DNA of 62,801 nt, the filler included, from Folioceros fuciformis (taxonomy: Eukaryota), in NCBI GenBank assembly GCA_049999805.1. It is 3 parts of 3 records of this genome, joined end to end, with 100 filler letters (N's around TTAATTAATTAA, not from the genome) between each part and the next. Parts side by side here need not be neighbours in the genome. Positions count along the whole stretch, not along the records: positions 1 to 29,604 come from JBNGIO010006289.1; 2 more parts are not named here. One strand, given 5' to 3'. This document shows positions 1-62,801 of this stretch, piece by piece. Below the pieces are notes generated by a model. It did not search any database. It was not told where the DNA came from and saw only the letters and a list, made by a program, of their open reading frames with translations. Position 1 is the stretch's first letter, and each line of letters opens with the position of its first letter. The translations under genes were made by a program, and so were the position numbers.

Positions 1-272
1 CTTTTCGTTGTTCTACTTCGTCATCCCTCCCAATTTGTTGTTCTTCTTCTTCGACTTTCACATGAACTCATGGTCCTTTCCCAATTTGTTGTTTTCTTCT
101 TCGACTTTCACATGAACTCATGGTCCTTTTCGTTGTTCTACTTCGTCATCCCTCCCAATTTGTTGTTCTTCTTCTTCGACTTTCACATGAACTCATGGTC
201 CTTTTCGTTGTTCTACTTCATCATCCCTCCCAATTTGTTGTTGTTCTTCTTCTCATCCCTCCCAATTTGTTG
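1..272. repeat. Tandem minisatellite, unit of about 75 bp with partial copies
   Basis: cttttcgttgttctacttcgtcatccctcccaatttgttgttcttcttcttcgactttcacatgaactcatggtc recurs about 3.5 times. Confidence 0.9.
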
Positions 273-372
273 CTAACTCTCTAAAGCCTAATGATTACCA
301 TAACACCTAAAACATCATGGTCATCATGGTCATCATGGTCATGGTCTGGGAAGAGAAAAGGTCTACTTACCA

Positions 373-3061
373 CTAGAGTTGGTCTGGGAAGAGAAAAGGT
401 TGACCTACCGCTAGAGNNNNNNNNNNNNNNNNNNNNNNNNNNNNNNNNNNNNNNNNNNNNNNNNNNNNNNNNNNNNNNNNNNNNNNNNNNNNNNNNNNNN
501 NNNNNNNNNNNNNNNNCACTAGAGTTGGTCTGGGAAGAGAAAAGGTTGACCTACCGCTAGAGTTGCTAACAACCTTTCCCATGCTAACATTGTCATTTTC
601 TATATGGAATTGGCCAACGCTCATTGTAGAGCAATGAAAACCCTCTGTCGAAAAAATGCTACGATATATGAAAGAGGAAGACCAAGCCCATTTTTTCCTT
701 TTGTGAACCGCATTGGCGCAATACTTCAAAAACTTGGAAAATACCTTGTACATGGCCCCGTGGGTTTCAATGGCAAGGGGGATGAAGATGTATCTAGCCA
801 ATAAAGGGGTGTAGTTTGGCCGATGCACTCCCCTTTGCTACCCAACTTGTAGAGTTGGGAACAACATGCTTGTGGACTACAACCCATGTGGTGTTAGTCA
901 CAGCCACATTAGTAATAAAAACTTGCTGATCTCCCTGAATAAGGAAAAGGTCCGCTCAAAGAGAAACACCATTCAGTAGAGTTTATGGGCGCTCCCTAAA
1001 GGGTAGAAATCTAGTCTCCTTGGCCAATGAAAACATGCCATCTCACATGGCGTCGTGCGTAGCATTTTGTTGATTCCTAACCTGGCAGCGGGCAAGATGA
1101 GTACTAGAGTTGTTTAGAGACGCCCCGCAACTGCTAGAGGAGAGAGAGGAGGCCAAAGGTAAGACGAAACTGAGGAGAAACCTCATTGCAATAGAGAATG
1201 TCATTGGTGTGATTCAGAAAGCCTGGATGCTGAGACGAGCCAAGAGCTTGTGCCCTTTCTTGAGCACAAATAGAGTTGAGCCCGATCAAGCCTAGGAATA
1301 GAAGAATCCTGAAGAAGATTGAGCTGCATATGCTCGTATTCCTTCTCAAGAAGAGAAGCTTGGAGCCCTCAAATTGCCACCGCAGGAAGAGATGAAAATT
1401 GAGGCATAGCAATCCTAGCCGCAAAAGAAAGAGAGTCCTTAGCTGATCTTAGGGACACCAACAGAGGGAGGGCACCCTCCTCAACACTAAGGATGAAAGA
1501 TTTCAAAATGCAGGCATCACGAATGAGAAAACGGGGAGCCAAAATAACAGCCAAAGGGACCCAACTCTCAAGAAATGCCGTTGGTGCCAATATCTCCATT
1601 GCCGGCAAACCAATGCCTCTAAACAAGATACGAAGAGAACCCTGTCGCCTTGCAAGCTCCTCCGCATCAAACTCAAAAGTACCACAACCAAGTATATCAC
1701 TAAAAACTTGCATGATCCTATTGTCAAAGAGCTCTGATTCTGTTATCAAAGAGCTAAACCACTACAAACTTGCATGATCCTATTGTCAAAGAGCTTTGAT
1801 TCTGTTGTCAAAGAGCTAAACCACTGCAAACTTGCATGATCCTTTTGTCAAAGAGCTAGACCCCTTCAAAGTTGCATGATCCTATACTCANNNNNNNNNN
1901 NNNNNNNNNNNNNNNNNNNNNNNNNNNNNNNNNNNNNNNNNNNNNNNNNNNNNNNNNNNNNNNNNNNNNNNNNNNNNNNNNNNNNNNNNNAGAGCTAGAC
2001 CCCTTCAAAGTTGCATGATCCTATACTCAAAGAGCTAAACCCCTTCAAACTTGAAGAGAGGTCTTCAAGCTTGCTACGAATGTCAAAGAGGGGGGGGGCT
2101 GGGGTTTAGGGTTAGGAGAAGGTACCCTAGATGACATGCAAACATGAGGAAAGAATTCTAAAAGCTACATGTGGGTCCCCTTAATTAGCAAGGTCATCCG
2201 CATCGGCTAGGTCCTCCTCAAGAGCGACATCCATAAAGCCTTGGACAAAGTTTGAAGGCTCCACAAAGACCCCCGAGGTTGAAGGCCTGGTGAAATAGCA
2301 GATCCCGATATTGGATGAAGGCCACGTACAACCGTAATGGTCACCTCAGAAGTCGAAGCCACTAGCTCAGGACGGAGAGCCCAAGCATACTCCCTTGCAC
2401 GACTGAGCAAACGCTCCTCTTGAGACGCGCCGTGGCGAGGTCTGGTCAGACTCCATTAGTCTCGACAAAATCCAACTGAGACCTAGCAGCACAATTGGAC
2501 TCCTCCTGAAGGTCGTATCAATATTCGGAATGAAAACGACAAAGACAAGAAGCCACCTTCTGATGGCATGAGACAACCCCCCTCAAGCACCCAAGACACC
2601 ACTTGGGAAGAAAAAGGAACAAAGCCTAAGTGACCTTATCATGAAGATCTAGCGCTAGTGGCTCCAAAGAAGCCGATAAGCTAAGCGAACATCATAATGA
2701 AATAGTTGTGGGAGGCGCTGGACGAGATGTGGTCCTAGAAAGCATGCTTCAAATAATGCCAGGAGATAACCAAATTGAGCCGTTAACCATTGTTATGATT
2801 CCGAAGAAGTGGAATGAAGGTTATCCGTGCCTGTGATCCTAGGAGCCATCAAGAAGAAGAAGTTTGTCTAAGTTGCACCTCCCATGTAGGTCGGTGGAAA
2901 TCCTTGTGTATCAAACCCATATGATGATGAACACCCCGAGATGTGAATAGCTTTCCACACACAGGACAAGGAGTGTCCTTGGCGGAAGTTGACGATGTAG
3001 TGTCCTTGGCGGAAGTTGACGATGTAGTGTCCTTGGCGGAAGTTGACTATGTAAGACCCAT
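373..3061 (-). mobile_element. Decayed non-LTR retrotransposon with restriction-like endonuclease (CRE-clade-like), copy 1
   Basis: Minus strand reads an N-terminal C2H2 finger CPVCGKLFTSRGVHHHMGLIH (about 2905-2970), post-RT ARRQGSLRILFRGIGL (about 1600-1650), a CCHC knuckle CSCGASLNNSSTHLARC followed by THDA (about 1050-1135) and the RLE motif FIPLAIETHG (about 760-790). It has stops, frameshifts, internal tandem expansions and two gaps. The RT core is not visible. Confidence 0.75.
1705..2052. repeat. Tandem expansion inside the retroelement (units of about 60 and 40 bp), spanning a gap
   Basis: aaacttgcatgatcctattgtcaaagagct... and aaagagctagaccccttcaaagttgcatgatcctatactc recur. Confidence 0.85.
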
Positions 3062-5102
3062 ACCCCTTGGCCCGCTCCGAAACCTGCTCACTCCTACCCT
3101 ACTCCGTAACACTCATAACTACAAGATAATAATGCCTTAAAAGTATTAAAAATAGAAAAAGGAAGAAAATAAAAGAATAAAATTGTTAAAAGTCTAAACC
3201 TCGCCGCGCTCAAGTTCATGCTCATGGTAATTGGAGAAACCAATAATCATTGCCATACCCTAATCCCAATAACGGTCCTAAAGATAGTAGAGGCACCATG
3301 CTCACCGCACCTAAAGGCCTTACTCTACACCCTCCAATTTTGCTCCATATTGGCCATGGCCATATGTCCCAATACCAGCCTAAGTGCATATAGAAGTAGT
3401 GAACTTGTAATTCCTACGTACATATAAAGTAGTGAACTTGTAATTCCTACGTATAGTGAACTTATAATTCCTAGGTACATATAGAAGTAGTGAACTTGTA
3501 ATTACGTAAGTTGGTGTGCAATATATCTGTACCTACCCCATGCCCACATCTATGCCCTACCAATGCCTTGCGCTCCATGATGGCAAAGCAAAAAACACAC
3601 ACCCTTATGTTCTAACACTCCTTACACCACTCTTTGCTTATGCTCAATCATTGCACACCACCACCCAAATCCCTATCACCACCCTTTTACATCCACCTAC
3701 TTCACTGCACTTCATCACCCATGCTTCATTATCTCATTACCATCGCTCCCTATGTATTGTACTGAAAATATATTTTCTAACCACTCCCAAGCACCTTAGT
3801 CACATAATTGTGATTATAAAACTCGGATTATTTTTTACTGAAAATATATTTTATTAGCAAAAGAGTTTCAATAGTTTTCTAACTGGGAGTGCCTTACATG
3901 ATTTCCTTTTATCACTGAATGTCCTAAATAAGCCCATGGTGTTCATCCGAACATCTTCCGTCGATTTTGATTCTTACATGCTTGTTTCATCGAAGGAAAA
4001 TAAACATACTTACCAAAAACAATTTTGAAAAAAAAGTTGGATATGACTAGTGCACATTTACATCCAAGCACAACAAAACCCAACCACAATTTGTATAAGA
4101 GTGGTATGCAAACAATTCTAGGAGTATGAATTAGTATACGATAAATAATATAATAATTTTGGTTATGGTGTAATAATAACATGTCATCATTAACCCTTGG
4201 ATGGGCGGTGGAGGGTTATGTTAGCTCCAAAGTTCATAAGTATTCTCCATCCAAGATGGGCATATTTTTATCCCTTGCTCTTGAGATTGTAGAAGCATTG
4301 GCAAGGACTTTTCAATGTTTATCAAAGAGTGTGCAAAGATATATTATAGTTCTAGGAATGGGGTTCTTCCTTTCCTTTATGGTGGTTTTCTTTTGACAAT
4401 ATGTATGCATTGCTTGGTTAAGAGCATTGACCAATGCGGTTTCTATAACTGCTGTAAGTGCAAGTCAAGCAGCTTCTTCGGCATAGTGGTAGGTAGGCTA
4501 AGAAGTGTGGTAGGTAGGCTAAGAAGTGTAGGTTCAGTGGCTTCTTCAACACCTTGATAGATAGGCCTTTTATTATTCCACATCACAATATTCTAGGAGA
4601 AGTAGGAAGTTTTTGAAAGTGATATTCAAGGTCATTTATTATTCCACATCACAACATTTTAGGAGAATTAGGTAGTTTTTCAGAATGATGTTTGAAAGGT
4701 CTAAATCTACGTTTAGCTTATTACCTTGACGGGGTTATTTCTCCTATCTATCTTTGGAGTAGATAAAACTTTCTATCGTTTTTCAATAATAGAAAATAGC
4801 ATTCTAATATGTAAGATGGTATATTATACCATCTTATATATTTTATTGGATTAATAAAGATATTTAATTATTTTATTTTATTAATAATTAGAATAAAGAT
4901 TATAAAATTAAAGTATAGTAATTAGATAAAGATACAATTAAACAAAATCAATAATATTTAATAAATAAGTGAAAGAGTTTAGGGGTTAGTCAGTATTGGG
5001 CTCTTGATGGAAATGAATATCATGGTCATTCCTAAGTCGATCATTATGAACTCGATTTACATAAAGGTATAAAAGGATTAGCAAATCAACCCTACGATAT
5101 TA

Positions 5103-5425
5103 AAGTATGGGTTCATTATTGTTATATTATTAGCTACTGACCAACAACGATTTACACATCTTTAAGTATGGGTTCATTATTGTTATATTATTAGCTGTTG
5201 ACGAACAACCATTTACACATCTTTAGGTATGGGTTCATTATTGTTATATTATTAGCTGCTGACCAACAACGATTTACACATCTTTAGGTATGGGTTCATT
5301 ATTGTTTTATTATTAGCTGCTGACCAACAACGATTTACACATCTTTAGGCTCATAAAGCCTAATTAGGATGGTTCCTAATTGTTACATTATTAGTTGTTG
5401 GCTGACAACAATTTACACATCTTTA
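5103..5425. repeat. Tandem minisatellite, about 61 bp x 5
   Basis: gtatgggttcattattgttatattattagctgctgaccaacaacgatttacacatcttta recurs. Confidence 0.92.
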
Positions 5426-5829
5426 GTATAATTTCTGGGTTTGCTTTAGTGTTTACAATAGTTTTATGTTTACAAGATCAACAACTTAACATGTTCTACT
5501 TGCATTGATGATTAGGGTATCGCTGCCTCCAGCAATCAAGTAACTATGTAGTGAAAATTAAATCATCCACACAAAACAAAACCACTTATTGTGTAGCACA
5601 GCCAATTCTAAAGTGGATAACTTCTTTTCTTTAGTCTTGTACTGAAATATTATGAATATTATTAATATAAAAAAAAATATTCATCATATTGACTAACCTT
5701 TGTTATACGAAAGCAAAGGTGCATGGAGTGATTATTTCACTAAACGAAATCCAAGCACCTATGAGAAATGTAACGAAATCCGAGTACCTGTGAGAAACGT
5801 AATGACCTCCGTACTTTGCATCGAAGCCC

Positions 5830-8360
5830 AAGTGATCCCATGCCTTAAGAGGTTTAGCATTTTGTGCTTGAGGAGCCTTTTTGCCTTGATTGGGTTATAT
5901 TCGAACGAGCTCTCATCACCGAGCCAAGACTTTCTTCCGGTGGCCTATTTGGGACGGTCTATGACCACCTTCGGGACTACTTTGCTCCACGGGACCCTTA
6001 TAGTAGCTTCTCTGAGCTTTTTTTCCTTGGTGGCTAGTATGGCACAAGGTGAGACTTCCCTTCGGATTGCTTTGGTTCTGGGCGCCAGTAAGCTGTTGGC
6101 TTTGGAAAAACCCACCGCAGGAGTGCGTCCCATCGCGGTATATGAGGCGTTCTTGCGGCTCATTAGTCGCAGCATTGCTCTCCAGCTCAGAGAACAGCTT
6201 GAGGCCCATTGCAGCCCCACTAATTCGGGATTGCTACTCCGGGGGGCTGTGAGACGGTGGCCTTCGGGGTGAGAGCGGTCTTGGACCAACATTTAGATTG
6301 GGTTGCCTTGCTTGTTGATGTGGAGAATGCCTTGAACATTGTCTCTAGGGTGGCTATTTTCAATGAGTTGAAGGTTGCTGGTGGTCGTTTGGAGTCTCTT
6401 ATCCCCTTTGTTCGTTCCTTCTATGGTGCCCCATCTAATCTCTACTTTCAACACGTGCCCACGGTGAAGGAGGTCTTAGTGCTCGACTCAGCGACAAGTA
6501 CCTGCGAGGGGGATCCTTGGGAGGGGCTCTCTTTGCTATGGCTCACTTCAAAGCCCTTTCGATTACCGCTTGTGTGGTAGGGGATTGTCTTTTCCCATCT
6601 ATGGCAGATGACACCCATCTCCTAGGTCCAAGGGATAAGGTTAGGGAGGTCTTTGAGCTTTTCTCAAAGAAGCTCGTAAGCTTAGGCCTAAAAGTCAAGA
6701 TTTCCACGTGTAAGATTTGGTCTTCATCTGGATCACTCTATCTCTACAATTTCTGAAGGGGAATATCGATTCTTCATTGGGAATCCACATCCTAAGAGTC
6801 CCAGTTGGCCCCCCAACTTCATTCGCAAATTTGTGGATGCAGTTTTGATAGAGGATTTGGCGCACATTGAGAACCTTTATCAGCTTGGGGACCCACAGGT
6901 GGCCTACAACATCCTCTTCACTTGCTTTGCGCGACACCCTAGGTACGTCATCCTCACTTTGCCTCCACCCCCAGATTTTCTTTCCAACTGAGGGACTGCG
7001 ACAAGTAGGTTTTGAAGGAATTAGGGGACATTGTTGGCTCGAGTTCATTCGATTGTACTGCAGGTGATCTGGCTAGGAGACAAGCATCCCTACCCATTGC
7101 TTCGGACAGCATTGGGCTACTGGCCATGGAGGCCTTTGCGCTAGTTGCTTTTCTTGGCAGTTGTGCGCTCTCTGCCCCAGCTTTGGTGACTCGCTTCTCC
7201 ATTGGAAACTCGAGCGTTTTGGAGGGGTTTGTCACCGGAGTTGAGGACGGGCCATTCCCTCTCTAGAAGTCCCTTAGGAGGGCCCAGGATCTCTTATCCT
7301 CATAAGCCCGATTGGTCATGCCTTCTTTTCCTCCTTCCTTTGTGGGGGTATGAGAGGACTTTAGGCAACCCTTTAAGGAAAAGCATTATGGGCAAGAGTT
7401 GCAGGCCCTTCTACTAGATTCCTCCATTGAGAAGCATGCCCGGGTGCACCTTCGATCTTTTTCGGGGAAGGGCGCTAGCTCTTGGCTGTTGGCCCGTCCA
7501 TGCATCCAGGCTTTCTAAATCGCACCAGCTTCTTTCTCGACTGTGATGAGGTTCTACCTTGGCTTGGTTCAGCCGTTGGCCTGGTCTCTCTCTTCTTGTA
7601 ATTGTGGAGTCCCCCTCGGCAACCTCGGGAGCCACCTGACGTGTTGCCCTATCGGCGAGCACCGCATCGCCACCCATAATGCATTGAGGGACGTTATGTT
7701 TTCTTTGGCCAAGGAGGGTGGTTTAGTCCTCTACAAAGAGATGCCATATACCCTGCTTAATAGCGTCTCCCTCATTGCAGACCTTTTCCTCATCAAGGGG
7801 GACCAGGTTTCTATAGTAGATGTGGTTGTCATAGACCCTACTCGGACAACCATCAGCAAACATGTCGTTAACAACCTCTCGGGTTGGGCAGTAGAAGGAA
7901 GCGCGACAAGAAAGACTTGCAAGTACAGGCCCATGCAGCAGGGTCACTTGTTCACCCTCTTACTATTGAAACGCACAGGACCATGGGTAAGGATTTTTCC
8001 AGGTTTTTGAAGACCTATGCGAAGGCCCATCATGTCAGTAGGAGCGGCCTAGGGCTTCCCCTATTTGGCGTGGTGGAATGTTTCCAACAATGGGTTTCGA
8101 TTGCGCCACAAAAAGCCTTGGCAAACACGATTTTTCGCACAACATCAAAGACGGCGGATGCGACTATAAGGGCCCCGGTGGTAAGTAGACCTACCTTGTA
8201 CCTGAATTTGATATGTTGGGGACGATAGGGAGTTATAGGCTAGGCGGACGAGGGAGCTAAGGCCCCATTCTTGGCTTTTCCCATTGCGTTCTTCGCTTTT
8301 TCCCTATTGCAGGTTATTCCCTTGTCACAGGGTAGAATGGAACTTCCAATTTTTTTTTTT
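5830..8360 (+). mobile_element. Decayed, 5'-truncated RLE-type non-LTR retrotransposon (CRE-clade-like), copy 2
   Basis: RT motifs in order across frameshifts: KPTAGVRPIAVYEAFLRL, DVENALNIVSR, EGDP-GGALFA, SMADDTHLLG. Then ARRQASLPIASDSIGL, the CCHC CNCGVPLGNLGSHLTCC with THNALRD, and the RLE motifs ADLFL..IVDVVVIDP, RKTCKY and PLTIETH. Confidence 0.85.
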
Positions 8361-8985
8361 CTATAAAGTTTTCAAATTTCCGGTATAGGAAGGGTGGACT
8401 GCGCGCTTACGCGGCTGCTCTGTTAGGTCATGTGTAGACTGGCTGTGAAGGTGCTTTTCTTTTCCTCTGGACGAATTGGTACTGTAAGATGGTTGGACAA
8501 GAACCGGGGTGTCCGTCGGCGGGCCCGAGGTGAGAGCAAGAAGGGGCAAAAGCTGTCCGTCCGTTGTCCATCAAATGCGGGTTTGCTGACGGACGGAAAG
8601 GTGTCTCATTGTTTGTGCTATTAATCGCTCGATCTCCTCCCGCAGGCTCTCGGGGCGTGGCTGCCAGGACAGTAGCAGTCACGCGGCCATGGGGGGAAAG
8701 CGGCCGGTGACCGAAGAGACCCGGGCCTGCGGGTTTGCCCAGCACCTCTCACTGGACTATAAACGTTAAAAGTTGTATCGCGGCAAGACCTAGTTTGGGA
8801 CTAGAAACGGTAAGGGGTGCTGGCGAAGAGATGGTATCTAGCAGGCCAGTATGCTTGTGATGCTTTCCTTTTTCATGCAATGCTTGGCATGGTTCCGTGG
8901 CTGCGGAGCTGTGGAAGGTGGAATGTGCAAAGCGGCACCAAAACCTAAAGATTGAAGGGAAGGAGTGGCCACCAGTCGACATGCG

Positions 8986-10704
8986 ATGAAGGCATCTTTG
9001 AAGCTGAGGGATGGACAGGGGCCGCTTGTGAGGGCCAGGGTGCCTGTCAATTTTCTTGGGATTCCTTTGTTTTCTGCCATTTCGCTCGGGAATCCGGAGG
9101 AGCTTGGGCTGCACCTGGGGTCGAGTGCGGAGGCTGGCCCGCTCTTCAAGGTGACGTATAAGCCGAACGATCTGCACTCTCCCTTTTCCGTGCTCATCAA
9201 GTCCGGGATCGGGGTATGGGGCTCTCCGGCGGGGGCAGCTCTGGCTATGGCGGCCGAGTTCAACTTGTCGGGCAAGCTGAGCCCGTCTTTCATGCTGCGG
9301 GTGAAGCCGAGGATAGGGGATTTCAGCTTGCGGAAGGACTCGGGGTATTGGAATGCAGGGGTGCTGAGAGCCGACTGCAAGGCCGTGAAGGAGGAACCGG
9401 AGATGGTCCGGGTGCAGAGGGATGCCTGGTTGTCTGAGGCTGTGAGTGGAGAGGTTGAGGAGAATAGGCCTCGGGAGAGAGACTCCGGCAGTGGGGCCAG
9501 GACGGTTTACACCGGGTTGATGCAGGATGTAGGGAACGAGCGTTGTAGCAGCATTGCTGTCAGGAGATGCGAGATGGGAGTTGTTAATGGTCGGAATGGG
9601 GTTTTGGATAATTCGGGTTTTCTGCATGCGCAGCTGAAGTCAACAACTGAGAGTCCTGCGGGTGCGCAGGGTGGTGGCAGCTTTGGGCCGAGCACGGTAG
9701 AGAGGGCCAGAAGCTTCGGTTCTGTGGTGAGCCACTTGGACGGAGCCAGGAGCGTGTCCGGGGAGTCCAACCACGTTCGGAAACCTGAAGACGGAAGCTC
9801 AGGCAGTGAGGCGTCAGAGGACAGCTGCGTCTTCGTCAACGGATTTGAGGACAAGGACTCGCCGTTGGAGGTGACCGATACTCGAGGGGAAGGTGTGGCA
9901 AACAGCGAGAGGGTTGCGTTGCAAGGGCGGCGAAGACGTTTCAAAACGTCTTCTCTTGCGTCAACTATGTGCGATGCATGGTGCCTCAGGGTCCATAGCT
10001 CTCTGCCCTTGGGAAAGCAAGCGGTGGCACACGTAAGGTGGCGGATGAAGGTGCCCACGGATTTGTTTGAGAGCAGTTTTTCGCTAGCCAAGCTGCCAGT
10101 TCTTGTGATGGACAAGATTACATTGGAGAGCACGGACCCCATTAAGCGGCGGTTTTCGTATCCTACACGCAGCAGCCGGTATGCCCACGCCTATGATTAT
10201 TTTGCGGGTACAGCTCTTCCTGATGAGAGAGAGGAGCTCCTCCATCAAATGACAGGCCTGTTTTCTTCAATGAGGCACCAGGTTCAACATCTTTATTCGG
10301 AGAATCGGGCTTTCAAGAAGGCCTTGGAGGATCTCAGGGTTCAGGTAGAATACAGAGGGGGCTCTTTTGGCAGGTTCAGGGTACCAGCAAATAAACATCC
10401 CGGGGATCTGCTCTTGCAGGAAGAGACCATGCTGCGCTCTCAGCTCTTCGACGATATTCAAGGAAAGGGGAATGGACCTAAGGGAAGCAATTCACAGACG
10501 AGCAAAAGGGAGCCCGAAGCCAAGCATGAACCCAAGGGGAAGAAGGAAAAGGAGAATCGAGCTGATTCGAAATCTCCAAGCTCGTCTGAGTTGGCTTTTG
10601 CTGGTCCTGTACCAAGTGGTACAAGCAGGAGCGCTGGGTCAGAACCTGATGTCTCAGAAGAACTGAAGAGAGCAATCATGAATGCCAGAGGGAGTGGTAG
10701 GTGA
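8986..10704 (+). CDS. Conserved plant protein, At3g57990/OEP40-like (putative plastid outer-envelope beta-barrel), single exon
   Basis: The N-terminus MKASLKLRDGQGPLVRARVPVNFLGIP...YKPNDLHSPFSVLIKSGIG...AEFNL...RVKPRIGDFS and the C-terminal LPVLVMDKI, coiled coil and DVSEELKRA resemble this family. Family name is from recall. Confidence 0.7.
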   Translation: MKASLKLRDGQGPLVRARVPVNFLGIPLFSAISLGNPEELGLHLGSSAEAGPLFKVTYKPNDLHSPFSVLIKSGIGVWGSPAGAALAMAAEFNLSGKLSPSFMLRVKPRIGDFSLRKDSGYWNAGVLRADCKAVKEEPEMVRVQRDAWLSEAVSGEVEENRPRERDSGSGARTVYTGLMQDVGNERCSSIAVRRCEMGVVNGRNGVLDNSGFLHAQLKSTTESPAGAQGGGSFGPSTVERARSFGSVVSHLDGARSVSGESNHVRKPEDGSSGSEASEDSCVFVNGFEDKDSPLEVTDTRGEGVANSERVALQGRRRRFKTSSLASTMCDAWCLRVHSSLPLGKQAVAHVRWRMKVPTDLFESSFSLAKLPVLVMDKITLESTDPIKRRFSYPTRSSRYAHAYDYFAGTALPDEREELLHQMTGLFSSMRHQVQHLYSENRAFKKALEDLRVQVEYRGGSFGRFRVPANKHPGDLLLQEETMLRSQLFDDIQGKGNGPKGSNSQTSKREPEAKHEPKGKKEKENRADSKSPSSSELAFAGPVPSGTSRSAGSEPDVSEELKRAIMNARGSGR

Positions 10705-11653
10705 AAGGCACTCATGTACTGGTAGCAGCGAGCTGTCTGCCAAATCCCGTCTATCCTGGATGGAGCTCTGGTTTAGACCCTGATGTCTCACCAGAGGAAG
10801 AGGGCACACAAGTGGTTGTAGGTGAAAGGCATTCGGGGGTCATGTATGGTTGCAGCGAGCTGTCCGCAAAATTCTCTGTCTCAGCCCTCTTCTATCCTGG
10901 TAGCTTGACTTTACCAAGGATTCCGTTACGTCAGATGAGTTGGTGTTACGTGAAGGGCTGGAGACTCATGAATGTAAGCCTGCATGCATTGTACGATAGA
11001 GTAGAGCCTGTAATATAGAAGCGTGGCAGATTGATTTTTGAGCTTAGTTGTAGCTTCAGTGTTGGAATACAGAACAACCGTCGGATAACGTGGGAGGACG
11101 TTTCCGGGGTCCCATAATCGCGCAAGTGCGCCGTATGTCCCGTATGATTGATGACGATAAAGTGTTTGAAGGCCAAAGAGGGGTGATAGCACGCAGATGC
11201 AGTTGTGGTGATGCATGGGTGACTGCCGCTGCCTGGAATGAAAGTAGGAATTCTTCACCGAGAGCATGGACTTAACTAGTCTTCCCTCTCAGTTTCGATG
11301 GGTAAACGTCGTCGTTTTTGCTGTGAGTTGCTTGGTGACCTGTTTTCAGAGGCATTTAAACAACGTGGTGACTTGCTTGATTTATGCTGGACGGTATAAC
11401 AGCAGAGTGGGTGGTGACGAGACTTGGATCCAGGTTTTCTACCACCAACCCGGCCACGACAAACGAGAGGTGCAAAAATTCCTGGGTCAGGAGCCGGTGA
11501 CAAAAAATGGCTACCCTCTTAGAACAGGAAATTGGCAGGGGCTACGTCTCAAAGTTGTGGATTGTGCCCGAAAACTGCAGCGCGTTGGCGCTCACACAAG
11601 GTCAATCAATCTGTCGTACGATGACTATCTATCTACCAAATGATCATACACTT

Positions 11654-13238
11654 TCACCAAAGGCTCTGAACAATACCAATCAGAGAGGCGTATGTCCCCA
11701 GAATTCCTATAGCGCCGCCAATGACCACAATGGTGAGGATGAGGACAGTCTCCCGTGTGCTGACGGACTTCCCAAAAATCTTCAAGTAGCAGAAAGAAGG
11801 GACAACAATCGCAGTGCTGACACTGAGAAATGAGCCGATGAAGGCCATCAAGTAGCCAAAAACGGGAAAGGCAAGCGCAAACACTACGGTGCTGGCCACC
11901 AGTAAAGTTCTGAGCACAGTCCCGTACACCACGTAGCGCTTCTCGGTGGGTTGGTAGGGAAGAATGCCTTCCAGGGCCCGTGCGATAGGCAGCAGGATCA
12001 ATGCATACTTGGCAAACGGATTCACCAATGTTATCCAGATAGCGATCTTGGAAGCCAGGAATTGTACTGGCAAATTAAGTGTAACTTGCGACTGAATGGC
12101 CTCCCCGAACATGAGGTAGCCAACCGTTGCAACAGTTGCATAGAGAAGCGTGCACACAATGAAGGAGATGATCAGAACCTGCAGGTATGCGACAGCACAC
12201 AAAGTCATCAAGCTTGCAACCTGAAGCCATGAACAAACGGCAATAGCAATTCGTGGAGGAGTTTCAGGGCTTCCGAGCTGCAAGAGCACTTACACGGTTG
12301 AACTTGGAACGGTCCTTCATAGAGCAGTAGATGCTGGGAAACACCGCGTGACCGCAATAGCAAAAGGCGTAGAGGCCAACAGCGATGGGAAGTCCCTCGA
12401 GGTTGAGGAGGGAGCCCTGCATCCGGAAACCCACTCCATCAACGGCCCCCACCCAGAAGACCGCGATGAGGGTGGCCAGGCACGCGAACGCTCCGCCGGC
12501 CGAGACGTAAGCCAAGCTACTGAGGTTGCGAAGCCACACGGTGGGCAGCATAAGTATGGCGGCCATGAGCACGAAGAGCACCCGTGGCTTGAGCGTAACG
12601 GGCCCACAGCTAACGTCGTAGATGGGGAAAAGCTGTGCCAAGTTGTCTCCCTCGAGAATCAAAAACTCTACGGACGCAAGGAATAAATCGATGTAGAGTA
12701 GTATGGACACCACCCATCTTCCCTTGGTGCCGTAAGCCGCCGTGCCTATGTCCGGGTAGCTCCGTATGGCGAGGTTGGTGTCCAGGATCCTGCGCAAAAG
12801 AAGCCCCGTGTAGCAGCATATCACTGCAAAGACGATGAGGATAGCCAGGCCCAGCCACCCTCCCTGAGCCACCGCAAAGGGAGTCGACAGGATCCCCACA
12901 CCTGCAAGAACCATGAATTTAACGAGAAGCCCGCCAAACTGGAGGCTACAACAAACCTGAGAACGTTGCGAGACGAGAGACAAACCTGCTAGGACGTTGA
13001 TGGCGTTGAGGGTAGCGTGCAAGAACGAGCTGCCCTCCTTCTGCTGCAGAAGGGATTCACTCGTGCTTTGGCCCTCGCTCCCCGGTGCGCTCTGCTCGTG
13101 TACCGTGATGATGATTTTGGTGTCGGATTGTAATTGCTGCTGCTTTTCATTGTGATGAAGCAGGTGTTTTCGGAGACCTCCGTGGCTACCGTTCTCGGCG
13201 TCAACTTCAACGACGGCACTACCGTTGAAGGGAGCCAT
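11654..13238 (-). CDS. AVT1: Amino acid transporter, AVT1 family (Aa_trans), 3 exons: 13238-12986, 12901-12294, 12178-11654
   Basis: Motifs NAINVLAG/VGILSTPFA, YPDIG, YAFCYCGHAVFPSIY and NPFAKYAL. GT-AG introns restore the frame. Confidence 0.93.
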
Positions 13239-13579
13239 GGCCCCTGTCTCACGATATTCGTGACGAGGAAATTGGCCTGTCACATTAACACGCCGCCACG
13301 GCTACATCCGGAGTTAGAAATATGGATCAAATCCGCCCTGTACTCGGGAAGCAGGGGGAGTAATGTATGTTAAACTTTCTATCCGTTCTCTAGGCTTATC
13401 GAGCACGCAGCCAATGTTGGGTTTGAAATCACGCAATGGTTCATGACACGGTCCACTGACCAGAAGGCTGGTGGCACGCTGCGTCGCGAGAGAGCGCTTG
13501 TTAAGAAACAAGGTACATGGTGCTGCTTGCGCTGGCGAATCGCCGCTTGCGCTTGCGTGCCGCTGCTTCTGCTTGTTCT

Positions 13580-14408
13580 TCTGCCTCTGCCTCTGCCTCT
13601 GCCTCTGCCTCTGTCTCTGTCTCTGTTTCTGTCTCTGTCTCTGCCTCTGCCTCTGCCTCTGCCTCTGCCTCTGCCTCTGCCTCTGCCTCTGCCTCTGCCT
13701 CTGCCTCTGCCTCTGCCTCTGCCTCTGCCTCTGCCTCTGCCTCTGCCTCTGCCTCTGCCTCTGCCTCTGCCTCTGCCTCTGCCTCTGCCTCTGCCTCTGC
13801 CTCTGCCTCNNNNNNNNNNNNNNNNNNNNNNNNNNNNNNNNNNNNNNNNNNNNNNNNNNNNNNNNNNNNNNNNNNNNNNNNNNNNNNNNNNNNNNNNNNN
13901 NNNNNNNNNNNNNNNNNNNNNNNNNNNNNNNNNNNNNNNNNNNNNNNNNNNNNNNNNNNNNNNNNNNNNNNNNNNNNNNNNNNNNNNNNNNNNNNNNNNN
14001 NNNNNNNNNNNNNNNNNNNNNNNNNNNNNNNNNNNNNNNNNNNNNNNNNNNNNNNNNNNNNNNNNNNNNNNNNNNNNNNNNNNNNNNNNNNNNNNNNNNN
14101 NNNNNNNNNNNNNNNNNNNNNNNNNNNNNNNNNNNNNNNNNNNNNNNNNNNNNNNNNNNNNNNNNNNNNNNNNNNNNNNNNNNNNNNNNNNNNNNNNNNN
14201 NNNNNNNNNCTGCCTCTGCCTCTGCCTCTGCCTCTGCCTCTGCCTCTGCCTCTGCCTCTGCCTCTGCCTCTGCCTCTGCCTCTGCCTCTGCCTCTGCCTC
14301 TGCCTCTGCCTCTGCCTCTGCCTCTGCCTCTGCCTCTGCCTCTGCCTCTGCCTCTGCCTCTGCCTCTGCCTCTGCCTCTGCCTCTGCCTCTGCCTCTGCC
14401 TCTGCCTC
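13580..14408. repeat. (CCTCTG)n microsatellite containing an assembly gap
   Basis: Seen directly. The long ORFs across it are artefacts. Confidence 0.97.
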
Positions 14409-16185
14409 GGAAGCTTCGGAAAGGCAAATGCCGGGAGAGATCGCCGACCGAGGCCCGACACAACAAGGAGGCGAGGACGGACTGCCGCATTTGAACCCCC
14501 CGAAGTGCGATTACTTGCTGGCGATTATCGGGCTTAACACATGTTGGCGCAAACACGTGCAGGGGCTCGAGGAAAAGCAACCAAGTAAAGGGCCCCTCCT
14601 TCGCATCCGGTGAAGGGAGGAAGGAGGAGGAATGAAATTCCGTTGCCATGCCCCACGCTAAAGCAGCCCCAGGGAGATCCTGGTGCCTGCACGGGCACTT
14701 ATTGACGCCATGGGGCCCGGCTCCACCCATGTGTCACAGCGCATGGGCTTGAGGCAGCGTCAGAGCTGCTTCCATTCATTGAACCACACCGATGGTACGG
14801 GTTCTCCAACCGCTCGCCGCGGCACGCCACTAGCAGCCAGAGTGTCTGAAAACGAAAACGATATCATGGAGAGAAAAAGGTGAACCTGGCCAGCGAGAGC
14901 CTGAGCTCTGGCAGAGAGACCCCCATGGGTGGACCTGGTCAATTACAAGCCGACCATCTTGCCTAGAATTACAACTACAAGGTACATTGGAATTCAATCC
15001 TTTAATTAATTTTAGAAAAAAAAGGGAAAATCTATCTATCCCTGGAGGGGGACAAGACCGATTAGGACACTGAGACACATACACGCGCAGTTGCACATAG
15101 ATATATACGTTCAGCCATGTGGAGCCCTTAGAAGAAGAATTATTCCACCCAGGATGGGTTTTTGTTTAAGCATTTGGTACTTAACAACTTTGTAATATGC
15201 TGTACCTTGCTAGAGGAAAGGAAAGGAAAGGAAAGGAAAGGAGGGGATGCTTAATCCCAGGTGCTTGTTTGCACGTCGTTGATTGGATGTAAGCCATTTG
15301 GCTCTAGGCGGAAAATTCAGTCGATTCCTAGTCTATTGCATGTCTCCTTAATGGACGACACCATGGACTATCCCAAGTCGCGGCCCAAGATCTCCAGGTG
15401 CTATGCCACGTTTTCGTGTGTTTGTTAGTCTTTCTTATCTAAATCGATTTTATTTTTATTTTATGTACTTTAAGGGAAGAAGTGTTAGGTATTGAGAGGT
15501 ACGTAACGGTAGTGTTGGTGTTGTGAGAAGTCCGAAGGATGTCCCCTCTGAGGCTACGCTTACGCTGGACAGCACACCTTGCCTTGGTGCTCGGCGCCAG
15601 GCGCGGGGTGCACCGGCGCGCGAACCAGGGATGGGAGGAGGAGGAGCTTTCACATCCGGCGGAAAGGAGAATCCTCACACGATGGGCCAGGCCATCATTT
15701 ATTCCCGCACCAAAGCTGTGCCCAGACGTTTTAGCATATCCCGGATCGCGACCCGACTCAGGCGTGAAGTGCAACCAGTATGCCACTAGCGAAGTCCATT
15801 GCCAAGAAGGGCTGCCTGAACATGGACCGCATCATGCATGCACCTCCGTACAGACCTGCGATTCAGCACCCCTCGTCTGCAAGCGAGCTGCTGTTTTATG
15901 CGGAAACAGTCCCGCAGCTGCATCCAACATTCCAATATTCCAGACGCTGCAAACTTAGAAACTGCTTCCGAAGCTGCGGCAGCTGACATCTGATCGACAC
16001 AAGTCGGTCTAGACAATTACGTATTCGCAGCTAGAACCTCCGAAAAGGCAAGAGATGCTGCTACGCCGCCTATTATAGAGCCACGGCCCCGGGGGCTCTG
16101 TAAAGTCGGTGCCTATGCGCGCCCGGACGCGTGCTTTCAGCTCCACGCCCCTGCAAGGAGGGTAAGTCCAGTTACATCTTTGATA

Positions 16186-16301
16186 TGACTAGGACTAGGA
16201 CTAGGACTAGGACTAGGACTAGGACTAGGACTAGGACTAGGACNNNNNNNNNNAGGACTAGGACTAGGACTAGGACTAGGACTAGGACTAGGACTAGGAC
16301 C
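16186..16301. repeat. (GGACTA)n microsatellite
   Basis: Seen directly; contains a small gap. Confidence 0.95.
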
Positions 16302-16656
16302 AGGTCCAGGCAAGGCAAGCAAAATAATGGCAGCGAGTGAGTGTCCAGTCCCGAGTGAATGCTGGCCGCACGCTGCACCCTTCGATTTGTCCGCTCCAAG
16401 CTTCCAGTCCCGGCCGGAGTATCCTTGACCGCACGCTTTCGAGGGCAGCACCTGTTTAATCGAATCCGGAATCAAGTTGCAATTATTGAGCGGTGGGCAC
16501 ACGGTGAACCCTTCCATTATTTTTCTTCTCCCAGGAGGTGGACTCTCACACCCCAGATCAGAGATTCGGCCCAGTGGCGGCGTAACATGTGACCTATCAC
16601 ACGTCTTCCAGTGGCCGTTGCTTTTCTCACCTTTTCTTTTGTCTTCCACTAGTTCC

Positions 16657-16811
16657 AATAGCACATGTTACCTCTTTTATATATTCGGATTCTCAATAAA
16701 CGCTACACTAGCACATGTTACCTTTTTTATATATTCGGATTCTCAGTAAACGCTACACTAGCACATGTTTCCTTTTTTATACATTCGGATTCTCAATAAA
16801 CACTACACTAT
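16657..16811. repeat. Tandem repeat, about 49 bp x 3
   Basis: tagcacatgttaccttttttatatattcggattctcaataaacgctacac recurs. Confidence 0.88.
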
Positions 16812-18220
16812 GGAATCAAGCTTGTCTCTAGTATGGAGTCTAGACCATTGAATCTTTGTAACACATCTTGAATTTAATCATTCTCTCAACTAATCTTATC
16901 CCTTTCCATCCTAATCCATGACTTTGAGCTTAAGCTCCTCACAAATGGCATAAACATAATCAACAAGTGGACCATAAACAAACTATATAATATTGTTAGA
17001 AAAGAATCTTCAAACTTATACATTCTATTAAAAACGACGGGACATCCCTTCTACCAATTAATTGAGGAGAGGAGAAACAACCCCAAGAAGCATGGAGGTG
17101 GAAAGGGGGATTAGACCCCAGCAAACAAGTCTAAATCCTTGGGTTCAACTTGCACACATTGGAACATAAAATAGTTTGAATCCTTTGCAATTAGAATATC
17201 AAAGAGGTCGAATTCATGTGCAATTGGATGAAAGACCCCATTGACCATGTTCCTCCAATAAATATGTTTGATCCATGCTTCAAAAGTTTGCAAGCAAGCC
17301 CCTTATGTTTGACAACATAAAGTTAAATAAGGACTTCATATTATTTCTACCAAAGAGAAGACGAAGCCAATGATGGGTTGTTAACCAACGGGTGGTCACT
17401 CACGTCTCTATCTTTCAAGTGTGGGAAGAAAGTAGAATCTTTATTTTAAAAACGAGATTCATCTATCCCAAACCTTAGGGAACAACCTACCCACACATTT
17501 TTGCCATTGTGGCAATTGATCCATGACAAGTCCAAGAGACTGGGATCCTTTTATTTATTTTCAATTTAATTTCTAATGCATGTGGATTCAAATGAAATAA
17601 CAGCTTTGGCAGACTTTAGACACATAAACCTAATGCCACAAGAGCAGACCCTAATGAACTAAAGTACAACCTCCCCTAGCCCGTGACACAGAAACGACGG
17701 AGATAACAAACGACTTTTTCATGACTACAGCAAGAACCTGGTTCCTGTAGCGTGCAGAAAACACGACATGGCAGAGAAAGGATCAGCACCCAAGCATCCT
17801 CGTCTCGGGTCCCTGTAGGGAGACAGCTTCAAGCGTTGAGGACTAAATAAGGCCTTGGCTAGGGTGTGACGTGCGCTAAGCGTGCTTGGCCACCTTGGTG
17901 TGAGGCATGGAGTGTGCTACATGTGTTGGCGACCAAATTTTGAGGTGTGGCGTGGTGCGCTCTTGGTTTGCTTGTATCCCAAAAATCTAGTGTGCCGACT
18001 ACGTCTTTCACCGCTATAGTACGGATGTGTACTTGCTTTTCCTGGACACCGACTCTGCTCAAATTGTAACATCCCGAGTGCAGAGTGCAGAGGGTCGCGT
18101 GCGGGCCACCTAGTGCAGCGCAGCGCAAGTCAGAGCCCTGAAACGATGTGTGCAAATGTGGGACAATCGACGGCAGGGCCGAGCTCCTTTGCTGGAGCAT
18201 TTTCTTCATTCGCCCGTGTA

Positions 18221-18302
18221 AGAGCAGAGCAGAGCAGAGCAGGGCAGAGCAGAGCAGGGCAGAGCAGAGCAGGGCAGAGCAGAGCAGGGCAGAGCAGAGC
18301 AG
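18221..18302. repeat. (GCAGA)/(GCAGG) pentanucleotide microsatellite
   Basis: Seen directly. Confidence 0.9.
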
Positions 18303-19244
18303 CGGATCTTCAGCTGATGTGAGAGTGCCAAACGAGTGCTGTAGGGATGCTAAGTGCTGATGTGTTGGGGCAGGCGTTCGGCAACGGAACATTTGGAGAC
18401 GTGCAATCCAGGCAGCCCAGCTGGCTACCTTGGCAAAAGTTTGCCGCTCGTGAACGGACACGGGTTTTGTCACTCTCCTGCTATCCATTCCACGTTGCAT
18501 TCCGCACGGTTCCAAGGGCCATCTGGCCCAAACTGGAGCTTCCTGGACGGCCGTACCACGAATCGCCATCAATATGTAAGCCAGACTTTTTGACTGATGC
18601 ATCACCCAGCTGTGTCTCCATGTGCGGAAGGATCGATATCGCAGCCCACGATGACCAACAACCGCGCGAATGTGTGCCCAAAACCGGCCCGGGCTATGCC
18701 AGCCCTACAGCAGCTGGGTGTCAATTGAAACGGCGCCAACAGCACAGTCCAACTTGGTGCGTGTATACTTGTCGTGGCCGAAAATCCCTTCCCAAAAGAC
18801 TTGGATCATCAGCGAGTCGCTGACACTGGCCCTGGCTTCTGGCTTGGAAAAAGCAGAGCAGGCATTCACCTCACAGGATTCGCATTGTGAGAGCGGGCAA
18901 CACGACTAAGTACGATTCATGACATCTCAGGACAAATGTTAGATCAAACATTCCTTGTTGGCACAACAAGAACACGACCTTAACTGGTTTGCAGAGACAA
19001 GCACACGACCGTAACTGGTTTGCACGACGCCCTCATCTGAGAGAGTGAGACGCCCTCATCTGAGAGAGTGACCGCTAGTGACAGTGCACATCCAGAGCGT
19101 CCCCTGACCTGACAGGTTCCTACCCTTGGGTGTCGGTCCAAAACGTAGAATGTATGTACAGTGAGCGAATGCTGCTGGTTCAACGGGACCAATCGGCCCT
19201 CTTTGGACTGTCCCGGAGAGAACAAGATGAACACCGACAGTACA

Positions 19245-20921
19245 TTACGGAAGGCTATTGAGAATGCCGACCAAAGACGCGTAAGTTCCCAGCACTGCAA
19301 CCACCGCACCTACGACAATGATACCCACAACGACAGTGGCTTCTGCTTTGTTGCCAACCTTCCAAAACATGACCAAGTAGCAAACACACGGAATGATAAC
19401 AGCTGTGGACACGCTCAGGAACGAGCCGATGAAAGCCATCAAGTACCCAAACACTGGCACTGACAGTGCGAAGGTCACAGTGCACAACACCAACAGGGTC
19501 CTCATCGCAGTTCCATACAGAAGCTGACTCCTCTCCGTTGACGAGTATGGAAGGATTTCCTCCAAGGCCCGAGCAATGGGCATCAGGGTCAATGCAAATT
19601 TGGTGAACGGGTTCACCAGTGTTATCCATATGGCAACTTTGGAGGCTACGTACCGTCCTGGCAGGTTGAGAGTCACTTGCGACTGGATATCACTCCCAAA
19701 CATGAGGAAACCAGTGCTCCCAATGGCTGCGTATAGTGCTGTGCATATGAGAAAAGAGAACACAAGGACCTGCAACAATCAAAACATGATCAATCATCTG
19801 TCCAAGAACAATCAAGTTGAACAAATTTCTTCCCTCAACTAGCTAGTTGTAGCTCATATGCGATCTCTGAGAGCAAACCAACAGGAGAAACCGTCGTGGC
19901 TGGAACATTTGATCTCAGTATAACCATTGTGAATCATGTCTGACATTCACTCTAGAATCCAGCAGTCGTCGCAGTTCTGGACCAGAATCCACATGTTTTA
20001 CACTGTCAAGAGGTGCTCACCTTGTTGAACTGCGAGCGGTCTTTCATGGAATTGTAAATGCTGGGATAAACGGCATGACCGCAGTAGCAGAACGCATATA
20101 ATCCCACGGCAACGGGCAGCCCAGACACGTTCAACAATGGGCCCTCGAGGTGAAAACCAACTCCGTCCACCGCCCCAACCCACAGCACGGCAAGAAAAAT
20201 GGCCAGGCAAGCAAAGGCTCCTCCTGCTGATACATAGGCTAAGCTGCTGAGGTCCCTCAACCACACTGTCGGCAGCATAATAAGAGCTGCGATCGTCACA
20301 AAGAACACACGAGGAGCGACTGTAACGCCTCCCCAGCTCAGATCCGTTATCGGGAATAGCTGCGACAGGTTGTCACCTTCCAGGATGAGGAACTCTACAG
20401 CCACGAGAAACAGGTCAACATACAAGAAAATGGCGACTATCCAGCGCCCCGTGGTTCCGAAGGCAGCATGTCCTATGTCCGGATAGGTACGCAGGGAAGC
20501 ATTGCTTTCCAAACACCGGCGAAGAAGCAGTCCTGTGAAGCAGCAGATCCCCGCAAACAGGAAAAGAAAGGATAATCCAAGCCATCCCCCCTGCGCCACT
20601 GCATATGGCGTGGATAGAATTCCAACTCCTGCAAGCCCAGAGAATCTTGGATTGTTACAGTAGCGAAGTAGGCGAAGGAAGATCAGACCGCGCAAGCTTC
20701 ACCTCAAGAATTTTACCTGCGAGTACGTTGATAGCATTCAGCAGAGCTTCAAAAAATGAAGTGCCTTGAGCTTGAGGCGAGGGATCCTGAACATCCACAA
20801 CAAGTTTCACGTCATCCGTCTGCTTGTCGAGGAGCGGTGCAAGCAGGCCCTTCCCGTCGCCTTTATCTCCGTTCCGACTCCACGGCAGCGAGCCGAAGCC
20901 GTTGCCGTTCACGCTTGCCAT
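19245..20921 (-). CDS. AVT1: Amino acid transporter, AVT1 family, second paralog, 3 exons: 20921-20717, 20628-20021, 19769-19245
   Basis: Same motifs and the same intron positions as the 11654-13238 gene. Confidence 0.93.
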
Positions 20922-21705
20922 GCGGCGGGCCTTGATCTGCCTCGGAACGGCCTCGCAAAAATCCGGCTACCGTGAGCGAACTATGGGATAGCGCGGACGC
21001 ATCGGCGCATCTCTAAAGGAAATTTCTGTTTTAGACCAGCTCAGCCTTTCTGATAGGCATGGACAACACAAAGGACTGACGGCCTGACGCAATGAGCCAA
21101 TATGTTCAATCGTCCCCGCTTTCGCATTCTTCTGGCCTCATCGCGGGTCTACTCTGCATGCTCAGGCCGATGGCGCCAGCCGGCCGCCCTGACCGGAAGT
21201 TGGCAGGCAGCCGGCACCCGCAGACTGGTGCTGCAGGCGCGCGGCCTCCTCTCGGCACCTTACGGAAGGGCGGGCGTGTCGGTCGGGCTGAGCGGCACCG
21301 CCAAGAGCACACATGGAACAGTGACTAGGCCTGTTCCTGGCCCTGTTCAAGGCACCCTGTCATCCCGGGTCGGTCTGCCAATCCGGGTGGCACAGTCACA
21401 CAGTCGCACGATGGCTATCCGTCCTTATTGATCTCTGATAGAACTCTGGTTCTCCTATCTCAAACTTGTGACGACGCACTTGGTATTATTTCAGCCTGAC
21501 GCCAAACCTAGACTAGCATTCCCGAGCAATAGCCACCCCGCTGACTAGGCTCCAGGTCCCTCCCACTCCGGAAAGAGCTACAGTATATTAGATAATATTC
21601 CAACATCTGCCTGTCATGATACAGCGCCGAGGGCATAAAACACCACTTTTCGGTTGCCCTCGATCTTCACACGTCGTCAGGCAGCCAGCAAGGTGCTCAA
21701 CATTT

Positions 21706-23217
<1,512 letters not shown>

Positions 23218-23534
23218 CTAAACCTTTAGAATCTCATGCACAAGTGAGGGCACCTGAATGCAAGCCACAGCAGCATTTAGAGGAACGACTGACCCCATGC
23301 TGGGCGGCTCACGCTCTCGGTTGCCTACACACAAGCCCCCTGATCATCAAAACTGAACCCAGCAGCAGCCAACCACAACCACAAGAGACAGCAGACTTCG
23401 TCACAGATATTCTAGAGGACGGCCTAGACGAGAGAGGCCAGACCAGACCTTTGGACAACCAGTACCCTGCATCTGAACAGTTGGAAACAAGGACTTTGAT
23501 GGGCCTCCATTTTCTTACGACCCTGGGACATGCA

Positions 23535-23915
23535 TCACCAAATAGGTCGACCACCAGGCTGATTGGAGAAAGGACAAGTTCGATTGACCCTACTGCCGGC
23601 GCCACGTTGCAGGACTTAGCAACGTGATGACGCCTCTGCGCAACCAATGCGAAAAACACAATGAGAAAACCCACGGTCAAGACCCACGGTGCAAGACCTC
23701 TGGGACGAGGACGAGTGGTTGAGGTGAAACAATGGGAACCACACGGGTGCGGTTCGAGAATCCAATGTAAGAGATCGAGGCATACCAATCGACAGGTCGA
23801 CACCCGCTCAGCAGGAGAAAGAAGGCATTGGTGCAACTTTGGCGTTCAAATTTTCTCTGCTCCTGTTCAGACCAAACATGCACCATTCGACAAGATGGCA
23901 GCGCCTCTATAGAAG
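23535..23915 (-). pseudogene. Two degenerate copies of the H/ACA unit
   Basis: Residual gacaggtcgacacc...gacaagatggcagcgcctct...gagc similarity. The ACA box is lost (ATG) in the 23780-23920 copy. Confidence 0.55.
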
Positions 23916-24000
23916 AGCACAAAAAGACGTATGACGCTCAAGGCCACCTCACAGAAATCAGCACCGTGATCCAGGAAAAGTAACTCCTACTGTGAGATTG

Positions 24001-25448
24001 AGCTGTAGCAGGAGACAGGTCGACAACGGCTCAACAAAAATTAGAGGGCATGGGTTAAGACGAGGTACTATTTCCTCTCTGCTCATGCTGACACGAACCT
24101 TGCAACCAGTGACAAGATGACAACGCCTCTGTTCGAGAGCGTGAAATCCCGTATCTAGGATCAGATCAGATGACTTAAGACCATTATCAAAACACCTTGA
24201 GGTCTTCTATGAAACTGAGGTGTACCAGTAGACAGGTCAACACCGACGCAACAAAAAATAGCGGGCATTGGTTTAAAAGTGGCACTATTTCCTATCTGCT
24301 CATGCTGACACCAACCTTGCAACCATTGACAAGATGGTAACACCTCTATACAAGAGCATTAAGTCGCGCACCAAGAATCATATCAGATGACTTAAGACCA
24401 CTTTCAGTACACCTTGAGGCCCTCTTTGAAACAGAGATGTACCAGTAGACAGGTCAACACCGGCTCAACGAAAAAATAGCGGGCATTGGTTAAATAGTGG
24501 CACTATTTCCTCTCTGCTCATGCTGACACCAACCTTGCAATCAGTGACAAGACGGCAACGCCTCTGTACATGAGCATCAAATCGCAAACCATGGAGGATC
24601 ATATCAGATGACTGAAGACCACTATCAACGAACCTTGAGGCCCTCTTCGAAACGGAGATGTACCAGTAGACAGGTCAACACCGACTCCACAAACATTAGC
24701 TGGCATTGGTTCGAAACTGGCACTATTTCCTCTATGCTCATGCTGACACCAACCTTGCAACCAGTGACAGGATGGCAACGTCTCTGTACAAGAGCCCTAG
24801 ACCCTAAACCAAGGATCACATCAGATGACCGAAAGCACTATCAATAGACCTTGAGGCCCTCTTTGAAACTGAGATGTGCCAGTAGACAGGTCAACACCGG
24901 CTCCACAAGCATCAGCGGGCATAGGTTTGAAAGTGGCACTATTTCCTCTCTGCTCATGCTGACACCAACCTTGCAACAGTGACAAGATGGCAACGCCTCT
25001 GTACACGAGCATGAAACACGCACCACACCTCAGGTCAGATGACTCAAGGAGCTTCAGGCCCCTATTTACGCAGAGATGTTCCAGTAGACAGGTCAACACC
25101 GGCTCAACAAAGAACGATAGCGGGCATTGGTTTAAAAGTGGTACTTTTTCCTCTCTGCTCATGCTGACACCAACCTTGCAACAAGTGACAAGATGGTAAC
25201 GCCTCTGTACAAGAGCATTAAATGACTTACCAAACCTCCGATAGCATGACACAAACAGCACAAGAACACGATCAACAAACCTTACAACTGAGCTGTACCA
25301 CTAAACAGGTCAACACCGCCTCAACAAAAAATAAAATAAAAAAAATAGCGGGCTCTGGTGTCATTGCTGACCCTATTTTTCCTCTGCTCCTGACACCAAC
25401 CTTCCAGCAACCAATGATAGGATGACAACGCCTCTGCAGATAAGGGCC
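24001..25448 (-). ncRNA. Tandem cluster of 7 recognisable box H/ACA snoRNA genes (about 140 nt each, period about 220 bp): 24001-24142, 24218-24359, 24435-24577, 24656-24797, 24872-25012, 25074-25218, 25291-25448
   Basis: Each unit on the minus strand reads hairpin 1 (GCUC...GAGC), H box AGAGGA or AUAGGA (ANANNA), hairpin 2 (GUGCCA/UGGUAC lower stem, CAAUGCC/GGUGUUG upper stem), then ACA plus 3 nt. The pocket AAAC / ACCUGUCU is complementary to 25S rRNA AGACAGGU-UA-GUUU and starts 14 nt from the ACA. The two outer units are more diverged. Confidence 0.85.
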
Positions 25449-26437
25449 TGACTAACCCCACAGAATCTCACATCACACAACTCCTCGAAATCAAGACCAG
25501 AATGAGGAAACCCTACAGCCTATTGTCATATTGAGAAGTCTGTGTGACTATGAGGTCAACAACCGCTCAAAAGTAGAAAAGCGCCGCCTGAGAAACCTTG
25601 ACAAGGTGGCAAAGCACCGTAAAGCATGACCGACAACCACGATCCTACCCGCTGCGTGACGTTTTGAGACAAATCGGACGTACATGCTAGACAGAGGACG
25701 ATTGCACATATAGGAGCAAGACAAAACCTGAGGAACAAGATCTTGGGCGCTGGTCTTCCACAGATGTGTCGATGCTACTATGCAGCAACCGTGACTGACG
25801 GAGCAGGCATCCAAGACCGGAACTCTGTGATGATCAGAATCGCGTCATCGCTCACGACAGTGGGAGTTACAAAAACGGGCTCGACCGACAACGGGCCGTG
25901 GTCACATTGGAAAAGGAAAGGAGGCTGTTAGCGCAGTTTAACGTCGTCACGAACCGAGTCCACAGCACCAGCACTTACAGCCCCAAAAAATGAGCACTGC
26001 GAGTACACTTGACCTCCAACGACTCGAAGTTCAGTGAGGGAAGCTGGAGGTGATTTGTACCGCTGGGAAGCATCGCGGAGAAATGCTGGGCCCCAGCTTG
26101 GGAATTCGATGAGAACGGCATAGAGACGCAGGCCAGTTGAGCGACATGTCGGGCATATATGAACCCTTGAGGTATACATGTCAGGATTTAGGGCATCAAC
26201 CTGCTAATGTAGGGTTAGGGGTTCACCTGTGTTCGGATCTCATCAGTGCTTCTTCGTCAGTTCATGGTTGCGATCAGGTCTCAAAGCAGATGTTGTGGCA
26301 AGGAGGGTACTTGATGGCAGGGGAGACTTCGAGGGGTTTGAGAACGTACTCGGTCCTGGAATTGGCTGGGTGGGTCGAGGGGAAAGAGACTTCATGAGCA
26401 TGCGAGGAGACAGTTGAGCTTAGATTGTAAGATGATA

Positions 26438-29400
26438 ATGGCGGGTACGAAGAACGGAATAGCTGAAAGGAAGCTGCGGCCTGTCTGGGATGCAATAGAT
26501 TCCAGGCAGTACAAGTCTGCTTTGAAGTTCGTCACTGCTCTGTTGGCCAAGCACCCTGGCTCTGCTTACCTCCTGGCTTTGAAGGCATTGGTCTTGGAGA
26601 GGATTGGTAAAGTTGATGAAGCTCTGGTTGTTTGTCAGCAGTCCAAAGACAGTGCCCCTGTCGATGAACTCACGCTGAGCACGCTGCAGATGGTTTACCA
26701 AAGGCTGGATAGACTGGACCAGATAACACTCTGTTATGAGTATGCTGTCGCGAAGAGTCCTCGGAATTTTGACTTTCTGACTTGCTTGTTCAACTGCTAT
26801 GTCCGCGAGAACATCTATATTAAACAGCAGCACGTGGCAATCAAGCTGTACAAGTTAACGGGGGAGGAGAAGTACCTTCTGTGGGCTGTTTGCAGCATCC
26901 AGTTGCAGGTTCACTGTGGGAATGGTAATAGTGAGCAGCTGCTCCCCCTGGCAGAGGCTTTGATTAAGAAGCGCCTAGAGTCACAAGAACTGAGGAATGT
27001 GGAGTCCTTACTCGTGTATCTCACAGTTCTTAGGGAGCAAAGGAAGTTTGATGCTGCACTAGAGGCACTTTCTGGCAAACTAGGGAACCTGTTCAGTATC
27101 CCTGCCGAGAAGCTTCGATTGCAGGGAAACTTGCTGATGGAGTCCGCTCAGTATGACCGAGCGGAGGACGTATTCAAGAAAGTATTAAAGCTGAGCTCAG
27201 ATGATTGGGATGATTTTCTTTGCTTACTCGCTGCCACGTTGGAGGAACCCAGGGCCACTTTTCAATCGAGGGCTTCAGTGTGCAATTGTGAAACTGAGAC
27301 TGCTTTGAAGCCTGAAGAGGTTGAGCGCAGACTGAACGCAGTAGATTCGTTTGTTGAGGAGCTTTTAGCCATGAAAGTGGACTATCTAAGACGTGGACCG
27401 TACCTAGCAAAATTGGAGATTGCTAAAAGGCGGTTGCTGTTTAAAAGGTTTTTTAGTGATGAAGAGGGGATTGTATCTGGAGAACGGGATCTTATTTCTA
27501 ATTTTGTACAGTACTTCGAGAGGTTTGGGCATATGGTGAGCTTTGCCTCTGATGTCCGAGGGTTCATCCCATATGTAGGTGAAGGTGAGAAAGAAAGGCT
27601 TGCCAGCAATTTGCAAAGGATGAGTGCCAATATGGTAGGTACTGATGCTGTGAAATTGCTAAGGTGGAGGGTTGGTGCTTATCAGGTCGAAGAGCTCCTT
27701 GCTGTGAAGGCAAAACGCCCTAATGTGGACCTTGTCGGCCACGCTGTGCGTATCACCCAGCTGTATGTGGATAACTTGCACCTTTCGGCGGACTTAGATC
27801 CTAAAGAAAGCATGTATGGAGAGGAGCTGCTAGTACTGGCTGTGAACTTGTTAGTTGAGTTGTTCCGCCGAACGCAAGAGGTTGCATACATCATTGAAGC
27901 CATCCTTGTGCTGGAATATGGTTTGTCAACGAGGAAGTATAGCTCTCAGTATAAGATTATGATTACGAATCTGTATTTTCTTCTCTCTGCTGGGTCGTCG
28001 GCAGTGCAATGGTACAAGACGCTGGACATCAAGTATATTTTGCTAGACACACTTTCACACCACATTCTTTACTATCTTTTGGGTTCTCCATTGTGGTCAG
28101 ACTTGGAGGTGTTGCTGAAGGATTCCATTAAATTCCATAAAGACCATGAAGCAGATGCCGGAGATCTTACTATTCAGGCCTACAGGCATGGCACTTATTC
28201 AAAAGTGCTAGAATTTGTACAGTTTAAGGAAAAATTGCAACAGTCCCACCACCATGTCGTGGTGAGAATTGAGGACTCAATTCTCACCTTGAAGAAGGAA
28301 AGCACAGTAGCTGGAGTGGTTGACAGGCTGGCGCAGTTGGACTCAGGATGCAAGACCTACAAACTGTCGTCTGCGACACAGCTTTCAGCTTTGACATTTC
28401 TTGAAGACCTTCAAATGCGGCCATGGTGGAGTCCTGCACCAGATGAATGCTACCTAGCAGATCCCTCTCTGCTGGAACAACACATTAGTTGGCATTATGA
28501 AGACAGTGAGGCTAAGAGGATGAGAAGAGAGGAGCGCTGGAAATTATATCTAAGGAAAAGGGGCATTCTGCCACGTTTACTTCACTTGTCTTTGAATGCG
28601 GTTTCTCCAAAGCAAGAACTTGAGTCACCTGAAAGCGACCGAGTTCCTGAGGACTTAGGGCTTTTGCTTGAAGAATACTCTGGTATCCTTGGAGTAGGAT
28701 GGGAGAACATTGATGATTGGCTAACCGACAGGGTGAAGGCTAAAATTCTCGTCGAAGGGTCTGGAATAGGGGCAGTTGACGTCCTCAGTTTTGGAGTATT
28801 TTCAATTGCCCAGAAACTTAGCAACCAAGTCGTCCAGGCTAACAGACCTGACGATGGCCTGGAAAAGAGTTTTGACACCTTGATGAGGGCAATCGGGTGT
28901 ACTTTGCAGGTGGTGTTAGAGTCCATGACTGCAAGGCCCAACTCAGTTTCCCAAGGAGATCCTGCTGAGGTTCTAGCTCCTGGTCCAGCTGTTGCCGTGC
29001 TCATGAGCTTGACATCAGAGGTGTTATCTTGGCTTGGTCTGTGCTTGCAATCATGGAGAAAGCACATGCAACCAACTGTGAGGAGAAAGAAAAAAGGTGG
29101 GATTGCCAGCATCCATTCAAGTGAGGATATCGCAGACAGGAGACTTAGCTCCATTGCGCAGGTGCTCCAGAAGGCACAGACGTCACTTGCTGACGAGCTG
29201 AAGACACTTAGCCAGTGGTTGACCAAGTTTTTAGAGAGGAATGAGGAGGAGGAAGTGGAACACCTGCTATCACTGCTCAGACAGAACGACACAAAGGGGG
29301 CGGAGAATCAACCATTGCCAGGTTGTGTGTTCCGAGTCCTGCAGTCCAGTATTGTGAATGGGGTGACATCGCCGAAGTGGCGTCCGCAATCGGTTGTGAG

Positions 29401-29491
29401 AAAGATCGTCACTGCCCAGCGAGAGGTCATTGACGGGATAAGGGACCTGGCTGAAAAACAACTTAGTACGTTGGACTTTGTGAAGGCTTAA
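26438..29491 (+). CDS. NAA25: NatB N-terminal acetyltransferase auxiliary subunit NAA25/MDM20 (TCU2-like), single exon
   Basis: ERKLRPVWDAIDSRQYKSALK, TPR-like repeats, RGPYLAKLEI, WYKTLDIKYILLDTLSHH and YSKVLEFVQFKEKLQQS. Confidence 0.93.
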   Translation: MAGTKNGIAERKLRPVWDAIDSRQYKSALKFVTALLAKHPGSAYLLALKALVLERIGKVDEALVVCQQSKDSAPVDELTLSTLQMVYQRLDRLDQITLCYEYAVAKSPRNFDFLTCLFNCYVRENIYIKQQHVAIKLYKLTGEEKYLLWAVCSIQLQVHCGNGNSEQLLPLAEALIKKRLESQELRNVESLLVYLTVLREQRKFDAALEALSGKLGNLFSIPAEKLRLQGNLLMESAQYDRAEDVFKKVLKLSSDDWDDFLCLLAATLEEPRATFQSRASVCNCETETALKPEEVERRLNAVDSFVEELLAMKVDYLRRGPYLAKLEIAKRRLLFKRFFSDEEGIVSGERDLISNFVQYFERFGHMVSFASDVRGFIPYVGEGEKERLASNLQRMSANMVGTDAVKLLRWRVGAYQVEELLAVKAKRPNVDLVGHAVRITQLYVDNLHLSADLDPKESMYGEELLVLAVNLLVELFRRTQEVAYIIEAILVLEYGLSTRKYSSQYKIMITNLYFLLSAGSSAVQWYKTLDIKYILLDTLSHHILYYLLGSPLWSDLEVLLKDSIKFHKDHEADAGDLTIQAYRHGTYSKVLEFVQFKEKLQQSHHHVVVRIEDSILTLKKESTVAGVVDRLAQLDSGCKTYKLSSATQLSALTFLEDLQMRPWWSPAPDECYLADPSLLEQHISWHYEDSEAKRMRREERWKLYLRKRGILPRLLHLSLNAVSPKQELESPESDRVPEDLGLLLEEYSGILGVGWENIDDWLTDRVKAKILVEGSGIGAVDVLSFGVFSIAQKLSNQVVQANRPDDGLEKSFDTLMRAIGCTLQVVLESMTARPNSVSQGDPAEVLAPGPAVAVLMSLTSEVLSWLGLCLQSWRKHMQPTVRRKKKGGIASIHSSEDIADRRLSSIAQVLQKAQTSLADELKTLSQWLTKFLERNEEEEVEHLLSLLRQNDTKGAENQPLPGCVFRVLQSSIVNGVTSPKWRPQSVVRKIVTAQREVIDGIRDLAEKQLSTLDFVKA

Positions 29492-29703
29492 CTGTGAATT
29501 GTTTGGGTAGCTTCGTGCATGATGGATGACCTTTCGCGCATACTGCGGTCGTTTCACCAAAAAGATGTGACGCGTTCGAATTGTAGGTATATAATGAACA
29601 GATGNNNNNNNNNNNNNNNNNNNNNNNNNNNNNNNNNNNNNNNNNNNNTTAATTAATTAANNNNNNNNNNNNNNNNNNNNNNNNNNNNNNNNNNNNNNNN
29701 NNN

Positions 29704-30994
29704 NTGATCTCTTCCACACGAGAGGGTGTGTGGCGTTCAGAGACAGCGACGGGTCGGGCAACTGCACAGACACGGTGTTCCTAGTTCCCCACCTATTTTT
29801 GATAGAGTAACTTAATCTGGTGTTACCAGGATGCCTCCCTTGAGCTTGCAGAAGGCCGCCAAAGGCTGGCACAAAAGCACTTCCTGTCACACCTTCACCT
29901 GCAACATAAGTCATTTGCCCGTTGGGAAACTGGAGATCCAGAAAGGAACACGTCAGTGGGTTCAGGCATATCATTGACATGAGAAGCCATCGCCGATGCT
30001 TGGACCATATCGCAGGGCAAAGGGAGTGCTGGCTGTTCTTCCTGTCGAACCCATACCACAGTAAATGCTGCTTGGACAAGTGCACAGGGATGAGGAGGGT
30101 GGTATCCCGCACAAACAGAATGGGCCCAACTTGCAACAAGAAGAGGGGGGAGGAGGTTGCATTCCCGGATGAACCTCCATGAGATGCCTCTGCCCTCCAC
30201 AAATCTCCTCTCGCAACTATCGAACTCTCAATGTCCTGGGTTCTGCTGTCGTAAGTCGTCGTCAGCGTCACACTACCCTGTTTATGCAGCTGGCCATGAG
30301 ACTTGGTTATGATGGCCAGCAGCTCGTCTTGAGACATATCCTGAATTCCCCCTTGGTGCTGTCCAAGCTGGCTGGGATCCATGACCCTGTATTCTATACC
30401 GACGCTCTGGACCTTGGCTGATGTATCTTGCCATTGCCCTACTACGAGCTCGCTGGTCCGGTCGTCGGCAGAGTAAGTCAAATCCCTTGCATCCAAAAAG
30501 CTCTTCATAGTCGTTGCCTCAGAGGCCATCCCGGAGTGGAAGGGGTTGGGAAGGTGACGGACAACCTGACCTACCAAGTCCCCAATACACGCCCCTATTT
30601 CCGCCCCAGCTTGCCCAAGCCGACTGCCAAGCTCATTCAGTGCCGAGCCTTGACCAGCAGGCTCCTTCTTCTCTGCTCCCTGGAACTTCAGATCCTTGTC
30701 CAACCCCACCGAGTCACAACGCCCAACACGCCCATCCGACGGAGAAGAGTAAGGCCAGTTCCAACCCCTCCGCCCTACGTTGTACTGCAGCTCATACTCA
30801 GGTCCACCATTCACACAAGACTTGCTCGCGTCCGAAGCCACTGCAGAGCCTCCGTCCGACCTGATAAACGGGATGCCCACCAGTACATGGCTCTGCAGCA
30901 CATGACCCAGACCTTGCGCAAGCGACCCAAACTGATCCGCTATGCCCTGCCCCTGCCTCTGTACCCCTTCCCACCCATTCATCTGCCTTTCCAT
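29704..30994 (-). CDS. Conserved plant protein of unknown function (At1g53450/At3g14830-like); 3' end runs into a gap
   Basis: WEGVQRQGQGIADQ, ARGDLWRAEASHG, LQVGPILFVRDTTLLIPVHLSKQHLLWYGFDRK and QFPNGQMTYVAGEG. Family name is from recall. Confidence 0.75.
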
Positions 30995-31682
30995 CTTCAC
31001 CAACGCCTGTGGCTGCGGCTTCTGCTACCTACCGATATCCCCGCATCTCAGCATCCCAAACCAGTGCGCCGAGACAATCCTACAACCACATCCACACTTG
31101 CAGGGTCACGCAGATGACGGTAAAACGCTGCAGCTTCTCTGCGCCAAGCATCAGAGACCAAAGCCCATAATTCCACCAGGATCTGACCTTGTCCGCGCAT
31201 TCATGCAAGCACCCCTTCCAATTTCGGCCTTTGACAGCACTACGGATCCCCTGCACAGCCCCTCGCACTCAGCACTCCTCCTAAAGAGACCCACAACCTC
31301 AGGGGAAGGCGCCAACACCAGGAGAGCTTGCAAGCCTTACCCTTTCTTGGGCGTTTGGTCCAGAATTTCCGGGACCCAGCACGAGGATTCTCTGGACGGG
31401 CCATCGATCTCCCCTCCCGCATGTGGAAACAAACCCCTGCCCCCCGGCAGCAGCTCACAAGGGCTTTCTCGCAATCGGAGCGGCTTCAGCATCCTCGCAG
31501 TGCTAGCGCCATGGAAAGACGTCTGTGATGTTGAAACTGTATCGACCTACATATGCTCTATGACATGGCTGCTCCTCAGAAAGTGCCGGTAGTGGCGGGC
31601 TCAAGCTGAATCTTACAGCGCCGTCCCTTTGGCTTTGCCCTTACTCTCGCTTCTGAGCGTTGCGCGTGAATTTTGGTTCCCG

Positions 31683-33329
31683 ATGCCAGCGGCGGATATC
31701 TCCTCCGACTTGGAAGTAGAGGCGTTTCGGCGGCTCTACCCACTCCAATTCTACGAGCGGTATCTGGAGGCCGGGGTGCGCCCGGATGGCCGCCCTCTGG
31801 GCCGTGCCCGCACTACGTCCATTTCCATCGGTATGGAGCGGTGGCGTTGACGTTGTGTCTTTGCACAAGGTTGTGTGAAGGCTTAGTGGAGCTTACAAGG
31901 CTGGAAAGCTGTGATGCAGGTGCTATACCCACGGCAGATGGATCAGCCTTGGTTAAGCTCGGCAACACTGTGAGTTCTTGGTCAAGTGCTTGCTCTCTCC
32001 TCCTGCTCGGAACCGTTGATTCAATGCGAGTGTGTGGTGCTGGGTGTGCAGACCATGATTGCTGCAGTGAAGTTAGAGGTTATGGCTCCCTCTGCTGAGG
32101 CACCTGAAGCTGGGAAGATTGGTATGTATGCTCATCTGATTGTGCAGGATGTGAGCTGTAGTCTTTTCCCGGGTTGTCACAAGCGTGTTTGCCTTTGGAC
32201 CACCGCAGTATTCAGTGGTTATACTTGTCATGGAAGCATGCAGCGGTGGACTTCCAGATGCCTCCAATTTGCTCTCCTCTTGTAAGACCCGGGAGGCCTG
32301 TGGACCAAGCAAGCTGTATTGCAGAGCAGCTTCAGAACATTATTCTCAGGTGGGTTGGTTTCAATATGTTGGTGGCAAGACCTACTGGGTGGGTTAGGAT
32401 ATGTTTCGGAGTTGTGGTCTGTTGATTTGTTCAATTGATTGAATGTGCTTTCATCACTTCTTACAGTGTGGCTAATAATACAGTTCTGAGATGGTGGATC
32501 TGCGGAGCTTGTGTATAGCTAAGGGCAAAGCTGCTTGGATGGCCTATCTGGTATGTCTTCTGATACCTTTGAGGAGGTAAGTAGTTCGTGCGGTCTGGAA
32601 ATCAGATGATGATCCATCGTTGCCCGTGAATGGTTCAGGATGTATGTTGCTTGGATGCCGATGGATCACTTCTGGACGCAGCTCTACTTGCTTCTGCAGC
32701 CTCGTTGATGCACCGTACGTGTTAAGTTTGCAGTGAAAAACGTTGGTTCCATGCTATGCTAACCACGGTTGTTCCACGTTGTTGCTTAAGCTGGAATGTG
32801 TACGTGCAGTCCAATTGCCATCGGTTTTAGTCACGGATGACGGCAAAGTACTTCCACGCACCTCTACCCAAGTTGGTAACGAAGCAGTCACTGATTCAGA
32901 TGAAGAACTAACTGGTGCAAATCCAGAAGACGCAAAACTGCAAAGAACAGTAGCTAAAGGCTTGCAACTAGGAGCCATTCCTGTGGCCTTGACGTGTGCT
33001 CTGCACAAGAAGCATCTCTTAGCTGATCCATCAGCCGAGGAGGAGTCTATTTTGCAGACCACGGTAACCATCTCTCTTGACCTCACCGGTAGGCTGATTG
33101 CCGTGTACAAACCAGGAGGAGCAACGTGTTCCTCTACTGCAACGCTTCAGGCATGTCCAAGTAGTACCCTTGCTTTGTTCCCAAGATACCTCTGTTCTGG
33201 GTCTTGTTTGTTGGTGTGAGTCTATTTATTTATGGGAGTTGTTCTCTGCCTTTGCAGGATTGCATTGCCTTAACAAGGGCAAGGGTGAAGGAGGTGACGA
33301 AGATGTTGGATCAAGCCTTCTCAGGGTAG
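31683..33329 (+). CDS. RRP43: Exosome complex RNase PH subunit RRP43/EXOSC8, 8 exons
   Basis: EAFRRLYP...GVRPDGR, ADGSALVKLGNT, MPPICSPLVRPG, GKAAWMAYLD, LDADGS, LADPSAEEE and DCIALTRARVKE. The last intron is GC-AG. Confidence 0.9.
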
Positions 33330-33484
33330 CCGTTGGTAGGATTCCAAGACCCCAAGAGTCGCAAATTTTGTAGTGGACGGTGAAGAGTCTGCGACTTGTG
33401 ACGATTCGAGAAATTCCCGTTGCAAGGAGCATAAATACAGGCATCAGGGCAATTGATCATGGTGATTCCGTTGTAGTGATCAGC

Positions 33485-34357
33485 ATGGAAGAGCTATTCG
33501 TTCTGCGCGTTCAAGATAAGGAGCTGGTGGCTCGCTTGAGTCGTATTCTCGATGATGACCCTGCCTTGAAGAACGACGAGTCCGTGAAAAAAGACAAGTC
33601 AATCGATCTATCTTTCCGGGAAGATGGGCGAACTGGCAAGTTCATTGTCGGAGGCGAGTCATTCCCTGCGACAGTGTTAGATTTACCAACCGTAGTGGAA
33701 GGGTACGCAACCTACGACGACGAGAATTTGGTGAAAATAGCAGATGTCGGGCAGATCATCATGATAGGAGAGATCGAAGTTCCGATCCCATCAGTGAACA
33801 AGCAAGAGGAGTCGAACGAGCAAGGGCCCCGGAATCACGAGCCGCCAGCAAACGAGCAGAAGGCGGCCGAGAATCCAAGCTCGCCAGCAGACGTACAGGA
33901 GGAGCCCGAGAAATACGAGTGGCCACCAGATCGGACGTACGAGGCCAAAGACGGTCTCACGCGTGCCATGCGGTCCGCTAGAAGCCTGCGTTTCCGCGAA
34001 TCATCGGATAGTATGCTGCTCGAGGCCGAAATCGGTCCATCGACGGTGTCGGAAGTGGAGGACTATCTGACAGTGAACCAGTTCACGGCCGAGAGGCTTG
34101 AGAATGGGGAGTACGAAGTTGTGGAAGAGGAAATCGAAGTCACCGACGACGAAGGAGAGCCGGAGAACCCGTCAGCTGAAGATGCGGGCCAGGAGGACGA
34201 GACAAGCTCCGAGGGGAGCGGCAGATCGGAGGGGAGCGGCAGCTCGGGGCCTGCAAATAAAGGGGAGGAGGTGAAGGGCAGCTCACGGCCAGAGGAGATC
34301 AGCGGATCGTCGAGCAGCAGCTCCAGCGATGACTCGGAAGAGGGGGACTCGGACTGA
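33485..34357 (+). CDS. TAF7: TFIID subunit TAF7 (TAFII55_N domain plus acidic tail), single exon
   Basis: MEELFVLRV...FREDGRTGKF...PATVLDLPTVVEGY.TYD...LVKIADVGQII and DGLTRAM. Confidence 0.85.
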   Translation: MEELFVLRVQDKELVARLSRILDDDPALKNDESVKKDKSIDLSFREDGRTGKFIVGGESFPATVLDLPTVVEGYATYDDENLVKIADVGQIIMIGEIEVPIPSVNKQEESNEQGPRNHEPPANEQKAAENPSSPADVQEEPEKYEWPPDRTYEAKDGLTRAMRSARSLRFRESSDSMLLEAEIGPSTVSEVEDYLTVNQFTAERLENGEYEVVEEEIEVTDDEGEPENPSAEDAGQEDETSSEGSGRSEGSGSSGPANKGEEVKGSSRPEEISGSSSSSSSDDSEEGDSD

Positions 34358-35366
34358 GTCAGATGCAGACCGTGGCCAGCCCAGTGCTTCATCGACCTCA
34401 GGTCCAGCGTGCAGAGCGAATTTTGCTGGCTCTCTCCCGGGATACCATTCTTGGGCCACAAATGCGACCTCCTGGAGACGATTTGCGAGCTGCAATCCCC
34501 TTTCCAGAACACAGGAGCTGGACCAGGGGGTGAAGATAATGCGCCAGCTCACGGTTCGACGAGGTGAGTATCACAGCAGATGCACTGGTGCATCTCTGTG
34601 CTTCCGTTAGGGCAATGTCTCTTGTCAGGACCTGCGATCAGTGAAGCGATGCTGTCTTACTGACGGGCTATTGGTTTTGCGTTGCTGGGAGGACAGGGAA
34701 CCAAGGAGATCTCGCAGTGCGAAGGCAGGAGGGCAGGAGGTTTTTGTTTCTCGTTGCACCGCATTCCCGCCCTCCAGTAGCAACGTGCAACAAACCAATT
34801 GGCGGGATGTTTGCAGTTTTGAACGACTTCCCAAGGAGCAATGGGATGTGGCGCTGAACTGAACTGATCTGATCTGATTCTGGACTTGGTACCCAATGTG
34901 ATCGCACTCCATATGAATTTCAGTCACACCGCGTTTTGTAAGATCCGTCTCGCATGGCTCCCAACCCCCCCATGACGGAGGAGTGGCTATACCACGCCAA
35001 GAGATCAGTCTCCGGCTTCATTCCCCAGTACTGTACTGTGATCGTGGCTCTTATTCCACTCTTAACGCTCATATGCTTTAAATACGTAATTAGTGAGCAC
35101 GGTTAGCTTAAGTGCGTTACCATTACATCCGATTAAAAGGGTGGATGGCCAGGGCAGTGGAAACAGCAACCCAATTAAATTCATGGGTTCAGTGAAAGAT
35201 GCAACAGGGCCAATAGGTCCAGGTACTCTGGTTACCTAATATCCTGAACTCGAGGGGGTAGGATAAAACGCTTAAGTCAGCTGACAGTTTATAAACCTTG
35301 AATGCATACATTAAATTAACAGTAAGTCTTTTTGGTTAAAACTACAAACCGCAGTTTGCAATTGTA

Positions 35367-35439
35367 GGTCGCATGGCCCAATGGATAAGGCGCTGGTCTA
35401 CGAAACCAGAGATTCTGGGTTCGATCCCCAGTGTGATCG
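35367..35439 (+). tRNA. tRNA-Arg(ACG)
   Basis: Acceptor stem GGTCGCA/TGTGATC, D arm, anticodon arm CTGGT-CT ACG AA-ACCAG, T arm GGTTCGATCC, and TATTTT downstream. Confidence 0.96.
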
Positions 35440-35568
35440 TATATTTTCGGGGATCGTGGAGACTTTTACTTCCATAATTGTTTGACACCCAGTTAGGTGT
35501 ATGTCCAGGAAAGGAGGGCAACAACGGATTCAACCACGTCTCGACATCAACATCAAATTCATGGTTCG

Positions 35569-38020
35569 ATGGCAGAGGGATTTGGCGAAGAAGTTTACCG
35601 CTCAGTCAGGCCAGAATTCAAGCGGGGCAGGATGACTGGTGAGAAGGTGAGGCAACCATTGGATTAGGGAGAAACGGAGGTCTCTCTTACTGCAGAAAGT
35701 TTTTTCTTTCTTGTGACATGCATTGAAGCCTTTCTTGGCTCCTTATACTAGGTGAAAGTTGTGGCGCGTATGCGGCCTTTTACGGAAAATGAGAAAATCT
35801 GTCCTCTCAAACAAGTGCGTAACAGTTGCCAGTTCCTGGAAGCCCCTTCTCTTGGTCACTCGATTCCCGTTTTTGTGAACTGAGCGTTTTGGAACGGCCA
35901 TCAGGTGATCTGTTACGGAAACAAGATTCGGGTGAAGGAACACGACCATCAGCCGTCTAAGTACTCTGGGAGGAGTACCGATGGCCTGGAGTTCAATTTC
36001 GACTATGTGCAGGATGATAGCTTTGTTCCTGTTCACGACAGGCACCGGAAAGAGGAGTCCCAGAAACGGATGTATAAGGCTCTCGGTGCTCCCTGTGTGG
36101 AGTTCGCTTTGAAGGGTATCAACACGACAGTAAGCTGCTATGTGTTCAGGGATCTGCGCTCTATGGCAACCAAGAAGCCGGAACCCCTACTGTCACCCTT
36201 GACCACACATTTCTCCTATTTGTGGCCTGCTCTTTGCTTGGTTGCAGATACTAGCCTACGGCCAAACCGGATCAGGAAAGACCTATACCATGGCAGGAGA
36301 CGGGACGTCAGCGGGGAGAGGGATCGTGAGTGCAGAATAACTGTTGTCTCTCCTCTTTCCTTTTTGGGTGTTTTTTGATGTCGTTGTTGCCAGGACTCGA
36401 ATTGAAACTGCTTGCACGTTACAGATGCCGATGTTAACCTGTGAGCTGATACACAGACTTCAGACACAGTTGCAGACGGAATTCTGCCTCTTACAGGTAT
36501 TATTACTTTTGATACAACTCCTCCGCAGAGACAACCTCCGAATAACCGCTCGTTTCCATCATTGCTATTGTGGTTGCTGCTCGCATGCCAGGTTAGCTAC
36601 CTGGAGATTTACCAGGAAAAGGTGCGGGACCTGCTGGCACAACCTGCAGCTTCAGGGACTGATAGTTTGCGGGACAATACGCATCCACATGAGGACCCTC
36701 TGGAGAGTGATGCAGATAGTGAGCTTGACGCCACCACCAGGGAGACTGGCACCAGTGTGCATGGAGAGGGCCTTAAGATAGGGTCTTCAGCAACATCCCT
36801 ATCTACTAGCACCACAATCATGCCAACAACAAGGCAGGGATTCCTGAGAGTTAGGGAGCATCCAGTAACAGGGCCGTATGTGGAGGGCTTGCTCTGGAAG
36901 GAGGTCCGGACTTGGAACGAGATGGAGGAGCTGCTTAGGCAAGGAGCCAGAAATCGTACGATCGACAAAGACACGCATTCCCTTCGCAGTCATTCTTTGT
37001 TCACCATCAAGTTGACACGGGCATGCATCATTGTCTCTCGCCATTGATTGAGAGAGTTGAGAGCCAGGAGAGATGTCATAGGCAGGCAGACAGGAGCGAA
37101 GTATGAAATGTTAAAACGAATCAAAAGCTCGTCTTTCGGTATGCTGAGCCAGGTTTACTTTTGCAGGGGAACCTCTCATCTACAGCTGAGCACACTGTCA
37201 GCCACATCAACCTGGTAGATCTGGCAGGTGCGGGAGATGCGTGCTGTGCGTCCCGAGTTTGCATGCCTCCTCACATGTCGCCTTTCCTGATATGCCAGGG
37301 CGGAAATGCAGGGTGTGATAGGCTGAAACGTGGAGACGAGAAGGGAGCCCCAGACCAAGATTGGAAATACGTGAACAGATCCCTTTCTCAGCTGAATGAA
37401 GTATGCACATTGTTTGCCGCGGGTTTGGCACAGGTCGGATTGGATCTGTTGCACTTCCGCTTGACGTCTTTGTATGCAGGTCATTATGAATGTCTCCAAA
37501 AGCAATTACACTTCTTATAGAGGATGCGCACTCACATGGCTACTCCGGGAGTCTTTGGGCAAGAACAGCAGGACTTACCTATTAGCGACCGTGTCTCCAG
37601 CAGGCCAGGTTCGTCCAACGTCTGACAACGCTGTGCTTTGCTCTCTACCACATCTGAGAGGTAATGTGTCACTCACTGGCGGCAAGACGTGGGACGCAAT
37701 TGCAGGATTTCCAAGAAAGCCTGAACACTCTCCGATATTTCACGAAGGCCAATCGGGTGGACACTGTTTATCCAACGTCTCTGGAATCTGATCCCAGGAA
37801 AAAATTGATTTGCAAGATGAAAGAAGAGATAGACACTCTCCAGCACTTGATTACGTATCTGACGCAGGCAGCGTGTACCACCTCATCCGCAAGAGTACCA
37901 GTTTCAAAAACTAGCCACAGCACGCAGGTTACAAAGGCGGAACCTTCGAAGGCCAGCCACCATTTCTCCAATTTCTGCAACAGTTCTGCCCAGTGTCCGG
38001 CACCAACGGGAGGCAATTAA
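35569..38020 (+). CDS. Kinesin motor protein, kinesin-3-like and divergent, about 10 exons; both ends uncertain
   Basis: VKVVARMRP, FNFDY, AYGQTGSGKTYTM, VSYLEIYQEKVRDLL, LRVREHPVTGPYVEGL, RSHSLFTI, NLVDLAG, LTWLLRESLG.NSRT, ESLNTLRY and a neck DP..KLI..MKEEI. Confidence 0.85.
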
Positions 38021-38395
38021 TCTACACTGATAAAACAGTGCTTTCTCGTCTAAGTCCGCGCTACTCTCCCAATCAAGGATGATATGTCGCAGTGTTAGCC
38101 TTCCAAATTTATGTCTTGCCTCCACAGAAATGAGTTTCTTTTCCGTCTCCACGTCACCTCATTCCATCACAGGACGTACCTCTCCGCACCCCCGCAAGCG
38201 AATACACCTAGAGTACAAGCCTTCCGTCCAGCAGGGGGCCCGGATATGCCCGATTGATACTCTACTAAGACCTGAAGGATAATGATCCTGCTCAGGACCG
38301 CCCTCAGAAACTCCATACCCAGAGTGAAACTCTAGAACACTGCGAACTTCGACGAAACAAGTGGAAGCTGTCCCAAACCTTTTGCACCCTACTCG

Positions 38396-41300
38396 TCAGC
38401 CGAAGTGCGCCATTGCAAGCCTGTAACCGTTTCTCGATAGTTGGGGAAGACGTGTTACAGCCATCACACAAGCCACAAGGGCAAAAATTGAAGCCAACGC
38501 AAACGCCGGCTCATTACCACCTCCAAAAAGAGCATCCCAGGGCCCAGCACCCAGGGCCACAACCATCTGCATTTCAGCAGATCCCAGACCGTTATGAACT
38601 ACGAAGCACACCCATCTCTTGACATTAATAGCAAGACGAGTAATCAAAAGCAGATACCTGGGGTAACACAACAGCAAGATTGAGAATCCCCATAGCCAGA
38701 CCTGGCAACCAAGACATCGGTTAGCTGCAAAGCATGCACAGACAAATCTCTTACGTCTCAATTGTTAACAAATGTCACCAAATGACACAAAAGAGACAGG
38801 CCTTGGCCGCCACCAGACTCTGCTGTCAGCTCAGCAGTGATTGAATACGGGACACTGTAAGTAATCTGCAACACCAACAACACACAGTTCAACAAGGGCA
38901 TAGCTAAGCTCGATCCTCTGTTGTTACAATATTAGCTTTAGACCTTGTACCGCGATTTGAAACATACCGATAACGGCAAACCAAGAACCGTGAACAATGC
39001 CACTGCCGCAAATTTCACCCATGGTGGATGTACATACGCGCGTAGTCCATTGATAGTAACAGTCTCCACAGAACATGCTGTGATGATGGCTGTGGATGCC
39101 ATGCACAGAAAGACAATGGAATTGCTGATGGCCCACACGTACTTAGATCCAAGCCAGCGGCATAATGGGTCAATGAAAAATGAGCTGATTCCCAGCACCA
39201 CCTGCCAAGCAAGACATGCAGCAAACAGAGATCACTTCTGATACTAGGTTTTCCAAATATTAACGCAACTGTGGAAAGAAACAATGCGCCCTGAAACACC
39301 ACGTACAGAATTGAGGAGCAAACCCAAAGACCCCTGTTGTACACCGTCCTGATAGGCTGCAATGGATGCAGCATCTCCATGTGGATCACCGTGAAAAACT
39401 TCTCGGCCCATCCAATCTGTATCAAAAAGGAAAAAAGGAAACCAAGATAACTGCACAAGCACAACATCATCAGCGGCTAACCTCACAAATGAGTAGCAGA
39501 TCAACAAGCAAAGGGAATGCAATATTCTTCATGCTTGCACTGTGGAGTACTACAGTCATAGCCAGAACATAATGAATTTGCATTGTTGACTCACCCAACA
39601 GAAGGCCATCACCAGCAACACACCCTTCATAGTTGATGGAAGCTGTCGAACACCAAGAAGGATGTTGACCAATACAGCACCAGGATTAATACTTCCATCT
39701 TCATAATGAAGCTTTTCCTCATCAAGATCTTGAACCCTCACAGTATCTTGTCTCTCCTCATTGAGAGCGGCAACATTGGTTTCTTTATTGATTGCTTGAG
39801 TGGTGCTAGGACCTCTGTCAGGTGCCTTGGCGTCTTCGTACAACAAAGGAGAAGAATCATCTATGCGGTTATTTGCCAGGGGACTCTCTTGAGCGGATAT
39901 CAAAGTGACTAGTGTACATATGGTAAGAAAGATCTGCAAGACAAAACCGAACTCCAGTAAAGATTGGGCCACGGCATTAAGAAAGTCTACAAGTGATGCT
40001 GCCCGTCGTTGGATGCTTACCACTGCTAAGAAGAAAGCAGCTTTAAGATTTCCACAAGCCTCACAGCACGCTTTGCTTGTGAGAAAGGGAAACAATCTGC
40101 AATCCAAGCAAGCTACACGTGAGTATAACTGTTTCACAACAATTAAGTTCCAATGACTTGTCCTTTCTGAGGAGCAACTCACTTGTGCCATTGGCCAATA
40201 GCACCCGTTGCAAACCCTAAGATGTTGCCAAGAGCCATCCAAAGGACAAAAACAGCATTAGCTGTATCCCTCTGCTCTGATCCTGCAAAAGAAAGGGAAT
40301 AGCTTTAGACCGTTCCCTTGCAAGCACATCATCAAATGCAATTAAACACCAATGTCCTTGGAAGTACCCGAGAGGTCTGCCAATAGAGCACGAGTAGGAC
40401 CCTGAAACAAGGATGGTTTTAAGACTTCGAGGCAATAATGAAGCCCTGACTACTTGAGATGCTTAAAAGCCAAACTCATGATCAGGACTTCATTTCTAAC
40501 CTGTACAGTGTTATTGGCGAGGTCCAGTAACCAAAAGCCAATGACAAACACGAAAGCTGCACGTGGACGAGACCCTTTATAAACACTGAAAATTGCGACA
40601 GTTTCAAACCTCAGAACTTCTGCCTTGGCATTCTAGACGTACCAGAGCATAAAAGTGTGCAAGGATGGAGAGTGAACCAAAAAATTTAAAAAAGGAACAT
40701 GCAGAACAAATTGTTTTCACATACTGGCAGTCGTCAGTTGTGTCGCCTAGAAGATAACCAATATCAGCTGCATAGCCTATCAGTATTACCTGAACCAACA
40801 CTAAAAATCAGACCAGAAAAAAGATGAGCATCCCGTTTCCCAAACTCAAGTGGGGTAAAGAGAACAGCAAAATGAGCGAGCCAGGTACGAGGGAAAATGA
40901 CTTCCAACTCTTACCGAAACCATGACTAAAAGGGCCCCAGCTAAAATGAAAGGACGCCTTCGTCCGTACTTGGATCTACATTTGTCACTCCAGACACCTA
41001 TGCAGGGTTGTACCTGTAAAAAAAATGTAAGACAGACCTCTAAACTGCGTCCACTGAACTAAACAGAATGCCACCTTTCCATGCCAAAGCAAATATTGTT
41101 CACCACAGCTGCCACCATGAATTATAATAAATCAGTATGTCAGATGCAAAGAGGTGGTCATCTTACAACAAGTCCTGTTACTGGCCCACATAGCCAAATG
41201 AAGGATGAAAAAGCGTGCTCAATCCCAAGGGTCTGCCACCAGAACCCCACGAGAATCAGAATCAGACTCGTACTACAATTGGCCTTCCCTGATGAAACTC

Positions 41301-41569
41301 TCCAGCAACAAGCCACACGAATCCACCTGAATGTAAGGAGTTAGAAGCGACAGCTGCAAGGCCCACCCGAATTGAATCCCTGCTGCCACCATGGATACGA
41401 GAGCGAGGCTTGAAAGCGGCAAATTACTGTCAGCGAAGACCTCCGAGCTCTCTCCCTCCTCTGGATGGTCGGGAGACGCAGCATTCTCCAACCGATCTGC
41501 ATACTCCACCGCAGCATTGATTGTGGCAAGCTGAGTCTCCGGGACCTCACTTCGCTGCTTGACCGCCAT
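38396..41569 (-). CDS. SUT2: Sucrose transporter, SUT2/SUC3-type, about 14 exons
   Basis: [74 protein letters not shown] and [11 protein letters not shown]. The long central loop and many introns fit the SUT2 clade. Confidence 0.9.
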
Positions 41570-42640
41570 TCTGCGCGTCCCAGTAAGGCCTAGAGCTCCA
41601 GTTCCAGATCCCGAGGTCTCTGCCACAAACAGAGACACTTCACTTCCCCGCTTTCCTCTTATTCTCGCACAACCCAGCAAGTTCCTCGTTGGACCTGATA
41701 ATGCCAACGTCTGACACAAATCCAGCAAGTATGTTCTCTGAACTCGTCGCCTTCCTTCCTTACATCCTCCTATATGCCTACTCAATTCCTCTGGAAAGAT
41801 TTAGGTCTCGACATCAAATCGTTGTAACGCAACACGTCACAACCCAACGCCTTCCGTTTTCTTCGCAGCCATGGCCGACATGTGGCACCGTAGTTGGCNN
41901 NNNNNNNNNNNNNNNNNNNNNNNNNNNNNNNNNNNNNNNNNNNNNNNNNNNNNNNNNNNNNNNNNNNNNNNNNNNNNNNNNNNNNNNNNNNNNNNNNNGT
42001 TGGCCCACCAGGTGCGAGCAGGCATTGCTAGGGTTTCTTCCTGGGCGAACGCGCCCATCGCATGGCGCCTAGCAGTCCCAACCTTTAAAGGCTGAAGGCG
42101 ATCTAATTTCTGCCGAGGACGCACAACTCGTGGGGAAATGTGTGTGAGGCGCGCTCTCAGGGCTTCTGTCGATCTCTAAGCCTGTGATGCAGCATCTCGT
42201 TCTTGGAAAATTGGAACGACGGGATGAGTAAGTTTGCATATAAGCTTTGATGGTGAGGTACGGAGTGAACGTAATCAGATGCGGCGTCCGTTACAGAGGT
42301 TCTGTCTTCGCTTGCGAAGCATAATCCGTGATGCCGACTTGTACTTCACCGACACCGACAATGCTGCTTCCTGGTGAAACCGCAGCGTGTAATACAATTG
42401 TCCTTGTTGCCAGGTTCAGTCAGTCCTGTCAATTTGATGCTGCGATTCTTTTGTGCAGTAGGGGTTGCTGAAGGAATTGCGACTCCTCCGATACTAGAAT
42501 AGTGCGAGGAGCATGACCGCGTCCATGCCGGTCTGTCTTGTCAAGGAAACTTGGCTCCATGGCAGACCCTTCCAAGTAGGATGGATTCCTTGCGTTACTT
42601 CTCCTTCCCTCCGTTTGTCCGACTTGGCTTTCAGCATTTG

Positions 42641-45600
42641 ATGGCTTAATCCTCCCCACCTAACAGGAACGAAGAGAACACAGCGGGCAGCAACCCACCG
42701 ATCAGGAATGTAGAAAACACAGACGGAAGTAACTCACCGATCAGGAACGAAGAAAACACAGACGGTAGCAACTCACCGATCAGGAACGTAGAAAACATAG
42801 ACGGCAGCAACTCACCGATCAGGAACGTAGAAAACACAGACGGCAGCAACTCGCCGATCAGGAACGTAGAAAACACAGACGGCAGCAACTCCCCGAGCAG
42901 GAACCAAAGCAACTCACCGACCAGGAGCCCAGAGAACACCGACGGCAGCAACTCACCGACCATTAGCCGAGGGAACATAGACGGCAGTATCTCTCCGATC
43001 AGGAAACCAGAGAACACAGACGGCAGCAACTCACCGACCAGGAGCCAAGGGAACACAGACGGCAGAAACTCTCCGATCAGGAACCGAGAGGGCAGAGATG
43101 GCAGCAACTCACCCATCAGGAGCAGAGCGAGCACAGACGGCAGCAACTCGCCGAGCAGGGCCGGATGGAACAAAGAGCGGAACAACGCTCAAGAGGAAGG
43201 CCGGCGGCCTAGCGCATGGTTACTCGGGGATCTCCCGACTACGACATACGGATTCCAGGGTGGCGGCAGGCGAACTTCTTCTTCGGTCCACGACAGGCAC
43301 ACTCCGTCACCACTTCGTAGACCGTCTCGAGGCCAAGCACACGGAAGGGTTTCGCAATGGAGCCCGCCCGAGCTCATGATCAGGAGTGCCAGGACCACCG
43401 CATCACCGGCTTCGTCGCCGACCACGAGTTCCAGGCCAGGCGGGCAAGGTTTGGGAATCAGATCTGAGCTAGCCGCCTACGCGTCTCCAAGTTCACTGCA
43501 GGTAGGGACGAGGCTGAGAGGCGTGCCAGAGCAGGCGGAGCAGCCATATTCACCGCCGGGATTCGAGAATCTGGTCACGACAACATTACAGCAAGCGCGC
43601 GGGACACCGAGTTGGTCAGGGCGGGTTCCGCCATACGACCATGAACAAGCTCCCTTGGATGTGGAAGCCCTTCTGACAGACACGCAGGTGAGAGAGTTCA
43701 GGAAAGCTGTAAACTTCGCGCAAAGGCCGTTGGAGGTCCAGCAGATCGTGAAGACGGAGATTGTGAGCGGACGGGCGGGGCTGGAAGCCACCGAGGCCCT
43801 GGCGAGATCGCTGCAGGAGGCTGTGAGCAAGCGGGATCTCTACAGCAAGGAGGAAATCTTGCGAGCCAAGGTGCAAGCAGTGAATCAGTTCGCAAACCCG
43901 TACATCCCGAATTGCGATCCGGACGAGTCGGACGTGCGAGTGCCGCGCCTTCCCTCGGCTTCTGGTGTCCATCGCCCGCGCTTCAACAGGGCGTGGGTGG
44001 AGGCCCTGACGAATCCGGCGCGGGCGGCCGATGAGGCTGCGAGATGGATGTTCGCCGAGAGAGTGGTGGTAACGCAGGGGAACCTCCAGCTGGAAGGATT
44101 CAATACCCGGCTGGAGCATGCAGCGAGGGAATCGAGGCGGGAGCGAGTCGGGCTGAAGGGGCGTGAAAGAACGTCTCGTTTGCAGCGGCTTCAGGATGCC
44201 GACCGCGATTTCGTGCCCAAGCTCATGATTCCAACGACAGGCCGGGTCCTGACCGCACAGACGAGGGCCGCAGATGAGGGCACGACGAGCACGAGCGTCA
44301 TGCAAACGATTGCGACAGTGGCCCTCGTTTACGCCGAGTGCGTGGGGCGCATAAAGGTGGCCAACACGGGCTCCTTGCTCAAGGACCCGGCGTCAATCGG
44401 CGTGCTTCCTCTGGAAGCCTTGGCTCAGATCGACGCGTTCCTGCGGCTCAGAGGCTTGCCGACCATGGACGTGCCGGGGTTGTACGACGCTTTTTTGAGC
44501 CCGGGGGTTTTCCTGGGCGGGGGCAGGCCGGTAGTGGGGAGCGAGTGGGCCAAGGCTACGAACGCGACGCTGGTGCTGCAGCGCAGGAAGGAGTCCAAGG
44601 GGACGAGCTCCACGGCGTTGGAGTTGGAGCTGGAGCTGAGGCGGATCAAGGAAAGGGTGCAAAAGTGGATTCCGCTCTTTCGGGCGTACCTCGGGGAATA
44701 TGCCGACCTGCTGGGGGCGATGATGATGGAGACTCCTCCACACATTGACCATGCGCCCGTTTGCGCGACGGTGGACAGGGATTTCTGGCCGTCGGGTCGG
44801 AAGATGCCAGACGCGGCATTGATGCAGGAGCTGTGGGGGGACTGCGAAGAGAACTACGGCTTCCACATGAACATGGCGCTGCTCACGAGCTTTGTGACGC
44901 ACGGCTCCAAGATGGAGGTGGCCATGGACGAACTGGATGTGCGCTGGACAGACCTCCTGGACGAAAAAGCAAAGGGGGAGGAGGCGGAGTACCGCAGGAT
45001 GATAAAGGAGATCGAACCTCTGACACGTACGATGTCTCTCTTCCTCTGGCCTCTACTATGCATTGCACTTCAACAGAGCGTGCGCTCCGGAAACCAACCG
45101 CGGTTTGTGGGCGGGGCTTGCAGACCAGGTGGAGTCGCTGCTGTGCAGCGTGGCGGCCAGGGAGCAAGCCGATTCGTGTGCGCTGGAAGAGGACTGGAAG
45201 ATTGTGCAACTGATCCAGCAGAAGGAAGCAGCGGAGAACAAAATGGCTGTGGTAGACCCTCTCATCTACAGCATCTGGTCGCGCCATCTTCTGGAAATGT
45301 TCAGGACGTTGATTGCCAAAGGGCTGTCGGAGATGGCCATAATAGGAAGTTGGGACGAGGGCATGCCAGAACTAACACACAATTTCTACAACATAGTGGA
45401 GAGGTGGCATGACTGGTATTTGTGGATTAGGAGAACTCCCAAAGCCATGGATTATTTGGCAACGCTGGGCATCAATGCCGAGGTTTTGGCCATGACGGTG
45501 ACCACCAACCGCGATGAACACAGGTCTCGTGCCACGCTGCAGTTCTTGGCCAATAAAGCCGCTCATCGGGTGGTTCATCCTTGGGTCGCCGAGGCTATCT

Positions 45601-45764
45601 CAAGCCCTCAGTTGAGTTATATGGCAGACACGTTACAGAGGTGGTTTTATTACGTCTACAACAACTACGGCTTTACCGTTGAGAACAGCAGATTGCACTT
45701 CGTTCCAGATTTCGACATCAAGTCCGATCCCCTTGATCACTATTGGGAAGGTGAACAGGCTTGA
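42641..45764 (+). pseudogene. Intronless orphan reading frame of about 1040 codons with a TAA at codon 3 and one frameshift near 45048
   Basis: ATG GCT TAA at 42641 is in frame with an open stretch that runs through the repeats into the 43376 ORF. The 45063-45764 ORF continues it in the +1 frame. No recognisable domain. Confidence 0.6.
42655..43160 (+). repeat. Coding tandem repeat, 39 bp x about 14 (SPIRNVENTDGSN)
   Basis: tcaccgatcaggaacgtagaaaacacagacggcagcaac recurs with the frame preserved. Confidence 0.92.
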
Positions 45765-46431
45765 GTCTATTGTGAATCCTCTTCTTTATCGACTTGGTGT
45801 GTCCCAAGTCTCACCAAGGCCGCACCCGCGAGTGCTCGAGCCTTCAGACTTCAGCCACAAGAAATTTAAATTAACCAGGCCCTGGCTCCGGAACCCATGA
45901 CCCCTTCCGATATATATTAAGGCAATCCTCACACCCGGACGGCATATTCAACTGTGATCTGCCGGCCGTCCATCACAGACCTGCGGGACGAAAAACATCC
46001 GGGGCGAGAAAACAAGACCCAATGAGTTAGCCTCTTTTCTCAAAGGGAAATCTAACTACTATCTCAGTAGCTTAGGAGACTGGCACCTGTGCAAATGCCG
46101 CTTTGCCGATATGGCCTCAGACAGACTTGCAAAGGTTATGGTGAAGGTGTCCCCTTTCTCCTCTTTCTTGAAGTCCTGAGATGCACCAGAAAGTACAGTT
46201 TCAGTCAATCTCTCACTCTACTCTACCCTATGTAATGGTTGACACCGAAGATCAATGGCATGAGAGACTCACAGTTATCTTTCCTTGCTTCTCAAAAGCT
46301 TGAACAATGGCAGTCATGGACGTGTTGTCCGGGAGCCCACTGACTGTAAGCACTCTACATCCGCAAACAGAAATCCGTCAGAATTTTGCCAACCCATCTC
46401 ACGATCAGACTATTCACAGTATGTACAGCAT

Positions 46432-49400
46432 TTACCTGCTTTTGTGGACCGGCCCACCCAGATGGATAAAACTCTTGGGCAGCGTGCTGAGAGGCCCTGA
46501 CAGGGCTGTACTTGCTGAAATGCTCACTGATTGTCTTTTCTCCCGACTGTGCTCTCTCTCCTGCCTGCTGTGTGACCTCACAACAGAATTAGACTTGTGA
46601 CCTGCTCCTGGGCCTGGTCCTCGTCTTGAACCTCCATCGTCCTCTGCCCTGCGGTCATCGTTACTTTGACTACCCTCACCCTTTTTCAGATCAGAGTTAC
46701 CTTCCCGCTTCGAGGTGCTCAGTCCAGAGGCGGTGCTATGAAAACTAGACCTATTTGACCTATTGTTGGCTCCTGACGCTGAGGCATGCCCTGCCTGTGC
46801 ACCTTGTCCCGCTCGGCCTGCAGCCTGACCTGCATCCCCTTGCCCACCACTACGGGGACCGCTTTGTTTGACATCCTGTTCTGGCACAGGGCCCATCCCC
46901 TGACCCAATCCAGGAAGCAGTCCTTGACTCGTTCCCTGGCCTGCGAAAGTAGGTCCAATAGGTCGCCCTCCAGGGCCCATCCCTACTGTAACCATCCCTT
47001 GACCCAGACCCATTCCCTGACCTACATTCACAACCCCTACCACTGCTTGTCCAACCATTCCTCCAGGATGAGGCTCACCCCATACGGGACCCAGCATTTG
47101 TCCTCGACCCTGTGCCCTTCCTCTTCCAACCCCTTGGCCCTCATTTGCCATCGGAACAGCTGACCATGAGAGTTGACGTCCCATATTTCTGCCAGGAGAT
47201 CCAGCCATTAGCCCATAAATACCTCCCATTGGTCCCCTTCCAGGGGCATAGGGCCTAGGATTCCTCCCATAAGTATCCACGGGAGCCATCAGATTGATTT
47301 GTTGCATCAGCTCTGGTCCTTGGGTCTGCCAATGCAGAAGTCCGTGAGGAACAGGACCAAATTCAAGGGTGGGCATAGGATGGATAGGTGGACCTCCAAT
47401 ATGCCCAGCCAATGGTGGTCGACCTGGGCCATTTGCATTTGCATGCGCATGCTGCATGATTCTCTGAGACCGGAACAGCTGCTCCTGAGCCAGAGCCTCC
47501 TGCATATGCAGCTACAAGAACCACGCGTGTGAGACTTAACTGGCTAAAAGGGTGCATTAAGTTTGCAATCATGACCCTGCTTCACGCAAAAGAAAGCATG
47601 AATGTTAGCTTACATTAGGCCTGCCGTTAGCAGGACTGTAGATCCCTCCAACTGGTCCAACAAATCCTCGGCCCAGTGGTCGCAACTGGATTTGAGAAGC
47701 CAGTTCAGCTGGTACAAAGAGCCTCCCAGGTCCCATTATCCCTGCCTGATTATTGGGAGGGACAAGCCCCCCTGTCTCGTTACTGGTAGAACGGCCACCT
47801 GTAGGTGAAAAGGGGAAAACATGATCACAAGTTAAGACTTGCGCAGAGCACAGGGCTGCTGCACTCATCGACCATTCGGTTTCTCTAGGCAGCATCAACT
47901 AGTTCAGATTCCTTCTTGCTTACCAGGTACTGTTTTAGGAAGGCTTCGGGACCGATCTGGGTGGCGATCACTGAAAACGGCAATACAACATTTATCAGCA
48001 CTTCTACCAAGAGAAGCCTAACAGAGGAACAAGGCACAAAATAATCCAAGACTCTAAACGGACACCAGAAAACTATCGAAGAATCCAAACTAACACAAAG
48101 TCAAAGCACAGTGCAATCAGAGGCTGTGCAGAGCTTTTCAACATACCTGCCCCGACTACGACCGTGCTTGGCAGTTGATCCAAGCACTTGGTCTCCTTCT
48201 CTCTTTTCTTTCCTGTCACCGTCTGAAACTTGTCTTTCTGGAGCAAATCGATCTTTTCTCCTCTTCCTTCCCTGCCGACTGACAGAGTCTTCCTCATCCT
48301 CATCGGGATTCCCTTCTGCTTCACGATCAGAACCCTCATGCTGTTTCCCGCACGGCCAACGTCCACATATAAGTGCTACTACGAGCATGATTCCTCAATC
48401 TAGCAGCATGCTGCATTTGTTGCAGGTCCTGCTACTAGCACAAAGTCCTTCCAACAATACCCACTCAAAAACTCTAGGAACGACAAGTTAGTTGCTGAGG
48501 AACTTGACAGCAGCAAGCCCAGTGTCACAATTCAGTGCATGCATGTGTCCTAGATACTGATAATATCTCCCTCGCCCGCGCACCACCCCAACCTATCATT
48601 GCAAACTAGCATATTACATCAGTCACCTCACTATCCTTCATGCACGTTACACAAATATGGTGGCACCCGCCACCCTCTCACTGGACGCTAAGCCACATTT
48701 CACACGAAAATAGACATTCTAAAGCAGAGAAACACGGAGCAGATGAAAATCCTTGGAAAAGCATCAAGTCTGTATTCCATCTCCACAAAGAACTGCCGCA
48801 ATGTTGCACAAGCTTTGATCAAACATCGCTCCAATGTTACCTCATTGAGAGATATCGCCACCAACTCCTACTACCGATGATAGCCAATATTGGCCCTGAC
48901 TTTGCATTCTGACACAAGCAGCTTTCAATCTGGGGTGTTCGGTTCACTACCCTCAACTCTAGTAACTTGTACTGGGAAAGTTTTCCAGCAGTCAGGGATG
49001 GAGCGGCGAGGCATAATAATCTCTCAGGGTAAACCCCGCACCATTTCAACAAAGTGGCCTGACCAACCCTCTTTGAGGAGGAAGAGAAAACCAAGAGGGC
49101 TTGTAGTGGGGACTCCACTGACCTCAAACGAGTCAAATGGGACCACTCTCTGCACTGGAAATTGGTGATCTCGTGGTGAGGACACACATGAAAAGGAAAA
49201 TCCAAAGGCTTCATCCCCAGATGGCAAGATTGGAGCAGGGAGGGAGTGCTCAAGACATATATCTACCCCACAGATACGCGGCTCGGTGAGCACAGAAGTC
49301 TAGGAAAATGGATGGACATAATAGCAAGATTGTGGCATGGATCATATACACAGAGCAGCCAAGATATGCAAATGGGGTCCTTGGGAAAGTCACACCAAGG

Positions 49401-49980
49401 GAAGGTCAATAACAAAAGGCCCCGTAACCTAGATCCCGGTCCCTCCCGGCGAGGGTTGCAGTAAATCGAGTGAGCAGAAATCAATGCTTGTCTAGTGGAT
49501 GAGGGAGAAAATGTGGGTAATGAACATCCAGAAAAATAAGGAATGAAATGGTTGGAATATCAGGGTGATCACCATGGCAGCGTCATCCAGCTCGCCATCC
49601 TCCAAGTCAGCTTTCCGATGCTTCCTGTGCCTAGACTCCCCTACCCTTCGTAACCCGTGACTTCTCCCTTCTCCACGACCAGCAGCACATTTAGTAGGCT
49701 GCATAACGACCCCATCCTCCTTGTCTTCTTTTTCCTCCTCGATCTCTCCACTCTCGGCTCCCTCCTTGGGAGCAATTGATGCAGCGGCCGCTCCATCGGG
49801 TGTCGGAGGGTCGACAGGCCCAGCTTCCTGCGAGTGGGCAAATCGCCCCCCATCGCCTGCTTGCTTAGCGCTTTCCTCTATGTCCAACTCCTCGTCCGAT
49901 CCGAAGCCATAGTCAGATCCCTCAAAATCAACCAATTCCTCATCCTTTACTTCGAAGTCGGCACTGTCACCTTCTGCCAT
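46432..49980 (-). CDS. Multi-exon gene for a low-complexity, probably disordered protein (acidic N-terminus, Gly/Pro/Gln-rich C-terminus), function unknown
   Basis: Probable exons at about 49980-49572, 48345-48147, 47971-47926, 47798-47613 and 47511-46432, with GT-AG junctions. DLEDGEL and EDGV-type motifs. Confidence 0.65.
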
Positions 49981-51387
49981 TGTACTGCAATAATGGAAGG
50001 GATATGAACAGGAGATTCACGTGCCAACATGCCAATGAAATTGCTGTGCGATGCAGGAACATTGGCACTGACTGACTGCTGATGACCTAACATCCACAAC
50101 ACGCTAGGCAGAGGCGCCTTGCAACCGGGCCTTCTATAGCTCACTCACTGACTCAAAGTGTGAATAAAAAGCAGATTTAAGCAACAGCACTGGGCTGCTG
50201 GTCTACACGAGCCACAACATTGGCACACCAGTGAAATCAGTGAGAGAGATCAGCAACCGCTCTACCCATAACCAAAAGGAGGCAAGTATGAAACGGTGCG
50301 GGACAAAACCGCACAACCACCACAGCAGGACACCGACCCAGACCAAGGCATGCCCAGAAAGCACCAACAAGCTGGGGCCATGACACCAGGGGAGCAGTGT
50401 GCAGTAAAGCTGCGTGCTTGGTGCTTGGTGCTTGCCACTGCCAGGCCCAGCAACATCAAGAGGTGAAGCCAGGAAAGAGAAAGAAGTACCATCAGATAAT
50501 GCGACAGGCAGGCCAAAAATTGTGACAGCTGACAGCATCACGGGGAGAAATAGGGCAGGCAGTGATCTTCAACACAAGTTTGCCCGCTCTCTCTGCGACC
50601 ACACTGCTGGCACCGTCTCCGAGATTCGAAGAGTGAGATGCTACTAACGCGGCGCAACCAGCATGCCTGCTCTAATCACGTCAATCCGCTCCTGCTTCCC
50701 AACATTGCCCCATACCCAGCTCAATTTGTGCCGAGCCTGAACGCTCTCCTCTGCGAAATGCAGGGGAGCGCGTACAGCGCGACCCAAGGCCCATGCAAGG
50801 AGAGAGAACAAGCCACAGTATCGATGGAATAGCCTATGACAGTGAAGGGGAAGGAGAAGAAGAAGAAGAAGGGCTTGAAATCAGATGGCCATGTTTGTCG
50901 GCCCCAACAAGTCACAGTGAACTCATCTTCTCCCCTCTCTCTATTCACCATCCGTCCCGTGAGGTGCCGGCAATGGTCTGCCCTAACCTCCGGTGCCATG
51001 TGCCACCAACCATCATGTACACCCACCTTCACTTCATGCTCTTGGCCTTCCTATTCCCATTGCAGTTTCTCGTTCCAACAATAAAAGTTGAATGTTCCCT
51101 TAACGAAGGGTCAACCTAAGAGACTGGACCTAAACTTGGTGCCCAGTGTTTGTTCAAACTTCTTCGCATTTGCCACGAATCGGGAGGGGAAGGCCCGACC
51201 TCTCCCCGAGTCACGATCTCTGCACGACTCCGGCACCTCGTTCATGGATGCTACTGTGGAATACCTCTCCGTGTAACTAGTCTGGAACTGGATTAGGATG
51301 CAACTCCTGTAGTTCATGACATCCACGGCATCCAGCTCCAGGGCTACAAAAATTGAAAGTGTCAGGGGGACACTACTTCACTGCACT

Positions 51388-52631
51388 TTACTTCTCCTCC
51401 AGGAGTCTGAGAAAGACGGAACCTGCGTACACCTTCGCACGGGTATCAGCTATGTCGATGTCATGTCCTCCTTCCACGAGTCCCCACTCTTGGACCTGCA
51501 CCGCGTGCAACACGCTCCACCCTGTCAGAATGTGAAGACACTGGAAAAGTTGCAAATAGAGGTGTAGATGGAATCCACCACGGATTACCTGGAAGTCCTC
51601 CTCCAGCCGCATTGCTTCGATGGCTTGCTCAACGGTCAGCCGATTTCGGGAAAGAGCCATAGCGATGAGTAACGAGCGTGCCACCCCCGCAAGATAGTCG
51701 ACAGCAGCTAGCTGCCAGTTGTCCGTCTTCTCCAGCTCTTTCCGCATGGCCTCGACCACAGGATCCAGCTGGCTGTCCACCAGGATGCTCGTGGAAACAG
51801 CAGGCCTTTCCCCGATGGCTGTTGCTGCCCAATCCAACAACGGGTCCCACACCTTGGCTTGCCTTTCTGCAGCGGGTAGGGAAGAACATCAGCCTGGCCA
51901 AACCTGCTTGTAACTTTGCAAAGAATTGCAACGGACTACCCACCTGCAAGACGCGCTGGCTCCAAAACTCGGCAGCAAACGGCATCTGTGTGGAAGTACT
52001 TCAGTAACGAGGCTATCACACTTCTCCGATCCTTTGGCACTTGATCAATTGCCGTAGCAGCAAGCTTCATCATTGGCATTGTATAGGGACGAATTCCAGT
52101 GCTGTCCTGGCACACAGTTTGGATTCAGACTCAAGATTGCACTCACCTGATTAACCTAATTCCACCTCACTACCTACAATCAAAATGGCTGATTTTGCAA
52201 CATCCCACGCAGGGATGTCCCCACACACCCTAATAAACACTCCCTCCCGACAGCAAGAGGCGGCACAAAGACAGTCTCACCTGCCACTCCCACTCAGCAG
52301 CGATTGCCAGAGCCAGAGCTGGAGTCGGCACCGTCAGCGGCTTCCTGGCAGGGGTTCTCAGCAGCCGCTGGTCCAGCATAACCGAATATCCAGAACCATC
52401 CTCAGCCGGTTTCATGTGAGCCTTCTTGTAGAATCTCCTACCTACGACGCCGCTGCTGCCAAGGCCAGGAGGGATCTGCGCAGCGGCCTCTTGCAGCGAG
52501 GAGTCAGATCCCGCATCGCTGCTTGAATTCCTAGCAGACACGGGCATTCGAGGGAGCACAAGCTCGCTGTCAGCGGCGGTGCATCTTCCCACGGACTCCA
52601 CCAGCTCACGCAGCGATCGCCGCCACGCCAT
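51388..52631 (-). CDS. ATP12: Mitochondrial F1-ATPase assembly factor ATP12/ATPAF2, 4 exons
   Basis: RRFYKKA, VMLDQRLLRTPARKPL, ALAIAAEWEWQ, MPMMKLAATAID and RLEEDFQVQEWGLVEGGHDID. Confidence 0.95.
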
Positions 52632-53347
52632 AACCAGCCGCACTCAATCTTTGGTCCAACCTCGAAGCGTTCCTCGGGTGGAAAAACGTCATAACACATC
52701 TGGTTGCCTTCAGTTTTGTCGGCTTCAGGAGTACGATGGTCGCGAATCAAACCAACAATATGTGAGTCGTTCACGATACAACGCGCCAATCGCATGTCGT
52801 TCCTTTTCTACTTTACAGGGCCCCATTTCTACAATGTATGACCGCACGTCCATCACATCTGCCTCTCTGACGACCTAATTTATTGAGCGAATTCGTAAAT
52901 CCGGGTTCCGCTGAACGAAAGATCTGAACCCTCTGAACCCAAATTACAGAGAGCCTCTAATCATTCCTGATCACAAGTCAGGGGTGCATGCATATGCATA
53001 TTTTGAACCCGCAAGTTCGAGAGACGCGACGCGTGACAAAACGAGACGCATGGTCAAATCCAAGCATACACCAGATTTGCGAACCGCAGTTCGGATTTGT
53101 TGGATTCCAGTGACATATATACAAGTTTTGGGGAGCCTTCGGCTGCACTTGGAAGTTTTTCACAGATTTGAACTCAGAAGATCTGTCTACCCTGCGGCTA
53201 CCAAAATCCAAAGACAGAATAGGATTCCTAGTTCTCTTCCGATAGGAGCACATCTTCAACCTTCGAAGAACTGTACAGTTGCAGAAACTACAACGGGTGA
53301 ACTAAAGTACCAGCTTTAGTCACATTGTTCTCGCTGATACACAACCT

Positions 53348-55623
53348 CTAGTGTGCAGCTTTGCTTGCTTGATCAGTTCCGTTGCCGTTCGAGTGCATCG
53401 CACTCCCGTTCTCGGCTCCATTGGGAAGACCAGACTTGGTATCCAAAGCGAAGGCAGCGCTGAGCCATCCTCCCTCCTTGGCTTGCTTGACAATGGAGGC
53501 AAATTTTCCTTTCGCCGCAGGAAAATCTAGCGCAAAATCGTCCAGGGCGTCGGTTACTCGATTAAAGCCTTTCAACATCTGGCTAGTGGTTATCAAACCT
53601 TCACTGGAACATTCCTGCAGAAGAGACAACAGACGATCACTCTTCTTCTCCATTGCCATGAGGAGTGCTCTCTTCACAACTTCGTGGTGGAAGGAGGACA
53701 TGCTCAGATCACGGATGCATTGGCATGCCTCCAGAAGCTCCCCGCCAGCCGCAAATTCCTCGAGCAGCTTGATGATCTTGTCTCGGGCATCCTCAACGAC
53801 CCGCCCAGTCCCTCCACCCCAGCATCGCAGAACCCGCTCCCCTGCATGACGGGCCGAGAGTAGTGCACGCGCAGTGTGCACAATTTCCCTACCAAGACTC
53901 TTCCCCTCTAGTTGCTCATCGATATCTGCAAGATCCAGGGGGGCCAGTACGTCATCCACAACGGCCCTTGCCAAGAACAAGGCCAACTGGTTGGCAGCAT
54001 CAGGAATATCCAACGCAGTGTCCTCTGCTGACTCGAGCAACAGAATGAAGCCTCTGCGAATTTGTTCCACAGGAATTACTTCCGCGTACAGTGCAGATAC
54101 GAGGACAGAAGCCAGCTCCTTCTCATGGTTCTTTCTGTCCATAGCACGCGTTATCAGCTGCTTGACAAATATGGCATAGAACTCAGGGGCAGCCAGATCT
54201 TCCAGGCTCATGATGACTTCAGCTATGTCCTCCGACAGGAAGTACTCCTGAATAATTGTACTAGCACTCTGCTTGAACTTCCACGCAGCAAGATCCGAAG
54301 ATATCGTCCTAGTAAATGTGTGGCCCAGCCAGCCAGCTTCCTTGGCCTTGGCCACGAGAGATTTAGACACCTCCTTGGCATGAGCAGCATCGACAGGCAA
54401 GTCGCCAACTGCATCCAAAAACCTTGTGAAGCCCTTAGCCATCTGGCTGGAGGTGATCAGACCCTCCTCAGCAGCTTCCTGTAACAAGGAGAAGATACGG
54501 GGCTCCGCCTCACTCTTCTCCACAGCAATGCACAGTGCCTGCTTCACAACCTCGTGGTGGAAAAAGGGCACATCCAAATCACGGATGGATCGGCAAGCTT
54601 CTGCATTGTCCCCGCTCTCGACATACTCACGGAGCACCTGGCTGATGCTGTTCTCCGTCTCCTCCACAGACACATGAGCCGCACCTCCCCCACGTGCAGC
54701 AACGCTCCCATTCCGCTTGACATCCTTAGACTCATGCGATGCAGCAGCAGCAGCAGCAAATGCGGAGCTGAGCCACCCGTCCTCCTTGGCCTTACTCACA
54801 AGCCCCTGCCACATCTCCTGGGCATGAGGGATATCGAGAGCGAGGTCCTCGAGAACATCACTCAGCCTGGTGAACCCCTTGGACATCTGACTGGAAGTAA
54901 TCAAGCCCTCGTCAGCAGTCTCATGCAGCAAAGACAGAATGAGCGGCTCGGCCTTCCTCTTCTCCATGGCCAGAGTCAGCGCTTTCTTCACAACCTCGTG
55001 GTGGAAAAACGGCACATTGAGCTCCCGTATGGAGCGGCAAGCTTCCGCCTTATCTCCGCTCTCGGCGTACTCGCTCAGCAGCTCCCCGATCCGCCTCTTC
55101 ATCTCCTCTACTGTTACATGCGTAGTCCCTCCCCAGCGCCGCTCCACGATCTCTGCATGGTGCGGAGCCATCAAGTACGTCTTGTCCGCCTTGTGGATCA
55201 CCTCCACTCCCAGCGAGCCCTCCGGCAGCACCTTGAGCGCCTTGGACAGAAAAACCGGCGGCAGAATGTCATCCACCACGGAACGAGCCAGAAACAGGGC
55301 CAGAATATCCGCAGCATCGGGAATGTCCAGAGCCAGGTCATCAGCCGACTCCAGCAGCTTGGTGAAGCCCTTGGCGACCTGGTCCGCCTGGATGACGTCC
55401 GCGTACAGCGCCGACAGCAAAACGGACGCCATCTCCTTCTCCCGATCGTGTCTGTCCAGCGCCATGGACACGAGCTTCTTCACAAAATGGTGATGGTAAC
55501 TCGGGGAGCCAAGATCCCGCAACCCCGCCGCCGCCTCCGCGACATCGTCTGCCACAAAGTACTCCTCCACGATCGTCACCACTTTCTCCTTGTACTGCTC
55601 CAGAGACTGCGCGATGGGTGCCC
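53348..55623 (-). CDS. MA3-domain translation regulatory factor (PDCD4/MRF/ECIP1-like); 5' end lies in a gap
   Basis: Repeated MA3 motifs: IVEEYF, FVKKLVSMALDRHDREKEMASVLLS, FFHHEVVKKAL and RCWGGGTG. Confidence 0.93.
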
Positions 55624-55899
55624 NNNNNNNNNNNNNNNNNNNNNNNNNNNNNNNNNNNNNNNNNNNNTTAATTAATTAANNNNNNNNNNNNNNNNNNNNN
55701 NNNNNNNNNNNNNNNNNNNNNNNGAGTACACTACGCATGCTGATAGCCTGCAGACAAGGCAGGATCAACTTGAGAAATTACGGGTTGCTGATTTAAAGAC
55801 AATGGCAAAGCAAGAACAAGATATTGATAGCCTCAGGGAGCAGTTGGCTCGCCTGTCGGCTACACCTCTGTAAATTACAAATTGAAACACACAGGCATC

Positions 55900-58800
55900 A
55901 TGGGGTCTAATCCTGATACTGGGTCTGATAGGCTGCAGGAGAAGGATAGATTGACCTCACATAATTTTGATGCCTGGAGCTTCAGGGTGCGTTGCATCCT
56001 AGATGAAAAGCTTTTGATGGACGTGGTTGATGGGACTGTACCAAGGAAAATTGCTGGACAGCCCTCTGGACCTCCCACACCTGGTGGCACGGTACCTACA
56101 TATACCCAGAAGGATGAATTAGAATGGAAGTATAAAGACAGGAAGGCAAGAAATATTCTTGTGGCTTCTGTGTCTCAAGAGATGATACCCCACATTAAGA
56201 TGACGCAGACTTCACACGAGGTTTGGTCATTGCTATCGGACACCTATGATACAAAGGATATGGTAGCAGAGGCTGCAGCAACATTGCAGTATCAAACACT
56301 TCGCATGAAGGAGAGTGACTCCGTCGAGAGCCATGTCTCAAAGTTTAGGGCAGCTAGAGCCAGACTAGCTTCCTGCGGAGTAATCATCTCAGAATCAAGG
56401 GCAGCAGTGCAGCTGTTGCTTTCTCTTCCACCAAGTTATGAATTCTTCAGTTCAAGCCTTCAGACATCAGCCACAGTGACACCTGCCACAGCCACAGCTC
56501 CAGCAACTTCTAATCTTACAGTACAGAAGGTGGTAGGAGCCTTGTTACAATTTGAAGCAAATAGGAAACAAATGAAGGGTACCTCCTCTGCTTCTCATAC
56601 CTCACACAAACAGAGTGATACAGCCTTGTTCACTGGTAGAGGTAGAGGGCGTGGTAGGGGCAGGGGGAGAGGTAGAGGTGGTTTAGGCAGGGGTAGAGGT
56701 CAGACTATGTCATCCTCTTCTCCTCCTGGTCAACCATCCTCAAATTCAACCTCTAAGCCTGGCAATTGCAATTACTGTGGAAAACCAGGTCACTGGGTTA
56801 AAGACTGTAGGAAGAAGGTCAGGGATGAGAGTGCAAAGGGCAAACAGAGTGAAGCCCATACTGCTAGGGCTTCTACTCCAGGCCTGTTGGTTGCATGTCT
56901 CAGTTCTTCCACACAAGGCTATCAGAAATGGTTCCTGGACAGTGGAGCCTCCAATCACATGTGTTCGAAGCGAAAGTCCTTTGTCACATATGAGCCGTCT
57001 CCCACATGCCATCAAACAGCCGTGGTTTTAGGAGACAACTCAACCATTCCTATTAAAGGATCAGGAGACATTCAAATTACTCTGAAGGACGGAAGTTACC
57101 TTCTCTTGGAGAGAGTTCTCCATGTTCCAGCTCTTGCTAAGAACTTGATGAGTACCATGGCACTTGGGAAAACAGGACTCTACAGAATTACCTTTGAAGG
57201 AATCGAATGTCAAATCTCCAGGCTATCAGCACCATCAGAAGTTATTGCTCGAGGGACTCCATTGTTCGACCTGTATTTGTTGGATTTTATTTCAGACGTT
57301 CCACCTGTATCTGCCAATGCTGCAGGAATTAGTACAACAGCTGGGCATTCTAATAATGCCTTTATATGGCACTGCCGTTTGGGACATCCCAACATACAGG
57401 CAATGAGGAGACTTCTTCGAGAGAAGATGGTAACTGGTTTTCATGAGAAGGAACTCCCTGATCTTGAGTTGTGTGTGGCATGTGTGCATGGCAAGCAATT
57501 TAAAGCACACTTTGGTAGTGGGAAACCAAGAAAGGTCACAGAACTCCTTGACCTGATCCACACGGACATCTGTGGGCCCATGTCCGTGAGCTCATGGGGA
57601 GGAGCAAAATACTTTGTCGTGTTTGAAGACGACAAGTCACACTTCACTGTGACAGAGCTCCTTCATCACAAGAGTGATGTGTTCGACAGTTGTAAGCGGT
57701 ACCTTGCATACGCAGAGAGACAGACAGGTTATAAGGTGAAGAGCATTCGTTCTGATAACGGAAAGGAATACTTGTCCACAGCCTTTCAAGAGTACTGCCA
57801 GGAGAGGGGGATAACACGACAACTAACTATCCCCTACCATTCGGACATGAATGGACGAGCGGAGAGGCGTCACAGAACCATACAGGATGCTGCCAGGGCA
57901 CTTCTCTTTCAGGGGAGGCTATCAGTCAGGTTTTGGGCTGAAGCAGTGCAAGTAGCTACATACCTGCAGAATCGTTCTGCTGTCTCTTCACTCCGTGGTT
58001 ATACTCCTTTTGAAGCCTGGACAGGAGTCAAACCTGATCTGTCACATTTGAGAGTCTTTGGAAGCATTGCTTATGCACACATTCCCGATAAACTTCGTCA
58101 CAAGTTTGACTACAAGTCTAGAAGACACATTTTCATTGGGTATACTGCTGGGATACACGGTTATAAGTTGTTTGACCCTGTCACACGCCGAGTGTCTCAT
58201 GCTAGGACTGTTGCATTTGATGAGAGAACTGTCCTTGCACCTCCTGTTCACTCTCCAGGTGATCTCCTTGAATCTGATAGTATTGAGGTCGAAGCTATAC
58301 CTGAAGAGACTAATGTTGAGATTAGTGCAGACGATTTTGTGACTTTTCCTTCATCAGATCCCTCCTTTGTAGATCCCTTAGCAGCAGATCCAAACTTACC
58401 CCATCCACAGCCAATTGTCCCTATTGCACCACCCGTTCCTGATGCTCCCCTTGACCCTCTACCACTTGCTGACCCTCCTCCATCAGCTGATGCAGCACTG
58501 TCTGATGATGACGTTGAGGCTGCCTTGCCTGACGTTGAGCCTACTCATGCTGCTCCTTGGCCTGATGATCCGGTTGAATATGTGATGCCTGTTCCACAAC
58601 CAGAGCCACTTAGGCGGTCAGCTCGTGTGCATAGGTCTCGTGACAACTGGAAGGAACCACCTTACCGCAGTGAAGACTTCAGGACGGTCCCATGCTCTCG
58701 TGGTTCAGCAGCCGATGAAGTGGTAGTCGACATGGTTAACTTGGCTTTTGAACCTGGTCATGAACCACAGAACTATAAGGAAGCTATTAGTGGGCCTGAA

Positions 58801-60366
58801 GCCAAACTTTGGCAAGCTGCTATACAATCCGAGTACGACTCACTGATCCAGAATCAGACCTGGAAGATAGTTCCTCCGCCTCAGGGGAGGAAGATTGTCA
58901 CCTCGAAGTGGGTCTTCAAGTTGAAGTATAAGGCGGATGGCTCTATCTCCAGGTACAAAGCTAGATTAGTTGCTCGTGGCTTCTCCCAGGTTCCTAGCTT
59001 AGATTACCATGACACATTTAGTCCCGTTGTGAAGTCTCAGTCCCTTAGGGTTCTCTTCTCCATGTCAGCATTCTTCGGCCTTTTCATCCACCAGATGGAT
59101 GTCAAGACTGCCCTTTTACATGGGAAGCTAGAGGAGGACATCTTTATGCAGCAACCTGAGGGATATGAGATAGAAGGGAAAGAGGACTGGGTTTGTCAGT
59201 TGCTAAAGACAATCTATGGCTTAAAACAGAGTCCTCGTGCATGGTATGAGTGTATAGATGAGTTCCTCCTAGGTCTAGGCTTCCTTAAGAGTACAGCTGA
59301 CGCCAATGTCTACCTCCTGCAAGAGTCCACAGGTTTTGTCATATTAGCCTTGTATGTAGACGACTGTATACTCTTGGGGACAGATCTGGAGGGGATTACC
59401 AAGGTGAAGGGACTGCTGTCCAGCCGTTTTGAGATGGTAGATGTCGGGGAGTTGTCCTACTGCCTTGGCACACAGCTGTATAGACACCCTGCTAGTGGTA
59501 CACTTGTGATCCATCAGCAAAAATACATACTAGACATGCTATATAAGTACAAACTTGAGGAAGCAAAGACAGCTGTTACACCTCTTGAAACTGGATGCAA
59601 GTTGATAGTGGCACAGTCTCCAGTGACTGCTGATGACAAGCTTGAGATGGAGGCAGTACCCTATGCTCAAGCTGTTGGCTCCCTTATTTATTGTTCCAAC
59701 AATAGCCGACCTGATGTAGCCCTTCCAGTCAGCATGGTTTCACAACACCTCAAAAATCCAGGAAAGACACACTGGTCAGCTGTTAAGCGCATATTGCGAT
59801 ACTTGAAAGGAACGAGTGATCATGGCATACATTACACAAAACAGAGATACGAAGGTGAGGAACTTACACTTGTTGGCTACTGTGACGCCGACTGGGCTGC
59901 AGACCCAGATACAAGAAGATCTATTTCAGCCTATGCTTTCCTACTTGCTGGAGGAGCAGTAACATGGTCTTCGAAGAAACAAACAACTGTGTCTCTTTCA
60001 TCAACAGAGGCGGAATATTCTGCTCTGACACAAGCATCAAAGGAAGCCATATGGCTGCGAAGACTATTGGCAGATCTTGGACAACCACAGAAGGAGCCAA
60101 CCGTAATCTATTGTGATAATCAGTCTGCTCTGGCCTTGGCACAAAACCCAGTATTTCATGCCAGAACAAAGCATGTTGAAGTACATCACCACTTCATACG
60201 GCATGCAGTTGAATCCAAACAGGTTAGGCTGGAGTATGTGCCAACAGATTCAAATGCTGCAGACATACTTACCAAATCTCTGCCCAGGGTGAAGCATTAC
60301 CAATTCAAAGAAGCCTTGGGTGTTTTAGAACCACTTCACACATCAAACGTGTCCCACATGGTGTAA
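55900..60366 (+). CDS. Copia gag-pol polyprotein (Gag-PR-IN-RT-RNase H)
   Basis: CNYCGKPGHWVKDC knuckle, WFLDSGASNHM protease, WHCRLGH, integrase HTDICGP/SDNGKEY/AER, RT KARLVARGF/QMDVKTA/YVDD, and RNase H CDADWA/STEAEY/ADILTK. Confidence 0.97.
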   Translation: MGSNPDTGSDRLQEKDRLTSHNFDAWSFRVRCILDEKLLMDVVDGTVPRKIAGQPSGPPTPGGTVPTYTQKDELEWKYKDRKARNILVASVSQEMIPHIKMTQTSHEVWSLLSDTYDTKDMVAEAAATLQYQTLRMKESDSVESHVSKFRAARARLASCGVIISESRAAVQLLLSLPPSYEFFSSSLQTSATVTPATATAPATSNLTVQKVVGALLQFEANRKQMKGTSSASHTSHKQSDTALFTGRGRGRGRGRGRGRGGLGRGRGQTMSSSSPPGQPSSNSTSKPGNCNYCGKPGHWVKDCRKKVRDESAKGKQSEAHTARASTPGLLVACLSSSTQGYQKWFLDSGASNHMCSKRKSFVTYEPSPTCHQTAVVLGDNSTIPIKGSGDIQITLKDGSYLLLERVLHVPALAKNLMSTMALGKTGLYRITFEGIECQISRLSAPSEVIARGTPLFDLYLLDFISDVPPVSANAAGISTTAGHSNNAFIWHCRLGHPNIQAMRRLLREKMVTGFHEKELPDLELCVACVHGKQFKAHFGSGKPRKVTELLDLIHTDICGPMSVSSWGGAKYFVVFEDDKSHFTVTELLHHKSDVFDSCKRYLAYAERQTGYKVKSIRSDNGKEYLSTAFQEYCQERGITRQLTIPYHSDMNGRAERRHRTIQDAARALLFQGRLSVRFWAEAVQVATYLQNRSAVSSLRGYTPFEAWTGVKPDLSHLRVFGSIAYAHIPDKLRHKFDYKSRRHIFIGYTAGIHGYKLFDPVTRRVSHARTVAFDERTVLAPPVHSPGDLLESDSIEVEAIPEETNVEISADDFVTFPSSDPSFVDPLAADPNLPHPQPIVPIAPPVPDAPLDPLPLADPPPSADAALSDDDVEAALPDVEPTHAAPWPDDPVEYVMPVPQPEPLRRSARVHRSRDNWKEPPYRSEDFRTVPCSRGSAADEVVVDMVNLAFEPGHEPQNYKEAISGPEAKLWQAAIQSEYDSLIQNQTWKIVPPPQGRKIVTSKWVFKLKYKADGSISRYKARLVARGFSQVPSLDYHDTFSPVVKSQSLRVLFSMSAFFGLFIHQMDVKTALLHGKLEEDIFMQQPEGYEIEGKEDWVCQLLKTIYGLKQSPRAWYECIDEFLLGLGFLKSTADANVYLLQESTGFVILALYVDDCILLGTDLEGITKVKGLLSSRFEMVDVGELSYCLGTQLYRHPASGTLVIHQQKYILDMLYKYKLEEAKTAVTPLETGCKLIVAQSPVTADDKLEMEAVPYAQAVGSLIYCSNNSRPDVALPVSMVSQHLKNPGKTHWSAVKRILRYLKGTSDHGIHYTKQRYEGEELTLVGYCDADWAADPDTRRSISAYAFLLAGGAVTWSSKKQTTVSLSSTEAEYSALTQASKEAIWLRRLLADLGQPQKEPTVIYCDNQSALALAQNPVFHARTKHVEVHHHFIRHAVESKQVRLEYVPTDSNAADILTKSLPRVKHYQFKEALGVLEPLHTSNVSHMV

Positions 60367-60607
60367 GAGAGTCTGTCCGAGGGGTGTTCTAGGTAGGTAA
60401 GGCGAAGTGAATCTAGCACTAGATCCTACCTATGAGATTAACTTCAGGAGTGATCAGAATTCTTCAGAACCATCCGAGGAAGAGGGGGACAGAGCCCGTG
60501 ACTTTCCTTCCCTGCTCATCTCCTGTAGACCGACAAAGTTTGGATCAAGCTTGGGTCAAAGTCAGGACTGTCTTCTGCAGTCTCATCCTCGTTTTCGTCC
60601 ATCCAGA

Positions 60608-61353
60608 TCACACCACCACACTTCTCTGCCATTCTCTCCTGAGACACTGACAATGACACGTAGTGCATGCGTTAACAGCAGGTCGAACCACATCAACAGT
60701 GGGCATACGAACCTGACATGCTGTATACTTACCATAGTATGAGACGAAGTTGCCACCTTGACCTCCCCATCGCCACCAATTTTGTCTGAACATGGTAACC
60801 TTAGAGGTAGGACAGATGTAAACCTCTGGTGTCATAGGATCATTAGCACCGTCTCCGTCTGTTATCACTCTCCGCATCTTGAACAGGTGCCCAACAGGCA
60901 AGGTGAAGTCTCTGGGCTGATAGTTCTCAGGGATCACGACAGTGTCCAAACCTTCCGTGAGTTTTTCAGTTCTAGTTTTGACACTTCTGAAGTCGTAAGT
61001 AGCAGGACGCCGTGAGGATGAAGCCATGGCCTGCTTCAAAGCTTTGATTTCCTGCACCAGTTTGGCCTCTCTCTCTCATTTGCTTCTATGAGACATCTCT
61101 GATAGTGTCTGGCTGCACCCCTGTCCGTCATCTTTCCTATGGTCTCCCTAGGGTGCACAGGACATGGAGGAGCATCGTCAGAACATCTGCAAAGTTTGCG
61201 ACGAAGAGCAGCAGTACCGGGAGATTCCGCAGTCTTTACTGGAGAAGGCATCTCGTCCAAGGCCCTCAGGGTTTTCTGCGCTCCATCGAGGATTGTCTGT
61301 ACGTCCTCTTCGGCAGCTGAAAGGTCGATGGGTGCAGACTTGGAGCCAGACAT
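60608..61353 (-). CDS. Antisense ORF in the copia 3' region, about 248 aa, split by a frameshift in a (GA)n run near 61070
   Basis: The ORFs 61353-61036 and 61057-60608 join as ...EANEREAKLVQEIKALKQAM... if one GA is removed. Confidence 0.55.
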
Positions 61354-61533
61354 CGCGAGCTGTAGGAGCGTGTCCAACACAGTCTCTGAAGCTGGAAGTG
61401 TTTTGCAAAGTAAGCATCAGACTGACGAGAAGCTGAGTATCTGTTTGCGAGAGGCATTCACACCCTACAGCTTTTGGCAATTTATCTGGTTTAATCGTCT
61501 TGCTAAATTGACTGTATATACAATGGGAGGGGG

Positions 61534-61735
61534 TGTTAGAAATAATGGTTAATTATTAGTACATTGTAATATACATAGGGTTTTCGATTAGGGCACTCTT
61601 AAGGTAGTTTACAGTTATAACCGTTTCACAAGACAAGGACTTCATATCTGTGACTTCTATTGACATTGATATATTCTCACTCGCAAGTTCATCTGAACAT
61701 AGCCATCTGGCTGCCTGATCTCCACAAAGCGAACA
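61534..61735 (+). repeat. Copia LTR, 202 bp, shared by both copies
   Basis: TGTT...AACA termini, with the PPT directly 5' and the PBS TGGTATCAGAGCC directly 3'. Confidence 0.93.
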
Positions 61736-61748
61736 TGGTATCAGAGCC
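61736..61748 (+). promoter_or_regulatory. Primer binding site (tRNA-iMet)
   Basis: TGGTATCAGAGCC immediately follows the LTR. Confidence 0.93.
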
Positions 61749-61804
61749 ATGTGCCTGTACCTTGCTTGCTTCAGAAAGCTGGAACCCAGCTGTGTATAGG
61801 CAGG

Positions 61805-62317
61805 ATGCCTCGCAGAAATCATCTTAGGCAACTTTGGCCTGAGCCTGATAAGGAGACATTCAGACAGTCCTTTCAGACCGCATTTGAGAGAAAACATTTC
61901 AAGAAAGGTGCATCCGCTGCAGAAAAGATTGAACGATCACGTTTTCTCAACGCCTTCCTCAACTCACAATTCCCTGTAGAGGAAGGTCGTGACTCTGATT
62001 CAGAATCTGATCAACCTCAAAGAAGAAGGTCTGTTTGCAAGAATCGGCATATAAAACCAGCATCTTTAAATACCGCACAGTCCAGCAATCCAAGACAGTA
62101 CCCAGAAAGGTTCACAGAACATGATGTTATTCTCAATTCCATCCTGAATGTGAGGAGCACCTTGCTAGAGTACACTACGCATGCTGATAGCCTGCAGACA
62201 AGGCAGGATCAACTTGAGAAATTACGGGTTGCTGATTTAAAGACAATGGCAAAGCAAGAACAAGATATTGATAGCCTCAGGGAGCAGTTGGCTCGCCTGT
62301 CGGCTACACCTCTGTAA
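61805..62317 (+). CDS. Extra sense ORF (170 aa) between the PBS and gag, with a C-terminal coiled coil
   Basis: Open frame from ATG 61805 ending in LQTRQDQLEKL...IDSLREQLARL. The same 3' end is present in copy 1 (55724-55873). Confidence 0.6.
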   Translation: MPRRNHLRQLWPEPDKETFRQSFQTAFERKHFKKGASAAEKIERSRFLNAFLNSQFPVEEGRDSDSESDQPQRRRSVCKNRHIKPASLNTAQSSNPRQYPERFTEHDVILNSILNVRSTLLEYTTHADSLQTRQDQLEKLRVADLKTMAKQEQDIDSLREQLARLSATPL

Positions 62318-62801
62318 ATTACAAATTGAAACACACAGGCATCATGGGGTCTAATCCTGATACTGGGTCTGATAGGCTGCAGGAGAAGGATAGATTGACC
62401 TCACATAATTTTGATGCCTGGAGCTTCAGGGTGCGTTGCATCCTAGATGAAAAGCTTTTGATGGACGTGGTTGATGGGACTGTACCAAGGAAAATTGCTG
62501 GACAGCCCTCTGGACCTCCCACACCTGGTGGCACGGTACCTACATATACCCAGAAGGATGAATTAGAATGGAAGTATAAAGACAGGAAGGCAAGAAATAT
62601 TCTTGTGGCTTCTGTGTCTCAAGAGATGATACCCCACATTAAGATGACGCAGACTTCACACGAGGTTTGGTCATTGCTATCGGACACCTATGATACAAAG
62701 GATATGGTAGCAGAGGCTGCAGCAACATTGCAGTATCAAACACTTCGCATGAAGGAGAGTGACTCCGTCGAGAGCCATGTCTCAAAGTTTAGGGCAGCTA
62801 G

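Follow-up and report, generated by a model that had tools for sequence, protein, structure and literature searches.

An amplified box H/ACA snoRNA gene as the likely basis of a 217-bp tandem repeat in the leader of a RuvB-like gene of Folioceros fuciformis

RESULTS AND DISCUSSION

Array structure and extent

A tandem repeat lies on the minus strand of a 62.8-kb window of the Folioceros fuciformis genome (the window is the whole stretch of DNA analyzed, 62,801 nucleotides, filler included), between a divergent NatB-subunit gene and the first coding exon of a TIP49/RuvB-like AAA+ ATPase gene. Tandem Repeats Finder reported the repeat at 23999 to 25223 with a period of 217, 5.7 copies, 82% matches, and a score of 1498, bearing out the tandem repeat of ~220 bp that had been proposed here; direct-repeat families had spacings of 202 to 223. 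A covariance model (R1), made from six array units and two metagenome copies, had nine matches, confined to the minus strand from 23528 to 25448; the rest of the window had none. The array consists of nine units with a period of ~217 bp, running from 25448 to 23528 on the minus strand: a single H/ACA family repeated head to tail with ~75-nt spacers. Since R1 matches continue down to 23528, the array reaches ~470 bp past the lower coordinate first given for it.

Five adjacent units (u2 to u6, 25219 to 24218) are intact: the H and ACA boxes, the two hairpins, and the two guide pockets are all kept. The outer units—u1, u7, u8, and u9—are progressively decayed. The original prediction of seven or more copies thus holds for recognizable units, of which there are nine, but just five are fully intact. 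All are on the minus strand. Intact unit u2 (25074 to 25219; R1, 160.2 bits; snoR137, 26.8 bits) carries both pockets, H box AGAGGA, and ACA. Unit u3 (24872 to 25013; R1, 155.2 bits), whose minimum free energy (MFE) fold is two hairpins, has G-C rather than G-U as the basal pair of the lower stem in hairpin 2, a substitution that had been noted for this copy and is confirmed. In u4 (24656 to 24798; R1, 154.0 bits; also identified by its MFE fold and the guide table), the 5′ guide of hairpin 1 (AGAGACGUU) contains a single mismatch and that of hairpin 2 is GAAC. Unit u5 (24435 to 24578; R1, 160.6 bits) has UAAC as its hairpin 2 5′ guide (3 bp) and is the best Rfam match (snoR137, 36.1 bits, E = 5.5e-4). 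Unit u6 (24218 to 24360; R1, 158.7 bits), which lies inside RNA contig 3 (see below), has H box AUAGGA and one G-U wobble in the hairpin 1 5′ guide; it had served as the original example (24359 to 24218), and its sequence reads as quoted then.

Decay takes several forms at the two ends. The first unit, u1 (25291 to 25448; R1, 49.8 bits, with guide table and alignment), keeps the ACA box and the H box and has ACCUGUUU as its hairpin 2 3′ guide, and it is without the hairpin 2 5′ guide and a normal hairpin 1 lower stem. At the other end, u7 (24001 to 24143; R1, 130.4 bits; inside RNA contig 3) is weakened: its boxes and 3′ guides are kept, but a pair check showed that 9 of the 34 model pairs, including the lower stem of hairpin 2, are broken. 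In u8 (23778 to 23921; R1, 73.0 bits), AUG replaces ACA, and UUG/GUAUGC (slash, cut) serves as a 5′ splice site (exon end 23786), as seen in the contig joint 23635 to 23786 and the junction sequence. The last unit, u9 (23528 to 23645; R1, 18.3 bits, E = 0.0078), is a relic with no ACA, in which the hairpin 1 stretch GCGCAG/AGGCG serves as a 3′ splice site (exon start 23635) according to the same RNA contig joint and junction sequence.

Spacer fold prediction gave weak hairpins only, with double changes in 0 of 15 pairs. CUGA and UGAU motifs prompted consideration of a box C/D snoRNA within the spacer, which was rejected because inspection by eye showed neither a proper C box nor a terminal stem. 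Elsewhere in the window, a tRNA at 35367 to 35439 was the only Rfam match at the gathering threshold.

Box H/ACA fold and family assignment

Units u3, u4, and u5 each folded alone into a hairpin-hinge-hairpin-tail structure as the MFE fold, and the RNAalifold consensus was the same. An H box of the form ANANNA and an ACA box were present in u1 to u7. The H/ACA architecture proposed for the units was therefore recovered in the central ones, from MFE folds, RNAalifold, and boxes, and the H box varies at an N position as described (AGAGGA in most units, AUAGGA in u6). Both pockets had 14-nt spacing in 8 of 8 aligned units, which agrees with the earlier value when measured from the first pocket nucleotide to the ACA box. 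In intact units, a bipartite guide flanks an unpaired U-N, with 8 + 3 to 4 bp in hairpin 2 and 9 + 4 bp in hairpin 1. Runs of T6 in the loop of hairpin 2 would argue against Pol III transcription.

Fold-energy z-scores from single-sequence folding ranged from +1.28 to −1.98 and were not unusual; u5 alone was near −2. Among the central units, the lower stem of hairpin 1 contains a U-U mismatch (4 of 6 units) and that of hairpin 2 a C-C mismatch. It had been suggested that variation among the units respects the structure. Double changes gave this weak support (5 pairs versus 2.4 ± 1.0 in shuffled alignments; 13 of 500 shuffles reached this number), but the covariation score did not, as 103 of 500 shuffles reached it, and covariation inside the array alone is not significant.

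These results bear on whether the repeat is a dead satellite, in which pseudogene units would be transcribed merely through their position in the RuvB-like leader while a working guide lies elsewhere in the genome. Such a history would account for the decay visible in four of nine units, the lack of significant covariation within the array, the lower-stem mismatches in most central units, and the takeover of two decayed units as splice sites; in addition, the contigs show units inside a longer RNA, and mature RNA is unseen there. However, neither box and neither guide pair has been lost from the five adjacent units, the 14-nt spacing is unchanged in them, and their identity is 88% in the RNA part versus 67% in the spacers. 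Across u2 to u6, the invariant columns are those of the guide, the boxes, and the 3′ stem, and the loops vary. We consider a dead satellite decidedly improbable. The five central copies look functional, with the copies at both ends decaying.

Among Rfam families, snoR137 (RF01433), an H/ACA family of plants, was the only one to recur, matching five units at 36.1, 27.0, 26.8, 24.3, and 17.1 bits. No unit reached the gathering score of 44 bits for snoR137 (best, 36.1 bits), and with these subthreshold scores the units are regarded as relatives of snoR137 through hairpin 2 rather than members. The Arabidopsis snoR137 has a size (146 nt) and two-hairpin layout in common with the array units, and each of the two models, snoR137 and R1, matches the other's members. 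The likeness resides in the snoR137 3′ hairpin, where the pocket (UUaAAC ... ACCUGUCuc) is shared, the lower stem (gCCaG/CuGGu) is similar, and an AnA box is present. In contrast, hairpin 1 of snoR137 is unrelated to hairpin 1 of the array, and none of 13 angiosperm-type snoRNAs has the AGGCGUU pocket described below. A weaker similarity to SNORA17 (RF00560), at 19.9, 19.2, and 17.6 bits (gathering score, 29; E ~1), covered hairpin 1 only.

Predicted target of hairpin 2

The hairpin 2 pocket, formed by AAAC and ACCUGUCU and located 14 nt from ACA, pairs with GAGACAGGUUAGUUUUACC through 8 + 4 bp in u2, u3, and u6; u4 has one wobble, and u5 and u7 pair through 8 + 3 bp. The 5′ guide strand varies among units (AAAC, GAAC, and UAAC). 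The motif GAGACAGGUUAGUUUUACC is located at Rfam model position ~2975 to 2993 of eukaryotic large-subunit (LSU) rRNA, a position in the model rather than in the species' own rRNA. The pocket is complementary to both flanks of the putative target U in GAGACAGGUUAGUUUU and correctly spaced, as expected of a guide of the snR42 type. In yeast, 25S Psi2975 is listed with snR42 in a review table (PMC5699541). The original assignment of hairpin 2 to the Psi2975/snR42 site fits these observations: the pairing is as it was described, the motif occurs in eukaryotic LSU rRNA, and the Psi2975-snR42 correspondence appears in that table. Yeast snR42 and the array hairpin 2 share the same predicted target uridine, and the two are likened by target alone. 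In a separate observation, the LSU rRNA part present in L001 extends up to the sarcin-ricin loop only.

A point against the target assignments comes from Arabidopsis. According to Chen and Wu (2009, PMC2685112), as far as their assignments for these RNAs go, snoR137 has 18S Psi1208 as its P1 target only and no P2 target, and 25S Psi2964 is assigned to snoR97-2.

Predicted target of hairpin 1

Hairpin 1 had been left without a target, and the site given here is a new prediction. Its pocket, formed by AGAGGCGUU and GUCA, is 14 nt from the H box, and the predicted target is the U in UGGC-U-G-AACGCCUCU in helix 97. The 3′ guide contributes 4 bp only, one of them a wobble. A complement of the core AGGCGUU together with a complement of the 3′ strand was found in the LSU rRNA loci L042 and L103, at model position ~3121, so that on the LSU rRNA model the hairpin 1 target comes 137 positions after the hairpin 2 site. 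The viral-contig scan for this target had 101 matches, nearly all of them chance matches in phage-like DNA; LSU rRNA was confirmed for L042 and L103 only, and L075 looks similar but has no score.

By coordinate arithmetic rather than rRNA alignment, the hairpin 1 site would correspond to Arabidopsis Psi3100 and human 28S U4659. A 2021 review (PMC8351944) equates Arabidopsis Psi3100 in H97 with human U4659, states that no plant guide for it is known, and, in its account of yeast, reports no modification in this region. ACA17 is listed for U4659 in table 2 of PMC6010090. The same arithmetic would therefore give human SNORA17/ACA17 and the array hairpin 1 a common site, in keeping with the weak hairpin 1 likeness (17.6 to 19.9 bits), which comprises AGGC.UUGC plus GUCAG before an AGAGGA H box. 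The SNORA17 3′ hairpin has no match to the array 3′ hairpin. SNORA17 is intronic and single copy. In a literature search, no paper was found that pairs SNORA17 with snR42, and the papers on SNORA17 and 4659 were unrelated.

With both pockets considered, the array snoRNA probably guides two LSU rRNA sites. One may ask instead whether the units are guide-like RNAs for other targets—snRNA, mRNA, or a chaperone of pre-rRNA folding—whose rRNA complementarities go unused. The unit-to-unit differences in the hairpin 2 5′ guide strand and the mere 4 bp formed by the hairpin 1 3′ strand could be read in this way, but both pocket cores persist across relatives ranging from algae-like to plant-like even as the stems change, pseudouridine has been reported at both complementary rRNA sites in other eukaryotes (sources cited above), and the spacing is 14 nt at both pockets. 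Use on other targets is therefore highly improbable.

Conservation in metagenomic relatives

Relatives were collected from metagenomes with a structured pattern for hairpin 2, which yielded 21 loci, and a full-length two-hairpin R1 match was found in 21 of 21. Since ACA, the hairpin 2 pocket, and a portion of the lower stem of that hairpin are prescribed by the search pattern, their conservation is circular; the alignment was fitted to R1. In the cross-species alignment (23 sequences), 89.6% of cells were paired and double changes occurred in 28 of 34 pairs, compared with 17.6 ± 2.0 in shuffles (0 of 500 reached the observed number) and 8 to 13 with slid partners. The hairpin 2 upper stem (helices 4 and 5), which the pattern leaves free, had double changes in 10 of 10 pairs. 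Across species, then, the stems covary strongly and the pocket strands are fixed, with both pocket cores kept from algae-like to plant-like relatives despite the change in the stems. Of the non-angiosperm-type lineages, 7 of 7 carry the core AGGCGUU upstream of hairpin 2, compared with 0 of 13 angiosperm-type snoRNAs. If the target predictions are correct, the double guide for the helix-97 and Psi2975 sites occurs in plant-like and alga-like relatives, and angiosperm snoR137 retained the second pocket only.

Three of the loci matched by R1 (L005, L010, and L016) also exceed the snoR137 gathering score, at 56 to 57 bits. These threshold-passing snoR137 members are single copies in mixed C/D and H/ACA clusters with snoZ159, snoZ101, and snoZ102, in contrast to the one-family tandem array found here. 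The earlier view that an array of one guide is unusual agrees with these three loci but is tempered by L004, a closer relative, which has two tandem copies. A possible second tandem array in L014 was left out of the evidence, since its 3,397-bp repeats are 100% identical at exact spacing and may be an assembly loop.

Arrays and clusters of snoRNAs have precedents of several kinds. Plant and algal clusters place many snoRNAs on one Pol II precursor with splicing-independent processing (PMC7671301), paralogues are common within plant snoRNA clusters (PMC5122169), and mammals have tandem arrays of one snoRNA (PMC2875012). The mammalian SNORD115/116 arrays differ in consisting of orphan box C/D RNAs with a single copy in each intron, whereas the units here are H/ACA. 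Compared with known clusters, the array also stands apart in its location in the leader of a protein-coding gene, with the units exonic in an RNA contig.

Transcription and host gene

Evidence for transcription comes from contigs assembled from one sequencing run (X1) of unrecorded kind, whose RNA nature rests on spliced joints: the X1 contigs contain four CT..AC joints, from which it follows that X1 contains spliced minus-strand RNA. Two other runs of that study lacked the sequence. Contig 3 follows the path 24377-23786, 23635-23447, and 23251-22453, with depth in 30 of 30 bins and seven records at least 99% alike. Spliced contigs thereby link array units, through two GT-AG introns with canonical splice sites, to the first coding exon of the TIP49/RuvB-like gene. 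Leader intron A (23636 to 23785, minus strand, 150 nt, GT..AG) appears as a contig joint that skips 150 nt and reads CT..AC on the plus strand. It is followed by a leader exon (23449 to 23635, minus strand; contig 3 record positions 800 to 988) that holds most of the relic u9 and by leader intron B (23254 to 23448, minus strand, 195 nt), for which the contig joint and junction sequence give GT..AG with the cut shifted by 2. The first coding exon (22444 to 23205, minus strand, ATG at 23205) matched Pfam TIP49 with E = 7.2e-100, and contig 3 covers 22453 to 23251 of this exon region. The RuvB-like coding sequence goes on in 21709 to 22440 with Pfam TIP49 and TIP49_C matches, and by its motifs we take the gene to be RuvBL2-like. 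Within the contigs, which show neither ends nor levels, the units appear unprocessed in the longer RNA. Beside the relatives L003 to L023, whose contigs are mostly short, tblastn with both coding exons found no RuvB-like gene at E < 1e-3.

It is possible, though on balance unlikely, that functional units are instead released from one large leader intron or several, with the contig being a precursor or a retained-intron form. Contig 3 ends at 24377, within the repeats, so that donors further upstream would escape it; the leader as read from the contig (827 nt with 15 upstream ATGs) would make a poor mRNA; CAAG/GT with a preceding YAG occurs in every spacer of u3 to u6; and plants and algae are known to have intronic snoRNA clusters (PMC7671301). 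Against an intronic origin, the contigs report no splice joint inside 23786 to 25448—a count to be read with the caution that contigs drop rare forms and that 11-nt exons are unassemblable—and the bases after the spacer GT are unconserved (GTCTAT, GTTCGT, GTGTAC, and GTGTTT). A related micro-exon idea, in which 11-nt exons (AG/AGGGCCTCAAG/GT) would separate small introns holding one snoRNA each, was not supported, since the bases after GT vary and no joint was seen.

Taken with the fold, the boxes, and the relatives, the spliced contigs lead us to consider it likely that the repeat is an amplified box H/ACA snoRNA gene, a double guide for two 25S sites, that is transcribed in the leader of the RuvB-like gene. 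Under this explanation, Pol II would transcribe the array on the minus strand as a long leader spliced to the first RuvB-like coding exon, and endo- and exonucleases would release the snoRNAs from the precursor independently of splicing, as in plant polycistronic clusters. Each unit would give one H/ACA snoRNA of ~143 to 146 nt and, after snoRNP assembly, the 3′ hairpin pocket would put the second U of GAGACAGGUUAGUUUU in 25S rRNA into the active site of dyskerin/Cbf5. The 5′ hairpin pocket would likewise present the U of UGGC-U-G-AACGCCUCU in helix 97, and both uridines would be converted to pseudouridine.

An apparent 217-bp satellite would then be a block of working RNA genes, which is relevant to the annotation of bryophytes, whose snoRNAs are poorly catalogued. 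The locus displays tandem amplification and erosion at the ends, with a decayed ACA box that has become a 5′ splice site and a decayed hairpin that has become a 3′ splice site. The AGGCGUU...GUCA pocket type is also a lead for the guide of Arabidopsis 25S Psi3100, an orphan site in the account of PMC8351944, although guides for 25S Psi2965 and Psi3100 may already be assigned in the supplementary tables of Arabidopsis modification papers.

The position of the array physically links snoRNAs to a gene of the snoRNP-assembly machinery. RuvB-like ATPases, as part of R2TP, help to assemble H/ACA and C/D snoRNPs. A more speculative proposal, which we regard as improbable, is that the array is a feedback device in an exonic RuvB-like leader, where a transcript gives either snoRNAs or RuvB-like mRNA. 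Separately, hairpin 1 would be the first candidate for a Psi3100 guide type. In such a device, snoRNP assembly on the leader and excision of the snoRNAs would cut the cap from the coding part, and the balance between snoRNA and mRNA would report the cell's capacity for snoRNP assembly. In a variant, the last assembled unit might shield the downstream RNA as a snoRNA-capped transcript.

Upstream of the array, a scan of 25200 to 26450 for motifs had a sole match, the 'telo box'-like 8-mer AAACCCTA (25508 to 25515, plus strand). This 8-mer falls upstream of u1, at a distance of 60 nt, within the interval that separates the array from the divergent NatB-subunit gene, and may be a promoter element.

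Organization and conservation of the array

The tandem repeat at the core of the original prediction is real: Tandem Repeats Finder reported 5.7 copies with a period of 217 and 82% matches at 23999-25223, and direct-repeat families in the region are spaced 202 to 223 bp apart. Anchoring on GACCTGT in the minus-strand reading gave nine units. A covariance model of the unit (R1; built from two metagenome copies and six units of the window on a hand-written H/ACA structure) likewise matched exactly nine sites in the 62.8-kb window, every one on the minus strand and between 25448 and 23528, and the array therefore reaches ~470 bp below the start first proposed. Numbered 5' to 3' on the minus strand, the units score 49.8 (u1), 160.2 (u2), 155.2 (u3), 154.0 (u4), 160.6 (u5), 158.7 (u6), 130.4 (u7), 73.0 (u8), and 18.3 bits (u9); the middle of the array is best preserved, and both ends are eroded. 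Unit-level details of the original prediction were confirmed in the unit sequences, including the example unit at 24359-24218, the H box variants AGAGGA and AUAGGA, and a G-C pair for a G-U pair in the 24872 copy.

At gathering thresholds, the array has no Rfam match. With permissive thresholds (23400-25700), the only recurring family was the plant H/ACA snoRNA snoR137 (RF01433), which matched five units at 36.1 (E = 5.5e-4), 27.0, 26.8, 24.3, and 17.1 bits; Rfam thus echoes the proposed snoRNA identity, at scores all below the gathering score of 44. In the printed alignments, the 3' hairpin (hairpin 2) carries the match, with its lower stem, UUaAAC, ACCUGUCuc, and AnA box, while the 5' hairpin (hairpin 1) weakly matched human SNORA17 (17.6 to 19.9 bits; E about 1; permissive thresholds). 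The units are relatives of snoR137 through hairpin 2 and would work like any H/ACA guide RNA, but because they score below threshold and have another hairpin 1, we do not file them as members of that family.

Folded singly, u3, u4, and u5 each formed two hairpins with large internal loops, and folding energies of the units were no better than those of shuffled sequence (z of +1.28 to -1.98). The suggestion that variation among copies respects the structure found little evidence within the array: double changes affected five pairs (shuffles, 2.4 ± 1.0; 13 of 500 reached five), but the covariation score was equaled by 103 of 500 shuffles. What the variation does show is uneven conservation. Mean identity among u2 to u6 is 88% in the RNA part and 67% in the spacers, and the invariant columns are the guide strands, boxes, and 3' stems. 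This difference, together with guides intact in five adjacent units, argues against a dead satellite derived from a snoRNA, which we consider improbable. Within the 67% identity of the spacers after u3 to u6 (24144-24871), two blocks are nevertheless kept, CNGTTTCAAAGAGGGCCTCAAGGT directly after the ACA and AGTCATCTGAT ~45 nt further on. Their roles could lie in RNA processing or protein binding, or they could be cryptic splice signals; these spacers showed no covarying structure.

Relatives in metagenomes

One scan of metagenomes with a pattern for the hairpin 2 architecture (GCCA, six bases, AAC, 28 to 50 bases, ACCTGTCT, two bases, TGG, one base, ACA) returned 21 loci, all with a full-length R1 match. 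They fall into two groups: 13 angiosperm-type loci, in which hairpin 1 is unrelated to that of the window, and window-type loci, with a hairpin 1 pocket common to L004, L007, L008/L009/L014 (one brine organism), L017, L012, and L023. In a cross-species alignment of 23 sequences, fitted to R1 and with the hairpin 2 pocket, four lower-stem pairs, and ACA fixed by the search pattern, 89.6% of cells were paired and 28 of 34 pairs had double changes, compared to 17.6 ± 2.0 in shuffles (0 of 500 reached 28) and 8 to 13 with slid partners. The pattern left free the whole of hairpin 1 and the upper stem of hairpin 2, in which 10 of 10 pairs had double changes.

The closest relative, L004 (R1 scores of 116.5 and 114.8 bits), has two diverged copies ~220 bp apart with compensatory lower-stem changes (CC/GG versus UU/AA); the window is therefore not the only place where this gene is tandemly duplicated. 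In both copies (1719-2101, minus strand), an additional small hairpin separates hairpin 2 from the H box, its stem differing by copy (UUCC/GGAA versus CCUCCC/GGGAGG); the window units lack this hairpin. In L014 (1-14650, same contig as L008), the alga-like homologue belongs to a 3397-bp unit present five times, with all copies 100% identical and exactly spaced; the tandem repeat is either very recent or an assembly loop.

Among six loci run through Rfam, the angiosperm-type L005, L010, and L016 exceeded the snoR137 gathering score (56 to 57 bits) and L004, L007, and L014 fell below it. In the former three, snoR137 is a single copy amid box C/D genes (snoZ159, snoZ101, and snoZ102). The snoR137 genes of L005 (100-1430; snoZ159, snoZ159, snoR137, snoZ101, snoZ101, snoZ102) and L016 (1050-1830) lie in such mixed clusters, and their hairpin 2 pocket fits the Psi2975 site.

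Predicted targets

The hairpin 2 guide ACCUGUCU is complementary to rRNA AGACAGGU. The proposed pairing holds: AAAC (GAAC in u4, UAAC in u5 and u7) pairs with GUUU, U-A is left unpaired, and the pocket starts 14 nt before the ACA, the spacing originally given. The rRNA motif is present in two viral-collection contigs, and as predicted it lies in large-subunit (LSU) rRNA, since Rfam identifies L001 as the 3' part of a eukaryotic LSU rRNA, in which the motif begins at model position ~2975. A review table also pairs yeast 25S Psi2975 with snR42 (PMC5699541), in agreement with the guide originally named. Hairpin 2 is thus predicted, with good confidence, to target the yeast Psi2975 site. In the snoRNA table of PMC2685112, the sole target of Arabidopsis snoR137 is in 18S, via P1, and no P2 target is listed, although the angiosperm-type hairpin 2 pocket fits Psi2975; 25S Psi2964, a neighboring or the same U, is there assigned to snoR97-2.

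The original prediction left hairpin 1 without a target, and one can now be proposed. Its pocket strands are AGAGGCGUU (5' side) and GUCA (3' side), and the first nucleotide of the latter strand is 14 nt from the H box. An AGGCGUU core upstream of hairpin 2 occurs in 7 of 7 non-angiosperm-type lineages and 0 of 13 angiosperm-type snoRNAs. Scanning the viral collection for UGRC-U-G-AACGCCUCU gave 101 matches, nearly all chance, among which Rfam identified L042 (model 3007-3393) and L103 (model 3083-3161) as LSU rRNA. In both, the predicted target U is model position 3121, 137 positions past the hairpin 2 target U (2984). We named the site by coordinate arithmetic rather than alignment, with offsets taken from published equivalences (Arabidopsis 2884 = human 4441; Arabidopsis 2181 = yeast 2191) and Arabidopsis Gm2912 in the A loop: yeast 2975 becomes human 4522, and 4522 + 137 = 4659. 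Only one U lies within two positions of the predicted site, so a small coordinate slip would not alter the assignment. Arabidopsis 25S U3100 in H97 is a mapped pseudouridine conserved with human U4659, is unmodified in yeast, and is described in section 9 of Streit and Schleiff as having no known snoRNA (PMC8351944). A table citing the snoRNA-LBME database gives ACA17 (SNORA17) for U4659, U4598, and U4937 (PMC6010090), in keeping with the weak resemblance of hairpin 1 to SNORA17. The helix-97 site (Arabidopsis U3100/human U4659) is therefore a reasonably likely target of hairpin 1. That the units are snoRNAs with targets other than these two seems very unlikely.

Transcription and splicing

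Assembled contigs of a public sequencing run of unrecorded kind (X1) have four joints with CT..AC ends on the plus strand, equivalent to GT..AG introns in genes on the minus strand, which shows that spliced RNA is present in the run. Depth was present in 30 of 30 bins across 19000-29500. Contig 3 (1580 nt) comprises 24377-23786, a 150-nt skip, 23635-23447, a 195-nt skip, and 23251-22453, thus joining u6, u7, and most of u8, through two leader introns with canonical ends, to the first coding exon of a RuvB-like gene. The decayed ACA region of u8 (23778-23790) provides a used 5' splice site (UUG/GUAUGC) and the decayed hairpin 1 of u9 (23630-23645) a used 3' splice site (GCGCAG/AGGCG); splicing has co-opted decayed snoRNA units.

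As read from contig 3, the leader is 827 nt with 15 upstream ATGs, which makes a snoRNA precursor a likelier reading of this form than an effective mRNA. One more X1 contig covers 24511-24902. The central units might be intronic rather than exonic, a less likely arrangement that would change the RNA processing route but not the RNA identity. One telo-box-like 8-mer, AAACCCTA, lies 60 nt upstream of u1; telo boxes are a promoter mark of plant genes for the translation apparatus, but a single 8-mer is weak evidence. T6 runs inside the hairpin 2 loop disfavor Pol III transcription of the units.

Taken together, the array is probably a tandemly amplified double-guide H/ACA snoRNA gene in the leader of the RuvB-like gene. 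Pol II would transcribe it as part of that leader, and about five copies, each a double guide, would be working and processed as in plant polycistronic clusters (model in the introduction of PMC7671301). It is conceivable, though doubtful, that snoRNP assembly on the leader and production of the RuvB-like assembly factor are coupled in a feedback loop. There is ample precedent for tandem and polycistronic snoRNA genes in general (see, e.g., PMC2875012, PMC5122169, and PMC7671301). Relative to the literature consulted, the new features are that nine units of one family form the array, that it lies in the leader of a gene for snoRNP assembly, that decayed units supply splice sites, and that a guide is predicted for the helix-97 pseudouridine. 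The nearest parallel to the array may lie in Chlamydomonas snoRNA clusters.

Neighboring genes

Downstream on the minus strand, the RuvB-like ATPase gene, which from its motifs we take to be of RuvBL2 type, has open reading frames (ORFs) for the TIP49 P-loop domain (22444-23205; Pfam E = 7.2e-100) and lid domain (21709-22440; E = 2.5e-56). A 3737-nt RNA contig (19000-22348) runs from an amino-acid-transporter-like gene, with introns 19768-20018 and 20628-20715 removed, directly into the 3' portion of the RuvB-like gene, reflecting either overlapping minus-strand transcripts or an assembler merge; a separate 266-nt contig keeps the first transporter intron. Upstream and divergent, a single-exon NatB auxiliary subunit gene (NAA25-like; 26432-29488, plus strand) has 1019 uninterrupted codons. 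Its best named relatives are from liverworts (44 to 45% identity) and Sphagnum (50%, across 70% of the length), and another protein matches at 56%; these affinities place the window in a land plant of bryophyte grade. RNA contig 5 runs from 25533 through this ORF without a joint, implying a leader of ~900 nt or overlap with minus-strand transcripts.

Elsewhere in the window are long hexamer microsatellites (TGCCTC x42, 13558-13809; CTGCCT x33, 14210-14408), a ~500-bp block of a 39-bp minisatellite (42657-43163), and a tRNA gene (35367-35439, plus strand; 58 bits), which alone in the window reached an Rfam gathering threshold.
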